Of a stretch of DNA of 64,000 bases, positions 1 through 64,000 are shown piece after piece; within the stretch, counting starts at the first letter, position 1; every line of letters begins with the position of its first letter. The position numbers and the translations under genes are program-made. The notes under the pieces were generated by a model, which was not told where the DNA came from, ran no database searches, and was given only the letters and a program-made list of their open reading frames with translations. This stretch comes from an uncultured Caulobacterales bacterium (lineage in GTDB: Bacteria > Pseudomonadota > Alphaproteobacteria > Caulobacterales > Caulobacteraceae), in the NCBI GenBank assembly GCA_903840435.1, contig CAIMFV010000006.1:22415-86414 (forward strand). Reading direction: 5' to 3'.

Positions 1-6
1 TGTGAT

Positions 7-882
7 GTGGGGGCGTTTGAGATAATCTTGGTCGATGATGGCTCGCGCGACCGAACCTGGTCCCTGATCCAACAGCTTTCAGTATCCTATCCCGAAGTGG
101 TTGGCGTGCGCCTATCGCGTAATCACGGCCATCAGTTGGCGGTGTCGGCAGGTCTGTCCTTAGCCCGTGGCGACCGTGTTTTAGTCATCGACGCCGATTG
201 CCAGGACCCGCCCGAGCTGGTTGGCCAAATGGTGGCGCGGCTCGACCAAGGCTTTGATGTGGTGTTTGGCAGGCGTCGGAGCCGCGCCGGCGAAAGCCCT
301 TTCAAGCTCGCCACAGCCCGTCTATTTTATCGCGGCCTCGCGGCGCTGGCCGAAAGTGATATTCCGGTCGACACGGGCGATTTCCGGCTGATGTCCCGGC
401 GGATTGTTGCGCGTCTCAACGCCATGCCCGAGCGCGACCGGTTCATTCGGGGCATGGTGGCGTGGTTGGGCGGTCGGCAAACCGAAATTCTGTATGATCG
501 CGAAGCGCGCACCTCGGGTGCTACCCATTATACGCTGGCCAAGATGCTGCGCCTCGCCGGAGACGGACTGACCAGTTTTTCCGTCGCGCCCCTGCGGCTT
601 GCCACCTTGCTTGCGGCATTTGGCGTTTGCGTCTCGTTTCTCCTGCTCGTCTACGCCCTGGTGGGGTTTGCCACAGGCCATGCCACTCCCGGCTGGACCA
701 GTCTTGCCTTGATCGTGGTTTTTTTCGCCACGGCGCAGCTGATCTGCATGGCAATTTTTGGCGAGTATCTCGGGCGGGCCTATATGCAGGCCAAGGGGCG
801 CCCCTTGTATCTGATTGATGAGATTCACGTGGCGGTGCCCCCGTCCCCTCCCGGAGGTCCTGACCATGCTGGACGCGGCTGA
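7..882 (+). CDS. Family 2 glycosyltransferase, GtrB / dolichol-phosphate-mannose synthase-like (bactoprenol-sugar transferase); possibly 5' partial at window edge
   Basis: ILVDDGSRD...DADCQDPPE motifs typical of GT2 DXD enzymes; C-terminal TM helices as in GtrB; high-GC codon usage. Confidence 0.8.
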   Translation: MGAFEIILVDDGSRDRTWSLIQQLSVSYPEVVGVRLSRNHGHQLAVSAGLSLARGDRVLVIDADCQDPPELVGQMVARLDQGFDVVFGRRRSRAGESPFKLATARLFYRGLAALAESDIPVDTGDFRLMSRRIVARLNAMPERDRFIRGMVAWLGGRQTEILYDREARTSGATHYTLAKMLRLAGDGLTSFSVAPLRLATLLAAFGVCVSFLLLVYALVGFATGHATPGWTSLALIVVFFATAQLICMAIFGEYLGRAYMQAKGRPLYLIDEIHVAVPPSPPGGPDHAGRG

Positions 883-1564
883 ATTCGATAAGTTCGCCGA
901 GGAATACCTCGCCGCTCACGCGCAAAACCTAAAGGTTTCCGGCGAAGGCCCGGACTATTTCGCGCGCTACAAAATTGACGAACTGGCGCGCCTCTGGGCG
1001 AAGCGCAAAACTCCGCCTCCGGCAACCATCCTCGATTTCGGCTGCGGCATCGGCGCAAGCCTGCCACACTTGCGGCGTCAGTTTCCAACCGCCTGCCTCA
1101 CCGGCGTCGATGTCAGCGCCCGGAGCTTGGAAATCGCCGCCGTACGCTTTCCCGACGTGGCGCAGCTTGTCTTGGCCAAAGAGGGTGCGGCGCCGGTGGC
1201 CGAGGCCAGCCAGGATCTGATTTTTACCGCCTGTGTTTTCCATCACATCCCCGAAGACCACCATGTGGCGTTGTTCGCCGACCTGCGCGCGCGGTTGACG
1301 GCGAAGGGGGCTCTGGTGGTGTTCGAGCACAACCCGCTAAACCCGGTGACCCGCTATATTGTCGCGACCTGTCCCTTTGATGAAAACGCCGTCCTGATCT
1401 CGGCGGCCAGCCTGCGCGCCCGATTGCAGGCCGCTGGCTTTTCGCAGGTGGAAATTCGCTTTACCGGCTTTTTCCCAGGCCCGCTCGCCGCCTTGCGGCC
1501 TCTTGAGCCGTTGCTGAACCAAATCCCGATTGGCGCCCAATATTATGCCCTTGCCACAGCCTAG
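866..1564 (+). CDS. Class I SAM-dependent methyltransferase
   Basis: ILDFGCGIGASL glycine-rich SAM-binding motif I; start chosen at MLDAAEF (ATG at 866) just before GT2 stop. Confidence 0.7.
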   Translation: MLDAAEFDKFAEEYLAAHAQNLKVSGEGPDYFARYKIDELARLWAKRKTPPPATILDFGCGIGASLPHLRRQFPTACLTGVDVSARSLEIAAVRFPDVAQLVLAKEGAAPVAEASQDLIFTACVFHHIPEDHHVALFADLRARLTAKGALVVFEHNPLNPVTRYIVATCPFDENAVLISAASLRARLQAAGFSQVEIRFTGFFPGPLAALRPLEPLLNQIPIGAQYYALATA

Positions 1565-1973
1565 AGGCGCCACGGTCGCGGAGGGGCGGGTGGGCGAGAT
1601 TTTGCGCTATGGCCTAGTGGGGCTCGCCAACACGGCTCTTGGTCTCACCGTGATCTTGGCAGTGAAATTTCTCCTGCACGCGCCGCCGATCCTTGCCAAT
1701 GCCTGTGGTTATGGGGTCGGGATCGTGGTGAGTTTCCTGCTCAATCGCGGGTTTGTTTTTCGCTCTCAGGCGAAGGTCGGCGCCGCCGGTTTGCGCTACG
1801 GGCTTTCCGTCGCCCTCGCCTACGGGATCAATCTCTTCGTGCTGATCCTTGCCGAAAAGGGCCTTCCCTCAACGCCGCTCTTTCAAGCCTGCGATCAGCT
1901 GTTGGCCATGGGGGCCTATACGATCAGCCTCTATGTCTTGTCGCGCAGCTTCGTCTTCAAGGGCGTGACCTGA
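1530..1973 (+). CDS. GtrA family membrane protein (polysaccharide/glycan flippase-like small membrane protein)
   Basis: About 140 aa, 4 TM segments, RYGLVGLANTALGL motif typical of GtrA family; sits between GT2 and large membrane GT. Confidence 0.7.
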   Translation: MAPNIMPLPQPRGATVAEGRVGEILRYGLVGLANTALGLTVILAVKFLLHAPPILANACGYGVGIVVSFLLNRGFVFRSQAKVGAAGLRYGLSVALAYGINLFVLILAEKGLPSTPLFQACDQLLAMGAYTISLYVLSRSFVFKGVT

Positions 1974-3946
1974 TAGACGACCACGGGGGAATTCGGCTTG
2001 GACAGGCGGGTCAACCAGTTCGGGATATCTCCGCGGTCGAGGCGTCGTTGCAGGGCGGTGCTGGCAAGTCCTGTGCGGTCGGCATGGCCAGAATGGCCCG
2101 GGCACTCCAGCACATAGGTGACGCCATAGTTGGCGATCAAGGCGTGGGCCCGATCCTCTGGCGCCGTTAAGATGCTCCGCGCCGCCATAATGCCCCAGCC
2201 CAGACGATGATAGGGGGCCGACAGGGTCGAAGACGGCGTATAGGCGACCACAAACGGGCCAAGATCAATTTCGGAAACCGTCAACCCCTTGGGCGCCTTG
2301 GCCAATTCCGCATAGGGGAAGGCGTTGAAGCAATAGTCTGGCGGCGGAACGGGCTTGCGGGTTGATGAGGGGGCGGCGACTTTGCTCGCCCCCAACTTGC
2401 TGGCCCCCGGCTTGCTCTCCAGGGGGGCGGCGGTTTTGACGGCGGGGGCGCGCAAAGCTGTGACCGTGTCCCACACCCAGGCGCCCGCCGCGCTCCACGG
2501 CGTGGGCGTCAAGAGAATTGCTGCGGCAATCACGCCGACAAGGCCAAGGTCGGATGGGAAGCGCCGGGCGAGGCGCATGGACGCGACCCCGAGTATCGGC
2601 AAAGCAACCCAGATGCAGTAGGCGCTCATGCGAATGGCCGATGCGCCGATGCAGAGGCCGACGAGAAGCAAGCTGCTCGTCAAACGCCAGCCGAAGGCTT
2701 CGCGCCTTGGCTTTGATCCCAGGAGGACAGCCATGGCCAAGGCCGCCATCATGCCCGGCGCGATAAGGAACAGCGCGCCGGAGCCCTGGCGCGAGACGTA
2801 GAGGCCGATATTGGCGACCTCGCTGACATGATCGAGCCAGAAGCTGCGTATCCGCATATCGACATCGGCGAAGGGGCCGTGAATGCAGCTCGGGTGCAGT
2901 GCGAGATAGACAAAGAGCGCCGCCCCGCCGCTGAGCGCCAAGGCGAAAGCCCGGACGCCGAGCGACCGCCGCGCCGTGAGCTTGACGCTCAGCCACAACA
3001 GGCTGGCCCCTGTCGCTGTCCCCGCGACAAGATTGGCGCCGATGGCGTCGCAGGCCGACAGCGACAACCGTTCAGGCGGCGTTTGCAGGGCATAAGCGAT
3101 CAGGACAGAGGCTAACAAGGCCATCGCATATTGGCCGACAAACCGGTCTTCACGGGCGTCAGTCAAAAAGCGCAGGGCGATGAAACCGCCGATCAAGGCT
3201 TGGAACACCAAGGCCTCGAGCCCGATGGCGAGGCCTAGGCCTGCAGCGATGCCGCCAAGGATCGGGGCGTACCTGGCCTCGCGCCCTTGCAAGGCCGCCG
3301 CGAAGGCAATGACCGTCAGGGCGATCTGGACATTGTGATGGTCCACCCGTCCCGGATGGAATTGCTGATAAAGCGCGCCACCGAACAGGGCGATGATCGA
3401 TGTCGCCGCAACGGTGCTATTTTCAGCTGCCTCGCCCTCGCCGGCACTGAGCGCACGCGCAGCCCAAAGGCTCGCCCAAATGGCGATAAAGATCCAAATG
3501 CCGGGCCAGACTACCCGCGCTGCGAGTTCGGCCCGCTCCGGATCGACGACGGTCCGAAAGGCCAGCACTAATCCGGCAATCCCGCCATCGAGCAGCCGCG
3601 ACCAGTGAAAATAGGTCCCGACCGGCGGTTGGTAGCGTAGGAAATGCTGATCGAACCAGCCGCGTGCGTGCAACAATTCCCGAACAAAGACAATGCGCGT
3701 CGCATCATCGGTATCGCCCAGCGCGCCCTTTAGCCAGCCGCCGCCATCGAACAGGAAATAGGTGGTCAGGATGACCGCCGCCAAGGCGGCCATGAGCGCT
3801 GTGCGTCCAGGCGTCGCCAGGACAAGCGCTTTCGGCAGCCAAGAGCGACGAAGCCAGGGACCGAGCGCCTTCATGGCTGTGCCGCAGACGGCCTCGTCGG
3901 GCGCAGCGTGCAGCGCGCGGGGATCAAACCTTGAGCCTCTGAACAA
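1931..3946 (-). CDS. Large polytopic membrane protein, putative glycosyltransferase (ArnT/PMT GT39/GT83-like) with C-terminal periplasmic domain
   Basis: 671 aa, more than 10 predicted TM helices followed by soluble C-terminal region; context with GtrA/GtrB-like genes. Confidence 0.5.
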   Translation of the reverse strand: MFRGSRFDPRALHAAPDEAVCGTAMKALGPWLRRSWLPKALVLATPGRTALMAALAAVILTTYFLFDGGGWLKGALGDTDDATRIVFVRELLHARGWFDQHFLRYQPPVGTYFHWSRLLDGGIAGLVLAFRTVVDPERAELAARVVWPGIWIFIAIWASLWAARALSAGEGEAAENSTVAATSIIALFGGALYQQFHPGRVDHHNVQIALTVIAFAAALQGREARYAPILGGIAAGLGLAIGLEALVFQALIGGFIALRFLTDAREDRFVGQYAMALLASVLIAYALQTPPERLSLSACDAIGANLVAGTATGASLLWLSVKLTARRSLGVRAFALALSGGAALFVYLALHPSCIHGPFADVDMRIRSFWLDHVSEVANIGLYVSRQGSGALFLIAPGMMAALAMAVLLGSKPRREAFGWRLTSSLLLVGLCIGASAIRMSAYCIWVALPILGVASMRLARRFPSDLGLVGVIAAAILLTPTPWSAAGAWVWDTVTALRAPAVKTAAPLESKPGASKLGASKVAAPSSTRKPVPPPDYCFNAFPYAELAKAPKGLTVSEIDLGPFVVAYTPSSTLSAPYHRLGWGIMAARSILTAPEDRAHALIANYGVTYVLECPGHSGHADRTGLASTALQRRLDRGDIPNWLTRLSKPNSPVVVYQVTPLKTKLRDKT

Positions 3947-5537
3947 GCGCCGTTGTCGAGGGGTCGTGGGCGCCGAGGGACGCGCCGGTTAGTTCGCCCA
4001 AGATTTGCACCGCCAAGGTTTTGCCCAATTCGACCCCCCACTGGTCGAAGCTATTGATGTCCCACAACACCCCTTCAACAAAGGTCTTGTGTTCATAGAG
4101 CGCGATCAAGGCACCCAGCGCTTCCGGTGACAGTTCCGGCAAAAGGATCATCGCCGTGGGCCGATCCCCGGGGAAGGTGCGCTGTGGGGCAAGGCTGTCG
4201 ATTTCGGCTTGGGAAACGCCCTTGGCTGCAAGCTCGGCGCGAACCTCGGCTTCGCTCCGCCCGACCATCAGCGCTTCGGCCTGCGCAATCAGATTGGCGA
4301 GCAATTTGGTGTGCATGCCATCTGGCCCCTCCTCATCCCGCGCCACGCCGATCAGGTCGACGGGAATGATGTCATAGCCCTGGTGTAACAGTTGGAAGAA
4401 GGCATGCTGGCCGTTCGTCCCGGCATCGCCAAAGACATTGGTCGCCGTAGCCCGCGCCACCGGCGCGCCGGTGGCGGTGACGCGCTTACCGTTCGATTCC
4501 ATTTCGAGCTGTTGCAGAAAAGCTGGCAACAGCCGTAGCCGCTGGGCATAGGGCACAACCGCGCGCGCCGCCCGGTCGAGCCCATTGCGATTATAGATAT
4601 GGGCGAGCGCCAGCAGCACCGGCGCATTGGCCTCCAGCGGGGCTTCGACAAAGTGGCGATCCAAGGCCGCAGCCCCGGCCAAAAAGCGGGCGAAGACCTC
4701 ATAGCCGAGCGCCAAGGCGCAGGAGAGCCCGACCGCCGACCAGATGGAATAGCGCCCGCCAACCCAATCCCAAAACGCAAAGACCCGATCGGGTTCGACA
4801 CCAAAGGCAACGGCCTTATCCGGTGCTGCAGAGACCGCGGCAAAGTGCGATTTCGCGCCCGCCTCGCCCAAGGTCGCCCGCAGCCAATCGCGCGCCGCTT
4901 CGGCATTGGCGAGGGTTTCCAGGGTAGTGAAGGTCTTTGATACCGCTACAACCAAGGTCGTCTCGGGGTCGAGGCCCACCAAGGCCTGGGCGATTTCAGC
5001 CCCGTCGACATTCGCCACAAAGCGAAGATCGATTTTGCTGTCGAGCGGCTTTAGCGCCTCCCAAACCAGACGGGGTCCAAGATCGGATCCGCCAATTCCA
5101 ATGTGCAAGATGGCGGTGAACCGCTTGCCGGTCGCGCCAAAGGCTTTGCCTGCGTGGAGGGCGTCAGCGAGCGCCGCCATTTTCTGGCGACCCGCCTCCA
5201 CCTCCGCCGAAACCGGGACGCCGAGCGCGGAAAAGTGCGCCCCATCGGGAGCGCGCAAAGCCGGATGCAGCACGGCTCTGTGTTCGGAGGTGTTCACCTC
5301 ACCGCCGGCGAACAGCTTGGCCCGCGCCGCCTCAACGCCTGCCTCCCGCGCCAGGTCCAGCGCAGCCGCTAGGCCGTCCTTGGTCCAGCTCTGTTTCGAC
5401 AGGTCGACGAAAAGCCCCGCCGCCTCCATGCTCATCCGTGACAGACGGTCAGGGTCGGCGTGAAAGTTCGACAGGATCGAGGTGTCGCGCGCCGATCGGG
5501 CTTGCGCCTCAAGTCGACGCCAAGCGGCGAGGCTCAT
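3924..5537 (-). CDS. pgi: Glucose-6-phosphate isomerase
   Basis: 537 aa; conserved PGI blocks (GIGGSDLGP, ...SKTFTT.ET..NA, GQHAFFQLLHQG) recognisable. Confidence 0.9.
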   Translation of the reverse strand: MSLAAWRRLEAQARSARDTSILSNFHADPDRLSRMSMEAAGLFVDLSKQSWTKDGLAAALDLAREAGVEAARAKLFAGGEVNTSEHRAVLHPALRAPDGAHFSALGVPVSAEVEAGRQKMAALADALHAGKAFGATGKRFTAILHIGIGGSDLGPRLVWEALKPLDSKIDLRFVANVDGAEIAQALVGLDPETTLVVAVSKTFTTLETLANAEAARDWLRATLGEAGAKSHFAAVSAAPDKAVAFGVEPDRVFAFWDWVGGRYSIWSAVGLSCALALGYEVFARFLAGAAALDRHFVEAPLEANAPVLLALAHIYNRNGLDRAARAVVPYAQRLRLLPAFLQQLEMESNGKRVTATGAPVARATATNVFGDAGTNGQHAFFQLLHQGYDIIPVDLIGVARDEEGPDGMHTKLLANLIAQAEALMVGRSEAEVRAELAAKGVSQAEIDSLAPQRTFPGDRPTAMILLPELSPEALGALIALYEHKTFVEGVLWDINSFDQWGVELGKTLAVQILGELTGASLGAHDPSTTALVQRLKV

Positions 5538-5581
5538 TTTTGTCTATCCGCAGTTAGAGGAAAAGGGCCGAGACCCAATCC

Positions 5582-5920
5582 TTAGGCCATGACGCCGGAT
5601 TGATTAAGCCATTCGAGGATCTTTGCCTTGGGCATGGCGCCGACCTTCATCGCGGTCATCTGGCCGTCCTTAAACAGCATCATGGTCGGGATGCCCCGCA
5701 CGCCATAGCGGCCGGGCGTTGAGGGGCTGTCTTCGATATTGACCTTGGCAATGGTCACCTGGCCCGCCAACTCTTCCGAGATTTGGTCGAGCGCGGGGGC
5801 GATCTGCTTGCAAGGCCCACACCATTCCGCCCAAAAATCCACCAGAACCGGCGTGGACGCCTGCAAGACGTCTGCCTCAAAACTGTCGTCGGTGACGGTC
5901 ACCGTGGCCATGGTCTTCAC
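5582..5920 (-). CDS. trxA: Thioredoxin
   Basis: WAEWCGPCK active site, about 108 aa; classic addB-addA-trxA synteny. Confidence 0.9.
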   Translation of the reverse strand: MKTMATVTVTDDSFEADVLQASTPVLVDFWAEWCGPCKQIAPALDQISEELAGQVTIAKVNIEDSPSTPGRYGVRGIPTMMLFKDGQMTAMKVGAMPKAKILEWLNQSGVMA

Positions 5921-5976
5921 TCCTTGGGCGGGGAAAGTCCGCCGACGCTGTCATTTAGGCGGGTCAGCCCCCGCTA

Positions 5977-8900
5977 TCAACCATTTCGCCGCGTCTCGCT
6001 CAGCTTGGCGACGATCAGATTTTCAGGAATGGGCATCAGTTTCGGTCCATCGGTCCAGACCAAAGCCGCCTCTACCTTTCTAGAGGGGAAGATCGCGCGC
6101 AGGACAGCCACATAAAGCGCCATTTGCATCAGATAGGCGGGGTCGGCGGCTTCAATCCGGTCGGGTGCGGGGCGGTTGGTCTTAAAATCGACCACCAGCA
6201 CCCGGTCAGGACGGATGACCATGCGGTCGACACGCCCTGAAATGACCAAGGATGGCGGCAGGTCCGGCGATCCCCCCGCCACCGCCACCTCGGCGCGCGA
6301 CCCCTCGCCAAAGACCTCGGCAAAGCGGGCATCGTTTAAGACGCTCAAGGCGGCGGCAGCCATTTCCTTGCGATGCTCAGGCGTGAGATCGGTCTCCTTA
6401 TTCAAGATCCGTTCGGCCGCCGCCTGCCGCTCGGTGATTGCCAGATCAGGCAGCAATTGAAACAGCCGGTGAATGAGATCGCCGCGCCGGAACCTTCCAA
6501 GCCCCCCGGCGCTGGCCGCGAGCGGCGACGGGGTTGGGCCGCGTTTGGTCTGGGCATAGGTCGAGGGCGACGCATAGGCCGCTGATGGCGGATCGGCAGG
6601 AGCGCGGTTGCGAAGCCAGCTTGGCGCGGCTGGCGCAGCGACCTCGGATAGGTGGGACTGGGGCGCAGGCCTCGGATCGACACCGAAGCGCTGGAACCGG
6701 AACCCGGTTGGCGTTTCCATCTCGCGCCATTGGTCGGCCAAGGGGCCAGACGCCGCAGCCTCTAAGGCCATACGCCAGCCTTTGACCGGGCTCGTAAACG
6801 CCTTGCGCCCCCCCAGGATCAGGCGGTCGCGAGCGCGTGTCAGGGCGACATAAAGAAGCCGCGTCGTTTCTTCGGCCTCAGCGTCTGTGCGTTGCTCCCG
6901 GATTTTTGCCGCGGCGGGACAGTCCGTCTTCGATCCCTCGAGCAGCAAAACCCCGCCGCCTTCGGCGAAGAAGACATTTTGGTTCGGGGTTTTGGTGAAG
7001 ACCGTATCGGGAAGGAAGACGATAGGCGCCTCAAGGCCTTTCGCGCCGTGGGCGGTCATGATGCGCACCTCGCCCTTGGGTTCGTCCAACTCGCGCTTTA
7101 AGGTCAATCGCAGCCGTTCGAGCTCGGCGCACAGCTGTTCCAGATCGCGCACCCCGCGCGCTTCCGCACTCAGTACCTGTTGGATGAAGGCGTCGAGGGC
7201 TTCTTCCGCTTCAGACCCCAATCGCGTCGCATAACGACGTCGCAGACTATAGCCGTCCGGATCGGCACGCCCCAGCAAGCGGGTGAAGAAATCAAACGGG
7301 GTCAGGCGTGAGGCCTGCTCCCGCGCCTCTGAGAGAAAATCGAGCGCCCGCTTCCAGCGCTTTCGCTCGGCAGCGCGCGTTGACAGGCTGGCGTAAAGAC
7401 TTCCTTGCCGGGGATGGGCAAGATCAAAAAGGTCTACCTCATCCAGATCGCACAAAGGGCTGCGCAGCACTTCGGCGAGTGACAGATCATCGCGAGGATA
7501 GAGGCAGAACCGCGCTAAACTGCGCAAATCCTCAAACACAAGATGGTCGGAAAGCTTCAACTGGTCGGCGCCCGCCACCGGAACATTTTCGCGTTTCAGG
7601 GTGCGAAGCAGCGTATCAAACACCTCGCCCCGTTTGCGCACCAAGATCAAAATGTCGCCATAGCTGGCAGGACGAAGCGCGCCGGAGCGTTCACGAACCG
7701 CGTCGCCGCGGTGGACAATGGCCTTGCATTCCTCCGCCACACGATCAGCCAGGCGCTGAACGGCGCTCGTCTCACCCTTGGCGTCCATAGGATTATCCCA
7801 AGCCGTCAGCGCAGGCTTTGGACTTTCAATATCGAGCGGCCACAGATCGACTGTTCCGTGGTCGGATTGCCGATAGGCGACATGGGCAGGGACCTGAACC
7901 TCGGCGCCCGGCGACAGATGGGCTGCAAGGTCGGTATCGGCAAAAACCGCATCCACAAAGGCGAGCACTTCCGGCGTTGAGCGCCAGGAGACCGTCAATT
8001 CAATATCGTCAAATAAACTTCCAGCGTCGCCCGCCCGTTCGATCAACCTTTGGGTCTGCAGGGCCATTTCACGCGGTGCAGCGCCTTGGAAGGAGAAGAT
8101 GGATTGCTTCTTATCTCCAACCAAAAAAATGCTGCGCAAGGTGTTCGACGCCCGCGCCCCGAGGCCAGCGAAAAACTCAGACGTCAGAGCATTCAAGATG
8201 CGCCACTGATCGGGCGCTGTGTCCTGGGCCTCATCGACCAGGATGTGGTCGACCCCGCCGTCGAGCTTGTAGAGCACCCAGGCGGCAGCCGGTTGGTCGT
8301 CGAGCAGCGCGCTCGCCTTTGCGATCAAATCGGCGAAATCCAAGGCGCCAAAATCGTCTTTTACCGCCGCATAAATCTGCCCATAGGCCGCGCCGAGATA
8401 AAGGAGGTCGCGGGTGCGCTGGCCAATGCGGGCAGCGCGGATGCGGTTGCGCGCCGCTACTAATCGAGCCTGCTCTTCGATTAGCCAATACCTGACCGCC
8501 GGGTCGACCGATTTTGTGGAAAGGTGCTTGAACTCGGACCCTTCACCCTCCTCGGTGAAAAAGATCTTCCACACGGCTTCAGGCTCAAACCGGCCGTTTC
8601 GCCGGGCCTCAATCACCGCCTGGAGCGCGGCGCCCCTCTTGACCGAACTTATTTCCTTTACCCGGGCGAGGTTGGCTGCGGCCCAAAGATAGCGCGCCTC
8701 GTCAAATACCCCATCCGCCAAGGCCTCTTGCTCAAGCTGGCTTGGGTCATGCAGGGCGTCTTGATCCAAAAGTTTGGCGATGGCGGCATCCAGCCCACCT
8801 TTCGCTGCGGCATCTTCTAAAAAGGTCGCAATCTGTTGGCGACGTTGAATGAGGGTGTCGAAAAGGTCTTCAAATGCCTTCCAGTCGAGACTGACCGACA

Positions 8901-9462
8901 TTTTGGTATAGGCCTCGCCCAGCGGGGTTTCGGGGTCGCGGGCGGCGGCGGAAAGGTATTGCCGCGCCCGGCGTTGCAACTCACCTGCGGCAACGTCGTC
9001 CAGCACAGAAAAGCCAGGAGATACGCCCGCTTCCAGCGGAAACTGGCGCAGGAGGCGTTCGCAAAAGGCGTGGATGGTTTGGATTTTCAGACCGCCTGGC
9101 GTTTCTAAGGCCTGGGCAAAGAGACGCCGTGCGCGGGACAGCGCAGTCGGATCCGTAATCGGCCGTTCCGCGCCGGAAAGGTCGGCCAATTCCATCGCCA
9201 GCGCGTCGTTATCAGCGACCGCCCACCCGCCGAGGCGCTCAAAAAGGCGCCTTTGCATCTCTGAGGCTGCGGCCTTGGTAAAGGTCAAGCACAGGATGGT
9301 TTCCGCCCTTGCGCCGGTGAGCAGCAGTCGCGCGACCCGATCCACCAAGGTCTTGGTCTTGCCGGAGCCAGCATTGGCGCTGACCGCCGCCGACCGATAG
9401 GGGTCGGCCCCGCGCCTCTGAGGTTCGGTAGCAAGCCGAGCTATGTCTTGGGGATCGGTCAT
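5977..9462 (-). CDS. addA: Double-strand break repair helicase AddA (UvrD/Rep superfamily 1 helicase + C-terminal nuclease)
   Basis: 1161 aa; Walker A GSGKT near N-term of SF1 helicase, C-terminal RecB-like nuclease region; adjacent to addB. Confidence 0.9.
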   Translation of the reverse strand: MTDPQDIARLATEPQRRGADPYRSAAVSANAGSGKTKTLVDRVARLLLTGARAETILCLTFTKAAASEMQRRLFERLGGWAVADNDALAMELADLSGAERPITDPTALSRARRLFAQALETPGGLKIQTIHAFCERLLRQFPLEAGVSPGFSVLDDVAAGELQRRARQYLSAAARDPETPLGEAYTKMSVSLDWKAFEDLFDTLIQRRQQIATFLEDAAAKGGLDAAIAKLLDQDALHDPSQLEQEALADGVFDEARYLWAAANLARVKEISSVKRGAALQAVIEARRNGRFEPEAVWKIFFTEEGEGSEFKHLSTKSVDPAVRYWLIEEQARLVAARNRIRAARIGQRTRDLLYLGAAYGQIYAAVKDDFGALDFADLIAKASALLDDQPAAAWVLYKLDGGVDHILVDEAQDTAPDQWRILNALTSEFFAGLGARASNTLRSIFLVGDKKQSIFSFQGAAPREMALQTQRLIERAGDAGSLFDDIELTVSWRSTPEVLAFVDAVFADTDLAAHLSPGAEVQVPAHVAYRQSDHGTVDLWPLDIESPKPALTAWDNPMDAKGETSAVQRLADRVAEECKAIVHRGDAVRERSGALRPASYGDILILVRKRGEVFDTLLRTLKRENVPVAGADQLKLSDHLVFEDLRSLARFCLYPRDDLSLAEVLRSPLCDLDEVDLFDLAHPRQGSLYASLSTRAAERKRWKRALDFLSEAREQASRLTPFDFFTRLLGRADPDGYSLRRRYATRLGSEAEEALDAFIQQVLSAEARGVRDLEQLCAELERLRLTLKRELDEPKGEVRIMTAHGAKGLEAPIVFLPDTVFTKTPNQNVFFAEGGGVLLLEGSKTDCPAAAKIREQRTDAEAEETTRLLYVALTRARDRLILGGRKAFTSPVKGWRMALEAAASGPLADQWREMETPTGFRFQRFGVDPRPAPQSHLSEVAAPAAPSWLRNRAPADPPSAAYASPSTYAQTKRGPTPSPLAASAGGLGRFRRGDLIHRLFQLLPDLAITERQAAAERILNKETDLTPEHRKEMAAAALSVLNDARFAEVFGEGSRAEVAVAGGSPDLPPSLVISGRVDRMVIRPDRVLVVDFKTNRPAPDRIEAADPAYLMQMALYVAVLRAIFPSRKVEAALVWTDGPKLMPIPENLIVAKLSETRRNG

Positions 9463-12400
9463 TCGTCCCCCTCATCGCTGGCCCATTCCTTCAGTCGCGC
9501 CAGATGGTCATAGTCGCTCGGCGTCTTGAGAAACTGCATGGCCGTTCGCGACGTATAAGGCGCCTCGCGCTGGTCGAATTCGGCAACCTTTTTTTGCAGG
9601 CCCGCCAAGGCTTCCTCAGCAAGGCTTGTGGCGGTGGCGTCATCCTTGTCGCGACGCACCACTTTTCCGGGTGGGTCTCTGCCGGTCAAGCGAACATAGT
9701 CGAGGTGGCCTGGGGTTGCGCCCTTGATCCTGTCAAAGCCATCGGCCTGGACGATGGCGGCGGTGAGCGACAACTGGGGTGAAAAACCGGATTTGATCTG
9801 CGCAAAGGTGGGCTCCTGACCGGTCTTGAAATCGATGATGTCGGCGCGCCCCTCCTTGACCTCGATCCGGTCGGCCCGTGCTGTGACGGTAAACTTCCCC
9901 CCCGGCGCGGCGAAGGTCAGACGGCCTGTGCATTCTACGTCTACCCGAACGCCCATCCCACGGCGCTGGCGCTCGAAGTCGCTTATCCACGCGCCGATCT
10001 GACGCCCTAGCGCCGCTTCTCGCACCAAATCGACGTCGGGCGCCCCGGCCGCCTTCAAGGCGTCGAGATAGAGGGTGGTGAAGTGCAGTTCGGCGTCGGC
10101 CCCCGGCCAGGGCCAGCCCTTGGCGAAGCTTTCCGTTGCCGCGTGGATGGCGGTGCCGCGCACGCGATTGTCAAACGCCCGGTCGGGTCTGTCGAGGGCG
10201 CGTAGCCGCAGAATATAGCGGGCATAAACTGCATAGGGGTCGCGGGTCCAGGTTTCGACAGCCGTGACGGGCAGTTCGCGCGGGCGGACGCCAACCGGCG
10301 GCGTTGGCTCAGGCCGCCGCGCTGGTTCCAGGGCGGCAGGAGCCGTCTCCAGCGCACGATCAAGCTCGGCCTGGGCCGCCATCAGATCGGGTCGCGTGGA
10401 CAGGCCGATTTTGGCACCGCGCGCCAAGGTCTCGAGCCGCCACAGCCATCGCGACTTGACAGCGGGCGCACCGTCACGCCGCTCGCGGGTTATCAGCAGC
10501 ACGTCTGGCGCGCACGCGGCCTGGGCGAAGTCGTGGGCGGAGAGGCCGATCTTGCGTTCGGGCGTCGGCAGGTCGAGCGCTTTGCGCATGGCCCGCGACA
10601 GAAACGGGTCAAGACCACCTGGGCGCGGCCAAACGCCTTCTTCCAGTCCAGCCAGAATAACCAAATCCGCCCGGACCATCCGGCCTTCCATGGCGCCGAG
10701 GATACGTAAGCGTGGGTGGGTGGCGCCGCCGACTCGCACGGTCTCTTCGGCAAGCCATTGGTCGAGCAGTCTGGCAAAGGCCTCTGGCCCGCAGGCGGGA
10801 AGCACATGGCCATCGCGTAAAATTGTTGCCACGAGGGCCGCCGCCGATTCGCCTTCTGGGCCCGCCCAAAGCTCGCCGGTCACGCCTTTTTCGTTGACAG
10901 CTAGGATTTCAACCGCCTCGACCAGTTGGCGTATCGCCTCTGGCGCGGCTGCCTTGCCGGCGGCAAAGGCCGAAGCGGCGTGGGCAATGGCGGTGAGCAA
11001 GTTTTCGGCACAGCCAAGCGCGTCTGGGCTACTGGCAAGGCGCGCCCGCAGTTGATCGGCATCGCGGGGGCGAGGGCCCCGCAGGGCCAAGCGCTCGACC
11101 TCGCGGGCCTGCCCGGCCAATGTCAGCTCCGCTGCGCCGAGCCGAGTGAAGCGATGCTTGAGCACGGCTAAGAGCAGCACCGGATTGAGCGGGTCGCAGG
11201 CGGCGCGGGCGACGAGGCTCAATATCACGCCGACGGGAAATTCAGCCAAGGCCCGACCAGCCGAATCGTCGGGCGTAATCCCCCATCGCGAGAGGGTGGC
11301 GCTGACCCTGCGGCTCAAAGCGGCGTCGGGCGTCAAAAGGGCCGCCGTCCGACCGGGGGTTTCAAGCGTCTCCCGCAGGGCAAGCGCGATCAATTCCGCC
11401 GCCACGCGATCATCGCGCGCAGCCATCACCTTCAATCCCGCCAATCCTTCGGCCACAGGATCGACGCCTGCCTTCTCACCCTCGGCACGAAGCCCTGCAA
11501 TGGCGGAGAGCCAATCATCTGTCGCTTCGGCGGGGCGCAAGGCCTCGTTCACCACCTTGCGGCGAGACCGCCCGGCCACGGCTTGCGCCGGGGGCTCATG
11601 GCTTGGCCAGACATTGACTTGCGCTCTCGTGACACCGACCCGCTCAAGCAAGCGTTTCAGCGCCAATTGGGGGTGGGCGTCACCGATTTGGTCCCAGACG
11701 GTCTCGTCGAGGTCCTGATCGAGGCCCGGAAGCACCACCAAACCTTGCGGGGCCGACGCGACCACCTTGAGGAGGGCCGCCGTCGCCGGAGCCGAGCCCG
11801 TTGAACCCGCCGCGATCAGCGGACGCGTCGGCGGGGCAAGCGTCCAGGCCTCGGCCAGAGCGCGCAACAGCCGCGTCCGCCGCTCCATCACATCAATCAG
11901 GCCAAGCGTCCGTAAGCGCTTGGGCCAAAGGTCGACCGCCAAGGCCAAGAGGCGTGAGGTTTTGCGCCAGTGTTCGGCCAGATCTGCCTCGACAAGGCGC
12001 TCTAACCGACCTTCAACTGAGACCTCTTCAATCTGGACGGAATCGAGAAAGCCTCCCAAGGCGTCCGCGAGTTCGAGTGCATGCCCGGTCGAGATGTCGT
12101 GCTGGTCGAGCACATGGGCGTTGTCACAGATCAATCGCGCCAGCTCGAAGCGCCGCCGTAGCGGACTGACGGCGGGGGGGAGATCAAGCGCGAGATCGCC
12201 AGGCTCAAATGGCGGCTCTCCGTCTTCTAAATCACCCAGAGCGCGAATTTGTGGCAGCAGGGTCGCCTGCCCGCCTGAGGCGGTGACGAAAGCCTCGGTC
12301 AGGGCGCGCATGCCACGACGGGTCGGGGTGAGCACAATAGCGTCCGACAGGGCCTCGGGCCCGATGGGCAACAGCGCGTCGACCAGGCCTTGCGCCAAAT

Positions 12401-12512
12401 CGACGACAAACGGGCGATGGGCAGGAATATTGAACCAGCGGAACGGCGCGCGAAACAGCCTGGGATAGAGGGGCTCCTCCAAAGGCAGGTTGGCCAGTCC
12501 AGAGCCGCTCAT
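9459..12512 (-). CDS. addB: Double-strand break repair protein AddB
   Basis: 1017 aa, 4-bp overlap with addA start, C-terminal PD-(D/E)xK / Fe-S region (RIDRIEV..DYKTG-like DFKTG); alphaproteobacterial addB-addA order. Confidence 0.85.
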   Translation of the reverse strand: MSGSGLANLPLEEPLYPRLFRAPFRWFNIPAHRPFVVDLAQGLVDALLPIGPEALSDAIVLTPTRRGMRALTEAFVTASGGQATLLPQIRALGDLEDGEPPFEPGDLALDLPPAVSPLRRRFELARLICDNAHVLDQHDISTGHALELADALGGFLDSVQIEEVSVEGRLERLVEADLAEHWRKTSRLLALAVDLWPKRLRTLGLIDVMERRTRLLRALAEAWTLAPPTRPLIAAGSTGSAPATAALLKVVASAPQGLVVLPGLDQDLDETVWDQIGDAHPQLALKRLLERVGVTRAQVNVWPSHEPPAQAVAGRSRRKVVNEALRPAEATDDWLSAIAGLRAEGEKAGVDPVAEGLAGLKVMAARDDRVAAELIALALRETLETPGRTAALLTPDAALSRRVSATLSRWGITPDDSAGRALAEFPVGVILSLVARAACDPLNPVLLLAVLKHRFTRLGAAELTLAGQAREVERLALRGPRPRDADQLRARLASSPDALGCAENLLTAIAHAASAFAAGKAAAPEAIRQLVEAVEILAVNEKGVTGELWAGPEGESAAALVATILRDGHVLPACGPEAFARLLDQWLAEETVRVGGATHPRLRILGAMEGRMVRADLVILAGLEEGVWPRPGGLDPFLSRAMRKALDLPTPERKIGLSAHDFAQAACAPDVLLITRERRDGAPAVKSRWLWRLETLARGAKIGLSTRPDLMAAQAELDRALETAPAALEPARRPEPTPPVGVRPRELPVTAVETWTRDPYAVYARYILRLRALDRPDRAFDNRVRGTAIHAATESFAKGWPWPGADAELHFTTLYLDALKAAGAPDVDLVREAALGRQIGAWISDFERQRRGMGVRVDVECTGRLTFAAPGGKFTVTARADRIEVKEGRADIIDFKTGQEPTFAQIKSGFSPQLSLTAAIVQADGFDRIKGATPGHLDYVRLTGRDPPGKVVRRDKDDATATSLAEEALAGLQKKVAEFDQREAPYTSRTAMQFLKTPSDYDHLARLKEWASDEGDE

Positions 12513-13282
12513 CGCCTGCGCCCCGCATAGGACAGGAGGGCTTCATCGAAGCTCATCTGGTTCTTCAACACCGCTTCCGCCCAATGATGGGCCTGCGGAT
12601 CGCCGACATGCATCCAGTCGCCCTCGAGATGGGCGCCGAATAATCGACCCTCTCGGCTCATCTCACCCCAAAGCGGCGCGAGCCCAAAGCGCGAATGCGG
12701 CTCTTGGTAGATCGGCTCAAGCCGGGTGGCATGCAGTCCGACATAGGCAAACGGCGCCTCTGCGGCGCCCGCCACCTGGCGGCGCGGGGTCAGCCGTCCG
12801 GAGGAATCTTGGAAAAAATCGCCGGGTCCGTCAAAACCGAGCGCGCGCGATGTGGGCGTCAGCAGTAAGAGCGCATCCATGGTTTGCTGGTCAAAATCGG
12901 CGATCAGCCGCGCCACTGGATCTTGACCTATTAGGCGCCAGACCGAGTCGATATTGGCGACCAAGATGGGCGCGTCGCCGAGCAAGTCTTTGGCGTGCTT
13001 GACGCCGCCGCCAGTCTCAAGCGGGGCGTCGATTTCGCGGCTGAACGCGATATCGGGTCCGCCTTTGCGGGCGCGCAGGTGGTGCTCAAGCTCATCTGCA
13101 AAGGCGTGCAGATTGACCACGACCCGCGTGATCCCCCCCGCCACTAGGCGATCAAGCATATGATCGATCAGGCTCTGGCCTGCCACCTGAACCAGGGCCT
13201 TGGGACGGTCAAGGGTCAGCGGTCGCAGGCGCGTTCCAAGGCCAGCAGCCAACACCATGGCGGTGGTGATCTTGCCGCTCAC
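12509..13282 (-). CDS. murU: Nucleotidyltransferase, MurNAc-alpha-1-P uridylyltransferase-like (peptidoglycan recycling)
   Basis: N-terminal LAAGLGTRLRPLT sugar-nucleotidyltransferase motif; conserved pairing with upstream AmgK-like kinase and tsaE. Confidence 0.75.
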   Translation of the reverse strand: MSGKITTAMVLAAGLGTRLRPLTLDRPKALVQVAGQSLIDHMLDRLVAGGITRVVVNLHAFADELEHHLRARKGGPDIAFSREIDAPLETGGGVKHAKDLLGDAPILVANIDSVWRLIGQDPVARLIADFDQQTMDALLLLTPTSRALGFDGPGDFFQDSSGRLTPRRQVAGAAEAPFAYVGLHATRLEPIYQEPHSRFGLAPLWGEMSREGRLFGAHLEGDWMHVGDPQAHHWAEAVLKNQMSFDEALLSYAGRRR

Positions 13283-14385
13283 GCGCGGTGCTCCTGTGGC
13301 ACGTGGCGATCAAACCACGACCTCAGTCCCTCAAGGCCCGGCGTGGTGAGATTGCGTTCCAAGGCCCGCCAGGTGCGTGGCATGAAGTCGACATAGCGCG
13401 GCTTGCCAAAGCCCGCGACCTGGCGGGCAAAGATAAAGAGGATGCGCGCGGCGTTTAGGGCCGCAAGGCCGTGATAGGCATAGAGAAATTCCGTCCGCTC
13501 CAGGCTCGGGCGGCTGGCCAAAAATTCGGTCAGCATGGCCCCTTCAAGCTCCGGCGCCACATCGCGGCGGGCGTCTTGCAGGAGGTGCAAAAGGTCCCAG
13601 GCGGGATGGGCCTTCACCGCATCTTGGAAGTCGATCAGCCCGACCCGGCGCAAACCCTCACGGTCGGGCAGCCAGATTAGGTTTTCGGCGTGGTAGTCAC
13701 GGTGCGAGAAGACACCAGCGCTGCCCATGGCGGCCCGATGACCCAAAGCGCGAACCGGCGTCCAAAGTGCGTCCCACTCGGCGATCGCTGCATCGGTAAA
13801 GGCCGGGAGGTTGGCGTATTTCGGCCACCATTCAAGGAAGTGATCGCAACCCGTGCGCAGTGCCAAATCATCATAAGGAAGGAGAGGCCAGCGCCCGCCG
13901 GGATAGGCAAGCCAAGCGGGCGGTGGCTCGGCTTGCAGTCTTGCCAGGACCCGCACCGCTTCTGTGTAGAGGGGAAGGGCAGGCTCACCTTGCGCAATCC
14001 GGCGGGCGAAAAGCGCGTCACCCAGATCTTCGAGCACGAGGAAGCCCCGCTTGGCATCCATGGCTTCGATACGCGGCGCTGACAGGCCCAAGCTCCGCAG
14101 GTGGTCGGCCACGGCGACGAAGGCCTCAACCCGGCAGGCGGACAGCCGTGCTAGGGCATTATAGCCAAGCGCCTGGCGTTCGGTCTCTGTCGCTTCGGGG
14201 CCCGCCGGTTCCGCCTCTGCCGACGGTGGCGCGTCCATAAAAATCAAGCTGCCGCCATTGGGCAGGGTGAGCCGTTCGTAGGCGCGGGTTGAGGCGTCAC
14301 CACTCATCGGGGTCCGGATCGCGGCAGCGAAACCCGCCTGATGAAGAAATTCGCGCCGCTCGTCCTCTCGCGCCACTCCCGTCAT
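13279..14385 (-). CDS. amgK: Aminoglycoside-phosphotransferase-fold kinase, anomeric MurNAc/GlcNAc kinase AmgK-like
   Basis: APH-family motifs (HRDYHAENLIW, DFQDA); start placed at ATG abutting tsaE stop; tsaE-amgK-murU synteny. Confidence 0.7.
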   Translation of the reverse strand: MTGVAREDERREFLHQAGFAAAIRTPMSGDASTRAYERLTLPNGGSLIFMDAPPSAEAEPAGPEATETERQALGYNALARLSACRVEAFVAVADHLRSLGLSAPRIEAMDAKRGFLVLEDLGDALFARRIAQGEPALPLYTEAVRVLARLQAEPPPAWLAYPGGRWPLLPYDDLALRTGCDHFLEWWPKYANLPAFTDAAIAEWDALWTPVRALGHRAAMGSAGVFSHRDYHAENLIWLPDREGLRRVGLIDFQDAVKAHPAWDLLHLLQDARRDVAPELEGAMLTEFLASRPSLERTEFLYAYHGLAALNAARILFIFARQVAGFGKPRYVDFMPRTWRALERNLTTPGLEGLRSWFDRHVPQEHRA

Positions 14386-14909
14386 TTGGCCGTCCCTTTG
14401 TCGATAAAACTCAGCCGGTCCTGCCATGCTCCAAAACCGGTAGCGACTAAGAGGCGCGCCGACGACTCATGGGCGTCATCATCTTTTCGCGTCTCTGAGG
14501 CAAATTCTAGCTCCAGCCGTGTCGCAGGGGCCAAATCACCCAAGCGCTCGGGCCATTCAATCAGCGTCACCGCATGGTGGAAGGCGTCTTCAATATCGAG
14601 CTCATAGACGTCTTCGGCGTCAGACAGACGATAGAGGTCGAGGTGCCAGAGATCAAATTGCGGGGTCGGGTAGGTTTGAACCAGGGTAAAGGTCGGGCTG
14701 GGGGCTTCTTCCTCGGGCGTGGTCAAGGCGCGGATGACCGCCCGGGCAAAGGTGGATTTGCCCGCGCCGAGCGCGCCGCGCAGAAAGACAACGTCGCCAA
14801 CCTGCAATACCAAAGCGAGGCGGTGTGCCAGACTTTCGGTCTCGGAGCGGTCTTCCAACCGCAGTCGTTGAATTTTGGCCGCGTTCGTCATGGACGAAGC
14901 CTTTTTCAT
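14382..14909 (-). CDS. tsaE: tRNA threonylcarbamoyladenosine biosynthesis ATPase TsaE
   Basis: GALGAGKSTF P-loop, about 160-175 aa, typical YjeE/TsaE. Confidence 0.8.
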   Translation of the reverse strand: MKKASSMTNAAKIQRLRLEDRSETESLAHRLALVLQVGDVVFLRGALGAGKSTFARAVIRALTTPEEEAPSPTFTLVQTYPTPQFDLWHLDLYRLSDAEDVYELDIEDAFHHAVTLIEWPERLGDLAPATRLELEFASETRKDDDAHESSARLLVATGFGAWQDRLSFIDKGTAK

Positions 14910-14977
14910 GGGCTATCGGCCCTTAGCAAGTGAAACTCGACGCGCATGTCGACTGAGATGCTGCCAGGGGGAAATTC

Positions 14978-16225
14978 TTGATCCAGACCAGTGGCCGGAT
15001 CGTCATTGTTGGAGCAGGGCACGCCGGGGGAACGGTGGCGGCCTTGCTGCGCCAATATGGCTGGCAGGGGCCGATCACTCTGCTGGGCGACGAGCCGATA
15101 GCCCCCTATCAGAGGCCGCCCTTGTCCAAGGCGTGGCTGAAGGGAGAGGCAGATGCGGAGAGCTTGGCGCTCAAGCCGCTAAGCTTTTACGCCGAGGCGG
15201 GAATTGACCTGCGTCTAGACACCCAGGCGACCTCGGCCGATGCCAACCAAAAGGTCGTCGCACTCGCCTCTGGCGAACAGATCGGGTTTGACCATCTCAT
15301 TCTCGCCACCGGCGCCGCTGCGCGCAAACTGCCGATTGCGGGCGGCGATCTGCGGGGCGTGCTTAGCCTGCGCACAGCCGCCGATGCCGAAGCGCTCAAG
15401 GCCGCCCTTGGCCCCGGGAAAACCCTTGCCGTGGTGGGCGGGGGCTATGTGGGTCTCGAAGCGGCGGCGTCAGCCCGTGCTTTGGGGGCTGAGGTGGTGG
15501 TGATCGAGCGGGAGGCGCGCATCCTCGCCCGGGTGGCGGGCGCTGTCCTGTCTGACTTTTTTCAATCCTATCACGCGGCGCGCGGCGTGACCTTTATCTG
15601 TGCGGCAGGCGTTGAGGCCTTTGAGGGAGTTGGCGACCAGTTTGCTGGCGTCCGATTGGCTGATGGGCGTTTGATCGCCGCTGACGCGGCTCTCGTCGGT
15701 GTTGGCGCCTCGCCTAACATCGGCTTGGCCCGTCAAATGGGGTGCGCCTGCGGCCAAGGGGTGATTATCGATTTGAACGCCATGACCAGTGTGGCGGATG
15801 TCTATGCGATCGGCGATTGTACCGAAAGGCCCTTGCCGCTCTACGGCGTTCAGGGGCGCTTGGAGAGCGTGCCCAATGCCCTGGAGCAGGCCAAACAGGC
15901 CGCAGCCCATCTGTGCGGACGCCCAGCACCGGCGCCCGAAGCCCCGTGGTTTTGGTCAGATCAGTATGACCTGAAGCTCCAAATTGCCGGACTTCCCCTG
16001 CACGCGGTGCGGGCGGTGATGCGCGGCGCGCCCCCGGAAAATCCCATGGACCCGGCAAGGTTTGCAATTTTCCATTTGGACGCCGAAAATCACGTCCAAG
16101 CGGTCGAGGCCATCAATGCGCCAGCAGAATTTATGATGGGCCGCCAAGTTTTGAGCTCGCGCAAGGCCGTTTCGCCTGAAAAACTCGCCGATATGTCAAT
16201 CTCTATGAAGGAGGTCGCAGTCTAA
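14978..16225 (+). CDS. FAD-dependent NAD(P)H:ferredoxin oxidoreductase (putidaredoxin/rubredoxin reductase family)
   Basis: IVIVGAGHAGG and VVGGGYVGLE dinucleotide-binding motifs; immediately followed by 2Fe-2S ferredoxin. Confidence 0.8.
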   Translation: MIQTSGRIVIVGAGHAGGTVAALLRQYGWQGPITLLGDEPIAPYQRPPLSKAWLKGEADAESLALKPLSFYAEAGIDLRLDTQATSADANQKVVALASGEQIGFDHLILATGAAARKLPIAGGDLRGVLSLRTAADAEALKAALGPGKTLAVVGGGYVGLEAAASARALGAEVVVIEREARILARVAGAVLSDFFQSYHAARGVTFICAAGVEAFEGVGDQFAGVRLADGRLIAADAALVGVGASPNIGLARQMGCACGQGVIIDLNAMTSVADVYAIGDCTERPLPLYGVQGRLESVPNALEQAKQAAAHLCGRPAPAPEAPWFWSDQYDLKLQIAGLPLHAVRAVMRGAPPENPMDPARFAIFHLDAENHVQAVEAINAPAEFMMGRQVLSSRKAVSPEKLADMSISMKEVAV

Positions 16226-16237
16226 AGAAGGCTGTGA

Positions 16238-16573
<336 letters not shown>

Positions 16574-16603
16574 ACGGGGCGAGGTCCCTCCGGACCTCTC
16601 GAC

Positions 16604-17401
16604 TTAATTTTTTTGCATCACCGCTAAGATTCGGGCGGACGACGGTCTGCCCGCAAAGCCCTTGGCGGGGTTCAAGGTGATGACCATGATGGGCCCCCGG
16701 GTCCGCGCGTCGGCGTCGCGACCGGTGGTGAACCGGACCCGTTCGATATGAGACGCCGCAAGCCGACCGCTCGGGCCACGATAGCCTAGACGCAAAAAGG
16801 CGTCGGCGGTGGTCGCAGCCGCGTCGGCGATCACGGCGCTCGAGTCCGGCTCAAGATCATGGGGCGTTAGGTCTTGCGCCTCGAACACCACCAGATGCTG
16901 GGCGGCATGGCTGGCGCGGACGCTTGCCTGGACCAAGGCTTGAAACAGGGCGTTCGGATTGGGAACAGGCGCCAGCCGCAGAGGGGGCGCCTCGCCGATA
17001 AAGGCCGCCGCCGAGCCGGTCGGGTGACGCCAAGAGAACAGGGTGAGGCCGCCGATGCGTGTGGCGCGTAGGACCGGTTCGCCCATGTCGTTCTTGTAGA
17101 TCACATCGCCGCGCGGCGCCGAGACCGGGTGAAGGGTCCAGACCTCAGAACTATCGCCATAGCGCACCAGAAGCGTCTGGGGATCGGCGCGGTCGACAAT
17201 GAAGCCGTCGCCGGCATCGACGCCGTAACGCCCTGGCGCCAGCCCTGCCTTTGGTCCGTGGCCGAACAGGAAATCGCCAAGCGACGGAGGATCGAAGGCC
17301 GCGGCGGCGCCCGCATGGAAAATAAACGCTGCAAAAAAGACCAACCTCGCCGAGGCGAGGAGGCGCCCTGACGCTTTACTCAGACTTGCTATCCTTCGCA
17401 T
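16604..17401 (-). CDS. Hypothetical exported protein
   Basis: N-terminal signal-peptide-like hydrophobic stretch; no recognisable catalytic motifs. Confidence 0.45.
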   Translation of the reverse strand: MRRIASLSKASGRLLASARLVFFAAFIFHAGAAAAFDPPSLGDFLFGHGPKAGLAPGRYGVDAGDGFIVDRADPQTLLVRYGDSSEVWTLHPVSAPRGDVIYKNDMGEPVLRATRIGGLTLFSWRHPTGSAAAFIGEAPPLRLAPVPNPNALFQALVQASVRASHAAQHLVVFEAQDLTPHDLEPDSSAVIADAAATTADAFLRLGYRGPSGRLAASHIERVRFTTGRDADARTRGPIMVITLNPAKGFAGRPSSARILAVMQKN

Positions 17402-17466
17402 GCGCGCTGACTACCAAAAGAGTAGGGCGCCTTTTTGACCAGTTCGCGGGCCCGGAACGCGCGCGC

Positions 17467-18195
17467 TTAGCTGGCGAAATACTGTCCGCCATTGGCTGTG
17501 ATGGTCGCACCGGTGATAAAGCTGGCATCGTCCCGGGCGAGGAAGGCGACACAGGCGGCGATTTCTGCCGCGCTCCCCAACCGCCCGACAGGAATACCGG
17601 CAATGATTTTTTCCAAAACCGCTTGCGGCACGGCGGAAACCATTTCGGTGTCGATATAGCCAGGCGCCACGCAATTGACCGTCACGCCCTTGGACGCGGT
17701 TTCTTGCGCCAGCGCCTTTGTAAAGCCGATGACCCCCGCCTTGGCGGCAGAATAGTTGGTCTGGCCCATCTGGCCCTTTTGGCCATTGATGGAACTGATA
17801 TTGATGATGCGCCCAAAGCCCGCGGTGCGCATCCCGTCGATCACTTGGCGGCTCATATTGAACAGCGAGGCCAGATTGACGAAGATCACTTCGTTCCACT
17901 GCTCTTTGGTCATTTTGTGCAGCATGGCGTCGCGGGTGATGCCCGCATTATTGACCAGGATTTCCACCGGACCGAGCTTGGCCTCGACCTCCTTTACCGC
18001 CCGCACGCAGTCGTCAAAATCGCCAACATTGCCCTTGACGATCTCAACGCCAAGCTCTGCCGCGCAGGCCTTGGCGGCCTCGTCATTGCCAGCATAACCG
18101 GCGCAGACCCGATAGCCATCCGCCTTGAGGCGCGCGGTGATGGCCTTGCCAATCCCACGTGTTCCGCCCGTTACCAGGGCCACTCTTCCCGTCAT
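17467..18195 (-). CDS. phaB: Acetoacetyl-CoA reductase (SDR family)
   Basis: VALVTGGTRGIGKAI, NAGITRD, YSAAKAG SDR motifs; adjacent to thiolase. Confidence 0.85.
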   Translation of the reverse strand: MTGRVALVTGGTRGIGKAITARLKADGYRVCAGYAGNDEAAKACAAELGVEIVKGNVGDFDDCVRAVKEVEAKLGPVEILVNNAGITRDAMLHKMTKEQWNEVIFVNLASLFNMSRQVIDGMRTAGFGRIINISSINGQKGQMGQTNYSAAKAGVIGFTKALAQETASKGVTVNCVAPGYIDTEMVSAVPQAVLEKIIAGIPVGRLGSAAEIAACVAFLARDDASFITGATITANGGQYFAS

Positions 18196-18248
18196 CGTCC
18201 ATCTCCCGCGCAGGTTTTATCGTTGTCGTATTGGATAGAGGTGAGCGA

Positions 18249-19430
18249 TTAGCGTTCCACGCAGAGCGCCACGCCCATGCCGCCGCCGACGCACAAGGTG
18301 GCGGCGCCCTTTTTCGCCCCTGACTTAGCCATTTCGTGCAGCAGAGTTGTCAGGATCCGCGCACCGGACGCGCCGATTGGGTGACCAATGGCGATGGCGC
18401 CGCCATTGACATTGACCTTGGCCGGGTCAAGCCCAAGCTCGCGCACGACGCAAAGCGATTGGGCGGCAAAGGCCTCGTTCGATTCGATCAAATCCAAGTC
18501 CGCAACAGACCAACCGGCCTTAGCAAGCGCCTTGCGCATGGCAGGGATGGGACCGGTGCCCATGATATCAGGTTCGACGCCCGCATTGGCCCAAGAGGCG
18601 ATCCGGGCCATAGGTGTCAGGCCGCGCCTTTGGGCTTCGGCGGCGGTCATCAGCACCAGCGCCGCCGCGCCGTCATTCAGGCCCGAGGCATTGGCCGCCG
18701 TGACCGAACCGTCCTTGGTGAAGGCAGGGCGAAGGCCAGCCACGCTGTCATAGGTGGCGCCGTGGCGGATATATTCATCCTCCGACACCACCACATCGCC
18801 CTTGCGGCCCTTGAGGGTTACCGGCGCGATTTCGTCTTTGAAGCGTCCGGCCTTTTGAGCCGCTTCTGCCTTGTTCTGCGAGGCGACAGCAAAATGGTCT
18901 TGGTCTTCGCGGGTGATTTGCCAGCGCGCGGCGATATTTTCTGCCGTCTGTCCCATATGATAACCGTGGAAGGCATCCCACAGGCCGTCCTTGATCATGG
19001 TGTCGACCAGCCCAAGGTCACCCATCTTCTGGCCATTGCGCAGGTGGGCCGCGTGGGGCGCTTGGCTCATGCTTTCCTGACCGCCCGCCACCACAATTTG
19101 AGCGTCGCCTTGGGCGATCTGTTGGTAGCCCAGTGCGACAGCGCGCAATCCTGAGCCGCAGAGTTGATTAAGGCTCCAGGCAGGGGCTTCGATCTTGACA
19201 CCCGCCTTCACCGCCGCCTGCCGGGCGGGGCCCTGACCGGCGCTGGCTTGCAGCACCTGACCCAGAATCACCTCGTCAACCTCATCGCCCGAAACGCCAG
19301 CGCGCGCTAAGGCCGCGACGATGGCGGTTCGACCCAGTTCCGATGCGGCAGCGGCGGCCAACGCCCCGTTGAACGATCCGACCGGAGTCCGGGCGGCGGA
19401 GACAATGACGATGTCGGGGGTGGTGCTCAT
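18249..19430 (-). CDS. phaA: Acetyl-CoA C-acetyltransferase (beta-ketothiolase)
   Basis: Thiolase signature ([33 protein letters not shown]-terminal CVGGGMG); start at [10 protein letters not shown]. Confidence 0.9.
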
Positions 19431-19581
19431 GACGTTTTCTTCCACAACCAGAGCTTGATGGGCTTTGTCCGGAGACGGTCGCTCCGTTTTGCATGAAATT
19501 GCACGGTTCCGACCGCCGCGTCACCCAAGAAGCGACACGGCGGTCTAGAATTTTAGTCTTAAAGTTTAGGTCCGCTCGGCC

Positions 19582-21006
19582 CTAGCCGCCATAACCGATG
19601 GTTGCCTTGGTTTCGAGGAATTCGTCAAAGGCGTGGTCGCCCCACTCGCGGCCATTGCCCGATTGCTTATAACCGCCGAAAGGGGCCATCAGATCGGTGG
19701 TCGCGCCATTGAGAATGACCTGACCGGCTCGCATCTGCGCGGCGACGTCACGACACTCCTGAATGTCAGCGCCCTGGACATAGGCAGCGAGGCCGTACTC
19801 GGTGTCATTGCCGATCCGAATGGCCTCATCTAGGCTGTCATAGGGAAGGATGGCGAGCACCGGGCCAAAGATTTCCTCCTTGGCGATGGTCATGTCGGGG
19901 GTGACGTCCGCGAACACGGTTGGCTTGACATAGTAGCCCTTGTCCAAACCCTCCGGACGGCCAAGTCCGCCAGAGACGAGCGTCGCGCCTTCATCAATGC
20001 CCTTTTTGATCAGGCCTTGAATCTTATTCCATTGCACTTCGGAAACCACGGGTCCGAGTTGGGCATTGCCGTTCGGATCGCCGACCGTCGTCGCATCCGC
20101 GGCTTCCTTGGCATAGGCGATCACCTCGTCGCGCTTGGTACGTGGCGCCAGCATGCGGGTGGGCGCGTTGCAGGATTGGCCAGAATTCATCATCACGCCT
20201 TGGACGCCGCGTTTGACGGCGGCGGCCAGATCGACATTTTCGAGAATGATGTTGGGCGACTTGCCGCCCAATTCCTGATGGACCCGCTTGACCGTCGCCG
20301 CCGCGTTGCGGGCCACGTCGATGCCGGCCCGGGTCGAGCCCGTGAACGAGACCATGTCGACGTCCGGATGGCTGGAAATAGCCGCTCCCACGGTCGGGCC
20401 ATCGCCATTGACCATGTTGAACACGCCCGCAGGCACGCCCGCCGCATGCATGATTTCGGTCCAGATATAGCCGGAGAAGGGTGCGACTTCCGACGGCTTT
20501 AGCACCATGGTGCAGCCCGTGGCCAAAGCGGGAGCGACCTTGGTGGCGATCTGATTGATCGGCCAGTTCCACGGCGTGATAAAACCGCACACGCCGATGG
20601 GCTCCTTCGAGATCAAGGTGCCGCCGCGCTGATGTTCAAATTCGTAAGACTTCAACACTTCGATGGCGGTCTGCATGTGGCCAACGCCCATGGCGGCTTG
20701 GGCGCGTTGCGACAGCCAGCCCGGCGCACCCATTTCTTCGGTGATGGCTTCGGCCATTTCAGCGTAGCGCTTTTTATATTCTTCGATGATGCGCTCCATC
20801 AGATCGATGCGTTCGGCGCGGCTGGTGCGCGAAAAGCTTGCGAAAGCTGCCTTGGCGGCCGCGACGGCCTTATCCACATCGGCCTTGGCGCCCAGGCTAA
20901 TGTGGCCAGCCACACCTTCGGTCGCAGGATTGATCACTTCAAGCGTCTTCGGCGTGACCGGATCAACAAAGGCCCCGTTGATGTAGAATTTCAGATAGTC
21001 GCGCAT
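19582..21006 (-). CDS. NAD(P)-dependent aldehyde dehydrogenase
   Basis: ALDH family blocks (ELGGKSP, catalytic NSGQSC region); start placed at MRDYLKFYINGAF. Confidence 0.85.
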   Translation of the reverse strand: MRDYLKFYINGAFVDPVTPKTLEVINPATEGVAGHISLGAKADVDKAVAAAKAAFASFSRTSRAERIDLMERIIEEYKKRYAEMAEAITEEMGAPGWLSQRAQAAMGVGHMQTAIEVLKSYEFEHQRGGTLISKEPIGVCGFITPWNWPINQIATKVAPALATGCTMVLKPSEVAPFSGYIWTEIMHAAGVPAGVFNMVNGDGPTVGAAISSHPDVDMVSFTGSTRAGIDVARNAAATVKRVHQELGGKSPNIILENVDLAAAVKRGVQGVMMNSGQSCNAPTRMLAPRTKRDEVIAYAKEAADATTVGDPNGNAQLGPVVSEVQWNKIQGLIKKGIDEGATLVSGGLGRPEGLDKGYYVKPTVFADVTPDMTIAKEEIFGPVLAILPYDSLDEAIRIGNDTEYGLAAYVQGADIQECRDVAAQMRAGQVILNGATTDLMAPFGGYKQSGNGREWGDHAFDEFLETKATIGYGG

Positions 21007-21304
21007 GTCATCCTCCCAGATGAACGAATGTTCTCGCCGAGACGGCTTTGAGCCGCATATCGCCCGATCGCGTCGCCTTCGACGCCCCATGGTTCGAAGA
21101 CTATAGTAACGATTGGAGAGGGCGGGAAAAGGGCGTTCGCGCCAGATTTCTGCGAATTCTCAGGCCAAGCGCCACATTCGTTTCGGCTGTTTCGCTTGAC
21201 TCTGCATCCCCCTGGCTTTAAGGGAGCGCCTCTTGCGTAGGGGCCTTGTCTTAAGGGTCTCGTCGCTCATCCTATTGTCTTCCATCGCGCTGAAGGTTTT
21301 TTCC

Positions 21305-21610
21305 ATGTCGCGTCGCTGCGAGCTTACGGGCGTGGGCCCAATGGTGGGTCACAATGTGAGCCACTCCAATATCAAAACCAAGCGTCGGTTCTTGCCGTCC
21401 TTGCAGGCGATCAGCTTGCAGTCGGACTCGCTCGGCCAGACCTTCAAGCTGAAGATCAGCTCGGCAGCTCTGCGGACGGTGGATTTCCGTGGCGGTCTGG
21501 ATGCGGTTCTGCTGAACAGCCGGGACGAAGTGCTGTCGCCGCGCGCTTTGAAGATCAAGCGCCAGGTTAAGGCGAAGTTGGCGGCCCAAGCGCCGGCGGA
21601 AGCGGCCTAA
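21305..21610 (+). CDS. rpmB: 50S ribosomal protein L28
   Basis: [34 protein letters not shown] matches L28 N-terminus; about 101 aa. Confidence 0.8.
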
Positions 21611-21704
21611 TTTAGCCTTTAGTCACGGTTTAAGGTTTTGAAGGCCTCGTCCCTGACGGGGCCTTTTCCTATGTAGGCCTCATCACCGCCTTCAGGAGCC
21701 GATC

Positions 21705-22529
21705 ATGCCGATCACGCCTGCCGACCTCCGCGCGTTCAAAGCGCGCCGGGAGCCCATTCCGGTGATCACGGCCTATGATTATCCATCGGCCCGTTTGGCC
21801 GAGGCGGCAGGGGTTCCGGTCCTGCTGGTCGGAGACTCGGTTGGCATGACCGTGCTCGGCGCTGCAACCACGCTCGGCGTCACACTCGACATCATGGTCC
21901 ACCATGCCCGCGCCGTGGCCAAGGGCGCAAACGAGGCCTTGGTAATCGCCGATCTGCCCTTTCTGACCTATGCCGATCCGATGATGGCCGTGGCGTCAGC
22001 CGGACGCTTACTGCAGGAGGCCGGTGTGCACGCCGTCAAGCTGGAAGGCGGATTGGCGGTGGTCGAGACAGTGAAAAAGCTGACCGAGCTTGGCGTGCCG
22101 GTCATGGGCCATCTCGGCTTTACGCCCCAATCTCAGCACCAGCTGGGCGTCAAGGTCCAGGCTAAGGATGAGGCGGGCGCGCGCCGCCTGCTCGCCGACG
22201 CCTTGGCCTTGGAAGCGGCGGGGGCCTTTGCAATAGTGCTCGAGCTGGTGCCCGCCGCGCTCGCCGCCGCCGTCAGCCAGCGCCTCAGCATCCCAACCAT
22301 TGGGATCGGTGCGGGCGGCGGCTGTGATGGTCAGGTCCAGGTTTGGCACGACCTGTTGGGGCTGGGCGAAGGCCGCCCCCGCCGCCACACCAAGGTGTTC
22401 GCCGAGGCGGGCGCGACGATTACCGAGGGCTTGAAGGCCTATGTGGCCGAGGTCAAGTCGGGGGCCTTTCCCACCAAAGCCAATGGCTCGTCGATGGATG
22501 CCGATGTGCTCGCGCGGGCCTTGACCTAA
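21705..22529 (+). CDS. panB: 3-methyl-2-oxobutanoate hydroxymethyltransferase
   Basis: 274 aa, PanB blocks (ITAYDYPSA, GHLGFTPQS); followed by panC. Confidence 0.9.
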   Translation: MPITPADLRAFKARREPIPVITAYDYPSARLAEAAGVPVLLVGDSVGMTVLGAATTLGVTLDIMVHHARAVAKGANEALVIADLPFLTYADPMMAVASAGRLLQEAGVHAVKLEGGLAVVETVKKLTELGVPVMGHLGFTPQSQHQLGVKVQAKDEAGARRLLADALALEAAGAFAIVLELVPAALAAAVSQRLSIPTIGIGAGGGCDGQVQVWHDLLGLGEGRPRRHTKVFAEAGATITEGLKAYVAEVKSGAFPTKANGSSMDADVLARALT

Positions 22530-22532
22530 GCC

Positions 22533-23375
22533 ATGCAGATTTGTCGAACCGTTGCAGAATTACGCGCCGCCCGGGCGCGGTTTGGCGCACTCGGCTTTGC
22601 GCCAACCATGGGCTATCTGCATGAGGGCCATTTGGGCTTGGCGCGACGGGCCAAGGCGGAGTGTGGCGCGAGTCTGGTCAGCATCTTCGTCAACCCGACT
22701 CAGTTCAGCGCCGGCGAGGATCTTGAACGCTATCCCCGCGACGAAACGCGGGATTTGGCGCTGTTGGCGGAAGAAAAGACTGACCTCGTTTTTCTGCCCC
22801 ATGTGTCAGACATCTATCCGGAGGGGTTTTCATCTACCGTCGACCCAGGCCCCTTAGCCCATGTGCTCGAAGGCGCATCGCGCCCCGGCCATTTTGTCGG
22901 CGTCGCGACGGTGGTGGCGAAGCTCTTGAACATGGCCCAGCCGACCAAGGCCTATTTTGGTCAGAAGGATGCCCAGCAGTGTCTGGTGATCCGTCGCGTG
23001 GCGCGCGATCTCGATTTGCCAGTCGAGATTGTCATTCAGCCAACCGCCCGGGATGGCGACGGCCTCGCTCTGTCCAGCCGCAACGCCTATCTCTCCAAGG
23101 CCGAGCGCGCGGCGGCGCCTGTGCTCTTTCGTGCTCTGCAAGCGGTGCAAGCCCGCGTCGTCGAGGGGGAGCGGGACGCAGATCGGCTGCGCCAGATGAT
23201 GCAGGCCATGATCATGGCCGAGCCCTTGGCCGAGCTTGATTATGTCAGTCTGGCCGATGCCGAAACGCTGAGTGAATTGGCGCGCTTGGATCGCCCCGCC
23301 CTCGCCTCGGTGGCAGTGCGGTTTGGCGCAACGCGGCTGATTGACAATCTGGTGCTTCAGCCTTCCGCAGCATAG
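22533..23375 (+). CDS. panC: Pantoate--beta-alanine ligase
   Basis: PTMGYLHEGHLGL HIGH-type motif, 280 aa. Confidence 0.9.
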   Translation: MQICRTVAELRAARARFGALGFAPTMGYLHEGHLGLARRAKAECGASLVSIFVNPTQFSAGEDLERYPRDETRDLALLAEEKTDLVFLPHVSDIYPEGFSSTVDPGPLAHVLEGASRPGHFVGVATVVAKLLNMAQPTKAYFGQKDAQQCLVIRRVARDLDLPVEIVIQPTARDGDGLALSSRNAYLSKAERAAAPVLFRALQAVQARVVEGERDADRLRQMMQAMIMAEPLAELDYVSLADAETLSELARLDRPALASVAVRFGATRLIDNLVLQPSAA

Positions 23376-24343
23376 ACGCCACGGGCGATGGCGCGGGCCA
23401 AGACGTCCGCCGCCGCCGCGCCCAACCGCGCCACCTGAAAGGCGCGACCTTCAGGTCCAAGCTCGGTCGCCCCACTTGCGGCGCAAATGACCAGATCGCC
23501 GTCAAAGGGCGTATGAGCCGGGCGAATGGCGCGGGCGAGGCCGTCCTGCGCCATCATGGCCACCCGCTGACATTCAGGCCCGGACAGATCAGCGCTGACG
23601 GCCACGGCGCAGAGCGTGGTTGCCGCGCCGGGCTTGGCTAAAGCGAGGCGGCTCAGCTTGCTATCCAGGGGAAGTGGGTCGTGCAGGGAGGCGGTTCCGC
23701 TGCCACGCCCACCAAATTCGGCTCCCCATTCGAACGGAGCGGCAAAAAACCGTCCCGCTGTATCGCCATAGACCGACCCGACCGGATTGACTGCCGCCAG
23801 CGCGCCTACCACCAGCCCATCGCCCAGGTCGAGCGAGGCGGACCCGATGCCGCCCTTGGCGGTCCCGGCCATAGCGCCGCAGCCCGCGCCAACCGCGCCT
23901 AAGTCAAACATCTCGCCAGCCATTTCGACCGCTTCCATGCCGAGGCTGCGGTAAGGCGGCATCGTTCCCCAGGCCTTGTCGCCGCCATTGGACAGATCGT
24001 GCAAACAGGCGCCGACGACAATCGGAATGGCGTGGGGTTCGGCTCCCAGGCGCAGGCCTTCATCCCTGGCTGAAAGCGCCACGGTCACGCCATCGGCGGC
24101 GGCAAGTCCAAAGACAGAACCGCCGGAAAATACCACGGCATAGGCCCGGTCGACCAGATTGGCGAGGCCCAAGACCTCGATCTCCCGCGTCGCTGGCCCG
24201 CCGCCCCGCACGTCCGCCGCCGCCGTCCAGCCGCCCGGCAGGAGCATGACGCTAACCCCGGTCCGGGCGCTCGCATCGGTGGCATGGCCGACCAACAGCC
24301 CTGCGACATCGGTGATCAAATTCTTTCGACCCGGCTTCATCAT
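23357..24343 (-). CDS. P1/S58 family peptidase (DmpA / L-aminopeptidase-D-esterase-like)
   Basis: N-terminal ITDVAGLLVGH and autoproteolytic GG/S region typical of DmpA/OAT-fold Ntn hydrolases. Confidence 0.75.
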   Translation of the reverse strand: MMKPGRKNLITDVAGLLVGHATDASARTGVSVMLLPGGWTAAADVRGGGPATREIEVLGLANLVDRAYAVVFSGGSVFGLAAADGVTVALSARDEGLRLGAEPHAIPIVVGACLHDLSNGGDKAWGTMPPYRSLGMEAVEMAGEMFDLGAVGAGCGAMAGTAKGGIGSASLDLGDGLVVGALAAVNPVGSVYGDTAGRFFAAPFEWGAEFGGRGSGTASLHDPLPLDSKLSRLALAKPGAATTLCAVAVSADLSGPECQRVAMMAQDGLARAIRPAHTPFDGDLVICAASGATELGPEGRAFQVARLGAAAADVLARAIARGVYAAEG

Positions 24344-24476
24344 GTCCCGATTGCCCGCTTCATCCGCCCGTTTGCATCCCCGTCTTTTTGTGAAACCCTA
24401 GCCGTGTGAAAAGGGAGCGCATCCGAGCCTGAGCCTAACCTGCTCTTGTCGGAAGAGGAAACAGAGAGAGAGATCC

Positions 24477-24881
24477 ATGGCCAAAGACCAACCTGCCCCC
24501 ATCGCTGCTTGGCATGCCTATGTCGCGGCCGATGACCCCGCCCTGTTGGACGTCATGTTGCATGATGAGGTGGTGTTCGAATCTCCCGTCGTCCACACGC
24601 CCCAACGGGGCAAGGCGATCACCATGGCCTATCTGCGCTCTGCCGCTCAAGTTCTCGGCACGCCGTCTTTCCGCTATCTTAATGAATGGTATGCGGAGCG
24701 CTCGGCCATCCTTGAATTTGCCTGCGAGATGGACGGTGTGAAGGTCAATGGCGTCGACATGATCTTTTGGGATGAACACGACAAGGTCACCCACTTTAAG
24801 GTCATGGTCCGCCCGTTGAAAGCCGTGAACCACCTGCACCAGAAGATGGGCGAAGCCCTGGCGGCCAAGGCAGCGGGATAG
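24477..24881 (+). CDS. NTF2-like (SnoaL-like) small protein
   Basis: 134 aa, alpha+beta cone architecture pattern; no catalytic assignment. Confidence 0.5.
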   Translation: MAKDQPAPIAAWHAYVAADDPALLDVMLHDEVVFESPVVHTPQRGKAITMAYLRSAAQVLGTPSFRYLNEWYAERSAILEFACEMDGVKVNGVDMIFWDEHDKVTHFKVMVRPLKAVNHLHQKMGEALAAKAAG

Positions 24882-24910
24882 GCTGCAGGGACAATAAGGG
24901 GATAGGGCGT

Positions 24911-26524
24911 ATGCGGATCAAATATTTCCTATTGATTTTCAGTCTTCTATCCCTGACCCCTCTGGGGGTGGCCAAGGCAGCATCCCTTCCGACTGGCGAT
25001 TTGATTATTGAAGGCGGCGGCCCGTCTTCACAGCAGGCCTTGCAGCGGATCAAGGCGATTATGGGTGCCAAGCGCCTGTGCGTCATCACGACCGCCAACC
25101 CTGACCCCTCCCAACTGGCCGAAGGCTTCGCCAAGCTGGGCCTGAACGCTCAGCCGATAAAGATCACCGCCGCCAATGCCTCAGCCCCGGCCAGGGTGGC
25201 CGAGTTGAGCGCCTGTGAGGGCTTTTACTTTGATGGCGGCTTGCCACGTCTCTTAACCGACGCCTTCATCGTGAAGGGAAGGGATTCTCTCGCGCTCGCC
25301 ACCATTCGTGCCCGGTTTCAAGAGGGGGCCATGGTGGCGGGATCCAGCGCAGGCGCGATGATCCTCGGCGACCAATCCCTGTGCACTTGTTCACCGGAAA
25401 CGAGTTTCAAAGTGCTGCACGGCACCCCGCCTGAGATCGTCCAGGGCTTTGGCTTTGTGCACCTGATTATCGACGCCCACGCCTTTATGCGTAACCTCTA
25501 TGGCCGCGAACTGATGGCCATGCAGTTGCAAGGCTGGCCGAAATTGCTGGCGATTGATGAGAGCACCGCCGTCGAGGTGCCGGGTGATGGATCAAACTGG
25601 CGCGTGCTGGGCGATTCCGCTGTTGCCCTGATCAAGCACCCGCCCAAATCCGCCAAGCCGTTGCGGGACTATGAGGTGTCACTGCTTCGGCGCGACGACG
25701 GGATTGATCCGGCAAGTATTGAAGCGGCGACCACCAACCGCAAGGCGGATCGCCATGATCATCAAGGGATTTCGGAAATCCTGCATTTGCCCGCTCAAGG
25801 CTTGCTGCAAATGGCGGCCCTCATCAGCGCCGAACAGGCCGAATCCTATGGCTGGGATTGGTTTTGGGACCCCGCCGCTCCGGTTCGCTTGCGCCTTGCG
25901 CTCACGGATGAAAGCCAAGCGTTCGAGAACCAGACGGAAAAGGGCGCGGCCAATGATTTGCTGACCCATTTGCGGTTTTCGGTGCAGATCCTGACACGGG
26001 CAGAGCTTGGGCTTGCCATCGAAGGGCGAGACGACCGGATTGCCAGCGATTGGGCCGTTCCCCCGTCTGACGGTCCACGCACCTCATGCATCTATCTGGC
26101 CATGACCCCGATGGCGGGTCCCGGCGTCACAACGGCTGATCGTCATGCCGTCCTGTCGGCGATCCAGTCTGGAGCGCGGTTGATCAACGCCCTGCCCAGC
26201 CAACCCGACGGAAAGGCCATGGCAATTCCAGGTTCAGTCCGCTTAGGATCAGCTGGGGCGTGTGACGCCACGCAAGGTGAGATCAGGCGTGAGATTAGGG
26301 GCGAAGTCATGGATCGCCTCGCCGTTCACTTGCGCGAAATTACCCACGCCAATTTCGATCAGCCGCTGATCTTCTACTGCGCCAATGAGCTGTGCTGGCA
26401 TTCCTACAATGCGGCGCAAAGGGCGCGGCTTCTGGGCTATCGCCGGGTCTATTGGTATCGTGGCGGCTTGCGCGATTGGCTTGCGCAAGGTGGCGCGGTC
26501 GAAAACATCGCTGACTCTTGGTGA
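24911..26524 (+). CDS. Secreted protein with N-terminal peptidase S51 (cyanophycinase/PepE)-like domain and C-terminal rhodanese-like domain
   Basis: Signal peptide; GSSAGAMILG nucleophile elbow resembling S51 serine; C-terminal IFYCANELCWHSY..GY..VYWYRGG..W rhodanese-like block (Cys present). Confidence 0.55.
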   Translation: MRIKYFLLIFSLLSLTPLGVAKAASLPTGDLIIEGGGPSSQQALQRIKAIMGAKRLCVITTANPDPSQLAEGFAKLGLNAQPIKITAANASAPARVAELSACEGFYFDGGLPRLLTDAFIVKGRDSLALATIRARFQEGAMVAGSSAGAMILGDQSLCTCSPETSFKVLHGTPPEIVQGFGFVHLIIDAHAFMRNLYGRELMAMQLQGWPKLLAIDESTAVEVPGDGSNWRVLGDSAVALIKHPPKSAKPLRDYEVSLLRRDDGIDPASIEAATTNRKADRHDHQGISEILHLPAQGLLQMAALISAEQAESYGWDWFWDPAAPVRLRLALTDESQAFENQTEKGAANDLLTHLRFSVQILTRAELGLAIEGRDDRIASDWAVPPSDGPRTSCIYLAMTPMAGPGVTTADRHAVLSAIQSGARLINALPSQPDGKAMAIPGSVRLGSAGACDATQGEIRREIRGEVMDRLAVHLREITHANFDQPLIFYCANELCWHSYNAAQRARLLGYRRVYWYRGGLRDWLAQGGAVENIADSW

Positions 26525-26600
26525 GAGCCTGGGTGGGGGACTTGAGTGAGGGACTTGGGGTGAAGCACTTAGAGGCAAGACTTGGAGGCAAGACCGGGCC

Positions 26601-27041
26601 GTGAGCGAGATCAACCTAACCCTCATCTATGACGGCCTCGGTCCGGTATTTTGGACCGGCGGACCAGAGCTTTTTGGGGTGCAGGATCGGGACGAGGCGC
26701 TACGCCCCGGTCGCGCTGGTGCCGATGGCACGCTCATTTTTGACCTAAGCTTGCGAGTCACAGGCGCGCCGCCAAAGCCGCCGGTTTTGAGCGGCGAGGT
26801 TGCCCATGGCCCGCCCGGCGAGCGGTTTCTTTATCTCAGCTGGCGTAATCGTGAGGGCAACTACGCGCAAAGGCTAAAGCTGCCGCTTTCCACCATCGGC
26901 TGGGACCTCATCGCCGCCGCCCAGGCCGAAAACCGCCCGCTTGTCGCCACGCTGGAGGACAAGGCCCCCAAAGCGACCAAGACCGGCGCCAATATTGGCG
27001 GAACCCGTCCGGTGACGTGGCGACTGGCCGCAAAGTCCTAG
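26601..27041 (+). CDS. Hypothetical protein
   Basis: 146-aa ORF with native-like GC and codon usage; no motif recognised. Confidence 0.4.
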   Translation: MSEINLTLIYDGLGPVFWTGGPELFGVQDRDEALRPGRAGADGTLIFDLSLRVTGAPPKPPVLSGEVAHGPPGERFLYLSWRNREGNYAQRLKLPLSTIGWDLIAAAQAENRPLVATLEDKAPKATKTGANIGGTRPVTWRLAAKS

Positions 27042-27051
27042 CCTCAGGCCG

Positions 27052-27456
27052 TCAGGCGCAAACCGACGCCGCCGCCAAGGCGTGAACCCGCCCAACCATG
27101 TCCTGCCAAGCCCGCTCTATCTCGGGAACGAACAGCGGGCCGAGCACTTCCCGCACCGCCGCCTGTACCGCATCGGCAAACAGCGGAAACACGTCGGGCG
27201 CAACGCCCAAGCCATCATGATTGACCGCCAAGGATCGGATCAGGGCCGAGCCGTAATAGTCCCCCCCCGCCATATCCAAAATCGCCTCAAAGAACTGCGC
27301 CAACATCTCACCCCGCACCGACCCGTCCGTGTCATTACAAAAAAACGCCTGCAGGTGCGGATGCTGGGCAAACAACACTCCATAGACCGCCCCCGTCAAA
27401 TCACCCCCCCGCTCGGCGGCGATCTCTAGGCTGGCGGTGATGGGGTTGGGGGTCAT
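27052..27456 (-). CDS. Globin-family protein (truncated-haemoglobin / group 2-like)
   Basis: About 135 aa, helical globin-like pattern (AVYGVLFAQHPHLQAFF...); last native-GC gene before AT-rich island. Confidence 0.5.
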   Translation of the reverse strand: MTPNPITASLEIAAERGGDLTGAVYGVLFAQHPHLQAFFCNDTDGSVRGEMLAQFFEAILDMAGGDYYGSALIRSLAVNHDGLGVAPDVFPLFADAVQAAVREVLGPLFVPEIERAWQDMVGRVHALAAASVCA

Positions 27457-27737
27457 GGGGGCGGGGGGGCGCTCAGGGTCCGAGAGTGGGCGACCGTTGC
27501 TATAGCGCAAATTGAGGGCTTAGGTCATGCCTCGAGCATGACCTAAGCCGACACCGGATGAATTCAAAACGTAGCTAAGTTTCGAAAATATGTTGTCGCC
27601 AGCTTTTATTACATTGAGGAATTATTTGTTGATTAATCAATATAAAATTACATCAGGAGAATATTTATATACGATAAATAAACACAAATAATATTTCCGG
27701 TACGTCTGGTATAGATTATTATTTACAAATACGTGTT

Positions 27738-28982
27738 TCAGATTTGACTGGGAATATCATATACCATCACAGTTATAGTGATTTCCCGATCCATGTCACC
27801 TGGATTGCCAAAAATATATTGAAACCGCGTCGAGCCTTGTATAACTGGGCCTCGCTTTTTGTGAGTATGGGTATCCATCACTTCTCGTATTTTTGTTACG
27901 ACTCCAGAGAGGCCTTTATTTTTATTGAAAATAACTAGAGCGGACTTTGTATCGCGCCACGTCAAATAGCTAAGAAGTTGATCTACTGCATCCAAGAAGC
28001 TTGTTTGACCCCGCCATATTTTGCATTCAGCGATAAATATATTGCGGCCTTCGGAGCGAACCAGAATGTCCGTTTTGCCATGAGCATTGAAGGTCTCACC
28101 AGTGGCCTGCCCCTCGTATTGACCGTTCAGTTGCACGAGGAAGTGTTCGCGGATGTCCTCTTCGTCCATTTTGGCAAAAGTTTGCGGGCTGCGCTCCATG
28201 ACCTTCGTCATATTGTCCATGACTGAAAGGATATGCTGGTAGTTCGACTCGTCTAGCGCTGGCTCTGGCACCCAAGCGGCGAGTCGCGAAGCCGACTGCG
28301 ACGGCGAGATTTTTCGGTTCACATCTTCAGCCTTATAGACTTTTGGTGCGTCGGCTCGAAGCCTCATCGGAAACCCGAGGGTGGCAACAAGGTTCTTGTT
28401 GTGCAAAATTTCCGCGCGGCGACGGGGAATGTAAGAGCGTGCAATGGACTCCATCTCAACCTTTGCGGTTGAAAGGTCGCGCTCCAGAGTGGAGAGGTGC
28501 TGCCCGATGCTAGTTATCTCGCTTTCCAGCTCTACTTTGAGCTGGTCGCCCGACCTGTCGGAGGTCAGCATTGGCAGCATCAGTTCATGAGCCTCCAGAA
28601 TAGCTTTCGGTCCCGGTAGCGTTCGACTTGAAGGCCCGATCTGAAAATACTTGTAGTTCCCATCGAAGGGGATATGAAACACAACAACGTGTTTTTTGAT
28701 AATTTGGCGAGAGTTAGACCCGAAGTTGGAATAAATGTAACGGCCATGTTCGTTGATTACGCACTCGATTTCCGTTTCGTCTGTATATATTTCTTCGATG
28801 CGCAGGGTGGGTACTTTAAATGAACACCTTGCTATTGCATCCTCAATCAGAGACTCATCGGACTGATTTAAGATTTCGTCGTCTTTCAATCGCTTGAGCT
28901 CGGCGGTCGTTTGCTCAATAATCTCCCTAGCGACTTCGTATGAAAATTTCCCGCTGAATAGAGCAATGATTTTATCGATCAT
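27738..28982 (-). CDS. Horizontally acquired 414-aa protein with C-terminal PD-(D/E)xK-like nuclease motif; candidate single-gene anti-phage defence (Shedu-like) or abortive-infection nuclease
   Basis: Gene is about 40% GC against about 65% background, with AT-rich flanks on both sides; C-terminal GKTDILV...NIFIAECKIW fits the D...(D/E)xK restriction-endonuclease fold; size and architecture resemble DUF4263/Shedu; lies next to a VapBC TA pair. Confidence 0.55.
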   Translation of the reverse strand: MIDKIIALFSGKFSYEVAREIIEQTTAELKRLKDDEILNQSDESLIEDAIARCSFKVPTLRIEEIYTDETEIECVINEHGRYIYSNFGSNSRQIIKKHVVVFHIPFDGNYKYFQIGPSSRTLPGPKAILEAHELMLPMLTSDRSGDQLKVELESEITSIGQHLSTLERDLSTAKVEMESIARSYIPRRRAEILHNKNLVATLGFPMRLRADAPKVYKAEDVNRKISPSQSASRLAAWVPEPALDESNYQHILSVMDNMTKVMERSPQTFAKMDEEDIREHFLVQLNGQYEGQATGETFNAHGKTDILVRSEGRNIFIAECKIWRGQTSFLDAVDQLLSYLTWRDTKSALVIFNKNKGLSGVVTKIREVMDTHTHKKRGPVIQGSTRFQYIFGNPGDMDREITITVMVYDIPSQI

Positions 28983-29271
28983 TCGTTAAGGCCTCAGGAT
29001 TTAAATAAAACTATAGACTAGGCGTCGAGGAATTGCCAATGAAAGATCAACGGGCGGGCGTAATCCGAATTTCCGTTATTAGAGCAACCCTGCCGTTGAA
29101 ATATCAAGTTGCACCGTTCCTTTGGGGCTGGCCAGAGGTGTTGGGGCTCCCAGACGGTGCGAAGACCATTTTGTCGCCTCGTCCCGCCTAAAACCAGAAT
29201 GCCATGGCCAAGAATAAGGCTGACGAACCCGCTCAGAGCCCTATAAACCCCTGAAACCCAAGCCTTGAAAT

Positions 29272-29330
29272 TGATATCAAAAGAGCATAATTAATATCAA
29301 AGCTATCTTATTTTAAGAATTGATATCAAA
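29272..29330 (+). promoter_or_regulatory. Three copies of palindrome TTGATATCAA (one variant TTAATATCAA) immediately upstream of antitoxin start; likely VapB/FitA-type autoregulatory operator
   Basis: aTTGATATCAa at about 29272, aTTAATATCAa at about 29292, aTTGATATCAa at 29321-29330; ATG at 29331. Confidence 0.55.
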
Positions 29331-29585
29331 ATGCCCGCCGTGACCATTCGTAATCTGTCGGAAGAAACCCATCGGGCGTTGAAGGTCCGGGCGGCGCAGC
29401 AGGGCCGCAGCACCGAGGCGGAAATTCGCCACATCCTTGAGCAAGCGGTTCGGCCAGCCTCCCGCATTCGGTTGGGGTCGCTACTGGCGGAAATCGGGCG
29501 CAGTGCGGGTCTGACGGATTTGGATTGCGCTGTGTTTGACGACCTTCGGGATAAGACCGTCTCCGAACCGGAGGCGATGGAATGA
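29331..29585 (+). CDS. vapB: Type II antitoxin, ribbon-helix-helix (FitA/VapB-like)
   Basis: 84 aa, N-terminal RHH (VTIRNLSEETHRALKVRAAQQGRS); 4-bp ATGA overlap with PIN toxin. Confidence 0.8.
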   Translation: MPAVTIRNLSEETHRALKVRAAQQGRSTEAEIRHILEQAVRPASRIRLGSLLAEIGRSAGLTDLDCAVFDDLRDKTVSEPEAME

Positions 29586-29992
29586 TCCTCCTCGACACCA
29601 ACATCATCTCGGAGACCATGCGGCCGAACGGTGATCCGGCGGTGCTCGCTTGGCTCGACGCCCAAGCGGTTGAAACCCTATATCTTTCAACCATCACCGT
29701 GGCTGAGCTGCGATTTGGAGTTGCCGCGCTGCCGATTGGGGCTCGCAGACAAATCCTGCGCCGGGAGTTAGACGAGCGCCTCTTGCCGATCTTTGCGGGG
29801 CGCATCCTGTCGTTTTGCCTCGCCGCCGCCGACGCCTATGGGGATCTGCGCGCCAGCGCCCGCGCGGCAGGCAAGGCCATCCCGACAGCGGACGGCTATA
29901 TCGCCGCAATCGCAGTTGCGCACGGTCTGGCGGTTGCGACCCGCGATCGGAACCCCTTTGCCGCCGCTGGCCTCGCTGTGATTACGCCCTAG
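29582..29992 (+). CDS. vapC: Type II toxin VapC, PIN-domain ribonuclease (FitB-like)
   Basis: MILLDTNIISE (first acidic PIN residue), ...TRD near C-terminus; 136 aa. Confidence 0.9.
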   Translation: MILLDTNIISETMRPNGDPAVLAWLDAQAVETLYLSTITVAELRFGVAALPIGARRQILRRELDERLLPIFAGRILSFCLAAADAYGDLRASARAAGKAIPTADGYIAAIAVAHGLAVATRDRNPFAAAGLAVITP

Positions 29993-30992
29993 CAAACACC
30001 CCCCGTCCTCACCCGTCGTCTTCCCCAAACGCCGCGAGCGGGTGCCAGTCTGAGGGGGGGAGGCCGCAGGCTTCGGTGGCGTAGAGCTTTACCCCGTGGG
30101 CCGAGGCTTCGAGGAGGCGGCGCGGCGCATGCGTCATGGCGGCGGGGTGGAGGATGGCGCCGAGATCGTCTAGCCAGTGGGCGCCCATCGGGCGGCGCTC
30201 GATGGCGACGCCACGCCAAAAATCCTGGCCCTCCAGATCAGGGAAGGTTTTGGCCAAGATGTCGAGGGGGCGTGCAATTCATTCAAAGGGAAACCGGGTC
30301 AGGAGCAGATCAAAGATCACATCCTCACGCCAAGGGCGGGGGCGCGGAGATGCGAACTTTCCTGAGGCGTCCATGCGTCATCGTCCGCAGCTAGCAAGGT
30401 ACGAACACATAAAAGGCCCCCTGCGAGCAAGCTCACAGGAGGCAAGTTTCACTATCTCAGTCTCTGAAAAAAGTAATCGCGATTTACGCCTTCATAGAGG
30501 CCTGATTTGAGGCAGCATTTTTTGAAATAACCTCCGTGAGCCACAGGGGCAGAGGTCGTTTCGGCCGAGTTTTTCGATGAGCTCCTTATCCCCGTGCACG
30601 ACCCTGTCGCCACGTTTGACCCGGGTTTCGGAGGGGAAGCCTTTTCGGCGTTTAGAGGTGACCTCGAAAGCAAGGCGTTTCGGATAGGTCGCGTGGTGTC
30701 CGCATGGGAGCCTCCTGTCGTTCGGCCTTGGGCATGCATGCTCCAAGAGCGACGGGTTGCTAGCATTGGAATCCTGAGGCTTCAAATGATATTGCGGGCG
30801 CTCGGTGTTGGCATGCTTAGGCGCCGAGCTTACCAGGGCGTCTAAGGTCCGGCACCCCCGCGACCAGCCAGCCAATCGCGCGGATGTGATCGTTTGCAAG
30901 CTATGCGATCGATTGAATAGGACGGGCTCAGACATATCTGCTTCCACGGCCGCCTCTTAAGAGGGAGCGATTGTCGCCTACTCGGCGGCCCA

Positions 30993-33008
30993 ATGGGGTT
31001 TTCCATGTCATCGTTCGATGCGCTCGGACCGATCCTCGGTTCAGCGCTTGCCGTCGTGATCCTCGCGGCGCTCATTCGTGTGTCTGGGGCTATCCGCTAT
31101 ATTGGCAATACGCGCGTTGCCATTGTCGAAAGGCTATGGAGTCCGAAGGGCTCGCTAAAAGGCGGCCTGATCGCCTTGGGCGGCGAGGCGGGGTTTCAGC
31201 CAGACGTGCTGCGCGGCGGTGTGCATCTTTTCTTCCCGTTCCAATACCGGTTGCACATGGCGCCCTTGGTCACCATTCCCCAAGGCAGCATTGGCTATGT
31301 CTTTGCCCGCGACGGCGCACCCTTGGCCGCAGACCAAGCGCTCGCCGCCAATCCTGGCGCCACCGATTTTCAGGACGCGCGCAGCTTCTTGGCCGCCAAT
31401 GGCCAAAAGGGCCCGCAGCGCAAGATTTTGCGTGAAGGCACCTATGCGATCAACTTGGCCCAATTCATCGTCGTCACCCGCGACCAAGTGTTTTCCTTGG
31501 CCTTGGATCGCAATGAAGGGGCTTTGCTCGATCAAATGGTCGGGGTGATTGAAAGCCGTGGCGGCTTTGAGCCCTTGGTGATCAAGGATGCCGATGACCA
31601 GATCGGCGTGGTCATCGTCCATGATGGCCCAGGATTGCCAGCTGGCGAAATCATCGCCCCCACCGTCGGCACCGACCCGCAGGACAGCGCAACCTTTCAC
31701 AATAGCTTTCAGGAGCCGGAAAAGTTCCTCGCCGCCGGAGGTCGCAAGGGCCGCCAGTTGCAGGTGCTGGCCGAGGGCACCTATTATATCAACCGGCTGT
31801 TCGCTACCGTTGAGCGGATCCCCAAAACCGTCGTCGATGTCGGTCAGGTCGGCGTGGTGGTCTCCTATACCGGGGCCGCGGGCCTTGATACGTCGGGCGA
31901 TGACTATCGCCACGGCGAGCTTGTCGATCAGGGCGCACGCGGCGTGTGGAATGCACCGCTCTTGCCCGGCAAATACGCCTTCAATACCTATGCCGGGCAG
32001 GTCACCATGGTCCCGACCACCAACTTCATTCTGAAGTGGGAGGCCAATGCCATTGGTTCGCATCGGTTTGATGAAAACCTGGCCGAGGTCTCGTTGATCA
32101 CTCGCGATGCCTTTGAGCCAACCCTGCCGGTCTCGGTCGTCGTCCATATCGACTATCGCAAGGCGCCTTTGGTGATTCAGCGCTTTGGCGACATTAAGCG
32201 GCTGGTCGAACAGACCCTCGATCCGATGGTGTCGGCCTATTTCAAGAATATCGGCCAGACCCGGACCCTCATCGAGCTGTTGCAAGATCGCAGCGCCATT
32301 CAGCAACAGTCGTCTGAAGAAATGAAAACCAAATTCGCCCTCTATAATCTCGACCTGCAGGAGGTCTTGATTGGCACGCCCAGGCCGTCCGCCGAAGGCG
32401 ATGATCAGATTGAGCGGATCCTCACCCAACTGCGCCAACGCCAGATCGCGGACGAACAGGTCGGCACCTATGAACGGCAAAAGCTGGCGGCGCAGAAGGA
32501 GCGGGAACTTCGCGAAGCCGAAGCGCGCGCCAAGCAACAGGCCGCGATCACGGAATCGGAACTCTCCATCCAGGTCCAGTCCAATGCCGGTAAGGCCAAC
32601 CTCGCACGCTCGGAACAGGAAGCCGACCAGACCCGAACGCTGGCCCGGGCTGAGGCCGACCGCGCCAGGCTGTTGGGCGAGGGTGAAGCCAAACGCGTCA
32701 TCGCGCTCGCGGGCGCCGAGGCCGAACGCACCACCAAGGTCGGCCTTGCCCAGGCCGAAGCGATCCGGTCGCAGGTCGAGGCCTCAGGCGGCGCCCGTTA
32801 TCAGCTGACCCGACAGGTGGCCGAGCGCTTCGCCGAGGCCTTAGAGAAGTCCGGCGTCGATGTGGTGCCGAAGGTCTCGATCAGCGGGGCCAGCGGCGAG
32901 GGCGGCGGCGCGTCCGTCGTCCAAGGGCTGTTGACCCTCTTGTTGGCCGATCGCTTCGAACCCGATCAGGTCCGCCCAACAGAGCGCGCTGAAAGCCGTT
33001 CCGAATAA
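30993..33008 (+). CDS. Flotillin-family (SPFH/band-7) membrane protein with long coiled-coil C-terminus
   Basis: N-terminal TM anchor, SPFH-like core, C-terminal EAEARAKQQAA...RAEADRARLLGEGEAKR repeats typical of flotillin/YqiK. Confidence 0.8.
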   Translation: MGFSMSSFDALGPILGSALAVVILAALIRVSGAIRYIGNTRVAIVERLWSPKGSLKGGLIALGGEAGFQPDVLRGGVHLFFPFQYRLHMAPLVTIPQGSIGYVFARDGAPLAADQALAANPGATDFQDARSFLAANGQKGPQRKILREGTYAINLAQFIVVTRDQVFSLALDRNEGALLDQMVGVIESRGGFEPLVIKDADDQIGVVIVHDGPGLPAGEIIAPTVGTDPQDSATFHNSFQEPEKFLAAGGRKGRQLQVLAEGTYYINRLFATVERIPKTVVDVGQVGVVVSYTGAAGLDTSGDDYRHGELVDQGARGVWNAPLLPGKYAFNTYAGQVTMVPTTNFILKWEANAIGSHRFDENLAEVSLITRDAFEPTLPVSVVVHIDYRKAPLVIQRFGDIKRLVEQTLDPMVSAYFKNIGQTRTLIELLQDRSAIQQQSSEEMKTKFALYNLDLQEVLIGTPRPSAEGDDQIERILTQLRQRQIADEQVGTYERQKLAAQKERELREAEARAKQQAAITESELSIQVQSNAGKANLARSEQEADQTRTLARAEADRARLLGEGEAKRVIALAGAEAERTTKVGLAQAEAIRSQVEASGGARYQLTRQVAERFAEALEKSGVDVVPKVSISGASGEGGGASVVQGLLTLLLADRFEPDQVRPTERAESRSE

Positions 33009-33085
33009 AACCCAATGACGACCCCCTCTCGCCACAACGGCGGGAGGGGGCTTTGTGTGGTGGGCTGTGCGGCTGGATGTGGCCG

Positions 33086-36000
33086 TCAAGGATCGGTTTC
33101 CCGTGCGCGCGGCGCGAAGCGGCGGGCCGCTACGGCACCAGCGAGGAGAACGGCTCCGAGGGCGAGGAACGATCCTGCACGAATAATCCCCTCCAGTCGG
33201 GCCATGTCGAACAGGAATACTTTCGCCGTCGTGACGAGCAAAATCGCGAGGCCCAAACCCCGCAAGGCGCGGTCCCGCCGTCCAGCGCCGATGCTGAGCG
33301 CGAGCAAACCATAGATTGCCCATACCGCAGAGAAGGTCCAGGTCTCGAAACTGGCTTCGGCCAGTGGTGCGCGCATTGCCCCGCCGTGGAAGGCGTAGCG
33401 AACGACAAGCGTGATAAGGGCGAAGAGTTCCGCACCTGTGGCAATCAGCGACCCGAGCGCCAAGTGTACCCGTTGGGAGCGTCGGGCGTCGCGAACAGCT
33501 TCAAAACTCAGCAAACACCCCAGAACATAGAAGAGGCCTAGCAAGGCAGGTTGCTGCAGCCCGCCTGTCAGTGGCCCCCACCAAGGGCTGGCGCTGTATG
33601 CCAATATGACGAGTGTAACGGCTTGCGCGATCCAGGTGAGGAGGTGGGACGCCTCACCAAGGGGGGGCGCGATGTCGAAACGCCGCCGCAACTGCGCGAT
33701 GGCAAAGGCGAGCCCCGAAAAGGCGACCCCGTAGGCGGCAGTCTCGGCATAGCCAAAGTCGCCAAGGGGTAGAATGGGACCGTGGAATAGCCTGCGGATT
33801 TCGCTGATCATCCATATGACGACGAACAGAAAGGCGGTCGCCGCTGCGGCGGTCACCAAACCTCGAACCCGCGCTGCCAGTCGTCGGGTGATTTCGGCGA
33901 TCAGGGCTGCTGGCGCGAGGAGCCCCAGGGCGAGGGTGTCGAATACGGGCGGTCCCATCACCAACCTGACTTCGCCCCACCAGGGATGCCACGCGATGAC
34001 TTGAAGTCCAACGCCATGCAGGGCGCCTAAAGCCAAAAAAGCTGGTGCGCGGGCGCGACCAATTGCGGTCACGCCACCGCGAATCGACAGCATCAATGCC
34101 GCCGCAAGAATGAGCAACGTGCGCAAGGCCGCGATGCTGAAGGCATCTGTTGACCCACCCATGGCAAGACGCGTCGCGCTCCAACATTGCAGCACCAAAA
34201 ACGCACCGAGCAGGCCTGACATAACCGCAAGCGTGGATACGGCCTCGGCGCTCGTGGCCACCTCGCCGCGTCGCTTCAGCAATCTCCAGCTTACCACCTG
34301 GGTAAGGGTCGCCGCCGTTGCCGCCCCACCGATTACGATCCAGGTCTCCCGGCCGGAAAAAGCTGCGCCTGCGATCTCGGGAGAAAGGAGCGAGCCAAAG
34401 CTCGCCAAGGCAGCGACCGCGCCAGATTCGGCCATGCCGCGCCACTTAAGGCGCACGGCTCCCGCCGCGAGCACACAGGCCAAAATTCCGTAGGCGGTTG
34501 GCGCAATCCTGGCGTCCAATCCCGCGTGCATGGCCAGTCCGGTCGCCTCCGCTGCGGCCGCCACCCATGCTGCCGTGGCGAGGTCTTGTCTTGCCTCAGG
34601 AGCTTTGAGCGCAAAGAGCGTGGCGCCGCCAGCGAGTAAACCCGCGAAGGCGCTGTCGATGATCCAATCCCAACCTGGCGCCAAAATGATCAGAGCCCGC
34701 GCGGCTAAGGTGAGAGAGAGCGCCACGCCGCTAGCACCAATGACGCCAGACAGCTTTTGGCGTTCCCCCGTTAGGCCGCCGATCAAGCCACCAAGTCCCA
34801 CTGCCACTATGCTAAGGCAAAGGCAGATGAGCGTATGGTCGTCGCGGAACCCAAGGTTCGACATCAAGGCCGCCAGCACGACGACTGCGGTCGGCGCTGC
34901 CAGGGCGGCGGCGATCAGCACCTTCCGGCGGACGCCGAGGCTAACCAACCCGACCAAGGTAATCGTCGTCAGGGCGCTGTTGATCGAATTTGCCGGCCAA
35001 AGCATCAGGCTGAAACAACTCGATACGATAATGGCGGTCAGTGGCAGGCGGGCGACTAGGACCGTGCCTCGGTCTGCGCCGTCGCGGTCTCCGACCCGGG
35101 TGCGCCATAAAGCGGTCAACAGGGAGAAGGCGGGCGCTGTGATGGTGAGCAGCGTCATACCATCAAAATCCTGACTAAACCCACGAAGGAACGCCCAAAG
35201 CAAAGCCAAGGAGAGCGATCCGACGCCGACACGGCTCCAATTGCGGACCGCCGCCACAGCAAGGCCCGTCGCCAAAATCAAAGTGATGAAAAGATCCAAG
35301 CCCAGGTTACGCGATAGGTCCGAACCACTGAAAATCGGCGTTGCATAGGCTGCGACAATCGCCAACACTCCAAGTTCTTCGCTGTGCAACAGGGCAAGCG
35401 CCAGCAGGCCGAATGAGACACCGGCCAGCATGAGCGCCGCCACCCCGCCGGGAATGAAGCCGTACAAGCCGTAAGCTGCCCAAATGGCAGCATACAAAAT
35501 GGCTGAGCCGGCACCCGTGGTTAGGGCTGCAACCAGGAGATTTGGGGAGGCCTTGGCCCACACGCCCCGACGCAGCGCCTCGCCCAAAGCCAGCGTGACC
35601 AGCCCAAGTCCGCCCGCTGAAAGGATCCGCAGTTCAGGCGTGAACACCCCGGCTTGCGCCGCGTAGGCGACCAACAAAAGTCCGCCAAGCGCCAGAGCGC
35701 CGCCGCCAATCCAGGCGAGGCCGTTCTCCGATAGCCAGTCGGAGAGTGAAGGAAGCGGTTTGTAGGTCCGCGGTTCAATTCTGGGCGTCGCGGCGGGCGC
35801 GACCGACGGGCGATCCATATTTTCGAACGCCGCCGCCGCTTCTGCCCAAGCGACGGGCGGCTGCCGCTCCTGGACACGGCTTGCTTCGGGCTGTGGCTCG
35901 GTGGCAGGCGTGGCCAAAGGACGGACGTCCGCACGCAAAGGTGTTTCGGACTGGGGAGCCTCCTCCATTTTCTGCGGTTCTGGGGAGCGCGACGCTTGAA

Positions 36001-36139
36001 AACGTTGGAGTTCCGAGACCTTGGATTCCAGGCGCCGCACCTGGGACGTCAGCTCAGCCAGCTGGCGCGTTTGAAATATGAGATAGGCGGCTAGCCCCAG
36101 AACAACCCACCAAACCACTGCAAAGCCCCCCAGGCTCAA
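33086..36139 (-). CDS. Very large polytopic membrane protein (DUF2339-like) with N-terminal coiled coil
   Basis: 1017 aa, N-terminal TM + coiled coil (QLAELTSQVRRLESKVSELQ) then more than 25 predicted TM helices. Confidence 0.6.
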   Translation of the reverse strand: MSLGGFAVVWWVVLGLAAYLIFQTRQLAELTSQVRRLESKVSELQRFQASRSPEPQKMEEAPQSETPLRADVRPLATPATEPQPEASRVQERQPPVAWAEAAAAFENMDRPSVAPAATPRIEPRTYKPLPSLSDWLSENGLAWIGGGALALGGLLLVAYAAQAGVFTPELRILSAGGLGLVTLALGEALRRGVWAKASPNLLVAALTTGAGSAILYAAIWAAYGLYGFIPGGVAALMLAGVSFGLLALALLHSEELGVLAIVAAYATPIFSGSDLSRNLGLDLFITLILATGLAVAAVRNWSRVGVGSLSLALLWAFLRGFSQDFDGMTLLTITAPAFSLLTALWRTRVGDRDGADRGTVLVARLPLTAIIVSSCFSLMLWPANSINSALTTITLVGLVSLGVRRKVLIAAALAAPTAVVVLAALMSNLGFRDDHTLICLCLSIVAVGLGGLIGGLTGERQKLSGVIGASGVALSLTLAARALIILAPGWDWIIDSAFAGLLAGGATLFALKAPEARQDLATAAWVAAAAEATGLAMHAGLDARIAPTAYGILACVLAAGAVRLKWRGMAESGAVAALASFGSLLSPEIAGAAFSGRETWIVIGGAATAATLTQVVSWRLLKRRGEVATSAEAVSTLAVMSGLLGAFLVLQCWSATRLAMGGSTDAFSIAALRTLLILAAALMLSIRGGVTAIGRARAPAFLALGALHGVGLQVIAWHPWWGEVRLVMGPPVFDTLALGLLAPAALIAEITRRLAARVRGLVTAAAATAFLFVVIWMISEIRRLFHGPILPLGDFGYAETAAYGVAFSGLAFAIAQLRRRFDIAPPLGEASHLLTWIAQAVTLVILAYSASPWWGPLTGGLQQPALLGLFYVLGCLLSFEAVRDARRSQRVHLALGSLIATGAELFALITLVVRYAFHGGAMRAPLAEASFETWTFSAVWAIYGLLALSIGAGRRDRALRGLGLAILLVTTAKVFLFDMARLEGIIRAGSFLALGAVLLAGAVAARRFAPRARETDP

Positions 36140-36285
36140 AGCCGCCCGCCGAGAGGAAAATCGCTAAACGGAAATTTTGCAAGCGAGAGCGGGGATTTAA
36201 GCCAGAACCGGTCAAAATGCGCCGGTCAAAATGCGCTGGGCCTTGACCGGCTACCCCAAGGCGCATTGCCAGCGAAAGCGCCCCC

Positions 36286-37179
36286 TCACACCCCCTCTAT
36301 CGCCTCACAAGCTTTCAAGGTGTTCTTCAACAGGAAGGCAATGGTCATGGGGCCGACGCCGCCGGGGACCGGAGTGATGGCGCTGGCGATCTCGAGGGCC
36401 TCGCCATAGGCAACGTCGCCGACCAAGCGGGTCTTGCCTTCAGCAGCCTTTTGCGGGTCTTTCGACGGGACGCGGTTAATGCCGACATCAATCACCACGG
36501 CGCCGGGCTTGATCCAATCGCCCTTGACCAATTCCGGACGCCCGACTGCGACGACAAGGATTTCCGCCTCGAGACAGACGCCCGCCAAGTCGCGGGTGCG
36601 GGAATGGGCAAGCGTCACCGTACAGTCGGCGGCGGTCAAAAGCGCAGCCATGGGTTTGCCCATCAGGTTGGAGCGACCGACCACCACGGCCCGCTTGCCG
36701 GTCAAATCGCCCAGCAGGTCTTTCAACAGCGTCAGACAGCCGACCGGCGTGCAGGGAAAAAGCCCCGCGAGCCCGGACGCCAGCCGCCCGGCATTAACAA
36801 GCGTCAGGCCGTCGACATCCTTTCGCGGATCAATCTCGGCAATGACCCGGTCGGCGTCGAGCGGCTTGGGTAAGGGCATCTGAACCAAAATGCCGTGAAT
36901 CGCCGGATCAGCGTTCAACTGGCGGACCAAGGCCAGAAGCTCCGCCTCTGGGGTTTCGGCGGGCAGGCGGTGGGTGACCGAGTGCATGCCGACCTCCAAG
37001 GCCTGCACGCCCTTATGGCGCACATAGACCGCGCTGGCCGGATCTTCACCCACCACGACAACTGCAAGGCCGGGTGTTAAGCCATGCTTGGCCTTAAGCT
37101 CCGCCACCGCGCGCGCGACCTCTGCGCGCACCTTGTCGGCATAGGCCTTGCCATCGATCACCTGCGCCGTCGCCATCAT
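36286..37179 (-). CDS. folD: Bifunctional methylenetetrahydrofolate dehydrogenase/cyclohydrolase
   Basis: [38 protein letters not shown] motifs. Confidence 0.9.
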
Positions 37180-37285
37180 CGCCTCGTCTTGGGTCTGAAA
37201 ACTTGAGCGCTCGGTCTAACGGCGCCCGCAACATTGGAAAAGAGAGAAAGGCGACAAAGGGCGTCGGATTGGTTAGAACCGCCCC

Positions 37286-38551
37286 ATGAAATTGACCTCA
37301 GACGATAAGGCAGTGCTCTCCGCGCTCGCGGACCGGGCGGGGGCGATGATCGACCAGACCGTGGCCTGGTCCAACCTCAATTCAGGCAGTCGCCATCTGG
37401 CGGGGCTGGAGCGACAGGCAGACGTCCTGTTTCCGGTGCTGCAAAGCCTGCCCGGCGTGGCGGAGCGGGTGGGGCTGTTGGACAGCCAGGAGGTGACCGC
37501 GACGGGTGAGGTGCGGGCTATGGCCCACGCGGATGGCTTGCGTCTGACGGTGCGGCCCGACGCGCCGGTGCAGATTGCCCTGACCGGCCATTATGACACA
37601 GTCTATCCCGCCGATAGTCCGTTCCAGACGGTTGCGCGGCGCGCCGACGGGGCGCTGCACGGTCCAGGCGTTGCCGATATGAAGGGCGGGCTTAGCGTCA
37701 TGCTGGCCGCCTTGGCAGCCTTCGAGGCCCATCCGTTGGCACCGGGCCTGGGCTATCAGGTATTGATCTCGCCGGACGAGGAAATCGGCTCGGTTGCCTC
37801 GGCGCCGCTGTTGGCGGCCTTGGGGGAAAGGGCGCAATTGGGCCTAACCTACGAACCCGCCTTGGCGTCGGGCGCTTTGGCGGCGGGGCGCAAGGGGTCG
37901 GGCAACTTCCACATTGTCGTGCGCGGGCGCGCAGCCCATGCCGGGCGCGATTTTGCCGCAGGCCGCAATGCGGTGACGGCGGCGGCCAGGCTCGCCAATG
38001 CGCTGGATGGGATCAATGGCGCCTTTCCGGGCCTGACCCTCAATGTCGCCCGCATCGAAGGCGGCGCACCGCTCAACCAGGTGCCCGACCTCGCCATTGT
38101 GCGCTTCAATGTCCGCTTGCCAGATGCCCGGGCCCGCGCTTTTGTCGAGGGGGAGATTTCGCGCCTGTTGCGCGCGGCGGAAGCTGATGGGATCAGCTTA
38201 TCCCTGCACGGCGGCGTCACGCGCCCGCCCAAGCCCTTTAGCCCCGAACAGCAGGCGCTATTTTCCGGCGTGCGACAGGTTGGAGCCTTGATCGGCCAGG
38301 ACATTGTCTGGGCTGAATCCGGCGGCGTCTGCGAAGGCAATAATCTGTTCGCAGCGGGCGTGCCCAATGTTGATTCGCTCGGCGTGCGCGGCGGCGACAT
38401 CCATTCCGAGGCCGAACACGCTTTTCCCGAAAGCTTTGTCGAGCGCGCCCAGCTCTCGGCGCTGTTGCTGATCAAGATTGCCGAAGGTGGGATTGATGCG
38501 CCCGGCTTGAAAGCGGCGCGGCTGGCGGCCCTAAGGCAGGAAGCCGGTTAG
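37286..38551 (+). CDS. M20/M25/M40 family metallopeptidase/deacylase (carboxypeptidase G2 / acetylornithine deacetylase-like)
   Basis: GHYDTV, GPGVADMKGG, SPDEEIGS metal-binding motifs. Confidence 0.75.
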   Translation: MKLTSDDKAVLSALADRAGAMIDQTVAWSNLNSGSRHLAGLERQADVLFPVLQSLPGVAERVGLLDSQEVTATGEVRAMAHADGLRLTVRPDAPVQIALTGHYDTVYPADSPFQTVARRADGALHGPGVADMKGGLSVMLAALAAFEAHPLAPGLGYQVLISPDEEIGSVASAPLLAALGERAQLGLTYEPALASGALAAGRKGSGNFHIVVRGRAAHAGRDFAAGRNAVTAAARLANALDGINGAFPGLTLNVARIEGGAPLNQVPDLAIVRFNVRLPDARARAFVEGEISRLLRAAEADGISLSLHGGVTRPPKPFSPEQQALFSGVRQVGALIGQDIVWAESGGVCEGNNLFAAGVPNVDSLGVRGGDIHSEAEHAFPESFVERAQLSALLLIKIAEGGIDAPGLKAARLAALRQEAG

Positions 38552-39513
38552 CCCTGACCGGTCCAGCGCTGCCACCGCGCACTTCGCCGGACGGCTTCTG
38601 CCAAACCCAATCCTGACAGAGTGACGCTCAGTTGCAGCACAAGGTCGCCTGCGCTCATGCGGCCGCTGAGGTCGGTGATGCGGTCGGGAGAGGAAAACCA
38701 GGCGATCATCAGATTATTGGCCGCGTGGACGCCAATGCCAAACTCAAGCCCGCCGGTGCGCAGTGCAATCCAGCCCAGCGAAACGCCCGACGCCAAGAGG
38801 GCGATATTGCGCGCCGGGTCCGGCTCAAGGTGGACGAACATGAAGGCTGTGGCGTTCAGCCCAAGCACCAGGACAAGGTTTGTCGTCACCACACTGGTCT
38901 GCTGCATCATCCAGCCGCGAAACAACACCTCTTCAGCCGCTGCGACGATCAAAAAAGCGACTAGCGTGACACAGGCATAGATCAGGCGCGCCAAGGGGGC
39001 TTCATCGGTCCGCAGCAAGGGTGGGCTCATGGCAAAGCCGTGCATCAGGCCATCAATGCCCATGGCAAGGCCGGTGATGGCGCAAAATCCCACCAGTCCG
39101 GCGGCGAGCAGCCGCCAGCGAAAACGCGGCGCGCTGGTAAACCAGGTGCGCCACGACCGGCCCATGACCGCCGCGCCGAAAAGCGGCAGCACCAAAAGAA
39201 CGCCACATTCCGGCGCGATCTGAGCGAGGATCCGCCGGGATTCGCCAACCAGACCGAGCGCTGGCGCCACATCCTTGATGCGCACCGGGGCCAGGGGCGG
39301 GGAGACCAAACCCTTGACCACTTCAGGCGTGAGCGCCGCAATCTCCTCGCTCAGACTATCAAACAGGCCATAGGCGATCAGGCCCGTGAAACCGGCCAAG
39401 GGAATACAGACCGCGATCAGCACCAAGACCCGCCATAGCTCTGCATCTCGCTGGCCGACCACAGCGAGGAAGGGGGGCCTAGGGACCAGATTCAACCAAC
39501 GATCAAGCGCCAT
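38548..39513 (-). CDS. CPBP family intramembrane metalloprotease (CAAX protease / Abi-domain)
   Basis: EEVLFRG motif and downstream FxxxH-type motif within polytopic membrane protein. Confidence 0.65.
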   Translation of the reverse strand: MALDRWLNLVPRPPFLAVVGQRDAELWRVLVLIAVCIPLAGFTGLIAYGLFDSLSEEIAALTPEVVKGLVSPPLAPVRIKDVAPALGLVGESRRILAQIAPECGVLLVLPLFGAAVMGRSWRTWFTSAPRFRWRLLAAGLVGFCAITGLAMGIDGLMHGFAMSPPLLRTDEAPLARLIYACVTLVAFLIVAAAEEVLFRGWMMQQTSVVTTNLVLVLGLNATAFMFVHLEPDPARNIALLASGVSLGWIALRTGGLEFGIGVHAANNLMIAWFSSPDRITDLSGRMSAGDLVLQLSVTLSGLGLAEAVRRSARWQRWTGQG

Positions 39514-39686
39514 ACAGACGTGACCTGTCGCCGATCACGCCTGCTATGGTCAAGGCGTCATTAAAGCGGGAGATCTGCAATCTTGGCGTTTGGGTGAAAA
39601 TTGAAACAGATCTTATCGGATCGGTGCGAAATCTTGATCCTTTCGCGAAGCCCTTTACAGACAAGCCGCAAGAAGGGTGCCACGCA

Positions 39687-40250
39687 ATGCGAATAGGTTC
39701 AGGGAAATGGAAGGGTCGTAGCCTCGCCGCCCCTCCGGGCAGGTCGACACGACCGACCTCGGATCGCGCCCGCCAGGCGGTGTTCAACATTTTGGCTCAC
39801 TCGGACTTTGCCCTTGATCTCGACGGCCGACGGGTCATCGACCTCTTTGCCGGAACGGGCGCCTTAGGGTTTGAAGCCCTGTCGCGAGGCGCGGGCTTTT
39901 GCCTGTTTGTCGAAACCGACGAGGCCGCGCGCGGAGCCTTGCGCGAAACCATCGAGGCCTTCGGTCTTTTCGGCGCCACGCGATTGCACCGGCGCGACGC
40001 CACCGATTTAGGACAGCGTCCGGCCAGCGCCGGTCCAGCCTTTCACCTCGCCTTTGTCGATCCGCCCTACCATTTGGGCTTGGCCGAAAAGGCGCTAGCC
40101 GGATTGCGCGATGGCGGCTGGCTCGAAGCCGGCGCGCTGTGCGTGGTCGAGCGGGCGGCCGACGAAGGCGAGCTTGCGGTGGAGGGTTTTGAAGCGCTCG
40201 ACGAGCGGACCTATGGCGTCGCACAGGTCAGCTTCTTGCGTTTCGGTTAG
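39687..40250 (+). CDS. rsmD: 16S rRNA (guanine966-N2)-methyltransferase
   Basis: MRIGSGKWKGR..L, DLFAGTGALGFEALSRGA, FVDPPY motifs; ORF-track start at 39546 likely too long. Confidence 0.8.
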   Translation: MRIGSGKWKGRSLAAPPGRSTRPTSDRARQAVFNILAHSDFALDLDGRRVIDLFAGTGALGFEALSRGAGFCLFVETDEAARGALRETIEAFGLFGATRLHRRDATDLGQRPASAGPAFHLAFVDPPYHLGLAEKALAGLRDGGWLEAGALCVVERAADEGELAVEGFEALDERTYGVAQVSFLRFG

Positions 40251-40395
40251 GGTCGCAGCCTAGGACAAGGCAGGCTTCCGGCATCAGAATAAGTTCGTCA
40301 GACGTGCCTGACAGGCGAAGACGCGCCGCGCGCAAACGACGAATTGACGTCCGTCGGCAGTCCGATCAGGCGGAAGGTTTTCACGGCATCCCGCC

Positions 40396-42363
40396 TTAGT
40401 TTGGAGGGGTCGTTGGGTTTTGAAGCGCGACGAACTCAACGGCGGCCTTCAACATCGCCAAACGCGTCGTGGCGCTCGATAGCCAGTGGTCCTCGCCTTT
40501 CAGCGTCACCAGGGTCACGGGTTTGCCGCTCTTGGAAAGCGCGCGCTGCATTTCTTGGCTCTGCGAAATGGGCACGACAGAATCGTCGAGGCCATGAATG
40601 AGCAGGATGGGCGCATCGGCATGATCGGCGTTTTGCGCCGGAGACAGGGCAGTGAGGGCGGGGTCTCCCATGCTTTGGATTCCAAAAAACTTCGCCAAGT
40701 AGCGGCCCGTGCCAACCCGCTTCAAGTCACCGTCGGGTGTCTTCCAATAGAGAAACACCTTGAGGTCGCTCAGCCCGCCATAGGAAACCGCGCATCGGTA
40801 AAGTCCGTGCTGCAAGGTTACGCCCGCGAGTGCGGCATAACCGCCATAGCTCGCACCGACAATAGCGGCCCGTCTGGGGTCGACAATGCCTTGGCGCGCG
40901 AGTTCGGCCAAGCCATCGGAAATGTCGGTCTGCATCTTGCGGCCCCACTCGCCAAACCCGGCGTCTCGAAACGCGGGCCCAAACCCGCTCGAGCCGCGAA
41001 AATTAGGTTGGAAGACGGCATAGCCCCGCCCGGCAAAGGCCTGGGCGAGCCAATCAAATCGAACAAAGTCGTGCGCTTCTGGCCCCCCATGCGGGATGAC
41101 AACCACCGGAAGCGCTTTTGGGGCTTTGCCCGGCGGCAGGGTCAATATCCCCGAGAGTTTCAAGCCATCCGCCGCCGTGTAGGAAATCGTGCGGACCGGA
41201 CCGACGTCCGAATCTGGCAACTTGGGATAATCATATCGCCAAGGCGTGACTTTCGCGCCGTCTGCAAGCCAATAGGTGCCCGCATCGCCGTCACCTTCCG
41301 TATGCAGCACAAGGCGCTTTCCATCTGCGCTCCACGACCAGAGCGATGCGCGACCTCCCAAGGCCTTATTAAACGCGGCATGGCGTGCAGCGATGTGGGG
41401 ATCAAAAAGGATCTGCTTATGGTCATCGCCCGAGGTATAAACGCCTTGCAGCAGGCCCGGAGGGTCGGAATAGGAAAAGGACGATACAAATCCGTCGAAA
41501 GGCAATTTGACGCTTGAGCCGTCGGAGACCTTCACCGACTCGTAGGTTTTGCCGCTCACCGTCACGGTGTCGGCGCTCAGCCCCAACCCTACCAATGTAT
41601 TTTCACCGAGCGGGTCGCGGCGTGTGAGCAGCAAGTGTTCATCTGATGCGCCGGAAAACAGGCTCCACACGCCCTTTTTGTCGTCATATTCCGAATGCGC
41701 GACAATCCCGCCCTTGCTGTCGACCACCCATGCCCGATCTTTTTGCAGTGCGGGAGCGAGGATCTTCGCGTCACCCGTGTCGAGGTCGACGGCATAGAGG
41801 TCCACCCAGTTTTCAGAATTGAAGGTCGCGTCAAATCCGCGGGTTTTGTTCAGCGTCACCCCGCCGAAATAGCCGATCCAGTGTCCAGAGACCTCTGCTG
41901 AGCCATTATAGCCGAACACGGCGTGCATAATCCGGTCTGAAGTTCCGAAAACCCCGAAGGCCTTGCCTGTTTTGAGGTTGAAACTCACCGTTTGAAAATA
42001 TTCGTTCTGATCATCGAAGGTTTGCAGAAAGACCGTGGTGCTTTCTCCAATGAGTAAATGGTCCTCGCCTGCCCAGTGCAGGTCGCGCACCTTGATTTCG
42101 CCCATATCCACCGCGAGGATCGGCGCGCCCGCGAAAGTTTGGATAACCAACCGTCGCGCATTCCCCGTGACCTGCACATAGGCAAGCTTCTCGCCGCTCG
42201 GCGATACTGAAACCATGTCGACATTGGGCAGGTCCGCATAGGCCGACAGGTCTGGTTTGCCGGGGGAGGGAACGTCCGCCGCCGAGGCTGCGCAGACGAA
42301 AGCGAAACTGGCGAGCAAAAGGGGGAGAAACCACATTCCGAGGCGGCGATCTGACATATTCAT
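40396..42363 (-). CDS. Secreted S9 family serine peptidase (prolyl oligopeptidase / acylaminoacyl-peptidase-like), beta-propeller + alpha/beta hydrolase
   Basis: Signal peptide MSDRRLGMWFLPLLLASFAFVCAASA; catalytic GASYGGY (GxSxGG) and C-terminal D/H; ORF-track N-terminal extension to 42750 rejected. Confidence 0.8.
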   Translation of the reverse strand: MNMSDRRLGMWFLPLLLASFAFVCAASAADVPSPGKPDLSAYADLPNVDMVSVSPSGEKLAYVQVTGNARRLVIQTFAGAPILAVDMGEIKVRDLHWAGEDHLLIGESTTVFLQTFDDQNEYFQTVSFNLKTGKAFGVFGTSDRIMHAVFGYNGSAEVSGHWIGYFGGVTLNKTRGFDATFNSENWVDLYAVDLDTGDAKILAPALQKDRAWVVDSKGGIVAHSEYDDKKGVWSLFSGASDEHLLLTRRDPLGENTLVGLGLSADTVTVSGKTYESVKVSDGSSVKLPFDGFVSSFSYSDPPGLLQGVYTSGDDHKQILFDPHIAARHAAFNKALGGRASLWSWSADGKRLVLHTEGDGDAGTYWLADGAKVTPWRYDYPKLPDSDVGPVRTISYTAADGLKLSGILTLPPGKAPKALPVVVIPHGGPEAHDFVRFDWLAQAFAGRGYAVFQPNFRGSSGFGPAFRDAGFGEWGRKMQTDISDGLAELARQGIVDPRRAAIVGASYGGYAALAGVTLQHGLYRCAVSYGGLSDLKVFLYWKTPDGDLKRVGTGRYLAKFFGIQSMGDPALTALSPAQNADHADAPILLIHGLDDSVVPISQSQEMQRALSKSGKPVTLVTLKGEDHWLSSATTRLAMLKAAVEFVALQNPTTPPN

Positions 42364-42380
42364 CCTCCGATGCACCATCA

Positions 42381-43325
42381 TCATGCCGATTGCGCAAACG
42401 CTTTCAACAACTGATGCGCGATGGCGACGGGAGGGGGGCAGAAGGCGCCTGCGAAGGTTCCGGCCATTAGCGACTTGGCCTCGTCTCGGGTGAACCAGCG
42501 CACGGCCTCGAGCTCGGTCTGGTCGGGATGGGCTTCGCCGTCCTCGATCTCGGCAATCAGCCCGATCATCAGCGAGTTTGGAAAGGGCCAGGGTTGAGAC
42601 GAATGGTAACGGACAGCCTTGGTGACGAGGCCTGCCTCTTCTTTCAACTCGCGGGCGCAGGCCTCTTCGATAGACTCGCCGGGCTCTAAAAAGCCTGCCA
42701 AGGCTGACCACATGCCCGTTGGCCAAACGGCTTGGCGGCCGACCAAACACTTGTCTCCGACCACGGGCAGCATGATGACGACCGGGTCGGTGCGTGGGAA
42801 ATGTTCAACCTGACAGGCCGGGCAGACCCGTTTCCAGCCGCCGTCAGCCACCTCGCTCGGTTGACCACAGGCGGCGCAAAACCGGTGGCGGCGACGCCAT
42901 TCAAACACGCCCTTAGCTGTGGCGGCAATGCCCGCCTCCTGGCCTGAGAGCACGGCGCCCAGCCCGCGCAATTCGCGAAAGACGCCAAAGCCGTTTAACG
43001 GGCCCTGGCTGGGATCGGCGGCGCCGTCCAAATCAATGGCGAAGACCGGCGTCTCCTTCCACAACCCAAGAAACAACAGGCGCTCAAGGCCACCCGCCAA
43101 CTCCTGGCCAAGGCCTGGGGCAATATAGGCCAGCCGGGGCGCTTGGGGCGGGCTCCCGGCAACGGTCTCTTCGACCAATATCTGACCATTCCACAGCGGT
43201 AGGGCCAAGGCGTCGGGATGGGCGAGCAGCTTGGCGACAACAGAAGGGTCGCTGCGTAATTCACTGGCGCGGTTCAAGGGATTGCCAGCGAACACATTGA
43301 TCAGGGACATGGTGAGACGCTCCAC
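42381..43325 (-). CDS. nudC: NAD(+) diphosphatase
   Basis: CxxC...CxxC zinc ribbon followed by Nudix box GFLEPGESIEEACARELKEEAG. Confidence 0.85.
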   Translation of the reverse strand: MERLTMSLINVFAGNPLNRASELRSDPSVVAKLLAHPDALALPLWNGQILVEETVAGSPPQAPRLAYIAPGLGQELAGGLERLLFLGLWKETPVFAIDLDGAADPSQGPLNGFGVFRELRGLGAVLSGQEAGIAATAKGVFEWRRRHRFCAACGQPSEVADGGWKRVCPACQVEHFPRTDPVVIMLPVVGDKCLVGRQAVWPTGMWSALAGFLEPGESIEEACARELKEEAGLVTKAVRYHSSQPWPFPNSLMIGLIAEIEDGEAHPDQTELEAVRWFTRDEAKSLMAGTFAGAFCPPPVAIAHQLLKAFAQSA

Positions 43326-43406
43326 AGGCGAGGCGCTCTTCTAGCAAACTCGGCTCCGTCCTAATAGGGCGGCAATTCCTGTCGGACGGCCACCGCGCCC
43401 TGGCCC

Positions 43407-44417
43407 TCAGCCCTTGGGGCGTCGCTTGTGTGGCTCACCCCGTTCGCGCGCTTCGGAGAGCAAAGGCTGATTGTCGAAAGTATAGCGCAGCAAGGTCGCC
43501 TGTTCGATATTGACCAGGATTCGACAGGCTGTGGCCGCTTCCTCCGGCGTTGGCGTCGGCCCAAAGGCGGCGGCAAGTTTCGGTGTATAGTTGTCGCATT
43601 GAGCACGCCGGTAGCGCACGAAGGCGGGCCCGCTCTGACGGAATTCGCGTTCTGCAATATCGACAAGGTTTTGGGCTTCATCCCAGTCGTCGAGCACCCG
43701 CCTTACCCGGCGTTTGGCGCTGGCGAGCCGCGCAAGACTAAGCTGCTCCTGGCGCTGCAAACGAGCTGATCGATCCTCGCTCGTGCCAACCCTCCGCCAG
43801 ATATCCACCAAACGATAGGGGCCGCGCGGGTCGTCGCGCCCTGACTTCACACGCATGGGAGCCATGCCGACGGTTTCACGCAGCATCGAGCGCCTGCGCA
43901 GGTCCATCCAAAATTGACAGGCCCAGACCGATCGCTCGATATGCCATCGGTTTCCGACAGCCGAATAACTCAGCCGGTCACAATTGGCGTTGCGAAGTCT
44001 CTCATAGGCTCGGCTGGCCCACATATCGGAACGCGCCAGGGCGTTGCGGGCCGGTAGGCTTGATGGCTGCGATTGGGCCAAGGACAAGATGGCGCGATTG
44101 ACGCGATCCAAATTTGGCGAAAAGTGCTGCTGAATCTCAAACAGGCATTTATCGATCCCAACCTCTGACAAAATTGGGCAACCCTTGACGTCCTCTAAAA
44201 TATCATAAGACTCTTTGTATAGAAATGGAGATTCCTTCATCAGATTTAGGCGTAATTCTTGACCATACAGTTTTGAAATTGGGAAAAAGGCGGCAAAAAT
44301 CGACAATAAAGCAAAGGTAATATTTGATTTATTTCTGATATGAGGCTGTAAAATTCTTGCATTGATCTGATTATATCCGAATATAATTCGTTCGATTGCC
44401 AGCTGTGTCGCCTTCAT
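43407..44417 (-). CDS. Family A paralog 0: secreted double Cys-pair DUF1311/LprI-like protein (candidate immunity/lysozyme-inhibitor-like)
   Basis: Start placed at MKATQ (ATG 44417); hydrophobic N-terminal anchor; C-terminal half about 80-90% identical to other A copies (AFVRYRRAQCDNYTPKLAAA..ACRILVNIEQATLLRY). Confidence 0.7.
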   Translation of the reverse strand: MKATQLAIERIIFGYNQINARILQPHIRNKSNITFALLSIFAAFFPISKLYGQELRLNLMKESPFLYKESYDILEDVKGCPILSEVGIDKCLFEIQQHFSPNLDRVNRAILSLAQSQPSSLPARNALARSDMWASRAYERLRNANCDRLSYSAVGNRWHIERSVWACQFWMDLRRRSMLRETVGMAPMRVKSGRDDPRGPYRLVDIWRRVGTSEDRSARLQRQEQLSLARLASAKRRVRRVLDDWDEAQNLVDIAEREFRQSGPAFVRYRRAQCDNYTPKLAAAFGPTPTPEEAATACRILVNIEQATLLRYTFDNQPLLSEARERGEPHKRRPKG

Positions 44418-44554
44418 TTTGTTGGCGAGGGGCGTGTCAGACGATCCAGTCGATTGGCGAGCGTTATTGCTCTTGCGGGCAGACTTGCCCTCTATGCTCG
44501 CAAGCGCGTCCGGCTGAAACCACCGCCGCCGACGGGGCGACTTTTGCCCCTCTT

Positions 44555-45484
44555 TCATCGCCTGTCGCCTCGGCTGTGACCCGGACCGCGATGGGATTGC
44601 GACATCAAGGTATGGTTGTCGAAAAAGAAGCGTAACAAGGTCGCCTCCTCGACATTGAGGAGGGTGCGGCACGCAATCGCCGCCGCCTCGGGGCTTGGCC
44701 CAAAGGCAAGGGCGGCGGCAAGTTTTGGCGTATAGTCCTCGCATTGCGCCTTACGGTAATGAAGAAAGGCTGGGCCACTACGATGAAAATCGCGCGCCGC
44801 CTTATCTACAAAATCTTGGTACTCGTCCCAGTCGTCCAGCACGCGTTGAACGCGAAGCTTGGCGCGCTGCAAACGTTGGAGGCTCAAAACTTCTTGGAAT
44901 CTCAAATTTTCCAATTGGTCCGGACCCGTTCCAACTGTGTACCACAGGTCCGCTAGGCGATAAGGACCGCGCGGCCGGTTGCGCCCAGGCCTGATCGGCA
45001 GCGGCGCATCCCCAACCGCTTCACGCAGGAGCGAGCGCCGGCGCAGGTCCAACCAAAATTGACACGCCCAGATGGATCGGGACGCGCGCCAGCGACTTCC
45101 GACGGCGGAATAACTCAGACGGTTACACGTGTCGTAACGGAAGTTTCGGTAGGCCTGGCCTGCCTTTTGTGCAGCGGACGATAAGGCGAGCTGGAGGGAA
45201 GCATCGCTTTGCTTGCTCAACGCATTGGCGAGGGTCCGTCGTTCGACCTTGTCGCGCATGGGCGAAAAATGCTGCGCAAGTTTGAGCAGGCATTGATCAA
45301 TGCCAACCTCGGAAAACGCGGGGCATCCCTGTACATCCGCCAGAACATCACCCGGCTCCAGGTACAGAAAGCGAACGTCTTCGCGTGATGATAGATGGAA
45401 TTTGAATGTAGTCGCGTGACAAATTGGCGAAAAGGAAGAAAATATCCATAAAATTATGAGAGTTATGTACAGGTATTTTTTCAT
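44555..45484 (-). CDS. Family A paralog 1: secreted DUF1311/LprI-like protein
   Basis: Signal peptide MKKYLYITLIILWIFSSFSPICHA encoded by AT-rich DNA; 4-bp overlap with family B gene upstream. Confidence 0.75.
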   Translation of the reverse strand: MKKYLYITLIILWIFSSFSPICHATTFKFHLSSREDVRFLYLEPGDVLADVQGCPAFSEVGIDQCLLKLAQHFSPMRDKVERRTLANALSKQSDASLQLALSSAAQKAGQAYRNFRYDTCNRLSYSAVGSRWRASRSIWACQFWLDLRRRSLLREAVGDAPLPIRPGRNRPRGPYRLADLWYTVGTGPDQLENLRFQEVLSLQRLQRAKLRVQRVLDDWDEYQDFVDKAARDFHRSGPAFLHYRKAQCEDYTPKLAAALAFGPSPEAAAIACRTLLNVEEATLLRFFFDNHTLMSQSHRGPGHSRGDRR

Positions 45485-46245
45485 GGATACAATCGAATAT
45501 AATCAAGTATATATTGAATTTTTTCTGGATAATGTGTTAGTGTTTTTGTATTATATTTTTGTTGTAACAAATATTTATCTATATTTTTCCAGCTCAAAAT
45601 CACCCGTTCGACCCTCGCCTTTTGCACCTTCACCCTTTGGTGCGGGCGCAGAAGGGATGATCCATTCAGTCGGCGGAGGTGATCGGTGGTGCTGCCATAG
45701 ATTTTGGCGATTTTATCGAGCGTGTCGCCTTTGGCAGCCTCGACTTCAAATATTGGCGCGCCCGGTGCAATGACGGTGCGCATATCCGACTGCGAGGCTA
45801 TGGAAAGGACGTATCCTATGCCCGCGCGAATATTGTCCTGCGGATTGGAGGAGGCGCGGGCTGCTAAGCCGTTTTGCCATTGTGGGGGGATGATCACCGT
45901 ACCAGCGCCCTCGGGTTTGAGGAGGTCGCGCAAGCCCCCGTCGCCCGAATTACCGATATGCATGGGGCGGCTGTTCCACGTGACGTCTCCCGGGTCGTTT
46001 TCCGTCCACATCATCGCCTTCATCAGGGCGAAATCTGGCGAGCGATAGCCCGCGACGCCGCGCAGATTTCGGTCGTACTCGCCGATGGCGCTGCGAATGG
46101 CGCTCTCGTGATCGTGCCAATGCGGTCCTGGTACAAATGTGTCTGTACCGTCCATCCATCCGGACAGCCCGTCTGAAATATTAGACGGGCGTGCAGGGCG
46201 TTGCACTTTTAAGTTGGCGCGATGTTTCAGCGTTGTTTCGACCAT
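45481..46245 (-). CDS. Family B copy 2: SLT-type lytic transglycosylase-like domain + C-terminal LysM; no signal peptide (candidate peptidoglycan-degrading effector)
   Basis: LMKAMMWTENDPGD...RPMHIGNSGD...QDNIRAGIGYVL resembles SLT motifs (AIAWQESxFNP / GLMQI / ENIRAGxxYL); VEAAKGDTLDKIAKIYGSTTDHLRRLNGSS = LysM. Confidence 0.75.
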   Translation of the reverse strand: MVETTLKHRANLKVQRPARPSNISDGLSGWMDGTDTFVPGPHWHDHESAIRSAIGEYDRNLRGVAGYRSPDFALMKAMMWTENDPGDVTWNSRPMHIGNSGDGGLRDLLKPEGAGTVIIPPQWQNGLAARASSNPQDNIRAGIGYVLSIASQSDMRTVIAPGAPIFEVEAAKGDTLDKIAKIYGSTTDHLRRLNGSSLLRPHQRVKVQKARVERVILSWKNIDKYLLQQKYNTKTLTHYPEKIQYILDYIRLYP

Positions 46246-46332
46246 GGGAGCTCCAGATTTTACGGAGCGCGCGACGCAAATCTGCAGTCAAGCGCGGGAA
46301 ACCCTAACCGTTAGCCTGACTTGCGACGGTCT

Positions 46333-46354
46333 CGCGACGTGACACGTCGTCGCG
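46333..46354. repeat. Conserved palindrome CGCGACGTGACACGTCGTCGCG (stem CGCGACG/CGTCGCG) 3' of family A gene, 5' of family B gene
   Basis: Near-identical copies at 47445-47466 and 48814-48835; related palindromes at about 50122-50134 and 51950-51962. Confidence 0.6.
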
Positions 46355-46363
46355 CATGTAGGT

Positions 46364-47284
46364 CTACCGGCGGCTGCGCGTGTCGCCGGGCTTGCGGTCT
46401 TGCGACATCAAGGGTTGGTCCTGGAAGTCGTAGCGCAGCAAGGTCGCCTCTTCGATATTGACCAAGATACGACAGGCCATGGCGGCCTCGTCCGGCATTG
46501 GCGTCGGTCCAAAGGCGGCGGCGAGTTTCGGGGTATAGTCGTCGCATTGAGCATGGCGGTAGCGCATAAAGGCGGGCCCGCTCTGACGGAAGTCGCGTTC
46601 TGCAATGTCGACAAGGTGTTGGGCTTCATCCCAGTCGTCCAGCACCCGTCTTACCCGGCGTTTGGCGCTGGCGAGCCGCGCAAGACTAAGCTGCTCCTGG
46701 CGCTGCAAACGGGCCAGTCGATCCTCACCCGTCCCGACCCTCCGCCAAATATCTACCAAGCGATAGGGGCCATGTGGTCCGAAACGCTTCGCCTTCACCC
46801 GCAGGGGGGCCTCGCCCACAGTTTCTCGAAGCAAGGATCGGCGATGCAGGTCCATCCAGAATTGGCAGGCTAAAATCTCTCGGATCGTATGCATCCGATT
46901 TCCGACGGCCGAATGACCCAAGCGATTGCAATTGATAAATCGAAGCCTGTCATAGGTCATCGCGGCACGGTGATCTGAGCGGGAAAGGGCGGCGTGATCG
47001 GCCGGACTTAATCCTCGTATTTGCGCCTTTGACAGCACCGCCCTCTCGGTATGCTTGAGGCTGAGAGAAAAGTGCTGCTGAATTTCGGCCAGACATGCAT
47101 CAATCCCAGTTCCAGAGAAGCTAGGGCAATCACGGACATCGTCAAGCACGTCAAAAGATTCTACATAAAGAAAGGGAGATTCGGTTGCAGATTTTACACT
47201 GAAACTGGATGTCATTGCGCGCGACGAAGGGCAATAACAAAGGATAATACATAAAATAATTTGGATTTTTTGGTAAATGTTCAC
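46364..47284 (-). CDS. Family A paralog 2: secreted DUF1311/LprI-like protein
   Basis: Signal peptide MNIYQKIQIILCIILCYCPSSRA; conserved C-terminal half. Confidence 0.75.
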   Translation of the reverse strand: MNIYQKIQIILCIILCYCPSSRAMTSSFSVKSATESPFLYVESFDVLDDVRDCPSFSGTGIDACLAEIQQHFSLSLKHTERAVLSKAQIRGLSPADHAALSRSDHRAAMTYDRLRFINCNRLGHSAVGNRMHTIREILACQFWMDLHRRSLLRETVGEAPLRVKAKRFGPHGPYRLVDIWRRVGTGEDRLARLQRQEQLSLARLASAKRRVRRVLDDWDEAQHLVDIAERDFRQSGPAFMRYRHAQCDDYTPKLAAAFGPTPMPDEAAMACRILVNIEEATLLRYDFQDQPLMSQDRKPGDTRSRR

Positions 47285-47444
47285 GGACTAAATTTCACAA
47301 GCTTGCCAAGGTGTTTCTGGCCCATGTCAAGGTGTTTCTGGCCCATGTGTCGTTTTTCCCTCCATCCATGGGGCAATTCGGTTGAAATAATGTGAGGAGG
47401 GAACGAGGGAGTTTGCGAGCAGCAAACATGGTCGAGTTTGGTCT

Positions 47445-47466
47445 CGCCACGTGACACGTCGTCGCG
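47445..47466. repeat. Copy of conserved palindrome (CGCCACGTGACACGTCGTCGCG) downstream of family A paralog 3
   Basis: Sequence identity to 46333-46354 motif. Confidence 0.6.
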
Positions 47467-47475
47467 CAGCTTGGT

Positions 47476-48495
47476 TTAGCGCCGGTTGCGACTTTCACCG
47501 GGCTTGCGGTCTTGCGACATCAGGGGTTGGTGCGCGAAATCGTAGCGCAGCAGGGTCGCCTGTTCGATATTGACCAGGACGCGGCAGGCTGTGGCGGCTT
47601 CCTCCGGCGTTGGTGTCGGCCCAAGGGCGGCGGCGAGTTTCGGGGTATAGTCGTCGCATTGGGCGTGGCGGTAGCGCACGAAGGCCGGCCCGCTCTGACG
47701 GAAGTCGCGGTCGGCAATATCGACAAAATCTTGCCATTCCTCCCAATCGTCGAGCACGCGGCGGACCCGTCGCCGGGCGCTGGCCAATCGCCTCAGGCTG
47801 GCGGCTTCCTGGGATTTCAATTTCGATAATCGACCCGCTCCCGCGCCCGCGAGGCGCCAGATATCGGTCAAGCGATAGGGGCCGTGCGGACCGCCGTGGC
47901 CCGGCTTGATCCGCATCGGCGCCTCACCGGCCGTTTCTTGCAGCAGCGACCGCCGATGCAGGTCCATCCAAAATTGGCAGGCATAAACCCGCCTCAGCGT
48001 ATGCATCGTCGCGCCAGCCGCTGCGTGGCTCAGGCGATCACAATTGCTGTTCCGAAGCGCAAAATAGCTTGAAACGGCTTGCTTCTGAGACAGAAGGAGG
48101 GCGTCTTGCCCGCCAGTCCCGGTTGCACTTTGGGTGGCGCGACCCAGCACCTCTGAATCGACACGGATCAACCGTCCCGCAAGCCGTTGTTGGATTTCTT
48201 CAAAGCAAGCGTCATAATCGGTTTCAGAATATATTCCGCAACCCGTGACGTCGTTAATGACATCCCATGGTTCCCTATAGATAAATGGTGAATGGTAAAG
48301 GGCAGTCATATTTGGATGCCAGAGCTCTACATGCTTAGACAAAGAGATCGAATGGCAACACACTGAAATAATAATTATGGAAAAATATATTAGACTATGG
48401 ATATATTTTAATGTAATCGAGAATATATTGCAATTTTGCCGCGTAATCAACATCTGGATTCCCATTATAGTTTGATTGGAGGGAATTTTTATCAA
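47476..48495 (-). CDS. Family A paralog 3: secreted DUF1311/LprI-like protein (start uncertain; ORF overlaps remnant B gene by about 100 nt)
   Basis: Hydrophobic N-terminal region IYFSIIIISVCCHS; C-terminal half almost identical to paralog 4. Confidence 0.7.
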   Translation of the reverse strand: MIKIPSNQTIMGIQMLITRQNCNIFSITLKYIHSLIYFSIIIISVCCHSISLSKHVELWHPNMTALYHSPFIYREPWDVINDVTGCGIYSETDYDACFEEIQQRLAGRLIRVDSEVLGRATQSATGTGGQDALLLSQKQAVSSYFALRNSNCDRLSHAAAGATMHTLRRVYACQFWMDLHRRSLLQETAGEAPMRIKPGHGGPHGPYRLTDIWRLAGAGAGRLSKLKSQEAASLRRLASARRRVRRVLDDWEEWQDFVDIADRDFRQSGPAFVRYRHAQCDDYTPKLAAALGPTPTPEEAATACRVLVNIEQATLLRYDFAHQPLMSQDRKPGESRNRR

Positions 48496-48772
48496 TTGGT
48501 CTCCAGCCGAATATAACTCTCATAACTTTCGCCTTCTGCACTTTCACCTTTTGATGAGGGCGTAGAGCGGACGAGCCATTAAGTCGCCTTAAGTGATCGG
48601 TCGTGCTGCCATAGTGTCGGGCGATGGCGTCAAGTGCGTCACCTTTCGCCGCCTCGATCTCACAAATGCGCGTGCAGGGCGTTGCACTTTTAAGTTGGCG
48701 CGTCGTTTCAGCGTTGTTTCGACCAAGGGAGCTCCAGATTTTACGGAGCGCGCGACGCAAATCTGTAGTCAA
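48395..48772 (-). pseudogene. 5'-truncated family B remnant retaining only the LysM/C-terminal part
   Basis: EAAKGDALDAIARHYGSTTDHLRRLNGSS...QYILDYIKIYP matches C-terminal 100 aa of intact B copies; SLT part missing; conserved B 5' leader still present at 48748-48797. Confidence 0.6.
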
Positions 48773-48813
48773 GCGCGGGAAACCCTAACCATTAGCCTAG
48801 CTTGCAATAGTCT

Positions 48814-48835
48814 CGCCACGTGACATTGCGTCGCG
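48814..48835. repeat. Copy of conserved palindrome (CGCCACGTGACATTGCGTCGCG) downstream of family A paralog 4
   Basis: Sequence similarity to 46333-46354 motif. Confidence 0.55.
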
Positions 48836-48844
48836 CTCCATCGA

Positions 48845-49762
48845 CTACCTCCGGTTGCGACTTTCACCGGGCTTGCGCTCTCGCGACATCAGGGGTTGAT
48901 CCTCGAAGTCGTAGCGCAGCAAGGTCGCCTGTTCGATATTGACCAGGATGCGACAGGCTGTGGCGGCTTCCTCCGGCGTTGGCGTCGGCCCAAGGGCGGC
49001 AGTGAGTTTCGGGGTATAGTCGTCGCATTGAGCGCGCCGGTAACGCACAAAGGCGGGCCCGCTCTGACGGAAGTCGCGGTCGGCAATATCGACAAAATCT
49101 TGCCATTCGTCCCAATCGTCGAGCACGCGGCGGACCCGTCGTCGGGCGCTGGCTAATCGCCTCAGGCTGGTGGCTTCCTGGGATTTCAATTTCGATAATC
49201 GATCCGCTCCCGCGCCCGCGAGGCGCCAGATGTCGGTCAAGCGATAGGGGCCGTGCGGACCGCCGCGGCCCGGCTTGATCTGCATGGGCGCCTTACCAGC
49301 CGTTTCTTGCAGCAGCGACCGCCGATGCAGGTCCATCCAAAATTGGCAGGCGTGAACCTGCCTCAGCCTATGCATGGTTCCGCCAGCCGCTGCGTGGCTC
49401 AGCCGATCACAATTGATCAATCTTAGCTGCTTATAGGCGCGGGCCGCCCGCCTTCCAGACAAGATGAGAGCCGTCGTTGCGGAAAGGTCGGTTAGCCGCG
49501 TCTGCGCCTTCGACAGTATCGCTTGATCAAGGCGGCCCAATTTCGGTTCAAAACGGTGTTGAATTGCAATGAAGCATCTGTCTATGCCAGCTTCAGAATA
49601 GGATGGGCAACCTTCAATATCATTTAATATATCGTAGTATTCTCTGTATAAAAAGGGCGACTCTCGCAAAAAATTGAGACGGAGCTCCGGATTATGGGCG
49701 TCAACTGGGGAAAAATGGGAAAATGATATAAATATAAATAGAATAAAAATTGCAAATTTCAT
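48845..49762 (-). CDS. Family A paralog 4: secreted DUF1311/LprI-like protein
   Basis: Signal peptide MKFAIFILFIFISFSHFSPVDA; C-terminal half near-identical to paralog 3. Confidence 0.75.
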   Translation of the reverse strand: MKFAIFILFIFISFSHFSPVDAHNPELRLNFLRESPFLYREYYDILNDIEGCPSYSEAGIDRCFIAIQHRFEPKLGRLDQAILSKAQTRLTDLSATTALILSGRRAARAYKQLRLINCDRLSHAAAGGTMHRLRQVHACQFWMDLHRRSLLQETAGKAPMQIKPGRGGPHGPYRLTDIWRLAGAGADRLSKLKSQEATSLRRLASARRRVRRVLDDWDEWQDFVDIADRDFRQSGPAFVRYRRAQCDDYTPKLTAALGPTPTPEEAATACRILVNIEQATLLRYDFEDQPLMSRERKPGESRNRR

Positions 49763-50167
49763 GGGTAAAATCCGAGATGTTCAAGTTAATATTTCCATAT
49801 TCATCTAGATGTGACGCTATGCGCCCTTAAGTGATGTCTGGGGTGGAGCGGGGACGTTCCATTGAATGCCCGGCGAGGGGCGGCGGTGCTGCCATGGGTT
49901 TGGCTGATCCCATCCGAGGTATCCCCGAGACCTCCCGCCCCAGTGCCTTTGGGCCTAGTGGTTAAGGGCGCGAGGGGCAATTGGTCGATACTTTTGCCAA
50001 GCGAGTCGGGGATCACGGGTAAAGATGCCGCCCCTCTTAGATCGCCAGCCGTGCTGAGGCCTTCCAACAGCTTGGGGGAAGATATCTGAACCTCCATGGA
50101 CCATCGTTCGTCCAGATGACATGACGTCGCGTCACTCAAATTCCGAAGGTCGTCGAGCGGGCGGAGG
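49763..50167 (-). pseudogene. Highly decayed family B remnant (no intact reading frame)
   Basis: Nucleotide similarity to B LysM region (ggtgctgccatgggtttggctga vs ggtgctgccatagattttggcga of intact copy) but frameshifted; occupies the position where a B gene precedes each A gene. Confidence 0.4.
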
Positions 50168-51145
50168 TTATCCGTTTTGACGTCGTGAGTGTCCCTCGCC
50201 GCGCTTGCGCGCCTCAGAAAGCAGGGGTTGTCCGTCAAACGTGTAGCGCAGCAGGGTCGCCTCTTCGATATTGACCAGGATGCGACACGCCATGGCCGCT
50301 TCCCTCGGCGTCGGCCCCCTGCCAAGAGCGGCGGCAAGTTTTGGTGTGTAGTCGTCGCATTGGGCCTGACGGTAGCGCGCCAGGGCGGGCCAGCTTTGCC
50401 GGACGTCCTTCTCTGTGAGTTCAAAATATTTTTGCATCTCATCCCAGTCGTCCAGCACCCGCCTCACCCGCCGTTTGGCGCGCGCGAGCCGCGCGAGGCT
50501 GAGCCGTTCTTGAGCCTGTAAACGGGTCAATCGGTCGTCGCCCGAACCGGCGCGCCGCCAAATGTCCGCCAAGCGGTAGGGGCCGTGCGGGCCGTTACGC
50601 CTGGGCTTTACCCGCATGGGGGGCTCGCCATCCGTTTCTCGCAGCAGAGACCGTCGATGTAGGTCCATCCAAAATTGGCAGGCCCAAACCCCGCGCAGGG
50701 TATGCATTCTGCCGCCGTTTGATGAGCGTTGGAGATGATCACAATTTATCTGGCGTAGGTGAAGATAGGCCAGGGAGGCGCTTTGTTTTGCCTTTGACAG
50801 GATGTCTAGGGATGCTTTTTCGCCTGCCTCAGAGGCGGCGTTAGCGAAAACCTCTGCATCGACCTGGTTCAACTTGTCGGAAAGATGTTGGACAATCTCC
50901 TCAAAACAGGCATCGAGATCGCCTTCAGAATAAATTCCACATCCCGGTACATCATCAATTACGTCGTCCGGCTCTTGATAGAGAAATTTCGATTCATCTA
51001 ATAATTTAAAATCAGGGTGCCACAAGGCAATATGTTTCGCCCAAGCTGGACTCTGATACATAAATAAAAAACAAAGACAAAACAAAACGCCGATTTTAAG
51101 GGTATATTTTAATGTAATCAAGTATATATTGAACTTTTTCTTCAT
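50168..51145 (-). CDS. Family A paralog 5: secreted DUF1311/LprI-like protein; start overlaps 3' end of family B copy 1 by about 50 nt in another frame
   Basis: Signal peptide KIGVLFCLCFLFMYQSPAWA; conserved C-terminal half. Confidence 0.75.
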   Translation of the reverse strand: MKKKFNIYLITLKYTLKIGVLFCLCFLFMYQSPAWAKHIALWHPDFKLLDESKFLYQEPDDVIDDVPGCGIYSEGDLDACFEEIVQHLSDKLNQVDAEVFANAASEAGEKASLDILSKAKQSASLAYLHLRQINCDHLQRSSNGGRMHTLRGVWACQFWMDLHRRSLLRETDGEPPMRVKPRRNGPHGPYRLADIWRRAGSGDDRLTRLQAQERLSLARLARAKRRVRRVLDDWDEMQKYFELTEKDVRQSWPALARYRQAQCDDYTPKLAAALGRGPTPREAAMACRILVNIEEATLLRYTFDGQPLLSEARKRGEGHSRRQNG

Positions 51146-51860
51146 AGTGCGCTCCTGCTTTTCGATTGTATTTATCTTTCAAGAGTTTTTTATCAATTGT
51201 GTCCCAGCCGAATATCACTCTCATAACTTTCGCCTTCTGCACTTTCACCTTTTGATGAGGGCGTAGAGCGGACGATCCATTTAGTCGCCTTAAGTGATCT
51301 GTCGTGCTGCCATAGTGTCGGGCGATGGCGTCAAGTGTGTCACCTTTCGCGGCCTCGATCTCAAATATGGGTGCACCTGGCTCCACAACCGTCCTGAGGT
51401 CCGACTGCGAGGCCACGACAAGGACATAGCCAATCGCTGCGCGAATGTTATCCTGCGGGTTCGAAGTGGCACTCGCGGATAACCGTTCCTGCCACTGAGC
51501 TGGGACGATGATCTTTCCCGCTCCGTTTGGCCTGAGAACGTCGCGCAAGCCGGGATCACCGGAATTACCAATTTGCATGGGCCGTCTGTTCCAACTCGGA
51601 TCGCCGGGGTCGTTTTCCGCCCAAATTATGGCTTTCATCAACGAAAAGTCGGGGGAGCGATATCCCGCGACGCCGCGCAGATTTCGATCATAGTCTTTGA
51701 TGGTCGTCCGAATCTCACTTTCATAATCCCGCCAGTGCGGTCCGGGAACGTTTCTATCAACGCCGTCCATCCACTTCGCCAAACCCGGCGGAACATTGGC
51801 CGAGCGCACGGGTCGTTGCACCTTGGGTTTTGCAGGATGTTTAACCGCTGTTTCGGCCAT
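51096..51860 (-). CDS. Family B copy 1: SLT-type lytic transglycosylase-like + LysM protein, no signal peptide; first gene of the array
   Basis: Start placed at MAETAVKHPAKPKVQRP (ATG 51860) matching start of copy 2; ORF-track extension to 52214 would overlap SRP RNA and is rejected. Confidence 0.75.
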   Translation of the reverse strand: MAETAVKHPAKPKVQRPVRSANVPPGLAKWMDGVDRNVPGPHWRDYESEIRTTIKDYDRNLRGVAGYRSPDFSLMKAIIWAENDPGDPSWNRRPMQIGNSGDPGLRDVLRPNGAGKIIVPAQWQERLSASATSNPQDNIRAAIGYVLVVASQSDLRTVVEPGAPIFEIEAAKGDTLDAIARHYGSTTDHLRRLNGSSALRPHQKVKVQKAKVMRVIFGWDTIDKKLLKDKYNRKAGAHYEEKVQYILDYIKIYP

Positions 51861-52038
51861 TGGGGCTCCAGAGCTCATGGAGCGCGCGGCGCAATTTTGC
51901 GACCCCGCGCACGAAACCCTAATTTCTAGCCTCCCTCGCATCGCCCTTGCCATGTGACATGGCGTCGCGGCGCGGTGGTGATGGCGCGGGATGCGAGCGC
52001 TTACGGCCCTTGCTAAGCGCAGGCTTGCGCGCGATATA

Positions 52039-52144
52039 GGCGGTGGAGACTGGCGCCGGGCGCAGCCCTCGCCAACCCGGTCAGGTCCGGAAGGAAGCAG
52101 CCGTAACGAGTTTCGCGGCGGGTCGGCGTCCAGTCTCCACCCCA
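52039..52144 (+). ncRNA. ffs: Signal recognition particle RNA (4.5S-type SRP RNA)
   Basis: Contains conserved domain IV sequence GGUCAGGUCCGGAAGGAAGCAGCC; terminal helix GGUGGAGACUGG...CCAGUCUCCACC; canonical position immediately upstream of dnaX. Confidence 0.8.
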
Positions 52145-52167
52145 CACTCGCAAGCCGAAATAGGGCG

Positions 52168-54042
52168 ATGGCCGCAGACGATCCGACGCCCGACATCGAC
52201 GCCGACGACCCCAAGGCTTTGGACGGTCCAGACGCGCGCGATGACTTGACCTCTGATATGTTCGGCGGCCCGCCACCGAAAGAGGAGCCGCCGGTCGAAC
52301 TTCAGGCCGAACCGCGCGAACCGCTGACTGACCCATCCGGCGCCGCCTATCAGGTCTTGGCGCGCAAATACCGGCCGCGCACCTTTGAGGACCTGATCGG
52401 CCAAGAGGCCATGGTGCGCACCCTTACCAATGCGTTTGCGTCGGGTCGGATTGCCCATGCCTTTATGCTGACCGGGGTGCGCGGCGTCGGCAAGACCACC
52501 ACGGCGCGCTTGCTGGCGCGGGCCTTGAACTATGAGACCGACCAGATTAACCGCCCCTCAGTGGCCTTGAGCCACGAAGGCCGCCATTGCCGGGCCATTA
52601 TCGAAGGTCGGCACATGGATGTGCTGGAGCTCGACGCCGCCAGCCGCACCAAGGTTGATGAGATGCGCGAGCTGTTGGACGGCGCGCGGTATTCGCCGGT
52701 GGAGGCGCGCTATAAGGTCTATGTCATCGACGAAGTGCACATGCTGTCGACGGCCTCGTTCAATGCCTTGTTGAAGACCCTGGAAGAGCCGCCGCCGCAC
52801 GTCAAATTCATCTTCGCCACTACCGAAATTCGCAAGGTGCCGGTGACCATTTTGTCGCGCTGTCAAAGATTTGATCTGCGCCGGGTCGAGCCGGACGTGT
52901 TGATCCAGCGGCTGAAATCGATTTGCGACGCTGAAGATGTTCGGGTCGCCGAGGAAGGGCTGGCCCTGATTGCCCGGGCTGCGGAAGGCTCGGTGCGCGA
53001 CGCCCTGTCGCTACTCGATCAAGCCATTGTTCAGACCGATCGCGGCCAGACCACGCCCGCCGCCGTGGTGCGCGACATGTTGGGGCTCGCGGACCGCGCT
53101 GCGACCATTGCCCTCTTTGAGCAGGTAATGGCGGGCGCCGCCGACGCAGCGCTGCAGCAGTTTCGCAGCCTCTATGCCTTTGGGGCCGATCCGGTCGTGG
53201 TGGTCAATGATCTGATGGATCACGCCCACGGGGCTTCGGTGTGCAAGATGCTCGGGCCTGATGCCTTGGTCTTGCCCAAGGACCAAGCGGCCCGTTTGGC
53301 GGCCTTGGGCGCTGAGGCCTCGGCGGGCGCCTTGTCGCGGGTTTGGCAAATGCTGTTGAAAGCTCATGACGAAGCCCGCCGCGCCCCCGATCCAAAGGCT
53401 GCGGTCGAGATGGCGCTGATCCGCATCTGTTACGCCGCTGACCTACCCGGCCCGGAAGAGGCGTTGAAACGCCTGCGTGGCGGTGAAGATCCAGCCCGTG
53501 TGCTGGCCCAGGAGGGCCCGTCGCCTGCGGGGGGCGCACGGGGGGCGTCAAGTTCTGGGCTGGGCGGAAATGCAGCCCTGGCCCGCAGCACGGTTGCGCC
53601 TGCGCCGCGGGCGGAAGCCAAGCGGGTACTAAACGCCTTTCAAGATGTGGTGCGCCTGATTGAAGACAAACGCGACGTCACATTGAAACACGATGTCGAA
53701 CGGTTTGTTCGCTTGGTCGACTTTAAGCCCGGACTGATCACCTTTGAACCTGCGCCGGGCGCGCCCGCCAACCTCACTCAGCGCCTGACCGGACGGCTGC
53801 GCGAGTGGACGGGCGATCGGTGGATGGCCGAGATCAAGGGCGGCGGAACCGAAAGCACCTCCGAACGGGAGCGCCGGGAAGAGCGCGACGCCCGCACGGC
53901 GCTCGAGGCCGAGCCCTTTGTCCAGGCGGTGTTTGAGGCTTTTCCGGGGGCCGAGATCATCGCGTTTCGCCAGCGTCCGGCCGTGGCGGCGACGCCTGAG
54001 ACTGAAACCGGCGATGAGGGTGATGAGGGAGACGCCGAATGA
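52168..54042 (+). CDS. dnaX: DNA polymerase III subunits gamma/tau
   Basis: Walker A GVRGVGKTT, DEVHML, SRC box (LSRCQRF); start placed at MAADDPTPD downstream of ffs. Confidence 0.9.
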   Translation: MAADDPTPDIDADDPKALDGPDARDDLTSDMFGGPPPKEEPPVELQAEPREPLTDPSGAAYQVLARKYRPRTFEDLIGQEAMVRTLTNAFASGRIAHAFMLTGVRGVGKTTTARLLARALNYETDQINRPSVALSHEGRHCRAIIEGRHMDVLELDAASRTKVDEMRELLDGARYSPVEARYKVYVIDEVHMLSTASFNALLKTLEEPPPHVKFIFATTEIRKVPVTILSRCQRFDLRRVEPDVLIQRLKSICDAEDVRVAEEGLALIARAAEGSVRDALSLLDQAIVQTDRGQTTPAAVVRDMLGLADRAATIALFEQVMAGAADAALQQFRSLYAFGADPVVVVNDLMDHAHGASVCKMLGPDALVLPKDQAARLAALGAEASAGALSRVWQMLLKAHDEARRAPDPKAAVEMALIRICYAADLPGPEEALKRLRGGEDPARVLAQEGPSPAGGARGASSSGLGGNAALARSTVAPAPRAEAKRVLNAFQDVVRLIEDKRDVTLKHDVERFVRLVDFKPGLITFEPAPGAPANLTQRLTGRLREWTGDRWMAEIKGGGTESTSERERREERDARTALEAEPFVQAVFEAFPGAEIIAFRQRPAVAATPETETGDEGDEGDAE

Positions 54043-54359
54043 AAGATATTGCACAGCTGATGAAGCAGGCGGGCGCTCTGCAAGCGAAGATGAAGGATGC
54101 GCAAGCCCGACTAGCGGCCAGCTCGGTCACCGGACAGGCAGGCTCTGGCCTCGTCGTTGTCACCCTTTCTGGCGCGGGTGCGCTTACCGCACTTTCAATC
54201 GACGACAGCCTGATGCAGCCCGGCGACGCTGAGGCCTTGCAGGACTTGATTGTCGCCGCCCATGCTGCGGCGCGCCAAAGGCTTGAGGCGCTTCAGGCCG
54301 AGGTGATGCGCGACGCCGCCGGTCCCTTGGCCAATATGCCCGGCTTTCCGGGGTTTTGA
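54039..54359 (+). CDS. ybaB: Nucleoid-associated protein YbaB/EbfC
   Basis: 106 aa, MKDIAQLMKQAGALQAKM N-terminus; dnaX-ybaB-recR synteny. Confidence 0.85.
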   Translation: MKDIAQLMKQAGALQAKMKDAQARLAASSVTGQAGSGLVVVTLSGAGALTALSIDDSLMQPGDAEALQDLIVAAHAAARQRLEALQAEVMRDAAGPLANMPGFPGF

Positions 54360-54365
54360 GGTCGC

Positions 54366-54968
54366 ATGGCCGCCGCCGCCGGGCCTGAGATTGAGCGCTT
54401 GATTCAGCTCTTGTCGAAATTGCCGGGTCTGGGTCCTCGGTCGGGTCGACGGGCAGCGCTGCAATTGTTGAAGCGCAAGGACCAGCTGATGCGGCCCTTG
54501 GCTGAGGCCCTGACCTTGGCGGCGGACCGGGTGCGCGCCTGTTCGACCTGCGGCGCGCTGGATACGTCAGACCCTTGCGCCATCTGCGCCGACGGCACCC
54601 GCGATGGGACCGTCCTGGTGGTCGTAGAAGATGTCGGCGGCCTCTGGGCGATGGAGCGCAGCGGCGCGCACCGCGGCCGTTATCACGTGCTCGGTGGCCT
54701 TTTATCGGCCTTGGACGGGGTCGGGCCCGACGACCTGCGCATTGAAGGGCTGTTGCAGCGCGCGGGCGGCCAGGACGTCGCCGAGGTGGTGCTGGCCCTT
54801 CCCGCAACGGTGGACGGTCAAACCACCTCCCACTATCTGGCCGAGCGATTAACGGGTTTAGGCGTCGCGGTGACCAGCCTCGCGCGCGGCGTGCCGGTCG
54901 GCGGTGATCTGGATTGGCTCGACGACGGCACCATCAACCAAGCCTTGCGCGCCAGAAGGCCTGCTTAA
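54366..54968 (+). CDS. recR: Recombination protein RecR
   Basis: HhH ([13 protein letters not shown]), Cys4 zinc finger (CSTCGA..CAIC), Toprim. Confidence 0.9.
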
Positions 54969-55117
54969 AAGAGAAGGCCTGCTTGAAGGAGGAGGCCTGC
55001 TTAAAAGAGGAGGCCTGCTTAAAAGAGGAGGCCTGCTTAAAAGAGGAGGCCTGCTTAAAAGAGGAGGCCTGCTTAAAAGAGAAGGCCTGCTTGAAGGAGG
55101 CGGGCTTGCCTAACTTC
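54956..55117. repeat. Tandem repeat, 18-bp unit AGGCCTGCTTAAAAGAGG (variant ..TTGAAGGAGG), about 9 copies
   Basis: Seen directly; fills whole convergent intergenic space; first unit contains recR stop codon, last unit overlaps stop of 55110-55991 gene. Confidence 0.85.
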
Positions 55118-55991
55118 GTGGCGCGGGTGCTGGCGTGACAAAACACCCTTGAGCGGAAGCCTCTGCAAGGCCCGGGGCGTGGCGAATATCGTGACAAAAT
55201 CCCACAGCCGCTTCGCGCGTCGCGAAGGGGCCTGCTCGCAGGCGGTGAAGGATGCGACCACTCACCGTTGCGTCCTCAACATAGATCGAGGCGCCTTCCG
55301 GTAGCGCGAGCTTCCTGGCGATCACCTGATCATAATGGGCGGCCGCCTGTTCGGCGCTGTCCGAGGCATAGAGCTGGACAAAGCTTAGCGGGCCCTGGGC
55401 GAGGTTCGGCGTTGCGACCCAACTGGGCTCAAGCTTTGCTGGGCGCAGTCGAAGTCCGGTCGTGGGGCTTGGCAGCGCAGGCGGGGGCGGAGTCGCGGGC
55501 CTTTGACACAGCCGATCTGCGATCTCGAACAGATAGGTGCCCGCCAATATCGGGCTCCATACGAATTGGGTCGGTCGGCTTACAACCTCGCCGCTCTGTC
55601 GTGGCGCTGAAAACACCCTGAAGGACAGGGTGCGTGCTTGGCGCTGGTGGCAGTCCAATTCGGTGAGGATCTGGGAGGAGGGGCCACCTTGCAGCGCCGC
55701 TGCCGACTCGCTCAAGGCCTCAAGATTCAAGACAATCCCGGATCGCACGCTCGCAGAGGTCATATGTCCTTGATCGGCAATGCTGACAACCAAATCCTGA
55801 CCGACCGAAACCACCGAGGTCGCTCGCACTGCGTCGTCGGCAGCTGATCGTCCAATCAAGACGAACATTGCCAATGCAAGGCCCAGCCAAGCCGAGCCGA
55901 GGGCCACCTTGCGCCGAAAAGTCTGGCGATTCCCTTTTCCGCCTTCTGCAAAAGGCTCGACCATCGCGCTCTGCGACCCCGTTTTAACCAT
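55110..55991 (-). CDS. SPOR-domain-containing protein (septal peptidoglycan-binding), membrane anchored
   Basis: N-terminal TM (LGSAWLGLALAMFVLIG), Pro-rich linker, C-terminal SPOR-like block (RLRAGPFATREAAVGFCHDIR). Confidence 0.55.
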   Translation of the reverse strand: MVKTGSQSAMVEPFAEGGKGNRQTFRRKVALGSAWLGLALAMFVLIGRSAADDAVRATSVVSVGQDLVVSIADQGHMTSASVRSGIVLNLEALSESAAALQGGPSSQILTELDCHQRQARTLSFRVFSAPRQSGEVVSRPTQFVWSPILAGTYLFEIADRLCQRPATPPPPALPSPTTGLRLRPAKLEPSWVATPNLAQGPLSFVQLYASDSAEQAAAHYDQVIARKLALPEGASIYVEDATVSGRILHRLRAGPFATREAAVGFCHDIRHAPGLAEASAQGCFVTPAPAPRS

Positions 55992-56216
55992 CCAAAATCA
56001 GCCAAGCTCTGAGCGCTTGTAAGTAACAATGTTACAAATTGTCGCACTTGGGTAAATTTAACAGTCGATTATGAATAATAAGTAGGTTGCGATTTTTTGT
56101 CGCGACCAAAGTTATAGAGGAAAACGATTAAATGACTTAGAGAGTATGGAGAAGGGTGAGCAGCCATTCGCCTCAGAGGTGAGTGTTTTTATTGGTTCAC
56201 CCCGATTTTAATTGGT

Positions 56217-58430
56217 TTGAGGTCGTATCGCGTGATTACAGGTAGGCGTTTTGTCGGGTCTCAAAGCGGGCGCCGATATCGCACTTCGCTCTATGCCAGT
56301 GTGGCGCTGAACCTCGTCCTGCTCTCACCAGCACACGCGGCCTTGCGGGCGCAGGCCGCCCAGGTCGATCCCAACGCGCAAAGCGAAGTGATTTCGCCCA
56401 GCCTCACGCACGGCGCCTCGTCAACCTTGGCGCCGGATATTTTGAGCTTGCCGACCGGGGCGGTGAATTCGCCACCGCCCAAGTCCGCCCCGACCCTCCC
56501 CGCGCCGTCGACGCTTCCGCTGACACCCCCTGCGGTCCAGGACGTCCCCCCGCCGGTCATGGCGACACACGCGCCAGCACCGCCAGAGATAGCGCCGCTT
56601 CGAGACCCGCCTTCAGCCGCTCTGGCTGAAACACCGCGCCTCGATCCGGTTGCGTCACCGCCACAGACTGAACTCGCCCATGTTGCGGCGCCTCCTCCGG
56701 CGGAGCTTGAAATGTCAAGCGCGCCAGCTCAGGAGGTCACGCCAGCGGGCGGCGATCCGCCGGCCTTGGTGTTCGATATTGGCGGACCGGCCGAGCCGAT
56801 TTTGCGCGGCGCCTCTGGCGGCTCCGGCGACCCTCCGACCATGGTCTTCTCCGATCAGAACGCTCCGCGCAAAATGGATCTTGCAGCGAAGCGGCCCGCG
56901 CCTGCGGACCAGGGGGGCGATCCGGCGCCGAAATCCTTGCGTCTCGCACGCAAGGGGTCTGACGCGATTTTGCCGGTGCTCGGGTCGGCCGATCTCAGTT
57001 CGGTAATTGATGTCGTCTTCCCCGCGACTGGGCCAAACGCGGAGCGTGCAGACGGCGGTCGCACGGCGGATCGCAGGCTGGCCATTATTCCGCTCACGCC
57101 ACCTTCGCCGGATGAGCCCGACGATTCCCGCGAAACCATCGACACCCTGACCCTAGGCGACTATGTGGCCAGATCGGTGCGCCACAGCGAAGATTTAGCC
57201 GCTGACGGACAGGCCCTGACCGCCGCCAAGTATCAGGCGATCAACCGCTTGACTCAGCTTGGGCCCCATTTCGAGTTTCACGCCGATCAAGGTCACGAGC
57301 ACTCCTATTCCTCAGTCGGCACAACGCCCGTCGGCTTTCCGAACCATTTGCGCACCGATGCGCTGGCGACGATGAGCCAACCCCTGTTCGATCCGGTGGT
57401 CTTGGCCTCGCTGGACCGCGACCGGGAGGATGTGCGCGCCGCAGAAATGAAACGCCGCATGACCGAAGTGAATGTCGCCTATGAGGCGGTGTCGGCCTAT
57501 TTTGATCTGTTGGACGCAAGGCTTCAGCTTGAGCTCGCCTCGGGTCATTTGAAGCGGATGACCGATCTGGTCGGCTACATGACGCGCCGTACCGACCTCG
57601 GCGGCGCCAGTGATGCTGATCTTGAACGCGTCAAGGTTGTGGCGCTCACCGCCGAACGCAGCGAGATCGATGCAAAAGGGGCATTGGACGCCGCCCTGTC
57701 CACCCTACACCGACTGACAGGCATTACCGCCGTTCAACTTGCTGCACCGAGCAGCGTGCAACCGTCCTTGCCTGACGATTCCGACACCGCCTTTGCCCGA
57801 CTTGTCAAAACCAACCCTGATGTCCGCTGGGCCTATATCCAAATCAAGATTGCCCATGACGACAGCCTTGCGAGTTTTGCCCAGACCCTCCCGAAGGTCA
57901 CTTTCGACTTGGGGCGTTTTGTCGGCGTCAATGCCAGTGGCGCCAAGGGCTCGACGGTTGATGATCGCGCGCTGATCTCCGCGGTGTGGTCATTCGGTGC
58001 AGGCTCAGAGCTTGCGCAAGCCCGCTCCCAAGCCGCCCATCAGAATGAAATGAAGCACCGCTATTACAGCATTTTGCGGACAGCCAACGATCACCTGCAT
58101 ACGGCCTATTTGACCTTAAAGAGCCTTGATGGCCAACGCCTCGTCGCGTGGAAAGAGCTTCGTGCCAATAACAAGGTGACGGCGGCATTTGACGAACAGT
58201 TGTTCGCCGCCAATCGATCCCTCCTCGACGTACTCGATACCTACCAAAAATATTACCAGTCTAAAGCTAACCTCGTGCATCTCACGATCACCCAGATCAA
58301 GACCGCCTATCAGGTGCGCCAGTTGATCGGCGATCTGAACCAAGACAGTCTTGGCGACGACGCGATCCTTTCTGCCTCCGAGGTGGCGCAAGCGTCTGCC
58401 TCGGATGCTCCGGTGCGGAGCGCCCACTAA
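56217..58430 (+). CDS. TolC-family outer-membrane channel protein with long Pro/Ala-rich N-terminal extension
   Basis: Signal peptide; about 250-aa low-complexity PAPS-rich region; C-terminal 450 aa with TolC-like alternating coiled-coil/beta pattern; start uncertain. Confidence 0.55.
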   Translation: MRSYRVITGRRFVGSQSGRRYRTSLYASVALNLVLLSPAHAALRAQAAQVDPNAQSEVISPSLTHGASSTLAPDILSLPTGAVNSPPPKSAPTLPAPSTLPLTPPAVQDVPPPVMATHAPAPPEIAPLRDPPSAALAETPRLDPVASPPQTELAHVAAPPPAELEMSSAPAQEVTPAGGDPPALVFDIGGPAEPILRGASGGSGDPPTMVFSDQNAPRKMDLAAKRPAPADQGGDPAPKSLRLARKGSDAILPVLGSADLSSVIDVVFPATGPNAERADGGRTADRRLAIIPLTPPSPDEPDDSRETIDTLTLGDYVARSVRHSEDLAADGQALTAAKYQAINRLTQLGPHFEFHADQGHEHSYSSVGTTPVGFPNHLRTDALATMSQPLFDPVVLASLDRDREDVRAAEMKRRMTEVNVAYEAVSAYFDLLDARLQLELASGHLKRMTDLVGYMTRRTDLGGASDADLERVKVVALTAERSEIDAKGALDAALSTLHRLTGITAVQLAAPSSVQPSLPDDSDTAFARLVKTNPDVRWAYIQIKIAHDDSLASFAQTLPKVTFDLGRFVGVNASGAKGSTVDDRALISAVWSFGAGSELAQARSQAAHQNEMKHRYYSILRTANDHLHTAYLTLKSLDGQRLVAWKELRANNKVTAAFDEQLFAANRSLLDVLDTYQKYYQSKANLVHLTITQIKTAYQVRQLIGDLNQDSLGDDAILSASEVAQASASDAPVRSAH

Positions 58431-59131
58431 TGGCCGGGGGGTCCGATCCCCAAGGCGGGCAGAACTATTGGCCCGGCTTCGTCGACGCCTTGTCGAACAT
58501 GGTCATGGCGATGATTTTCCTCGTCCTGATCTTTGCAGCGGTGCTGTTCAACGCCATGCAAAATACCAGTCGCGCTGCCAATATGAAGAACACCGAAGCG
58601 CTGGAGCGGAAAACCAAAGAAAACGATGAGTTGCGCAAGCTTGTCGCAACGCTTTCCACGCAATTGCAAAGCCGATCCTGTGCCGTTCCGGCGGTCAGCG
58701 CCCAAGGCATCGCCGCGCCCGATAGTTTAATCAAAAGCGCTGAAACCGTCGCCAATGAAGGGCAGTTTCAAGCCGATACCAACGCGAAGGGGCCCTTGCC
58801 GCCGACGGTACGGGGGACCGGTGCCTTCTTGACCGTCGACTACCACTCACAATCCGTCACCTTGGACACCGCCGCCAAGGCTGCCCTCGATGCTGCCTTA
58901 GCGCGCGACCATATCGGTCGCGGGGTGGGTCGGGTCGAGATTATTGCCGAACAGGTCTCCGCCACCGGAGGCGCGACCGACGCCGAGCGTAATGCCTTCT
59001 TCCGCGCGCTGTCACTGCGCAATCAGTTTCTGGCCGAAGGGTGGAAGCCCAGCGACATCGTCGTGAAGCTGCCCTATCGCGAGAACGGGTCCGGTCCGGC
59101 GCGCGCCTTCATCCGCATATCGCAAAATTGA
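58430..59131 (+). CDS. MotB/OmpA-family protein (N-terminal TM anchor, C-terminal OmpA-like peptidoglycan-binding domain)
   Basis: WPGFVDALSNMVMAMIFLVLIF resembles MotB N-terminus; C-terminal OmpA-like block; start codon overlaps TolC-like stop. Confidence 0.6.
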   Translation: MAGGSDPQGGQNYWPGFVDALSNMVMAMIFLVLIFAAVLFNAMQNTSRAANMKNTEALERKTKENDELRKLVATLSTQLQSRSCAVPAVSAQGIAAPDSLIKSAETVANEGQFQADTNAKGPLPPTVRGTGAFLTVDYHSQSVTLDTAAKAALDAALARDHIGRGVGRVEIIAEQVSATGGATDAERNAFFRALSLRNQFLAEGWKPSDIVVKLPYRENGSGPARAFIRISQN

Positions 59132-59144
59132 GTAAGCCCGGCCG

Positions 59145-60473
59145 ATGAGTACACCCGTGTTAAACCTGTCCAGCAGGACCCGCCGCACGACCGGAGATTG
59201 GATTTCGGTTTGGTTCGATCTTGAGCGCGAGCATACGCCCTTACCCGCCCTGTTTGCGGCGGTTTTCGGCCTCGCGGCCTTTGTCACCTATGCCTGCCTC
59301 GCCAAGGTCGACCGAGTGGTGCAGGGCCAAGGGCGGGTGGTGCCGAGCGAAAGCACCCAGACGATCCAGCACCTGGAAGGGGGCATGATTTCGCAGATTC
59401 TGGTTTCTGAGGGCCAGACGGTGAAAAAGGGCGACCTGCTGGCGCGGGTTCGCGACCTCGATGCCACTGATGCTTTGAATGAAAACCAGGTCAAGGGGCT
59501 TGCTCTTCGTGCCCGAGTGGCGCGGTTGGAAGCCGAAGCGAGTGGCGCAGGCGCGGTGCAAATTCCTCCTGGCCTCAGTGCGCAAACGCCAGAAATGGCG
59601 TCAGAATTGGCAACTTTTCGTGCCCGCCGTTTGACCCGAGACGAGGCGGCCGCCAGCCAAAGAGCTGCACTCGATCAAAAGCGCGGCGAGTATGGCGAGG
59701 CTAATCAAAAACTGACCAATTATCGGGCCGAGCATGAGACCGCGCTGAAACAGCTGTCGGTAATGACCAGTCTGCGCAACGCTCATGCCGCATCGCAGAT
59801 CGAGCTTCTCGACGCCCAGGCCCGCGAGCAACGGCTTGACAGTCTGATCCGTGAAACCTCAGCGCTGCTGCCGGGTTTGCGCGCCGCCATTGATGAGGCG
59901 TCGTCGCGGTTGAGCCAGGGGGAGGCGCAATTCCGATCCGAGGCAGCGGCGGAACTGACCGCTTCCAAGGTTGAGTTGATGCGCTCTGATGTGGACAGGC
60001 GCGGCGTCGCGGATCGGCTAAGCCGAACCGATGTGCGGGCCCCGACCGACGGGGTGGTCAACCACATATTGGTGAAAACGGTCGGCGGGGTCATTCGCCC
60101 TGGCGAGCCCTTGATGGAATTGACCCCTATGGGCGGGCCGCTGGTGATTGAGGGGCGGGTTCGGCCGGGAGATCGGGGAGAATTGCGACCGGGTCTGGAT
60201 GCGTCGGTGCGGATCAACGCCTATGACTATGGCGCGCTGGGCGGGCTTCCCGCCCGGCTTGACGATATCAGCGCCGATACCTTGGCCGATGAGCGTGGCG
60301 AGCGATATTATCGATTGAAATTAACCGTACGCCGGGAAAAGCTTTCCGGCCTTACGGTCTATCCGGGGATGACCACCACGGTCAATGTGGTGGTGGGGCG
60401 TCGCGCCATCATCCAATATTTGCTCTCGCCTGTGTTTCACTTCGCTGACGTGGCGCTGAAAGAGGCCAAGTAG
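59145..60473 (+). CDS. HlyD-family type I secretion periplasmic adaptor (membrane fusion protein)
   Basis: N-terminal TM, biotinyl-lipoyl-like hairpin (VVPSESTQTIQHLEGGMISQILVSEGQTVKKGDLLARV), long coiled coil, C-terminal beta domain. Confidence 0.8.
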   Translation: MSTPVLNLSSRTRRTTGDWISVWFDLEREHTPLPALFAAVFGLAAFVTYACLAKVDRVVQGQGRVVPSESTQTIQHLEGGMISQILVSEGQTVKKGDLLARVRDLDATDALNENQVKGLALRARVARLEAEASGAGAVQIPPGLSAQTPEMASELATFRARRLTRDEAAASQRAALDQKRGEYGEANQKLTNYRAEHETALKQLSVMTSLRNAHAASQIELLDAQAREQRLDSLIRETSALLPGLRAAIDEASSRLSQGEAQFRSEAAAELTASKVELMRSDVDRRGVADRLSRTDVRAPTDGVVNHILVKTVGGVIRPGEPLMELTPMGGPLVIEGRVRPGDRGELRPGLDASVRINAYDYGALGGLPARLDDISADTLADERGERYYRLKLTVRREKLSGLTVYPGMTTTVNVVVGRRAIIQYLLSPVFHFADVALKEAK

Positions 60474-60486
60474 CTGCGCGACCTGA

Positions 60487-61464
60487 CTAGAAGGCGGTCG
60501 GGCTTTCCGCTTTCGGGTCATTATAGGTTAGGGCCAGAAAGACGTCTTCCAGGTCCGGCTCTTCGGTGGACAGGTCTTTAATCCCGACGCCCGCCGCCTT
60601 CACAGCATTGAGCACATCCTCAACCGACGCCTGGTCGGATTTGAAGGTGATGGCAAGCCGTCCATCTGGGCGCAGCTTCGCCTCAAAGCCCTGGAGGCGC
60701 GGCGCGGCGGTGAGGGGGGCCAAGGGTTGGATAATGACCGCGCGGCTGTCCAATCGCTTCAACAGATCCGCGGTCGGTTCACAGGCGACGACCTGCCCCC
60801 GGTTAATGATGGCGATTTGATCGCAGAGCTCTTGCGCCTCTTCAAGATAGTGGGTGGTGAGCACAATGGTCACGCCAGCGGCGTTCAACTCGCGAACATA
60901 GGCCCAAAGCTGGCGGCGCAGCTCGACATCGACACCGGCGGTCGGCTCGTCAAGGATAAGCACAGGCGGATTGTGCACCAGGGCCTTGGCCACCATCAGC
61001 CGGCGTTTCATGCCGCCGGAAAGCTGGCGCACATAGGCTTCCGCCTTATCGCCGAGCCCAAGGGCGTTTAAAATCTCAAGACTGCGGCGTTCTGCCCTGG
61101 GCACGCCATAAAGCCCTGCCTGTACCTCAAGACTTTCCCGAGGGGTGAAGAAGAAGTCGGCAGCGATTTCCTGCGGCACGACGCCGATGGCGGCACGGGC
61201 GGATCTCGGCTGTTGATCAATATCGAGCCCCCAGACCTTGACCTCTCCGGAGGTCTTGCGAACAAGGCCTGCCAAGATGTTGATAAAGGTCGATTTGCCC
61301 GCGCCATTCGGTCCAAGCAGTCCAAAAATCGATCCGCGCGGGATGCTGAGGTCGACACCGCGCAAAGCCTCCTTGGCGGGCGAGGTTTTGCTCGCCGGAT
61401 AGGTTTTGGTCAGCCCTCGGGCAGTGATGGCGTCGTCGGGCAGGTCGTCAGTCGAAAAGGCCAT
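60487..61464 (-). CDS. ABC transporter ATP-binding protein (ABC-2/NosF-like with C-terminal extension); no permease gene adjacent
   Basis: Walker A GPNGAGKST, LSGGMKRR signature, Walker B ILDEPT. Confidence 0.85.
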   Translation of the reverse strand: MAFSTDDLPDDAITARGLTKTYPASKTSPAKEALRGVDLSIPRGSIFGLLGPNGAGKSTFINILAGLVRKTSGEVKVWGLDIDQQPRSARAAIGVVPQEIAADFFFTPRESLEVQAGLYGVPRAERRSLEILNALGLGDKAEAYVRQLSGGMKRRLMVAKALVHNPPVLILDEPTAGVDVELRRQLWAYVRELNAAGVTIVLTTHYLEEAQELCDQIAIINRGQVVACEPTADLLKRLDSRAVIIQPLAPLTAAPRLQGFEAKLRPDGRLAITFKSDQASVEDVLNAVKAAGVGIKDLSTEEPDLEDVFLALTYNDPKAESPTAF

Positions 61465-61616
61465 AAGGGTCCTTGGCTTGAAAGGCGGTGAATACAGGGC
61501 GCGATCTGGGGCTTAGCGGGACTTTGAAGCTCAACGAGCGACACGGTTTGAATTGACGCGAAGGCGCCGGTCGATCATTAGGTAACGCCGTCTAACCCCC
61601 TTGCCAAGCTGGAGCT

Positions 61617-61853
61617 GTGACAGCCGTCATGTCCGCCCATTCGTCCTCCAACCCTGTTGCGGTTCCGCAGGCCCAGTCCGTCTCCGAGAAGGCCGAAATT
61701 CCGCCGCCGGAAGTGGTCGTGGTCACCAGCCATCGTATTGCCTGCGATGGCGATGGTGGGGCCTTGGGTCACCCGCGCATTTTCTTGGAATTGGGCGACA
61801 AGCCGTTTGTCGAATGCCCCTATTGCGACCGCCGTTTCGTGGCGCACGCCTAG
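61617..61853 (+). CDS. Small zinc-finger domain protein
   Basis: 78 aa with HRIAC...CPYCDRRF Cys/His cluster; immediately upstream of argG. Confidence 0.45.
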   Translation: MTAVMSAHSSSNPVAVPQAQSVSEKAEIPPPEVVVVTSHRIACDGDGGALGHPRIFLELGDKPFVECPYCDRRFVAHA

Positions 61854-61867
61854 ATATTTAAAGGATC

Positions 61868-63112
61868 ATGTCGATGACGAAAGCCGGTGCGTCGGTGAAA
61901 AAAGTCGTGCTTGCCTATTCCGGCGGGCTGGACACCTCCATCATCCTCAAATGGCTGCAAACCGAATATGGCGCGGAAGTTGTCACCTTCACCGCTGACC
62001 TCGGCCAAGGCGAAGAACTGGGCCCGGCCAAGGATAAGGCTTTGCTGCTCGGCGTGAAGCCCGAGAACATCTTTGTCGAGGATTTGCGCGAAGAATTTGT
62101 CCGCGACTATGTCTTCCCGATGTTTCGCGCCAATACGGTCTATGAAGGCCAATATCTTTTGGGCACATCCATCGCCCGTCCCCTGATCGCCAAGACCCAA
62201 ATCGACATTGCCCGAAAGGTCGGCGCCGATGCGGTGTGTCACGGGGCGACGGGCAAGGGCAATGACCAGGTCCGCTTCGAACTCGGCTACTATGCGCTCG
62301 AGCCCGATATCCACGTCATCGCCCCTTGGCGTGAATGGGAATTCAAGAGCCGCGAGGCCCTGCTTGCCTTTGCCGAGGCCCACCAGATTCCGATTTCCAA
62401 GGATAAGCGCAACGAGGCGCCGTTTAGCGTTGACGCCAATCTCCTGCACTCGTCTTCAGAGGGCAAGGTGCTCGAGGACCCCAGCGTCGAAGCCCCGGAA
62501 TATGTCCATATGCGCACCATCGCGCCGGAGGACGCCCCAGATCAGCCCACGGTTATCACCCTAGATTTCGTCCATGGCGATCCGGTCGCCATTGATGGCG
62601 AGGCCCTGAGCCCGGCCTCCCTGCTGACCAAATTGAATCAGCTTGGCCATGATAATGGCGTTGGCCGCCTTGATCTGGTTGAGAACCGCTTTGTCGGCAT
62701 GAAGTCGCGCGGGGTCTATGAAACGCCGGGCGGCGCCATTCTCTTAGCGGCACACCGAGGCATGGAATCCATCACCCTCGACCGTGGGGCCGGGCACCTC
62801 AAGGACGAGATCATGCCGCGCTATGCGAGTTTGATCTATAACGGCTTTTGGTTCTCTCCCGAGCGCGAAATGCTCCAGGCCCTGATCGACAAGAGCCAAG
62901 AGTCTGTCACGGGTCAGGTGCGCGTGAAGCTCTATAAGGGGAATGTCACCATTATCGGCCGCACCTCGCCCTATTCCCTATACGACCAGGACCTCGTCAC
63001 CTTTGAAGAAGGCAAGGTCGCGTATGACCAACGCGACGCCGCTGGCTTTATCCGCCTAAACGCCCTCCGATTGCGTGTCCTGGCCCAACGCGACCGCCGC
63101 TCTGCCGGTTAA
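61868..63112 (+). CDS. argG: Argininosuccinate synthase
   Basis: [11 protein letters not shown]-loop motif, about 410 aa type I ArgG. Confidence 0.9.
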
Positions 63113-63157
63113 CTGTTCCGGCGACGCCTTTTGCGTTCGACATGCGCGCGGGAGGTG

Positions 63158-63670
63158 TTGAAAAAACACAGCTTTCCGCCGCTCATCCCGGCGAAGGCCG
63201 GGGTCCAGGGACTGGCCCGCCGAGGTTTGGGGATGATCTCCTGGATACCGGCCTTCGCAGGTCATGAGCGGAAGAGATTGAAATTCCACATAAAAACCGC
63301 TCACCCCGGCGCAGGCCGGGGTCCAGGGACTGGCCCGCCGAGGTTTGGGGAGGATCCCCTGGATACCGGCCTTCGCCGGTATGAGCGGATGTAATTGATA
63401 TCCCACATAAAAACCGCTCACCCCGGCGTAGGCCGGGGTCCCGGGACTGGCCCGCCGAGGTTTGGGGATGATCTCCTGGATACCGGCCTCCGCCGGTATG
63501 AGCGGATTTAATTGAAAAAACACAGCTTTCCGCTGCTCCTCTCGGCGCAGGCCGGGAACCAGGGACGGGCCTGCTGAGGTTTGGAGATGATCTCCTGGAT
63601 ACCGGCCTTCGCCGGTATGAGCGGATTTAATTGAAAAAACACAGCTTTCCGCCGCTCACCGCCACCTAGT
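63158..63670. repeat. About 4.3 tandem copies of an about 122-bp REP/MITE-like unit with internal 14-bp inverted repeat (CCGGCGAAGGCCGG ... CCGGCCTTCGCCGG)
   Basis: Seen directly: units begin TTGAAAAAACACAGCTTTCCGCCGCTCA / TTGAAATTCCACATAAAAACCGCTCACC; each predicted to form long stem-loop; ORFs called across it are artefacts. Confidence 0.8.
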
Positions 63671-63726
63671 TTAGGGTGTCTCGTTGGGACACTTCTCTAA
63701 CTCCGTTGGATAGAAATGCGAGAGCG

Positions 63727-63969
63727 TCAAAACTCAGGCACCGCAGTGTAGGCCCAAGCCTTTATCAACCATCCTTTTTCGGTCTTGGTCAGAGCGAGCG
63801 TGAATGTTCCCGCAGATCTGTATACTTGGCTGGAAGTCTTGACAGTTATAATCGACCCGAGGATGACGTAGCCGTTCTCTCCGTGCATCATCTCGTAACG
63901 CGGTGGGTCGAATCTAACCGACACGTTCGAGCCCCCCATATACTTTTGCAGATCAGTCCCCCATGCCAA
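63727..63969 (-). CDS. Hypothetical protein, NTF2-like/DUF4440-like fold, possibly 5'-partial at window edge
   Basis: ORF with native GC; ends in beta-rich region (KGWLIKAWAYTAV); may extend beyond 64000. Confidence 0.35.
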   Translation of the reverse strand: MAWGTDLQKYMGGSNVSVRFDPPRYEMMHGENGYVILGSIITVKTSSQVYRSAGTFTLALTKTEKGWLIKAWAYTAVPEF

Positions 63970-64000
63970 AAGCGCCGACGGGCCTGTCCAGACAAAGGGA

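Follow-up and report, generated by a model that had tools for sequence, protein, structure and literature searches.

A low-GC islet in a 64,000-nucleotide stretch of DNA from an uncultured Caulobacterales bacterium (hereafter the window) carries a single gene, and the 414-residue protein that it encodes belongs to PDC-S54, a family that PADLOC lists among candidates for phage defence. The gene is a further copy of that listed family, so its kind is not new. The protein has two domains, one of which is predicted to cut DNA in the manner of restriction enzymes. Taking the two parts of our reading jointly, we consider it somewhat better than an even bet that the islet is a horizontally acquired one-gene transcription unit and that its product works as a self-contained DNase, gated by a sensor, in defence against phages or plasmids.

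The family assignment comes from a full-length profile match to the PADLOC model PDC-S54 (PDLC05036; E = 8e-137, 455 bits; residues 7–411 of the protein against positions 6–407 of 410 in the model), the sole PADLOC match at E ≤ 10, which bears out an initial annotation of this DNA that had proposed a candidate anti-phage gene, defence being a prediction for the family. As set out in the available part of the source preprint, the PDC set comprises 145 phage defence candidates that lie inside loci of BREX, DISARM or type I restriction-modification (RM) systems (bioRxiv 10.1101/2024.01.29.577857). The window's protein shares with the family its single-gene architecture, and some of its homologues are found embedded in type I RM operons, in keeping with the family's discovery criterion, whereas the copy in the window has a globin gene on one side and a toxin-antitoxin (TA) pair on the other, outside any defence system. 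In the literature searched, some of it accessible in part, PDC-S54 is not mentioned, and nothing published on the function, structure or domains of the family was found.

Other searches returned little. No Pfam family matched the protein at E ≤ 1, NCBIfam gave one sub-threshold match and nothing above threshold, and a PDB sequence search together with a 40-sequence profile yielded nothing meaningful, only low-complexity helical matches to a polyketide synthase (PKS) linker. The suggested relationship to Shedu/DUF4263, NERD or Mrr-cat proteins was therefore rejected: DUF4263 (PF14082), NERD (PF08378) and Mrr_cat (PF04471) are all missing from the Pfam result, and no PADLOC Shedu model matched at E ≤ 10. 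As the PD-(D/E)xK superfamily is extremely divergent in sequence, the missing profile match weakens an assignment to that superfamily without excluding it. Searching the PDB by Foldseek with the full model brought up no significant match. Its weak matches, to glyoxalase and Pol-beta/NTase-like folds (E ≥ 0.058), were set aside because the N-terminal domain has no invariant acidic pair.

The islet is the compositional outlier of the window. Segment 27511–29330 has 45.5% GC against a mean of 60.9% across the window, the minimum among all 1820-bp windows within it (mean 0.61, sd 0.036; about 4.3 sd below). A fall from about 65% to about 40% had been described here; the drop is real, abrupt and seen nowhere else in the window, but both of its ends were overstated. 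The open reading frame itself, confirmed as a lone minus-strand gene, has 47.9% GC and climbs to about 54–55% in its middle. Its codon usage is atypical, as had been noted, with a GC3 of 0.535 against 0.69–0.76 in seven neighbouring genes.

The edges of the segment can be placed from its neighbours. Homology with a sister lineage starts only about 15–25 nt upstream of the globin ATG, which places the left-hand limit of the variable DNA at approximately 27470–27510, in agreement with the islet start first proposed. The AT-rich DNA 3' of the gene is part of the acquired segment. On the right, the last ~60 nt of the interval first proposed (29269–29331) are most likely part of the TA operon rather than of the islet. 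No tRNA gene is present across 20000–36000 of the window, a repeat scan of 27400–29400 found no convincing direct repeats flanking the gene, no integrase gene is encoded within ±10 kb of it, and an Rfam scan of both intergenic regions gave no match.

In the sister lineages the globin orthologue is 90% identical and has other genes beside it. One sister contig has a 424-aa ORF in the slot, which may or may not be related to PDC-S54, and retains the FitA/PIN pair. The identical 414-aa protein is present on 12 contigs, and an exact look-up of the flanking globin, made in search of an empty site, found the gene in 12/12 contigs. An apparent strain difference at one locus (L004) proved to be a gene-calling artefact, its DNA being 100% identical to that of L001.

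The neighbouring TA genes had been recognised from the start, and Pfam confirms a FitA-like ribbon-helix-helix (RHH) antitoxin followed by a PIN toxin, overlapping by 4 bp (29582–29585) in the layout of VapBC/FitAB type II systems. The pair is divergent from the 414-aa gene, 349 bp from its start, and has a host-like GC of 62–65%; as it is also retained beside another occupant of the slot, it is not a dedicated partner of the gene. RHH antitoxins autoregulate, and for this reason the three palindromes abutting the fitA start are probably the operator of the antitoxin. The view that the gene sits in a defence island did not hold up: none of ten neighbouring proteins matched PADLOC (0/10), and Pfam identifies the surroundings as housekeeping (globin, DUF5990, peptidases, Band_7, pantothenate genes and ribosomal protein L28). 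Pfam also found no methyltransferase within ±10 kb.

Table 1. Features of the islet, its gene and its immediate flanks, with positions counted from the first letter of the window.
Feature	Position	Strand	Basis or remark
Globin gene, conserved left flank	27052..27456	-	Pfam Globin
AT-rich 3' intergenic DNA	27511..27737	.	32.6% GC
Perfect 14+14 nt hairpin, arms 100% complementary, without T-run	27517..27549	-	repeat scan
PDC-S54-family protein gene, 414 aa, ATG start	27738..28982	-	stop codon 27738-27740
C-terminal PD-(D/E)xK nuclease-like domain, residues 245-414	27741..28250	-	
Putative catalytic block, residues 296-346	27945..28097	-	(near-)invariant in 40 + 149 sequences
Conserved basic linker, residues 202-244, predicted disordered in monomer	28251..28379	-	
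Single 57-residue helix, residues 145-201	28380..28550	-	DSSP on both models
N-terminal alpha/beta domain, residues 1-144: three helices and antiparallel sheet	28551..28982	-	
5' intergenic DNA with the gene's putative promoter	28983..29268	.	part of 45% GC stretch
Putative sigma-70-like promoter, TTGGCA / 18-nt spacer / TATAGT	29010..29039	-	consensus scan 10/12
Three TTGATATCAA palindromes (AATTGATATCAAAA) abutting fitA start	29269..29331	+	0/100 shuffles reach 3
fitA-like RHH antitoxin + PIN toxin	29331..29992	+	Pfam
fitA-like RHH antitoxin	29331-29585	+	PF22513, 8.8e-21
PIN toxin	29582-29992	+	PF01850, 5.8e-17

The intergenic regions contain candidate signals for a separate transcription unit (Table 1). 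The putative promoter, proposed from its match to the consensus, precedes the ATG by about 28 nt, and between the two stands a GAGG motif resembling a Shine-Dalgarno sequence. A 52-aa plus-strand ORF within the same 5' region is probably spurious. On the other side, the RNA fold of the 3' region has a z-score of −3.65, and the perfect hairpin there, which lies inside the segment absent from the sister lineage, may act as a terminator or insulator between the 414-aa gene and the globin gene; a terminator scan detected none.

The protein divides into four parts (Table 1). The N-terminal domain is acidic (family mean net charge −8.4), fast-evolving and has no confident structural relative; we propose, as a conjecture, that it is a sensor or specificity module. 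The long helix that follows has hydrophobic residues at 11/16 a/d positions in one heptad register and an invariant R188, and we propose from the models that it might serve as a coiled-coil, an oligomerisation element or a signal-transmitting one. The linker, with a pLDDT below 50 at residues 215–235, conserves R209 and P239-E240-P241 and has a family mean net charge of +4. Identity over all pairs of homologues rises along the chain, from 24% in the N-domain to 54% in the linker and 62% in the C-domain.

The C-domain is where the resemblance to nucleases lies. DSSP assignment of the AF2 model gives a helix at 274–288, a short strand at about 293–297, strands at 306–310 and 313–322, a helix at 326–339 and a strand at 346–353, which is the alpha-beta-beta-beta-alpha-beta core topology of PD-(D/E)xK proteins; pLDDT is mostly 81–96, with a dip at 298–300. 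The residues fall where that fold has them, with an aspartate opening the second core strand and the (D/E)xK motif lying on the third. The putative catalytic block contains E296, D305, E319-x-K321, Q335-xxx-Y339 and W342-R343-D344-x-K346. Residues 301–323 read HGKTDILVRSEGRNIFIAECKIW, exactly the C-terminal block first quoted from this protein, and its reading as D...E-x-K is borne out by conservation: D305, E319 and K321 are all invariant in a 40-sequence alignment, and in a 149-sequence alignment of homologues 29–43% identical to the window's protein they are kept in 148/149, 148/149 (the remaining one being D) and 144/149 sequences, respectively. Q335 and Y339, both within the helix that follows the ExK strand, are each present in 149/149. 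RecB-family nucleases typically carry a QxxxY motif behind the (D/E)xK strand, and its presence here would fit the RecB/Cas4-like branch of the superfamily.

PDC-S54 is a large and scattered family. It comprises at least 6,600 clusters (6,626 representatives) and occurs in at least 573 species across most bacterial phyla, with 22 plasmids among the locations of its homologues, archaeal ones included, and very rare occurrences in phage genomes (2/50,697 records). Its distribution among phyla is patchy, with identity of about 35–45% throughout. The gene is usually solo and in low-GC DNA, its GC being below that of the flanks in five genomes, which is every one examined. There is no fixed partner: when the neighbours up to four genes away at 91 loci were compared all against all by BLAST, the commonest neighbour family occurred at 7 of the 91, in variable position. 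Roughly 10% of loci lie within type I RM operons or next to them, and at five of them the order is hsdS, gene, hsdR, on the same strand and with 4-bp overlaps. RM and defence families of Pfam and PADLOC head the neighbour list of the homologues as raw counts, not as an enrichment (out of 299: N6_Mtase 6, Eco57I 6, ResIII 6, Methylase_S 4, Specificity_I 4+3 and REase_I 3, then type IIG 2, PDC-S35 2, CAP12-PCTIR TIR 2 and Phage_integrase 6). Four homologue loci examined singly gave three among housekeeping genes and a fourth in an integrase-bearing island.

Family membership, the arrangement of the domains, residue conservation, a nuclease-like predicted structure, the solo and mobile habit and the occasional placement inside type I RM operons are what the analysis shows. 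That the protein is an active nuclease, is gated by its N-domain, oligomerises and acts in defence we infer, and we suggest that these properties could be connected as follows. The C-terminal domain would be a metal-dependent PD-(D/E)xK nuclease, its active site formed by E274/E296, D305 and E319-x-K321, followed by the Q335-xxx-Y339 helix. The acidic, rapidly diverging N-domain, which is unlike a DNA reader, might sense a phage or plasmid cue or else restrain the nuclease. Communication between the two domains would run through the 57-residue helix and the basic linker, probably via oligomerisation and DNA contact. Once activated, the protein would cut DNA, so that either the invader is destroyed or the infected cell is stopped. 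No partner gene should be needed, and the unit would carry its own promoter and travel between genomes alone. In favour of a defence role are the PDC-S54 match, the embedding among hsd genes, the RM and defence neighbours, the modularity of the protein, the asymmetry between its N- and C-terminal parts, the lack of a partner and the mobility; against it count that defence is a prediction for the family, that no PADLOC match occurs among the ten neighbours and that three of four homologues lie amid housekeeping genes. The stronger proposal that PDC-S54 is an autonomous single-protein immune system of an undescribed kind, with an acidic sensor, coiled-coil, linker and RecB-like nuclease switched by a phage cue, we hold tentatively, at a little short of an even chance.

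One alternative is a solitary, directly acting restriction enzyme of type IV character, dependent on modification or sparing the host's own DNA in some other way, in which the N-domain would read a feature of foreign DNA and the C-domain would cut it with no abortive part. The window has no cognate methyltransferase, as expected of type IV enzymes, the variability of the N-domain could mirror shifting specificity, and homologues do lie inside type I RM operons, positions often occupied by Mrr, McrBC and GmrSD/BrxU-type enzymes. The part of the Payne preprint that was available includes a section on GmrSD-like embedded defences (bioRxiv 10.1101/2024.01.29.577857). The strong acidity of the N-domain throughout the family and the failure to find a Pfam DNA-binding domain that could serve as reader weigh against such an enzyme, and we regard it as unlikely. 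The RecB/Cas4-like motif brings to mind a housekeeping nuclease of repair or recombination whose place in AT-rich DNA is a coincidence, and the invariance of Q335-xxx-Y339 after the ExK strand would suit one. The patchy distribution at about 35–45% identity throughout, the GC below that of the flanks in every genome examined, the unconserved genomic context and the filling of the slot by other genes in sister lineages are together unlike a core repair gene, and this identity seems very improbable.

A third possibility is that the protein is a selfish or addiction toxin on mobile DNA, a nuclease that stabilises its islet or acts in a homing-like manner with no anti-phage benefit. The gene does occur solo, in sharply bounded low-GC DNA at many chromosomal sites that are unrelated to one another, here without integrase or flanking repeats, and also on plasmids; TA pairs are repeatedly adjacent, FitA/PIN in the window and Phd/RelE at a relative on a Pantoea plasmid; and the structural neighbours include a CdiA-CT DNase toxin. 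We nonetheless think it quite unlikely: no antitoxin or immunity partner is conserved, the FitA/PIN pair is host-like in GC and kept in a sister lineage with a different 424-aa ORF in the slot, and homing endonucleases thrive in phages, where this family is hardly found. Translationally coupled embedding in RM operons also better suits a cooperative immune role.

Several known systems offer points of comparison. With restriction enzymes of the BamHI/BstYI/OkrAI/BglII class the protein has 7–12% sequence identity and a putative structural similarity that Foldseek did not recover; unlike them it has no methyltransferase partner, carries a 245-residue N-terminal region, and has a QxxxY helix motif that is more RecB-like. 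Shedu (SduA), the analogy drawn in the initial annotation, would be alike in outline: a single-gene defence of similar size whose N-terminal part is regulatory and whose C-terminal part is a PD-(D/E)xK nuclease. By the profile searches given above, the window's protein is not a member. HamA of Hachiman, NucC of CBASS and type III CRISPR, and Can2 differ in that PDC-S54 has no helicase, cyclase or CRISPR partner, and activation by a cyclic oligonucleotide is not indicated for it. PrrC/RloC anticodon nucleases, Mrr, McrBC and GmrSD/BrxU resemble the approximately 10% of PDC-S54 genes that lie between hsd genes in the same orientation; however, PDC-S54 has no ABC ATPase, GTPase or DUF262/DUF1524, the folds and domains differ, and most members, the window's included, are solo.

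The nuclease module also occurs in another setting. On an E. coli IncHI2 plasmid it is joined to a different N-terminus and adjoins a DEAD/DEAH helicase. Identification of this nuclease-helicase pair as Hachiman was not supported by a PDB sequence search, the pair having no sequence-level match to HamA or HamB.

As one more copy of a listed family, the window's locus leaves existing knowledge unchanged. PDC-S54 itself is worth attention, being large, spread over many phyla and compact (one gene, ~410 aa). Not found in the literature searched, and added here, are the domain map, the candidate active site including QxxxY, the sharp difference in conservation between the variable N-domain and the nuclease, the evidence for a solo low-GC unit moving into a variable slot, and the link to a nuclease-helicase pair carried by plasmids of E. 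coli and Pantoea. If the immune reading is true, PDC-S54 would be among the more widespread uncharacterised defence families, reaching some archaeal plasmids, and its nuclease module would be common to an uncharacterised nuclease-helicase pair of enterobacterial plasmids. As a one-gene system for which the point mutants and the truncation to make are obvious, the family should be simple to test.

A minor observation concerns the slot between the globin and TA genes. Its alternative occupant in a sister lineage, a 57-aa fragment without a Pfam or PADLOC match, falls in a family of ~90-aa proteins, some of whose JGI records carry the name 'chromosome partitioning protein'.

The gene under study (27738..28982, minus strand, ATG start, 414 aa), which lies exactly where the initial annotation placed it, matches a single PADLOC model, PDC-S54 (PDLC05036; E = 8e-137), over nearly the full length of both protein and model. 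The earlier suspicion of an anti-phage gene is thus upheld to this extent: the locus adds one member to a candidate defence family that was already catalogued. The source of the PDC models is Payne et al. (bioRxiv 10.1101/2024.01.29.577857), and the name PDC-S54 was not found in the literature texts searched. The resemblance to Shedu/DUF4263 suggested at the outset found no support as kinship, nor did kinship with the NERD and Mrr-cat nucleases named there for comparison: the protein matches no Pfam family at E ≤ 1, DUF4263, NERD and Mrr_cat included, and no PADLOC Shedu model at E ≤ 10. These searches rule out Shedu membership; in outline the islet protein may still work in a Shedu-like way, as a single polypeptide regulated by its N-terminal part and cutting with its C-terminal one. 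An NCBIfam search gave one sub-threshold match and nothing above threshold, and PDB sequence searches gave no match.

The family is broad. A word-indexed search returned more than 4,600 relatives, and an exhaustive profile search yielded 6,626 cluster representatives (clustering at 50% identity), 2,429 of them at E ≤ 1e-30; the best 150 are almost all full-length proteins of about 400–420 aa. Homologues are encoded by at least 573 GTDB species representatives and occur in Proteobacteria, Cyanobacteria, Nitrospirota, Chloroflexota, Acidobacteriota, Planctomycetota, Firmicutes, Poribacteria and CPR lineages, with identity of about 35–45% across them all. They were also found on 22 plasmids, haloarchaeal and Spiroplasma ones among them, but only 2 of 50,697 phage records contain one. 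All annotated copies carry the name 'hypothetical protein'.

The islet (27511-29330) has a GC content of 45.5% against a window mean of 60.9%, the lowest value for any 1820-bp window (mean 0.61, sd 0.036). A drop from about 65% to about 40% was first described; it is real and unique in the window, but both figures were too extreme: the ORF has 47.9% GC, with about 54–55% at its centre, and the 3' intergenic stretch (27511-27737) 32.6%. GC3 is 0.535 in the ORF vs 0.69–0.76 in seven neighbouring genes. Membership of PDC-S54 together with horizontal acquisition is very probable for this gene. One contig of the metagenome-assembled genome GCA_903945125.1 has the same sequence as the window, and 12 contigs carry the identical protein with its neighbours unchanged.

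The adjoining toxin-antitoxin module was correctly recognised, 29331-29992 encoding a FitA-like RHH antitoxin that overlaps a PIN toxin; this pair, host-like in GC and also present in a sister lineage, is the sole relevant neighbour. The notion of a defence island fails, as none of the ten neighbouring proteins matches PADLOC and the Pfam context consists of housekeeping-type families (globin, DUF5990, S51 and S58 peptidases, pantothenate synthesis, Band_7, DUF2339). The slot between fitAB and globin is variable, with different genes in close relatives: the sister contig ERZ1426849 (globin 90% identical) has a 424-aa ORF without a Pfam domain there, and on another sister contig (L094:2-175) globin adjoins the end of a gene whose unrelated family consists of ~90-aa proteins that match nothing in Pfam or PADLOC; some JGI records of this family read 'chromosome partitioning protein'. 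Nucleotide homology between the window and the latter contig begins only about 15–25 nt upstream of the globin ATG, which puts the left end of the acquired DNA at roughly 27470-27510. No tRNA genes were found in 20000-36000, no flanking direct repeats in a repeat scan of 27400-29400, and no integrase genes within 10 kb on either side.

Features of the islet and its protein
Feature	Position	Strand	Description
Predicted sigma-70-like promoter	29039-29010	-	TTGGCA, 18-nt spacer, TATAGT; rated good
Hairpin	27517-27549		Perfect 14+14 nt inverted repeat, GGCTTAGGTCATGC-tcgag-GCATGACCTAAGCC; 3' region of islet gene, before globin
Three palindromes	29269-29331		TTGATATCAA; abut fitA; from repeat scan
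Long helix	residues 145-201		Single, 57 residues; heptad-like hydrophobic register (11/16 a/d positions); R188 invariant
Linker	residues 202-244		Predicted disordered; pLDDT < 50 for 215-235
C-terminal domain	residues 245-414		Conserved, 62% identity; helix/strand order of a PD-(D/E)xK core

A GAGG motif precedes the ATG of the islet gene. The hairpin lacks a T-run and may be a terminator, an operator or a recombination site; sequences close to one of its arms stand at 8739, with 1 mismatch, and at 22519, with 2. The palindrome AATTGATATCAAAA is present in three copies (one with 2 mismatches) spaced by 20 and 29 nt, the last ending at the fitA start codon, and three matches were obtained in 0 of 100 shuffles. 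The RHH antitoxin probably uses these palindromes as its operator, and so the right end of the interval first reported most likely belongs to the toxin-antitoxin operon.

From a 40-sequence alignment AlphaFold2 gave a confident model (mean pLDDT 85.4), which divides the protein into four parts; residues 1-205 modelled separately gave a better result (pLDDT 90.4, pTM 0.79). The linker is conserved despite its predicted disorder (54% all-pairs identity; R209, P239-E240-P241) and is basic, with an average charge of +4. In the modelled core the second strand begins with D305, the third bears E319-C320-K321, and the following helix carries Q335 and Y339 (residues 301-323 are HGKTDILVRSEGRNIFIAECKIW). 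Conservation of the D/E/K triad, on which the nuclease proposal had been staked, was confirmed: all three residues are invariant in 40 homologues (39–62% identity), and in a wider alignment of 149 sequences (the islet protein and 148 cluster representatives 29–43% identical to it) D305 is kept in 148, E319 in 148 (the exception being D) and K321 in 144, with E274, R278, E296, F298, G302, Q335, Y339 and W342 present in all 149. The C-terminal domain is predicted to be an active nuclease, which we consider likely.

Several plasmid matches cover only residues ~240-410, suggesting from sequence that the predicted nuclease domain is a reusable module. The E. coli IncHI2 plasmid NZ_ON960341.1 (L095:4467-8892) encodes a 344-aa hypothetical protein that aligns with residues 251-414 of the PDC-S54 profile (hhalign probability 99.1%, E = 9e-19) and keeps GKxD, ECKIW and QLLxY, with a different N-terminus. 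Its gene lies directly upstream of one for a 1,020-aa DEAD/DEAH helicase, and the two may form an uncharacterised nuclease-helicase system; a PDB sequence search matched them neither to Hachiman HamA/HamB nor to any solved structure. On the Pantoea plasmid NZ_CP134740.1 (L096:4467-5501) the same gene adjoins a Phd/RelE toxin-antitoxin pair.

The homologue stands alone amid unrelated housekeeping genes in Lichenihabitans, Rhizobium leguminosarum and Stappia, and in all five genomes examined its GC (0.48–0.55) is lower than that of its flanks (0.51–0.66). The commonest neighbour family is common to at most 7 of 91 loci, which argues that PDC-S54 has no obligate partner. Among 299 proteins up to three genes away at about 69 loci, the Pfam families found most often included N6_Mtase, Eco57I, ResIII and Phage_integrase (6 each), Methylase_S (4), HsdM_N, HSDR_N, T1RH-like_C, AAA_21 and the CAP12/Pycsar TIR domain, and PADLOC identified type IIG enzymes, PDC-S35 (a further candidate) and type I subunits for specificity (4+3), methylation and restriction. 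This restriction-modification enrichment is qualitative, the counts coming from homologue loci alone, and roughly 90% of loci have no such neighbour. At five loci from five different phyla (L023, L028, L055, L063, L077) the homologue sits between hsdS and hsdR on the same strand with 4-bp overlaps, maps that independently reproduce the 'embedding' behind the PADLOC candidate. In Paradevosia the homologue shares an island with a Schlafen/AlbA_2-domain gene and an integrase. This island (L006:3978-17723; P. shaoguanensis CP068983.1) resembles an integrative element with many candidate defence genes; the integrase is of the tyrosine type, and the island also encodes an ADP-ribosylglycohydrolase, HTH regulators, a 775-aa protein without a Pfam match and an 874-aa protein weakly matching family-B DNA polymerases.

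For a nuclease with neither methyltransferase nor immunity gene there can be only two options: to depend on DNA modification or to be held inactive. The former would make the protein a direct type IV-like restriction enzyme, which we regard as unlikely given its acidic N-domain without a reader fold; the same features favour the held-inactive option. A selfish or addiction nuclease is more doubtful still, and a housekeeping repair nuclease highly improbable. We lean towards defence by a self-contained, gated DNase, the reading with most support, in which the conserved PD-(D/E)xK domain would be the effector. The N-domain, acidic and quick to diverge, would act as sensor or autoinhibitor rather than DNA reader, and the long helix and basic linker would couple the two, probably via oligomerisation and DNA contact. 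As a simple and broad family with an uncharacterised N-domain, PDC-S54 is a good experimental target.

GC is also lowered in two other stretches of the window. Between the PIN toxin and Band_7 genes (30009-30947, minus strand) lie two ORFs, one of 82 aa without a Pfam match and one of 151 aa with a SEC-C zinc-binding motif at its C-terminus as sole feature, and GC dips to 0.53–0.55 around 30300-30750. Next to a NudC-like NUDIX hydrolase gene (42381-43325), about eight co-directional ORFs (43407-51145, minus strand; 445, 309, 254, 306, 339, 305, 213 and 325 aa), of which only one (45481-46245) has a Pfam match, a LysM domain, have a lower GC of 0.515–0.53 per 1820 bp and could be another acquired region.

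Follow-up and report, generated by a model that had tools for sequence, protein, structure and literature searches.

Organization of the Array

Two co-repeated paralog families, here called B and A, occupy 8.5 kb (positions 43407–51860) on the minus strand of the window, the whole 64,000-nucleotide stretch of DNA that was analysed. An ORF scan, with tblastn for the decayed copies, found two intact B genes, three decayed B copies and six A genes, in the minus-strand order B1-A5-(B relic)-A4-(B with an internal deletion)-A3-A2-B2-A1-(weak B relic)-A0 (Table 1), and the gene calls of the public contig, which were made independently, agree with the genes of the scan. An earlier note on this DNA had described the same repeat and gene order, and its genes, pseudogene and fragment were all recovered in place, but it had overlooked the weak B relic near A0. 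With E-values between paralogs as low as 1e-126 (B) and 1e-129 (A), the repeat is far beyond chance. The array lies between dnaX and a NUDIX gene, and its GC content is 55.1% as compared with 61.8% in the remainder of the window.

Table 1. Features of the B/A array, listed in the direction of transcription; functional terms are predictions.
Feature	Position	Strand	Description
B1	51096..51860	-	Intact putative effector, 254 aa; lytic-transglycosylase/lysozyme-like with apparently inserted LysM; no signal peptide, no Cys
A5	50168..51145	-	Putative immunity protein, 325 aa; signal peptide and two LprI-like helical bundles; start overlaps B1 end by 50 nt
Decayed B relic	49726..49926	-	Retains just the LysM region; precedes A4; matched by B2 in tblastn (E 2.8e-4, 31% identity across 81 aa)
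A4	48845..49762	-	Putative orphan immunity protein, 305 aa
B3-delta	48395..48772	-	Putative effector remnant, 125-aa ORF with LysM and tail, catalytic part deleted (tblastn); overlaps A3 start
A3	47476..48495	-	Putative orphan immunity protein; 339 aa is the longest ORF, true start probably internal
A2	46364..47284	-	Putative orphan immunity protein, 306 aa
B2	45481..46245	-	Second intact putative effector, 254 aa; 71% identity to B1
A1	44555..45484	-	Putative immunity protein, 309 aa; start overlaps B2 stop by 4 nt; most divergent A copy
Weak relic of B 3' end	44313..44510	-	In-frame fusion upstream of A0; tblastn with B1 E 0.002, residues 174–239
A0	43407..44417	-	Last putative immunity gene; the sole ATG in the vicinity, at 44417, adds 33 aa ahead of the hydrophobic segment

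The B Proteins

The N-termini of the B proteins are not hydrophobic (Kyte-Doolittle 12-aa maximum 0.3), which bears out the earlier observation that they carry no export signal, and the proteins contain no cysteine. The only Pfam domain found in B was LysM (E 6e-6). Neither B1 nor B2 matched Pfam SLT (PF01464) at E ≤ 1; weak SLT matches were present in 16 of 60 B relatives, the best of them (E 5.6e-4) still below the family threshold. Because Pfam missed SLT in B, and LprI in A stayed below threshold, both assignments needed fold and profile evidence. The AlphaFold2 model of B has a pLDDT of 80.6; the two structure models, of B and of A, draw on shallow alignments, one of 5 and one of 10 sequences. 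Glu82, G98, D102 and Y239 are invariant across 60 diverse members of the B family. The B-family profile matches MltE around the catalytic region (E 0.01), and B has a lysozyme-like fold with the predicted catalytic Glu and the motifs in order. On model and motifs, we assign B as a divergent protein of the lytic-transglycosylase/lysozyme fold in which Glu82 is invariant and a LysM domain accompanies a lysozyme/transglycosylase-like catalytic domain. In the description of B as SLT-like plus LysM, the LysM domain and the lysozyme-like fold thus stand, while a Pfam SLT match does not.

B differs from the family 1 lytic transglycosylases (Slt70, MltE, MltD, MltF; PF01464) in having no signal peptide and in its sub-threshold SLT score. 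What is more, its LysM appears, judging from the order of the motifs and the secondary structure of the model, to be inserted rather than appended, ahead of the last helices of the catalytic domain and between the third and fourth motifs. The catalytic motif is Glu-Asn, as in the toxic E. coli homolog described below, whereas classical SLT enzymes have Glu-Ser. Tge1/Tgi1 (Tse3/Tsi3), Tge2/Tgi2 and VgrG3/TsiV3 are listed among the closest known systems; by sequence, B does not belong to the Tge1 (Tse3) or Tge2 families of T6SS muramidase effectors.

The dN/dS ratio between B1 and B2, 0.09–0.15, indicates selection. At E ≤ 1e-30 the B family, clustered at 50% identity, has about 190 representatives; its distribution is sporadic, and the partner families differ between hosts.

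The A Proteins

All A proteins (305–339 aa) have a strongly hydrophobic N-terminus (Kyte-Doolittle 12-aa maximum 2.4–3.1), a signal peptide and six invariant cysteines, and show 46–57% identity with A5. The structure model consists of two three-helix bundles. The C-terminal domains have a mean identity of 73% (59–93%) and the N-terminal domains, which are divergent and low in GC, of 49% (36–60%); the C-terminal halves are therefore the more alike, as had been noted, but to call them almost identical overstates it. For the pairs A4/A3 and A2/A0, synonymous divergence is five- to seven-fold lower in the C-terminal than in the N-terminal half, which suggests gene conversion of the C-terminal bundle. 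All pairwise comparisons of the two structured domains gave dN/dS values of 0.14–0.41, and A0 is likewise under purifying selection relative to the other A genes (0.14–0.30 across the two domains).

Pfam LprI matched A4 and A1 at E 0.5–0.6 (about 11 bits, below the cut-off of 22) and gave no match for A0, A2, A3 or A5. The partners encoded next to B homologs, on the other hand, connect the A proteins to this family. BLASTP matches the C-terminal half of A to ~145-aa proteins partnered with B homologs, with E down to 7e-10, and the two halves of A1 match LprI-type partners with E 3e-8 and 1e-4. With hhalign, the C-terminal domain aligned to the partner group with a probability of 96% (E 2e-9) and the N-terminal domain with E 5e-5. 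One of these partners, from Massilia, is itself a genuine PF07007 protein (E 2.4e-11). The earlier LprI/DUF1311-like assignment is thus supported, despite the sub-threshold Pfam scores, by homology to genuine family members and by the common fold, and we describe A, on alignment and model, as two LprI/DUF1311-like helical bundles.

Decayed B Copies and Sister Strains

By tblastn, B3-delta consists of residues 1–19 (48670–48726) joined out of frame to residues 161–254 (48398–48679); the catalytic part is gone. The remnant is 95.6% identical to the C-terminus of P0002, an intact effector of sister strains. The same dnaX-NUDIX site carries differing arrays in these strains. In L008 and L009 the gene immediately 3' of intact P0002 is 91–92% identical to A3, the second A gene of L009 is 87% identical to A2, and L008 also holds a relic resembling the LysM-region one upstream of A4. 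The B2-A1 module is missing from L004 and L005, which keep A genes and have no intact B in the available sequence.

There is no intact B upstream of A4, A3, A2 or A0, as expected from the proposal that some immunity genes here are orphans. Sequence comparison identifies A3 as the cognate of the deleted B3, and with the effector cognate to A3 intact in other strains, the locus qualifies as an orphan immunity gene array. The evidence that A3 would serve as an antidote to effectors of sister strains is direct in that its partner effector is intact elsewhere and deleted here.

Neighbourhoods of B Homologs

A same-strand gene overlaps the end of B or starts within about 10 nt of it in 19 of 26 genome loci, and at least 15 of these 19 genes encode signal-peptide proteins of two partner families. 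A partner-family gene also lies directly 3' of B in 17 of 25 metagenome loci. The partners are small signal-peptide proteins, either of LprI type or of a second, beta-rich type.

The hcp gene is immediately 5' of the B homolog in Massilia horti, in a Yokenella TssM-TssA-Hcp-B-immunity cluster, in two metagenome loci and in E. coli O55:H7; among the 51 B-family loci fetched, hcp adjoins B in 4. One B homolog carries a fused eCIS_core/DUF4157 domain, and distant B-like genes (29% identity) lie within prophages, flanked by head and tail-sheath genes. Taken together, these contexts indicate that the family does not depend on a single delivery machine. The window plus 10 kb on each side (about 84 kb of the 327-kb contig) contains no genes for a T6SS, a T4SS or another injection system. 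An OEP/HlyD/ABC cluster lies 4–10 kb from the array, and the B homolog of an Azoarcus MAG has genes for an ABC exporter and an OEP protein a few hundred bases upstream.

Relation to Known Effector-Immunity Pairs

The earlier note had not recognised the array as a described system. This was wrong, because the Etse4/Etsi4 pair of E. coli O157/O55 was tested in 2026 (PMC12981562) and a Salmonella pair of the same kind was predicted in 2022 (PMC8867033), and B is homologous to the E. coli effector. Periplasmic Etse4 is toxic, and its DUF1311 antidote Etsi4 rescues the cells (PMC12981562). The 198-aa gene that follows hcp in E. coli O55:H7 matches B1 and B2 by BLASTP with E 1.4e-15 and 2.6e-17 over 188 aa, and a DUF1311 gene is directly downstream; this layout of hcp1, nonsense-split etse4 and immunity gene agrees with the published one (PMC12981562). 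The Yokenella homolog matches the window B with E 4e-31. Both Etse4 and B have a W-T-E-N-D catalytic motif and a LysM followed by an N-Y-N-G-G-G-D tail, and each is followed immediately by the gene for a DUF1311/LprI immunity protein with a signal peptide; B itself lacks a signal peptide, a trait of this family of LysM-containing effectors. Also in both, an effector has been inactivated and the immunity gene retained. However, Etse4 and the window B are only 25–28% identical, Etsi4 has one LprI domain (149 aa) whereas A has two (305–339 aa), and E. coli has one pair, in contrast to two effectors and six immunity genes here. Furthermore, Etse4/Etsi4 follows hcp inside a T6SS cluster, while the window array has no secretion genes nearby.

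The "LysM/LysMI" pair of the Salmonella Dublin SPI-19 island (SED_RS06235 and SED_RS06230) comprises a ~290-aa effector with a transglycosylase-like domain and LysM and, bicistronic with it, a 146-aa signal-peptide LprI (PF07007) protein (PMC8867033). It is a prediction only, inside a T6SS island, with a single-domain immunity protein and no array, and its likeness to the present array is one of description; a Salmonella record gave a 32%-identity tblastn match to B1. LprI orphan immunity genes also occur in Pantoea hcp islands (PMC9796082), and runs of effector-less immunity genes have been explained as what remains after effectors are replaced or as a defence against those of competitors (PMC9796082; bioRxiv 10.64898/2026.08.01.741415). 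Those arrays likewise set LprI domains against lysozyme-like effectors. The window array differs in lying outside any T6SS cluster, in consisting of one family throughout and in still showing effector relics.

Proposed Function and Alternatives

The effector-immunity reading of the array is well supported by homolog gene coupling, the sister-strain comparison and the fold and homology evidence, as the earlier note had proposed for a polymorphic array; its pairing of a lysozyme-superfamily enzyme with an LprI-fold periplasmic protein is likewise supported by fold and homology. We think it probable that the locus is an interbacterial-antagonism array, with two live effectors predicted to cleave the peptidoglycan glycan, three decayed ones and six periplasmic immunity proteins, and that delivery is by a T6SS.

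According to this model, B is made in the cytoplasm, as its sequence shows by the lack of a signal peptide. It would then enter the periplasm of its neighbours and, judging from homolog context, would most probably do so as Hcp-carried T6SS cargo. In the target cell LysM would anchor B on the glycan strand and the transglycosylase-like domain, with Glu82 as the catalytic acid, would cut the MurNAc-GlcNAc backbone, as suggested by the fold, by the motifs and by the fact that the E. coli homolog is toxic. Each A protein would be Sec-exported and disulfide-bonded and would bind and block a B variant, a role that Etsi4 homology and the strict gene coupling point to. Surplus A genes may shield the cell against effector variants fired by sister strains. 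The effector genes are cut repeatedly at about residue 161; such truncation would abolish toxicity but spare the effector 3' end, within which the next immunity gene begins.

Less likely, in our view, is that the same effector-immunity array works with a B that exits by a route other than T6SS (an eCIS or phage-tail-like particle, a type I exporter, vesicles or lysis), or that it is mainly a defensive store of immunity genes. The absence of T6SS genes within about 84 kb, the eCIS_core domain, N-terminal on its B homolog, the prophage tail-sheath genes adjoining distant relatives, the exporter genes near the array and in Azoarcus, and the retention of A genes by L004 and L005 would fit this. 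However, hcp is the sole direct linkage seen for close B-family members, and dnaX-ybaB-recR separates the OEP/HlyD/ABC cluster from the array, the cluster being syntenic across strains with different arrays. T6SS cargo effectors are, moreover, commonly encoded far from the apparatus. A further variant, which we regard as doubtful, is that the host has no T6SS at all, the toxin module reaching its targets by some other or unknown route or the array being purely an antidote store, and that the two-domain A widens specificity, with an N-terminal bundle that recognises variant effectors and a C-terminal bundle kept uniform by gene conversion.

It is very improbable that B is an endogenous lytic transglycosylase of cell-wall remodelling and the A proteins its periplasmic regulators or inhibitors, comparable to those of Ivy or MliC type. 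The fold and LysM of B and the known lysozyme inhibitor fold of LprI are compatible with such a role, but B has neither signal peptide nor lipobox and therefore cannot reach its own wall, close relatives have deleted or lack B and retain A, the family is sporadic with other partner families in other hosts, and the GC content of the array is below that of the host. Least credible of all is a remnant of prophage lysis cassettes, with B as endolysin and A as a secreted accessory protein: endolysins also lack signal peptides and the distant B-like genes do lie in prophages, but phage genes are absent near the array, B1 and A4 match no PHROG family, A belongs to an LprI immunity family rather than to holins or spanins, and sixfold amplification with purifying selection would be unexpected in a decaying prophage.

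As an interbacterial-antagonism array the locus is real but fairly ordinary, and the general picture of such warfare loci is unchanged by it. The novelty lies in an immunity protein with two domains, in its expansion to six copies in an uncultured bacterium and in the absence of secretion genes within about 84 kb. The array adds an environmental case, from a host that is probably alphaproteobacterial, to a toxin/antidote family whose described members have so far all come from enterobacterial T6SS islands. The family is broad, with at least two unrelated immunity families in use. It is also an unusually clear natural record of effectors cut repeatedly at the same point while the antidotes are kept, in which a sister strain would still fire an effector for which the present strain keeps only the antidote. 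The two-domain architecture may, if the host does lack a T6SS, be a lineage-restricted innovation, and the two-domain LprI protein lends itself to testing how the specificity of immunity might be broadened.

Array Layout and Remnants of B

Gene positions were taken from an ORF scan and from the independent gene calls of the public contig, and the two agreed. The array lies between dnaX and a NUDIX hydrolase gene, with all of its genes on the minus strand. It contains two intact copies of B, the putative effector (B1 and B2, 71% identical), six paralogs of A, the putative immunity protein, and several decayed B sequences.

Features of the array, its flanks and other loci in the window
Feature	Position	Strand	Description
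671-aa ORF	1931-3946	minus	adjoins pgi
PDC-S54-like ORF	27738-28982	minus	414 aa
ORF pair	29331-29992	plus	84 and 136 aa, overlapping; adjoins PDC-S54-like gene
NUDIX hydrolase gene	42381-43325		array flank
A0	43407 to about 44417	minus	336 aa counted from ATG at 44417
Weak B relic, joined upstream of A0	44313-44510	minus	tblastn with B, E 0.002
A1	44555-45484	minus	309 aa
B2	45481-46245	minus	254 aa
A2	46364-47284	minus	306 aa
A3	47476-48495	minus	longest ORF, 339 aa
B fragment ORF	48395-48772	minus	125 aa
A4	48845-49762	minus	305 aa
Decayed LysM relic of B	49726-49926	minus	tblastn with B, E 3e-4
A5-A4 gap			non-coding, holding B relic
A5	50168-51145	minus	325 aa
B1	51096-51860	minus	254 aa
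dnaX	51991-54042	plus	array flank
OEP/HlyD/ABC cluster	56217-61464		four genes

The 125-aa ORF corresponds to a B gene lacking residues 20-160; residues 1-19 were located by tblastn with B at 48670-48726, in another frame. From the tblastn relics, four of the six A genes therefore follow a B gene or a clear remnant of one, while A0 is preceded by a weak relic and A2 by none. The B-A pair appears to be the ancestral unit of the array. B1 and A5 overlap by 50 nt and B2 and A1 by 4 nt, which suggests that the members of each pair may be translationally coupled. Promoter-like sites (12, versus 5.1 +/- 2.3 expected) fall mostly within the AT-rich signal-peptide regions and are uninformative, and the terminator scan gave hits at chance level only.

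The GC content of the array is 55.1%, versus 61.8% in the remaining window. Another low-GC patch (about 27000-29000; 50-51%, versus about 62% in its flanks) holds an ORF without a Pfam match that is similar over nearly its full length to the PADLOC candidate anti-phage family PDC-S54 (E 8e-137). Judged by sequence, the adjoining pair of small ORFs look like a candidate VapB/VapC-type antitoxin and PIN toxin. The 671-aa ORF next to pgi, called as 620 aa in the public contig, also has no Pfam match. A thiolase compared with plasmid sequences had its best hits in Methylobacterium, Rhizobium and Microvirga (72-74% identity), suggesting an alphaproteobacterial host.

Fold and Family of B

When B and A were scanned against Pfam and NCBIfam, just LysM and sub-threshold LprI/UmoC hints came back, which by themselves neither confirmed nor refuted the domain calls of the earlier note. 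That note had assigned SLT-like and LysM domains to B; in Pfam the LysM domain was recovered (E 6e-6) and no SLT match was found. The B proteins contain no cysteines, and their N-terminus is not hydrophobic and carries no signal peptide.

A word-index search, which returned 5 proteins, made the B family look nearly unique. This proved to be a sensitivity artefact when 1.84 billion representatives were searched exhaustively with a profile: 191 relatives emerged at E <= 1e-30, mostly of 235-255 aa and matched over their full length. Sixty of these were aligned; all of them have Glu82, Gly98, Asp102 and Tyr239, and their consensus includes K-A-M-x-W-T-E-S-G-G, R-P-M-Q-I-G, N-I-R-A-G-I-A-Y-L-L and, after LysM, Y-N-G-x-G-D-x-x-Y. 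The motifs come in the order known from family 1 lytic transglycosylases. An AlphaFold2 model of B was built on the five closest homologs (mean pLDDT 80.6); its secondary structure and the alignment suggest that LysM interrupts the catalytic domain ahead of the final motif, on a beta-hairpin stalk. Sub-threshold SLT matches occur in 16 of the 60 family members, and the family profile matches MltE weakly around the catalytic region (E 0.01). In the window's B proteins Glu-Asn replaces Glu-Ser, as it does in the toxic member of Etse4/Etsi4, the homologous and tested E. coli pair of a periplasmic toxin and its DUF1311 antidote.

A as a Two-Domain LprI-Type Protein

The A proteins have strongly hydrophobic N-termini, with a signal peptide, share 46-57% identity with A5, and have six cysteines that are invariant across all six copies. 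Their C-terminal halves had been described as almost identical, which overstates the similarity: mean identity there is 73% (59-93%), versus 49% in the N-terminal domains. Inside each A gene the GC content climbs steeply: it is 28-36% in the first 120 nt, reaches 48-60% over the N-terminal domain and ends at 56-66% across the 3' half.

Pfam LprI matches A at an E value of about 0.5 only. However, the C-terminal half of every A protein matches, by BLASTP (E down to 7e-10), proteins of about 145 aa encoded directly 3' of B homologs elsewhere, one of which genuinely belongs to PF07007 (E 2.4e-11). In profile-profile comparison with these LprI-type partners, the C-terminal domain reached a probability of 96% (E 2e-9) and the N-terminal domain an E value of 5e-5, whereas the unrelated, beta-rich family of partners gave no signal. 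The AlphaFold2 model of A (pLDDT 81) has two three-helix bundles after an initial signal helix. Together, the matches and the two-bundle model indicate that A is a tandem, two-domain derivative of an LprI-type immunity protein. A sequence search of the PDB with the A profile gave no match, and the fold search alone was informative. The A family is very narrow: word-index searches found about ten proteins, all in a few related metagenome-assembled genomes, and neither a second such search, run with a profile built from the aligned A proteins, nor a scan of JGI metagenomes revealed a wider family.

Partner Genes of B Homologs

We examined 26 genome loci from Burkholderia, Paraburkholderia, Massilia, Duganella, Achromobacter, Cupriavidus, Caulobacter, Yokenella, Acidobacteria and others. 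The coupling of B to a partner gene extends across phyla: in 19 of the 26, a same-strand gene overlaps the end of B or is separated from it by no more than about 10 nt, and at least 15 of these 19 genes encode signal-peptide proteins of about 130-150 aa. Two families without relation to each other make up the partners: one is of the LprI type, the other is beta-rich and has the motif F-T-G-x-F-x-G-T-G-R-x-C. Proteins of the latter type, which have a signal peptide, about 140 aa, several cysteines and no Pfam match, take the place of the LprI type directly 3' of B homologs in L003, L011, L015, L019, L020, L022, L028 and L031, as well as in 11 of 25 metagenome loci; an LprI-type partner is present in 6 of the 25. 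At one locus (L065, 4027-5790) four beta-type genes stand in tandem.

Secretion Context

B lies immediately downstream of hcp in Massilia horti and in two further metagenome loci. The gene order in Yokenella regensburgei is TssM, TssA/VasL, Hcp, B, immunity, immunity, and in E. coli O55:H7 hcp is followed by a nonsense-split B homolog and then a DUF1311 gene. Associations of other kinds were also found. In the 514-aa homolog P0033, an eCIS_core/DUF4157 domain at the N-terminus (E 3e-31) precedes the B-family domain (residues 249-484), and several further homologs are extended N-terminally by 60-250 aa without a Pfam match. In the MAG contig L001, a probable further pair (2817-4893; a 186-aa gene, then a 504-aa gene) lies about 1 kb past the gene following B; the 504-aa product, encoded near the B/LprI pair, has the XVIPCD domain known from type IV (T4SS) effectors of Xanthomonas, which suggests that this effector island supplies more than one secretion system. 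Distant B-like genes (29% identity) occur in contractile-tail, prophage-like regions of Commensalibacter intestini (L027, 5875-6696) and of two IMG/VR contigs (L039, L040); the one in L027 is flanked by head genes on one side and a tail-sheath gene on the other, without an LprI partner. Given the hcp, eCIS_core, XVIPCD and prophage associations, more than one delivery system therefore seems to use the B toxin module.

The window itself and 10 kb past each end contain no secretion genes, only housekeeping genes. At a distance of 4-10 kb from the array, a gene cluster encodes an OEP outer-membrane factor, a 233-aa protein without assigned function, an HlyD/AprE-like adaptor and an ABC ATPase; it is kept in sister strains whatever their array content.

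Strain Variation and Evolution of the Array

The dnaX-NUDIX site was compared among strains, with L007 being the window's own contig. In the sister strains L004 and L005, B1 is cut to residues 162-254, the B2-A1 module is absent, and no intact effector is visible in the arrays. A third intact effector, P0002, which shares 76% identity with each of B1 and B2, is encoded in the sister strains L008 and L009. Its C-terminus is 95.6% identical to the window's deleted B. The gene directly after P0002 encodes a protein with 91-92% identity to A3, and the gene after that a protein with 87% identity to A2. The window strain has therefore lost an effector that sister strains still encode, and has kept the putative immunity to it.

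Effector truncations at about residue 161 are seen in the window's 125-aa ORF, in L004 (9769-10047) and in L005 (6719-6997), and arose independently at least twice. What the truncated copies retain is the 3' end, the part overlapping the beginning of the A gene that follows. Values of dN/dS are low, both for B1 versus B2 (0.09-0.15) and for all A pairs over the two structured domains (0.14-0.41), so selection maintains all these genes. In the pairs A4/A3 and A2/A0, the C-terminal domain shows far less synonymous divergence than the N-terminal one (0.20 versus 0.99 and 0.33 versus 2.5, respectively), which points to gene conversion or recombination within the array.

Proposed Mechanism and Precedents

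We propose that B would be delivered by a type VI system as Hcp cargo, be anchored on peptidoglycan by its LysM domain, and cleave the glycan backbone via Glu82, while periplasmic A would bind and block it. Delivery is the weakest point for this organism, because of the lack of secretion genes in the region covered.

[quoted passage not shown] With these precedents, the effector-immunity reading proposed in the earlier note is therefore right, and its view that the system had not been described does not hold, since LysM/LprI pairs are already in the literature. Readings of the array as a prophage lysis locus or a housekeeping locus were considered and rejected.

The array is thus a real locus of an already described kind. 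Modestly new are an LprI immunity protein with two domains, which is confined to a single lineage, the sixfold expansion of A with effector relics visible between the copies, and a chromosomal site with no secretion genes in the window or 10 kb to either side.

Follow-up and report, generated by a model that had tools for sequence, protein, structure and literature searches.

The locus described here raises the question of how a putative peptidoglycan-cleaving enzyme that carries no Sec signal reaches its substrate, and what the paralogous exported proteins encoded beside it do. The DNA that was analysed (the window, 64 kb in length) belongs to an uncultured Caulobacteraceae MAG; ArgG homologues support the placement in this family, and the sample set is taken to be freshwater. 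The gene in question, B2, the segments of its product, its leader and the gene that follows it are listed below.

45481–46245, (−) strand: B2, ATG start, 254 amino acids, no signal peptide; very probably a GH23/SLT-like glycosidase with a nested LysM; Etse4 homologue.
45796–46173, (−) strand: first part of the catalytic domain (residues ∼25–150), placed by alignments, AF2 secondary structure and the MltE alignment.
45619–45750, (−) strand: LysM (residues ∼166–209), placed by PF01476 (24.5 bits), PDB LysM matches and the AF2 model.
45484–45618, (−) strand: second strand flanking the LysM (residues 210–219) and last part of the catalytic domain (residues 210–254), placed by conservation and the SLT matches of spliced relatives.
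46246–46363, (−) strand: conserved leader of B2, ∼110 nt, common to the remnant B′ (90% identical) and the paralogue B1 (71%).
44555–45484, (−) strand: A5, 309 amino acids, signal peptide and two LprI/DUF1311-like domains; putative cognate immunity protein of B2.

The open reading frame and all of the peptides quoted in the preliminary description were found at 45481–46245 on the (−) strand. The product is a 27 kDa protein in which LMKAMMWTENDPGD occupies residues 74–87, RPMHIGNSGD residues 93–102, QDNIRAGIGYVL residues 136–147 and GDTLDKIAKIYGSTTDHLRRLNGSS residues 173–197. A GGAG lies 7 nt ahead of the B2 ATG, within the leader, and the stop codon of B2 and the start codon of A5 share the sequence ATGA. 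The reported lack of a signal peptide was borne out: the N-terminus of B2 is hydrophilic (the top 12-mer in the first 45 residues reaches 0.15 on the Kyte–Doolittle scale) and by hydropathy a hydrophobic N-terminus was found in none of the 89 effectors of the family, against 47 of 52 partner proteins and all six members of family A, to which A5 belongs.

Searches with B2 itself recovered the LysM only. The SLT profile (PF01464, gathering score 21.3 bits) did not match B2 or B1, either whole or with the LysM excised, and NCBIfam returned nothing for B2. Sequence searches of the PDB with B2 (phmmer and hmmsearch) gave LysM matches only, as did Foldseek with the AF2 model of B2 against the PDB; Foldseek was probably defeated by the split domain together with a low-confidence loop (pLDDT < 50 at residues 98–132 of the model). 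The evidence for the catalytic domain came from the family as a whole. The motifs go beyond chance: in an alignment of 89 homologues (21–76% identity) E82, D102 and Y239 are invariant, and conservation is 90% or more at K76, A77, W90, Q96, I97, G98, N138, Y145, Y231, N232 and K242. When this family alignment was compared with Escherichia coli MltE by hhalign (probability 81.7%, E = 1.1e-5), E82 fell on the catalytic residue E64 of MltE and NIRAG on NISMG, in agreement with the earlier proposals that the Glu of WTEND is the SLT catalytic Glu and that the NIRAG segment corresponds to ENIRAGxxYL. The hhalign match to full-length Slt70 was weak (probability 1.7%), with the Glu still placed on the catalytic Glu. 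Sub-threshold PF01464 matches were present in 25 of the 89 relatives (best E = 5.6e-4), and apart from LysM-type families SLT was the only one to recur in more than two of the 89 members. Family conservation, the MltE alignment and the weak SLT matches thus support both the lysozyme-like assignment and the catalytic Glu. The preliminary description had let its assignment stand or fall with a significant SLT/GH23 hit in profile searches; Pfam and NCBIfam gave no such hit for B2, whereas the comparison of the family with MltE and the weak SLT matches of relatives spoke in its favour.

After a helix that ends in E82, the first part of the catalytic domain has the motifs PMHIG and GDGGL and then the helix NIRAGIGYVL. 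E82 (codon 46000–46002) closes helix 72–82 of the AF2 model, and the Glu thus stands at a helix C-terminus, as in SLT domains. The test for a lysozyme-like α-helical fold also came out in favour of B2. We regard it as highly probable that B2 has a GH23/SLT-like lysozyme fold combined with a LysM and, as judged from the sequence, E82 is its predicted general acid. The register of one motif is ambiguous. RPM(H/Q)IGNSGD had been equated with GLMQI, and several of its positions are indeed conserved in the family, but where that reading pairs GLMQ with PM(H/Q)IG, hhalign prefers to pair GLMQ of MltE with GD(P/G)GL at residues 101–105. With an SLT alignment of three sequences the hhalign probability fell to 47% rather than rising, and the GLMQ register stayed ambiguous. 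Family 1 transglycosylases can do without an Asp equivalent to D102, and the invariance of this residue means that hydrolase chemistry, as in goose lysozyme, is possible for B2.

The LysM itself is clear. It scores 24.5 bits against PF01476 (cut-off 20.9, residues 172–207), it gives PDB matches in sequence searches with E = 2.7e-8, and the B2 model superposes on the LysM structures 4uz2 and 4uz3 with an r.m.s.d. of 1.3–1.4 Å (Foldseek); the segment thus combines a profile score above the cut-off with the β-α-α-β fold. The earlier reading of a canonical C-terminal LysM holds for the domain but not for its position, since 45 conserved residues follow it. This tail has the family consensus YNGGGDxxYxxKLxY; in B2 (residues 210–254) the model shows two confident helices carrying the conserved residues Y231, N232, Y239 and K242, and the DNA that encodes it is AT-rich (∼25% GC). 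The LysM is flanked by strands 151–159 and 210–219 in the model. For ten members of the family the LysM was excised in silico and the spliced sequences were rescanned for SLT. For P0048 the SLT match improved from 18.4 bits (over profile positions 9–80) to 22.4 bits (9–104), making this the sole relative among the ten to reach the cut-off, and in P0063 profile positions 60–99 were matched straight across the splice. These two matches identify the tail after the LysM as the segment of the SLT domain that holds AYNxG. The LysM is therefore nested inside a split catalytic domain, with the NIRAG..YL helix before it and the C-terminal YN..Y..K helices after it. The claim that a peptidoglycan-cleaving domain and a LysM are joined in one protein is accordingly upheld by the MltE alignment, the 25 SLT-matching relatives and the excision of the LysM.

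Homologues of B2 were collected by a word-indexed search, which gave 12 clusters, and by an exhaustive profile search, which gave 192 cluster representatives at E ≤ 1e-30; the resulting ∼190 clusters at 50% identity include some multi-LysM proteins that were matched only through their LysM. Related loci were located with a 12-sequence alignment. The pair has a patchy distribution, and its gene context changes from genome to genome: in 54 of 84 loci the next gene downstream is an LprI-like open reading frame, and beyond that the surroundings show no relationship to one another. The homologue is always followed by a small PF07007 (LprI) gene in Burkholderia ubonensis, Cupriavidus and two metagenome contigs. 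A homologue in a Caulobacter sp. (locus L081, adjoining gcrA) offered nothing informative on export. Databases label the B2 family only as 'LysM domain-containing protein', to which a structural and mechanistic annotation can now be added.

The closest characterized relative is Etse4 of EHEC, whose toxicity shows only on targeting to the periplasm and is relieved by Etsi4, a DUF1311 protein (PMC12981562). ECs_0214 of strain Sakai, which begins MLWTEND, corresponds to Etse4. The B2 family aligns with it at a probability of 99.96% (hhalign, E = 8.9e-39, ∼27% identity), and the single sequences of Etse4 and B2 match with E = 3e-13 (phmmer). The arrangement seen for Etse4, a signal-less effector followed by an LprI/DUF1311-type gene with a signal peptide, recurs in B2–A5. 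Five paralogues of A5 are encoded in the window.

43407–44558, (−) strand: A6, family A paralogue whose annotated 5′ extension holds an in-frame decayed B remnant.
46364–47284, (−) strand: A4, family A paralogue, 306 amino acids, GTG start.
47476–48453, (−) strand: A3, family A paralogue, 325 amino acids.
48845–49762, (−) strand: A2, family A paralogue, 305 amino acids.
50168–51145, (−) strand: A1, family A paralogue, 325 amino acids.

Family A matches an HMM built from Etsi4-like partners with E values of 1e-13 to 1e-17. Its two LprI-like halves were each recognized by hhalign (E = 3.8e-10 and 1e-5), and against PF07007 it scores ∼11 bits, under the Pfam cut-off of 22. Six cysteines are invariant, dN/dS among family A pairs is 0.22–0.48, and the family is known from seven protein clusters only. 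A5 and its five paralogues are thus predicted to be Sec-exported proteins of two LprI/DUF1311-like domains each.

The remainder of the island, which sits between dnaX-ybaB-recR and nudC, consists of a second effector gene and traces of others, the latter located by tblastn and blastn.

51096–51860, (−) strand: B1, second intact effector paralogue, 254 amino acids, 71% identical to B2.
48395–48836, (−) strand: B′, effector remnant before A3.
49726–49926: strongly decayed B remnant before A2.
44313–44510: B remnant (LysM and tail), in frame, inside the 5′ extension of A6.
47440–47468: relic of a B leader before A4, with no B gene left.

B1 retains Q96 and carries the variants (I/I), (A) and (Q) of the motifs given in the preliminary description. 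B′ still has the leader and ∼19 initial codons, the start ATG having become TTG; the catalytic domain (∼residues 20–160) has been deleted with a frameshift, and the LysM and tail are retained. With remnants or relics before A2, A3, A4 and A6, the island looks like six tandem effector–immunity units, of which two effectors appear intact and four decayed, leaving what look like four orphan immunity genes. The window thus gives a view of such modules amplifying and then decaying into orphan immunity arrays.

These observations suggest the following course of events. B2 would be made in the cytoplasm, where its substrate is absent, and a contractile injection machine, most likely a type VI secretion system (T6SS) encoded elsewhere in the genome, would carry it into the periplasm of neighbouring cells. 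There the LysM would dock the protein on the sacculus and the enzyme would cut the glycan strands, while family A proteins in the periplasm of the producer and of its kin would bind and block it. The island would have begun as six tandem effector–immunity units, four effectors would have decayed, and the orphan immunity genes may still protect against toxins of relatives. We consider it probable, with good confidence, that B2 and family A are effector and immunity proteins. The account in its entirety (an antibacterial peptidoglycan glycosidase, T6SS-type injection, immunity by family A and a decayed six-unit array) is somewhat favoured, and its part that names the T6SS as the delivery route is put at a little under an even chance. 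It had been argued earlier that a peptidoglycan-cleaving enzyme with no Sec signal implies export by a dedicated system; this fits the presence of homologues in T6SS clusters (PMC12981562, PMC8867033).

The delivery route is the part for which another explanation carries the most weight. The same enzyme with the same immunity partners might leave the cell by a route other than a T6SS: an eCIS or tailocin-like particle, a type I exporter, or lysis of a subpopulation. No T6SS gene was found in the 64 kb window with 16 Sakai T6SS proteins as queries, the window encoding housekeeping genes, so that B2 lies neither in nor next to a T6SS cluster there, and within ±10 kb of ∼80–90 related loci T6SS genes were seen at one only, in Buttiauxella (L069; Hcp and TssA). 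T6SSs are reported to be rare in aquatic Caulobacter (PMC12700997). Fusion to eCIS_core (PF13699) is seen in some homologues, others have sheath, tube, Pvc16 and AAA genes as neighbours, and two copies occur in a prophage structural module of Commensalibacter; the domain is thus not tied to one delivery machine. These eCIS- and prophage-linked homologues, however, have no LprI partner nearby, whereas the copies in the window come with a partner, as do the genes in the T6SS clusters of E. coli, Buttiauxella and, as published, Salmonella (PMC8867033). The window showed no eCIS or phage genes, and B2 has neither an N-terminal eCIS_core nor a recognizable type I secretion signal. A type I route could point to the OEP and HlyD genes at 56.2–60.5 kb, 10 kb away, and the oppositely oriented ABC ATPase gene at 60.5–61.5 kb; these genes (56–61 kb) were considered as the B2 exporter and rejected, as nothing supported them. 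Delivery outside the T6SS is on this balance judged unlikely, though it is to be taken seriously. A further and somewhat less likely variant, for a lineage whose aquatic relatives are reported mostly to lack a T6SS, is that B2 travels by a machine with which the Etse4 family has so far not been connected, or by altruistic lysis, and that the lineage-specific double-LprI proteins are a new, two-headed kind of immunity protein in which each domain acts against a different effector variant; were this so, the retention of six diverged copies against two live toxins would be accounted for.

The remaining alternatives concern the nature of B2 rather than its route. It might be a catalytically dead peptidoglycan-binding protein that has kept the fold. 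B2 departs from near-invariant positions of the family (S83N, G84D, Q96H, and TKTL in place of the GGGD turn): the Ser/Thr after the catalytic Glu is replaced by Asn, giving E-N and not the canonical E-S, a change found in three of the 89 members, and His at the Q96 position occurs in two of the 89. Of its sister copies in the array, four are already decayed. All three invariant residues (E82, D102 and Y239) are nevertheless kept, the open reading frame is intact and apparently translationally coupled to A5, the dN/dS of 0.12 between B1 and B2 indicates purifying selection, and Etse4 likewise has E-N-D yet is toxic in the periplasm (PMC12981562), so that loss of activity appears very improbable. 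About as improbable, or slightly more so, is a housekeeping or self-directed enzyme of wall remodelling with family A as its regulators. LysM-bearing lytic transglycosylases such as MltD are normal housekeeping enzymes and the locus lies among core genes, from dnaX-ybaB-recR to nudC, but a periplasmic enzyme of this housekeeping kind needs a signal peptide or lipobox, which none of the 89 members has, and the patchy distribution of the pair with changing neighbours, together with tandem amplification, effector decay and retention of the partners, fits conflict systems. Least probable of all is a leftover lysin of a prophage or gene-transfer agent, whether for lysis or from the virion, that would be released only by lysis. 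It could draw on the homologues in the prophage structural module and on weak PHROG 'endolysin' matches; the latter are confined to the LysM segment, no phage genes, holin or integrase were found among the genes examined in and around the island, and the conserved LprI partner with its signal peptide is foreign to lysis cassettes. As PHROG gave no match to the catalytic domain and the window no lysis-cassette context, identification of B2 as a phage endolysin was rejected. T6SS-type injection is thus the best-supported, though tentative, route for the probable effector–immunity pair.

B2 resembles the family 1 transglycosylases MltE, Slt70, MltF and MltD (GH23, PF01464) in the catalytic Glu at a helix end, which aligns with E64 of MltE, and in the N-I-x-x-G-x-x-Y-L and A-Y-N-x-G-like motifs; with MltD it also shares the combination of SLT and LysM. 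It differs from them in having no signal peptide or lipobox, in falling below the Pfam SLT threshold and in its invariant D102. The LysM of B2 is nested in the catalytic domain, whereas the LysM domains of MltD lie C-terminal to the SLT domain. To our knowledge, the T6SS effectors Tse3/Tge1 (with Tsi3) and Tge2 (with Tgi2; PDB entries 4luq and 4kt3) have no detectable sequence similarity to B2 and are not known to contain a LysM, and we know of no description of their immunity proteins as LprI/DUF1311 proteins. Family A is probably related to the LprI/DUF1311 inhibitors (PF07007), such as LprI of Mycobacterium tuberculosis and PP0307 of Pseudomonas putida (PDB entry 3gi7), from which it differs in being a tandem of two domains. 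LprI itself inhibits host lysozyme and not a bacterial toxin. Other LprI/DUF1311 proteins have been cited as T6SS immunity proteins (PMC9796082, PMC12135965).

In Salmonella Dublin the SPI-19 module SED_RS06235/SED_RS06230 contributes to interbacterial competition (PMC8867033). SED_RS06235 (SeD_A1215; SEN1001 in S. Enteritidis) is an effector of 290 amino acids with a transglycosylase region detected by HHpred and a LysM, and SED_RS06230 (146 amino acids) has a signal peptide and an LprI domain (PMC8867033). As judged by its published architecture and its E. coli relative, SED_RS06235 is a putative homologue of B2. The same study places the LysM at the C-terminus and calls the effector an 'amidase', neither of which is supported for the B2 family by the present data; the published architecture can be corrected to a LysM nested in a split SLT-like domain instead of one appended at the C-terminus. 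The reports on both Etse4 and SED_RS06235 state that T6SS-dependent secretion was undemonstrated (PMC12981562, PMC8867033).

Etse4 shares with B2 the WTEND motif, the nested LysM, the absence of a signal peptide and a following LprI/DUF1311 gene with a signal peptide, and with the B2 family the YNGGGD tail; in Sakai the next gene after ECs_0214 is ECs_0213, which gives a weak LprI match. The two differ in context, as ECs_0214 belongs to a T6SS cluster and is two genes away from hcp1 (ECs_0216), whereas the B copies have no T6SS genes within the 64 kb, and a nonsense mutation divides Etse4 in EHEC. Etsi4 (149 amino acids) contains a single LprI domain, while the family A proteins have two in ∼305 amino acids and are present in six copies. 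On sequence grounds B2 is thus a further member of the already described Etse4 effector family and not a new kind of system. Through it, the orphan LysM and LprI gene pairs of many Burkholderiales and other Proteobacteria (54 of 84 loci) are tied to an experimentally supported toxin–immunity pair.

Two open reading frames in the tandem B/A array are shaped by decayed copies of the B gene, which encodes the putative GH23/SLT-like effector with a nested LysM. The 125-aa ORF at 48395-48772 (minus strand) is an accidental frame that passes from the old B leader into the kept LysM and tail; in the underlying B gene the catalytic domain has been deleted and the start codon has changed from ATG to TTG, while the LysM plus tail is retained. 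The gene call for A6, one of the six signal-peptide paralogues with two LprI-like halves that are the putative immunity proteins (family A), spans 43407-44558 (minus strand) and gives 383 aa, with a hydrophilic N-terminal extension preceding the hydrophobic segment. This extension, in the region of residues 1-80, is the remnant of a B C-terminus, still in frame (tblastn E 2.6e-4), and the true A6 start is therefore probably internal to the call.

The island has a GC content of about 60%, interrupted by sharp AT-rich patches of 25-39% GC:

AT-rich patches in the island, located by GC content
44200-44399
45400-45599
47200-47399
48200-48599
49600-49799
51000-51199

In every case the patch falls on a B gene's 3' tail, on the end of a family A gene that encodes the signal peptide, or on both. 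The patches could mark DNA of foreign origin or joints where modules have recombined, or they could result from selection acting on the coupled starts of translation.

A conserved leader of ~110 nt lies 5' of every B copy:

Copies of the B leader
46246-46363, leader
48727-48836, leader
51862-51969, leader
47440-47468, relic

Within the leader are a near-palindrome, GCGCGACG..TGTCACGT.GCGAG, and the paired motifs TTGACT...TAAAAT, whose spacing is too wide for a standard sigma-70 promoter. The leader may be a regulatory element.

Six cysteines are invariant in all six family A paralogues (C54, C65, C120, C141, C248 and C272 in the numbering of A5). The first LprI-like half has four of them and the second has two, a pattern that fits disulfide-bonded periplasmic proteins.

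About 10 kb from B2 (45481-46245, minus strand) are genes which together look like a tripartite exporter:

Exporter-like genes within 56217-61464
plus strand, outer-membrane efflux protein, 737 aa
plus strand, ORF of 233 aa with no Pfam match
plus strand, HlyD-family adaptor, 442 aa
minus strand, after the plus-strand genes, ABC ATPase, 325 aa

No link between these genes and the B/A island was found.

Several tandem LprI-like genes follow a single B homologue in Massilia rubra (L068) and at three further loci (L044, L027 and L062), so arrays of putative immunity genes are also present outside the Caulobacteraceae lineage of the window. At 30 of the 84 loci with a B homologue, mostly from Variovorax and Acidovorax, this homologue is followed by a gene that is not LprI-like; such loci may rely on another immunity family.

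Homologues of the B domain were also located in phage and injection-system settings. Two are found in Commensalibacter communis (L096/L097):

B-domain homologues of Commensalibacter communis (locus positions)
10001-10873
14842-15615

Both lie within the structural module of an E217-like prophage, flanked by capsid and tail-terminator genes, and the LprI partner is absent; this setting is a hint that the domain may also serve as a virion-associated lysin. On two metagenome contigs (L098 and L099) the B-domain proteins bear N-terminal extensions, one of the two including an eCIS_core/DUF4157 domain, and their genes adjoin those for sheath, tube, Pvc16 and AAA proteins together with other eCIS_core toxins. 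With these extensions and gene neighbours, the B-domain proteins of both contigs resemble cargo carried by extracellular contractile injection systems.

Follow-up and report, generated by a model that had tools for sequence, protein, structure and literature searches.

A conserved 20-nt motif, a candidate regulatory DNA site, at the unit heads of a putative effector-immunity array in an uncultured Caulobacterales bacterium

Background

Peptidoglycan glycosidase effectors paired with immunity proteins, e.g. Tse3-Tsi3 and Tge-Tgi, are weapons of interbacterial antagonism. The attC sites of integrons are imperfect inverted repeats of 57-141 nt with R''/L''-L'/R' boxes and RYYYAAC/GTTRRRY cores, which form a folded single-strand hairpin, and palindromes of the REP/BIME type are dispersed in many copies over intergenic regions genome-wide, often in both orientations. 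The rAID-1 arrays of Bacteroidales consist of co-oriented immunity genes with repeated conserved intergenic motifs; they are defined by an adjacent tyrosine recombinase of the XerD family and hold unrelated orphan immunity genes (10.1101/471110; PMC12247911). DUF1311/LprI has been noted as an immunity domain (PMC12135965).

The stretch of DNA analyzed here (64,000 nt from an uncultured Caulobacterales bacterium; hereafter the window) contains, at 43407-51860 on the minus strand, what we consider a previously undescribed putative effector-immunity system. An initial annotation of the window had drawn attention to a recurring palindromic element at the gene junctions of this array, for which it offered three options, a transcription-factor operator, an RNA processing or attenuator hairpin, or a recombination substrate driving array expansion.

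Results and discussion

Organization of the array

The array is flanked on the left by nudC (42381-43325, minus strand) and on the right by the SRP RNA gene (ffs; 52044-52142, plus strand; Rfam, 60 bits), which is followed by dnaX-ybaB-recR. All array genes are on the minus strand and transcribed from high to low coordinates, in the order m1-B1-A5 / m2-decayed B-like ORF-A4 / m3-truncated B-A3 / m4-A2 / m5-B2-A1-B remnant::A0, where A and B denote two families of paralogues and m1 to m5 the copies of the motif described below. The first gene, B1 (51096..51860; 254 aa), encodes a putative peptidoglycan-degrading effector without a signal peptide, with an N-terminal lysozyme-like (lytic-transglycosylase-like) domain that includes an invariant E82 and a PMQIGNSGDPGL block, and with a C-terminal LysM domain. 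Its 3' end is overlapped by the start of A5 (50168..51145; 325 aa), which encodes a putative periplasmic immunity protein with a signal peptide and a helical tandem DUF1311/LprI-like fold. The second unit starts with a degenerate B-like ORF (49801..50100; labelled 'C?'), which retains a LysM-like 'GSTAAPRRAFNGTS' stretch when its translation is compared with B by eye and is probably a decayed B gene, followed by the immunity paralogue A4 (48845..49762; 305 aa), whose sequence was taken for the structure model. The truncated B gene of the third unit (48395..48772) has lost its catalytic domain, its original ATG is now TTG and only the LysM part is left; it precedes the immunity paralogue A3 (47476..48453; 325 aa as called in the public record). 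Another immunity paralogue, A2 (46364..47284), forms the fourth unit; it may start either with GTG at 47284 or with ATG near 47197. The fifth unit comprises B2 (45481..46245; 254 aa), the second intact effector paralogue with 71% identity to B1, the immunity paralogue A1 (44555..45484; 309 aa) and the array's last gene, A0 (43407..44558; called with 383 aa in the public record), in which a C-terminal B remnant (KATQLAIERIIFGYNQI...) is joined in frame to an A paralogue and whose ATG overlaps the A1 stop codon.

B, which lacks a signal peptide, has the fold of a lysozyme-like glycosidase plus a LysM domain; A carries a signal peptide, measures about 305 aa and folds as a tandem DUF1311/LprI protein. 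Structural matches of B include lytic transglycosylases as well as Tse3 and Tge, which are T6SS effectors. These features of A and B together suggest that the array is made up of effector-immunity cassettes, most plausibly of peptidoglycan-glycosidase effectors accompanied by paralogous immunity proteins of the periplasm, both roles being predicted. What characterizes a peptidoglycan-hydrolase effector/immunity pair was found here, namely a catalytic domain of the lysozyme superfamily and an adjacent periplasmic protein with a DUF1311/LprI fold. The likeness to pairs of the Tse3-Tsi3 and Tge-Tgi type also extends to adjacent or overlapping genes and to the occurrence of immunity paralogues in arrays. 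In contrast to these pairs, A has a tandem DUF1311 arrangement, B carries no secretion-system marker domain, and the two families are extremely rare, with 5 and 10 clusters in a total of 5.8 billion proteins. T6SS or T4SS genes were not detected in the window. A few kb past recR (56217-61464) there are type-I-secretion-like genes for a TolC-like OEP, a 233-aa protein, an AprE/HlyD-type adaptor and an ABC ATPase, the names of the latter two being taken from the annotation of the syntenic locus L007.

Distant B homologues were found at loci L003 and L005, and the motif is absent upstream of both. At L003 (408-4893) a B homologue of 38% identity is followed by a single-domain LprI (DUF1311) protein, and a gene with an X-Tfes XVIPCD domain is located about 2 kb away. 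The XVIPCD domain typifies the effectors of type IV secretion systems that kill bacteria, and this neighbour hints at a delivery route in that organism.

At every B-3'/A-5' junction, where the A signal peptides are encoded, the G+C content drops to 0.34-0.44 compared with a background of about 0.6-0.66 (about 44100-44500, 45300-45700, 47100-47300, 48300-48500, 49500-49900 and 50900-51300). Matches of a sigma-70 promoter scan on the minus strand fall mostly into these AT-rich junctions, and the A genes may thus have their own promoters inside the B 3' ends. The divergently oriented SRP RNA gene has a good TTGCTA-N17-GATATA promoter just upstream (52005-52142), and m1 is situated about 75 nt from its start.

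By analogy, rAID-1 is the closest described counterpart of the overall arrangement: co-oriented immunity-type genes, a short conserved intergenic motif, low-G+C patches and a gene content that varies between strains occur in both. However, the recombinase that defines rAID-1 was not found here. A Pfam scan of the long ORFs in about 10 kb to the left (7 ORFs) and about 7 kb to the right of the array (3 ORFs other than dnaX, ybaB and recR) detected no recombinase, integrase (including intI and XerD-family recombinases) or regulator gene; the neighbours are housekeeping genes, and the array head directly abuts ffs/dnaX. Also different from rAID-1, the array contains paralogues of one family, has retained intact effectors and sits in a housekeeping setting (nudC, array, ffs-dnaX-ybaB-recR).

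A motif at the 5' edge of each unit

In gene sense (the minus strand of the window), the motif reads CGCGACG-NNN-TGTCA(C/T)-N-T(G/C)G. This 20-nt sequence occurs five times in the 64-kb window, each time inside the array and in the same orientation, and nowhere else in the window. Copy m1 (CGCGACGCCATGTCACATGG; 51950..51969, minus strand) stands at the array head, 89 nt 5' of the B1 ATG, where an upstream A gene is absent and the left side is the ffs promoter region. The most degenerate copy, m2 (CGCGACGTCATGTCATCTGG; 50112..50131, minus strand), is located 14 nt ahead of the ATG of the degenerate B-like ORF. Copies m3 (CGCGACGCAATGTCACGTGG; 48816..48835), m4 (CGCGACGACGTGTCACGTGG; 47447..47466) and m5 (CGCGACGACGTGTCACGTCG; 46335..46354), likewise on the minus strand, follow the stop codons of A4, A3 and A2, respectively; m3 is succeeded by the leader of the truncated B gene, m4 by a leader unrelated to the B leader and then by A2, and m5 stands 89 nt 5' of the B2 ATG. 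Across all copies, the distance to the next start ranges from 14 to about 200 nt. Between stop codon and 20-nt motif there are 9 nt in the case of A2, A3 and A4 and 36 nt in that of A5, and not 20-45 nt as initially annotated.

Neither A1 (at the A1-A0 junction) nor A0 is followed by the motif in the window; a presumed degenerate copy 3' of the last A gene was dismissed because its 9/20 matches are at chance level. A copy thus precedes the first unit, where an A gene is missing, and none comes after the last A gene; this assigns the motif to the 5' boundary of each duplicated unit, with which the number of copies (n for n units) agrees. A re-derived scan pattern (CGCGACG-N3-TGTCA-N2-T-N-G, gene sense) matched all 5 copies with 0 substitutions, gave no window match at 1-2 substitutions, and matched 5 unrelated window sites at 3 substitutions; the chance expectation for exact motif matches is 8e-4 per 64 kb.

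The degenerate pattern of the initial annotation proved exact at three sites (46333-46354, 47445-47466 and 48814-48835; 0 mismatches, with none of 100 dinucleotide shuffles matching), and the two related sites it had suspected could be recovered, one at 51948-51969 with 2 mismatches and one as a weaker fifth copy at 50112-50131. Its description of near-identical 22-bp palindromes did not hold, as a good 22-bp palindrome is present only at 46333-46354, the copy at 51950 contains a perfect one of 13 bp and the others are imperfect. The position it gave stands once the strand is considered: with all genes on the minus strand, the element is 3' of A stop codons and 5' of B. The larger conserved B leader in which the element was said to be embedded is found after 3 of the 5 copies (51950, 48816 and 46335) and is missing after 47447 and 50112. 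This leader (46246..46334, minus strand, at B2) contains the conserved blocks AGGCTA, TTAGGGTTTC and TTGCGYCGCGCGCTCC and a GCUCC...GGAGC stem, and sequence comparison identified its homologues at 51861-51949 and about 48729-48815 (minus strand).

Conservation in related lineages and occurrence elsewhere

Syntenic loci of metagenomic origin are available from a strain with 98.5-99.9% identity to the window (L007, L008, L133, L134) and from a related lineage, here called G, with about 90-93% identity (L001 and L002, overlapping each other by 1,940 nt, and L137). The motif is present at every unit head in both sets of relatives, in the same orientation and without substitution at the fixed positions; after the last A gene in L002 there is none. 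An anchored alignment of 11 sites yielded a mean frequency of the commonest base of 0.93 in the motif, compared with 0.66 in the 45 nt to its left and 0.57 in the 50 nt to its right. At 14 of the 20 motif positions no variation was seen across the 11 sites, and two more vary at one site only. The motif is thus an island of conservation within diverged flanks.

It is conceivable that the motif has no function and is merely the first 20 nt of a duplicated segment, looking conserved as a result of recent duplication or gene conversion. Its left edge is by definition the duplication junction, the copies are all paralogues from essentially two, closely related lineages, and the A1-A0 junction has lost the motif without visible consequence. 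However, the 9-nt spacer directly left of the motif and the last approximately 25 coding nt of A are variable, so that gene conversion of the A 3' region cannot explain the conservation of the motif; spacer, A tails and leaders have diverged to about 50-65% column identity. Moreover, between orthologous copies of the window and lineage G substitutions are confined to the free NNN positions, and the motif was spared in three independent leader replacements or deletions. We therefore assign little probability to a motif without function. The premise shared by the three options of the initial annotation, a functional cis element, is supported by the conservation island, by the copy at the array head that lacks an A gene and by the four non-homologous right flanks 3' of the motif (the B leader, the A2 leader, the leader of the 'X' cassette described below and the decayed B gene). 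These comparisons speak for a selected, orientation-fixed cis element and against a chance repeat.

The array content differs between strains. B1 is intact only in the strain of the window; in the others 551 nt (51383-51933; leader and catalytic domain) are swapped for an unrelated sequence of 125 nt (L007 9639-9763; L001 about 6668-6790), which begins 16 nt after m1 and leaves a LysM-only ORF of 112 aa. An extra 'X' cassette, consisting of its own leader and a 324-aa A paralogue, is found after A2 in L007 (14771-15840) and after the A4 orthologue in L001 (8707-9882); its absence from the window illustrates this variation.

Wider scans with the strict motif gave 60 matches in 185,579 species genomes (among which the window's own genome is seemingly not included), 61 in JGI metagenomes and 1 in IMG/VR, all of them single sites in unrelated taxa and about as many as expected by chance (approximately 70 estimated for the genome scan). 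No A or B homologue was found at the 121 genome and metagenome loci, and no motif cluster outside this locus in the species genomes or JGI metagenomes. A repeat of the REP/BIME type was considered and rejected, because in about 189 kb of lineage sequence (overlapping loci included) all copies are in the array and in one orientation.

Lack of a conserved fold

The hairpin option of the initial annotation found no support. The region of m5 (46333-46354) has arms of 7 bp and also contains a perfect 15-bp palindrome, CGACGTG-T-CACGTCG; it is the only copy with the full 7-bp-arm palindrome. In m1 a palindrome of 13 bp, CCATGTCACATGG, is perfect but offset by one base in register, and good palindromes are thus limited to one or two copies. 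When 9 copies were folded singly, their minimum-free-energy structures differed and were no better than those of shuffled sequences (z -2.3 to +0.7); compensatory changes were not observed, and an aligned fold of 4 B leaders showed no covariation at the motif. A conserved RNA or DNA hairpin was rejected on these grounds. The invariant positions are arranged asymmetrically (CGCGACG, a free 3-nt spacer, TGTCA, then a fixed T and G further on), and TGG at positions 18-20 is retained even where it is unable to pair with positions 8-10, which fits a read-out of sequence and not base pairing. The conserved property is an asymmetric primary sequence with a partial dyad centred on GT-N-AC.

Nevertheless, the motif could act at the RNA level, as a short stem-loop or a recognition site for a protein or RNase just past each A cistron in read-through transcripts, where it would stabilize the preceding immunity mRNA at its 3' end or guide the processing of transcripts between units. 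Consistent with this, the motif lies exactly 9 nt past three A stop codons and is in sense orientation without exception, some stem of 5-8 bp is possible at every copy, and one-sided changes at positions 10 and 17 yield G-U pairs on the sense strand only. However, besides the variable folds, m1 has no upstream cistron and both A1 and the last A gene lack the motif. The only Rfam match in the window is the SRP RNA, with none at the motif, and a scan for intrinsic terminators yielded no terminator-like match at any copy. The sequences 3' of the copies (CGAGAC, CAAGGG, TCTAAA, ACGAAC) include no U-tract; together with the negative scan and the position of m1 this also led us to discard the motif as an intrinsic terminator. 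We consider an RNA-level element unlikely.

Two further candidates were rejected. CGCGACG could pair over a distance with a CGTCGCG that follows some 80 nt further on, but this partner exists only in the homologous B leaders, and the 7-mer is common (approximately 25 per strand per 64 kb). A hidden small ORF was suggested by the frame RR[H/N/R]VTW, in which the variable positions 8, 9-10 and 17 would be synonymous (8 and 17) or conservative in all copies; most copies lack a start codon, so that we treat this frame as a coincidence, the downstream peptide is not conserved, and no ORF with a start codon spans the motif.

Rearrangements of the array

The motif might also be a site at which a recombinase encoded elsewhere excises, inserts or reorders effector-immunity cassettes. 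Every cassette is bounded by direct repeats, the X cassette occupies a different array position in lineage G, and homology between cassette types ends 0-7 nt from the 3' end of the motif. Left flanks assort independently of right flanks: an A2 tail left of the motif is common to the window and L007, and it is joined to the B2 leader in the window and to the X leader in L007. The rAID-1 arrays provide a precedent for conserved intergenic motifs (10.1101/471110; PMC12247911). However, the gene before the B2 unit in the strain of L007 and L008 has a tail identical to that of A2 (L133/L134), and with this second gene an unequal homologous crossover within the conserved A 3' regions of about 600 bp suffices. 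The apparent motif-precise exchange is thus equally explained by homologous crossover and need not be invoked. Other breakpoints between lineages are off the motif, e.g. those of the A5::decayed-B and A2::A0 fusions and of the B1 deletion or replacement. Furthermore, there are n and not n+1 motifs for n units, with none past the last cassette, no recombinase was found among the scanned ORFs, and motif clusters are absent from every other genome and metagenome scanned.

Compared with integron attC/attI sites, the motif copies are similar in being imperfect palindromes, in their direct orientation at cassette boundaries and in the presence of a first copy at the array head. In contrast to attC, the motif measures only 20 nt, has neither RYYYAAC/GTTRRRY cores nor an R/L box architecture, its flanks are not conserved and the 9 folded copies have no fold in common; in contrast to integrons, intI was not found in the scanned flanks and the cassettes are paralogues that arose by duplication. 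Taken together, we regard a recombination site as improbable. Still more doubtful is its extended form, in which the motif would be the crossover site of a distantly encoded recombinase that excises, captures and reorders cassettes, i.e. an integron- or rAID-like system in a freshwater alphaproteobacterium; such a system would need no integrase next to it and would use a site of 20 nt that has no relation to attC. If the motif were a recombination site, it would represent a second, independent example of integron-like cassette dynamics in arrays for interbacterial defence.

A candidate regulatory DNA site

The operator remains the best of the three options of the initial annotation, and we tentatively favour, as a possibility still short of probable, that the motif is a cis-regulatory DNA site to which a protein binds and which each duplicated unit has inherited; both the DNA-binding protein as ligand and the effect on transcription are inferred. 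Like generic duplicated operators, i.e. repressor or activator sites of 15-20 bp with a partial dyad, the motif is of appropriate size, has a GT-N-AC core and, at m1, the palindrome mentioned above, is fixed in orientation and position at the unit heads, and is conserved in sequence and not in structure. The GT-N-AC core presumably resembles that of GntR-type operators, which we take as a lead only. It differs from duplicated operators in its additional asymmetric CGCGACG block, in the lack of a cognate regulator gene near the array and in the lack of an adjacent promoter match.

The putative operator would have arisen as part of an ancestral unit consisting of the motif, a leader, B (a lysozyme-like LysM effector) and A (a periplasmic immunity protein of the DUF1311/LprI type). 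Such units would have been multiplied and reshuffled as they were duplicated in tandem and underwent unequal homologous crossover in the conserved 3' halves of the A genes, and B genes and leaders would later have decayed or been replaced in several of them. Purifying selection would have retained the 20-nt motif as coordinator of the expression of every unit, with a regulator encoded elsewhere in the genome binding it at the upstream edge of each transcription unit.

Several observations argue against an operator. In addition to the missing regulator gene, the small number of lineages and the paralogous nature of the copies, the distance to the next start varies, m2 leaves no room for a promoter ahead of the next ORF, and no sigma-70 match is found beside the motif. 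A sigma-70 promoter at the motif itself was rejected on either strand, as the scan had 0 matches there and an antisense GTGACA-N17 lacks a -10 box by eye. The B1 and B2 leaders share, 3' of the motif, a weak sigma-70-like TTAGGG-N17-CA(A/G)A(A/T)T recognized by eye, which, if it were a promoter, would place the motif near -70. A sigma-54 promoter that includes the TGG of the motif (TGGCAC-N5-TTGCW; GG-N10-GC) fits only some of the copies preceding a B leader and was discarded: by eye, GG-N10-GC is present at m1, m3 and the lineage G copy before B, whereas GG is lost at m5 (TCG) and the -12 GC is missing at m2, m4 and the X-type copies. The -35/-10 spacing of ECF-type promoters did not fit by eye.

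As an operator, the motif would mark a lineage-specific regulon of undescribed peptidoglycan-degrading effectors and tandem-DUF1311 immunity proteins and would offer a simple handle for finding its regulator. As it stands, the motif is a neat case of purifying selection on a short non-coding element within a rapidly rearranging array of paralogues, real but fairly ordinary.

Two further features of the leaders were noted. At the 3' end of the B1 and B2 leaders (51861-51890 and 46246-46275, minus strand), the GCUCC...GGAGC stem pairs with the Shine-Dalgarno sequence just ahead of the ATG, with loops that differ between the two, and this stem could serve in translational control of the effector. 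The A2 leader contains a perfect 21-bp tandem duplication (CAAGGTGTTTCTGGCCCATGT x2; 47307-47348), which is present as a single copy in the related lineage (L002, near 2060).
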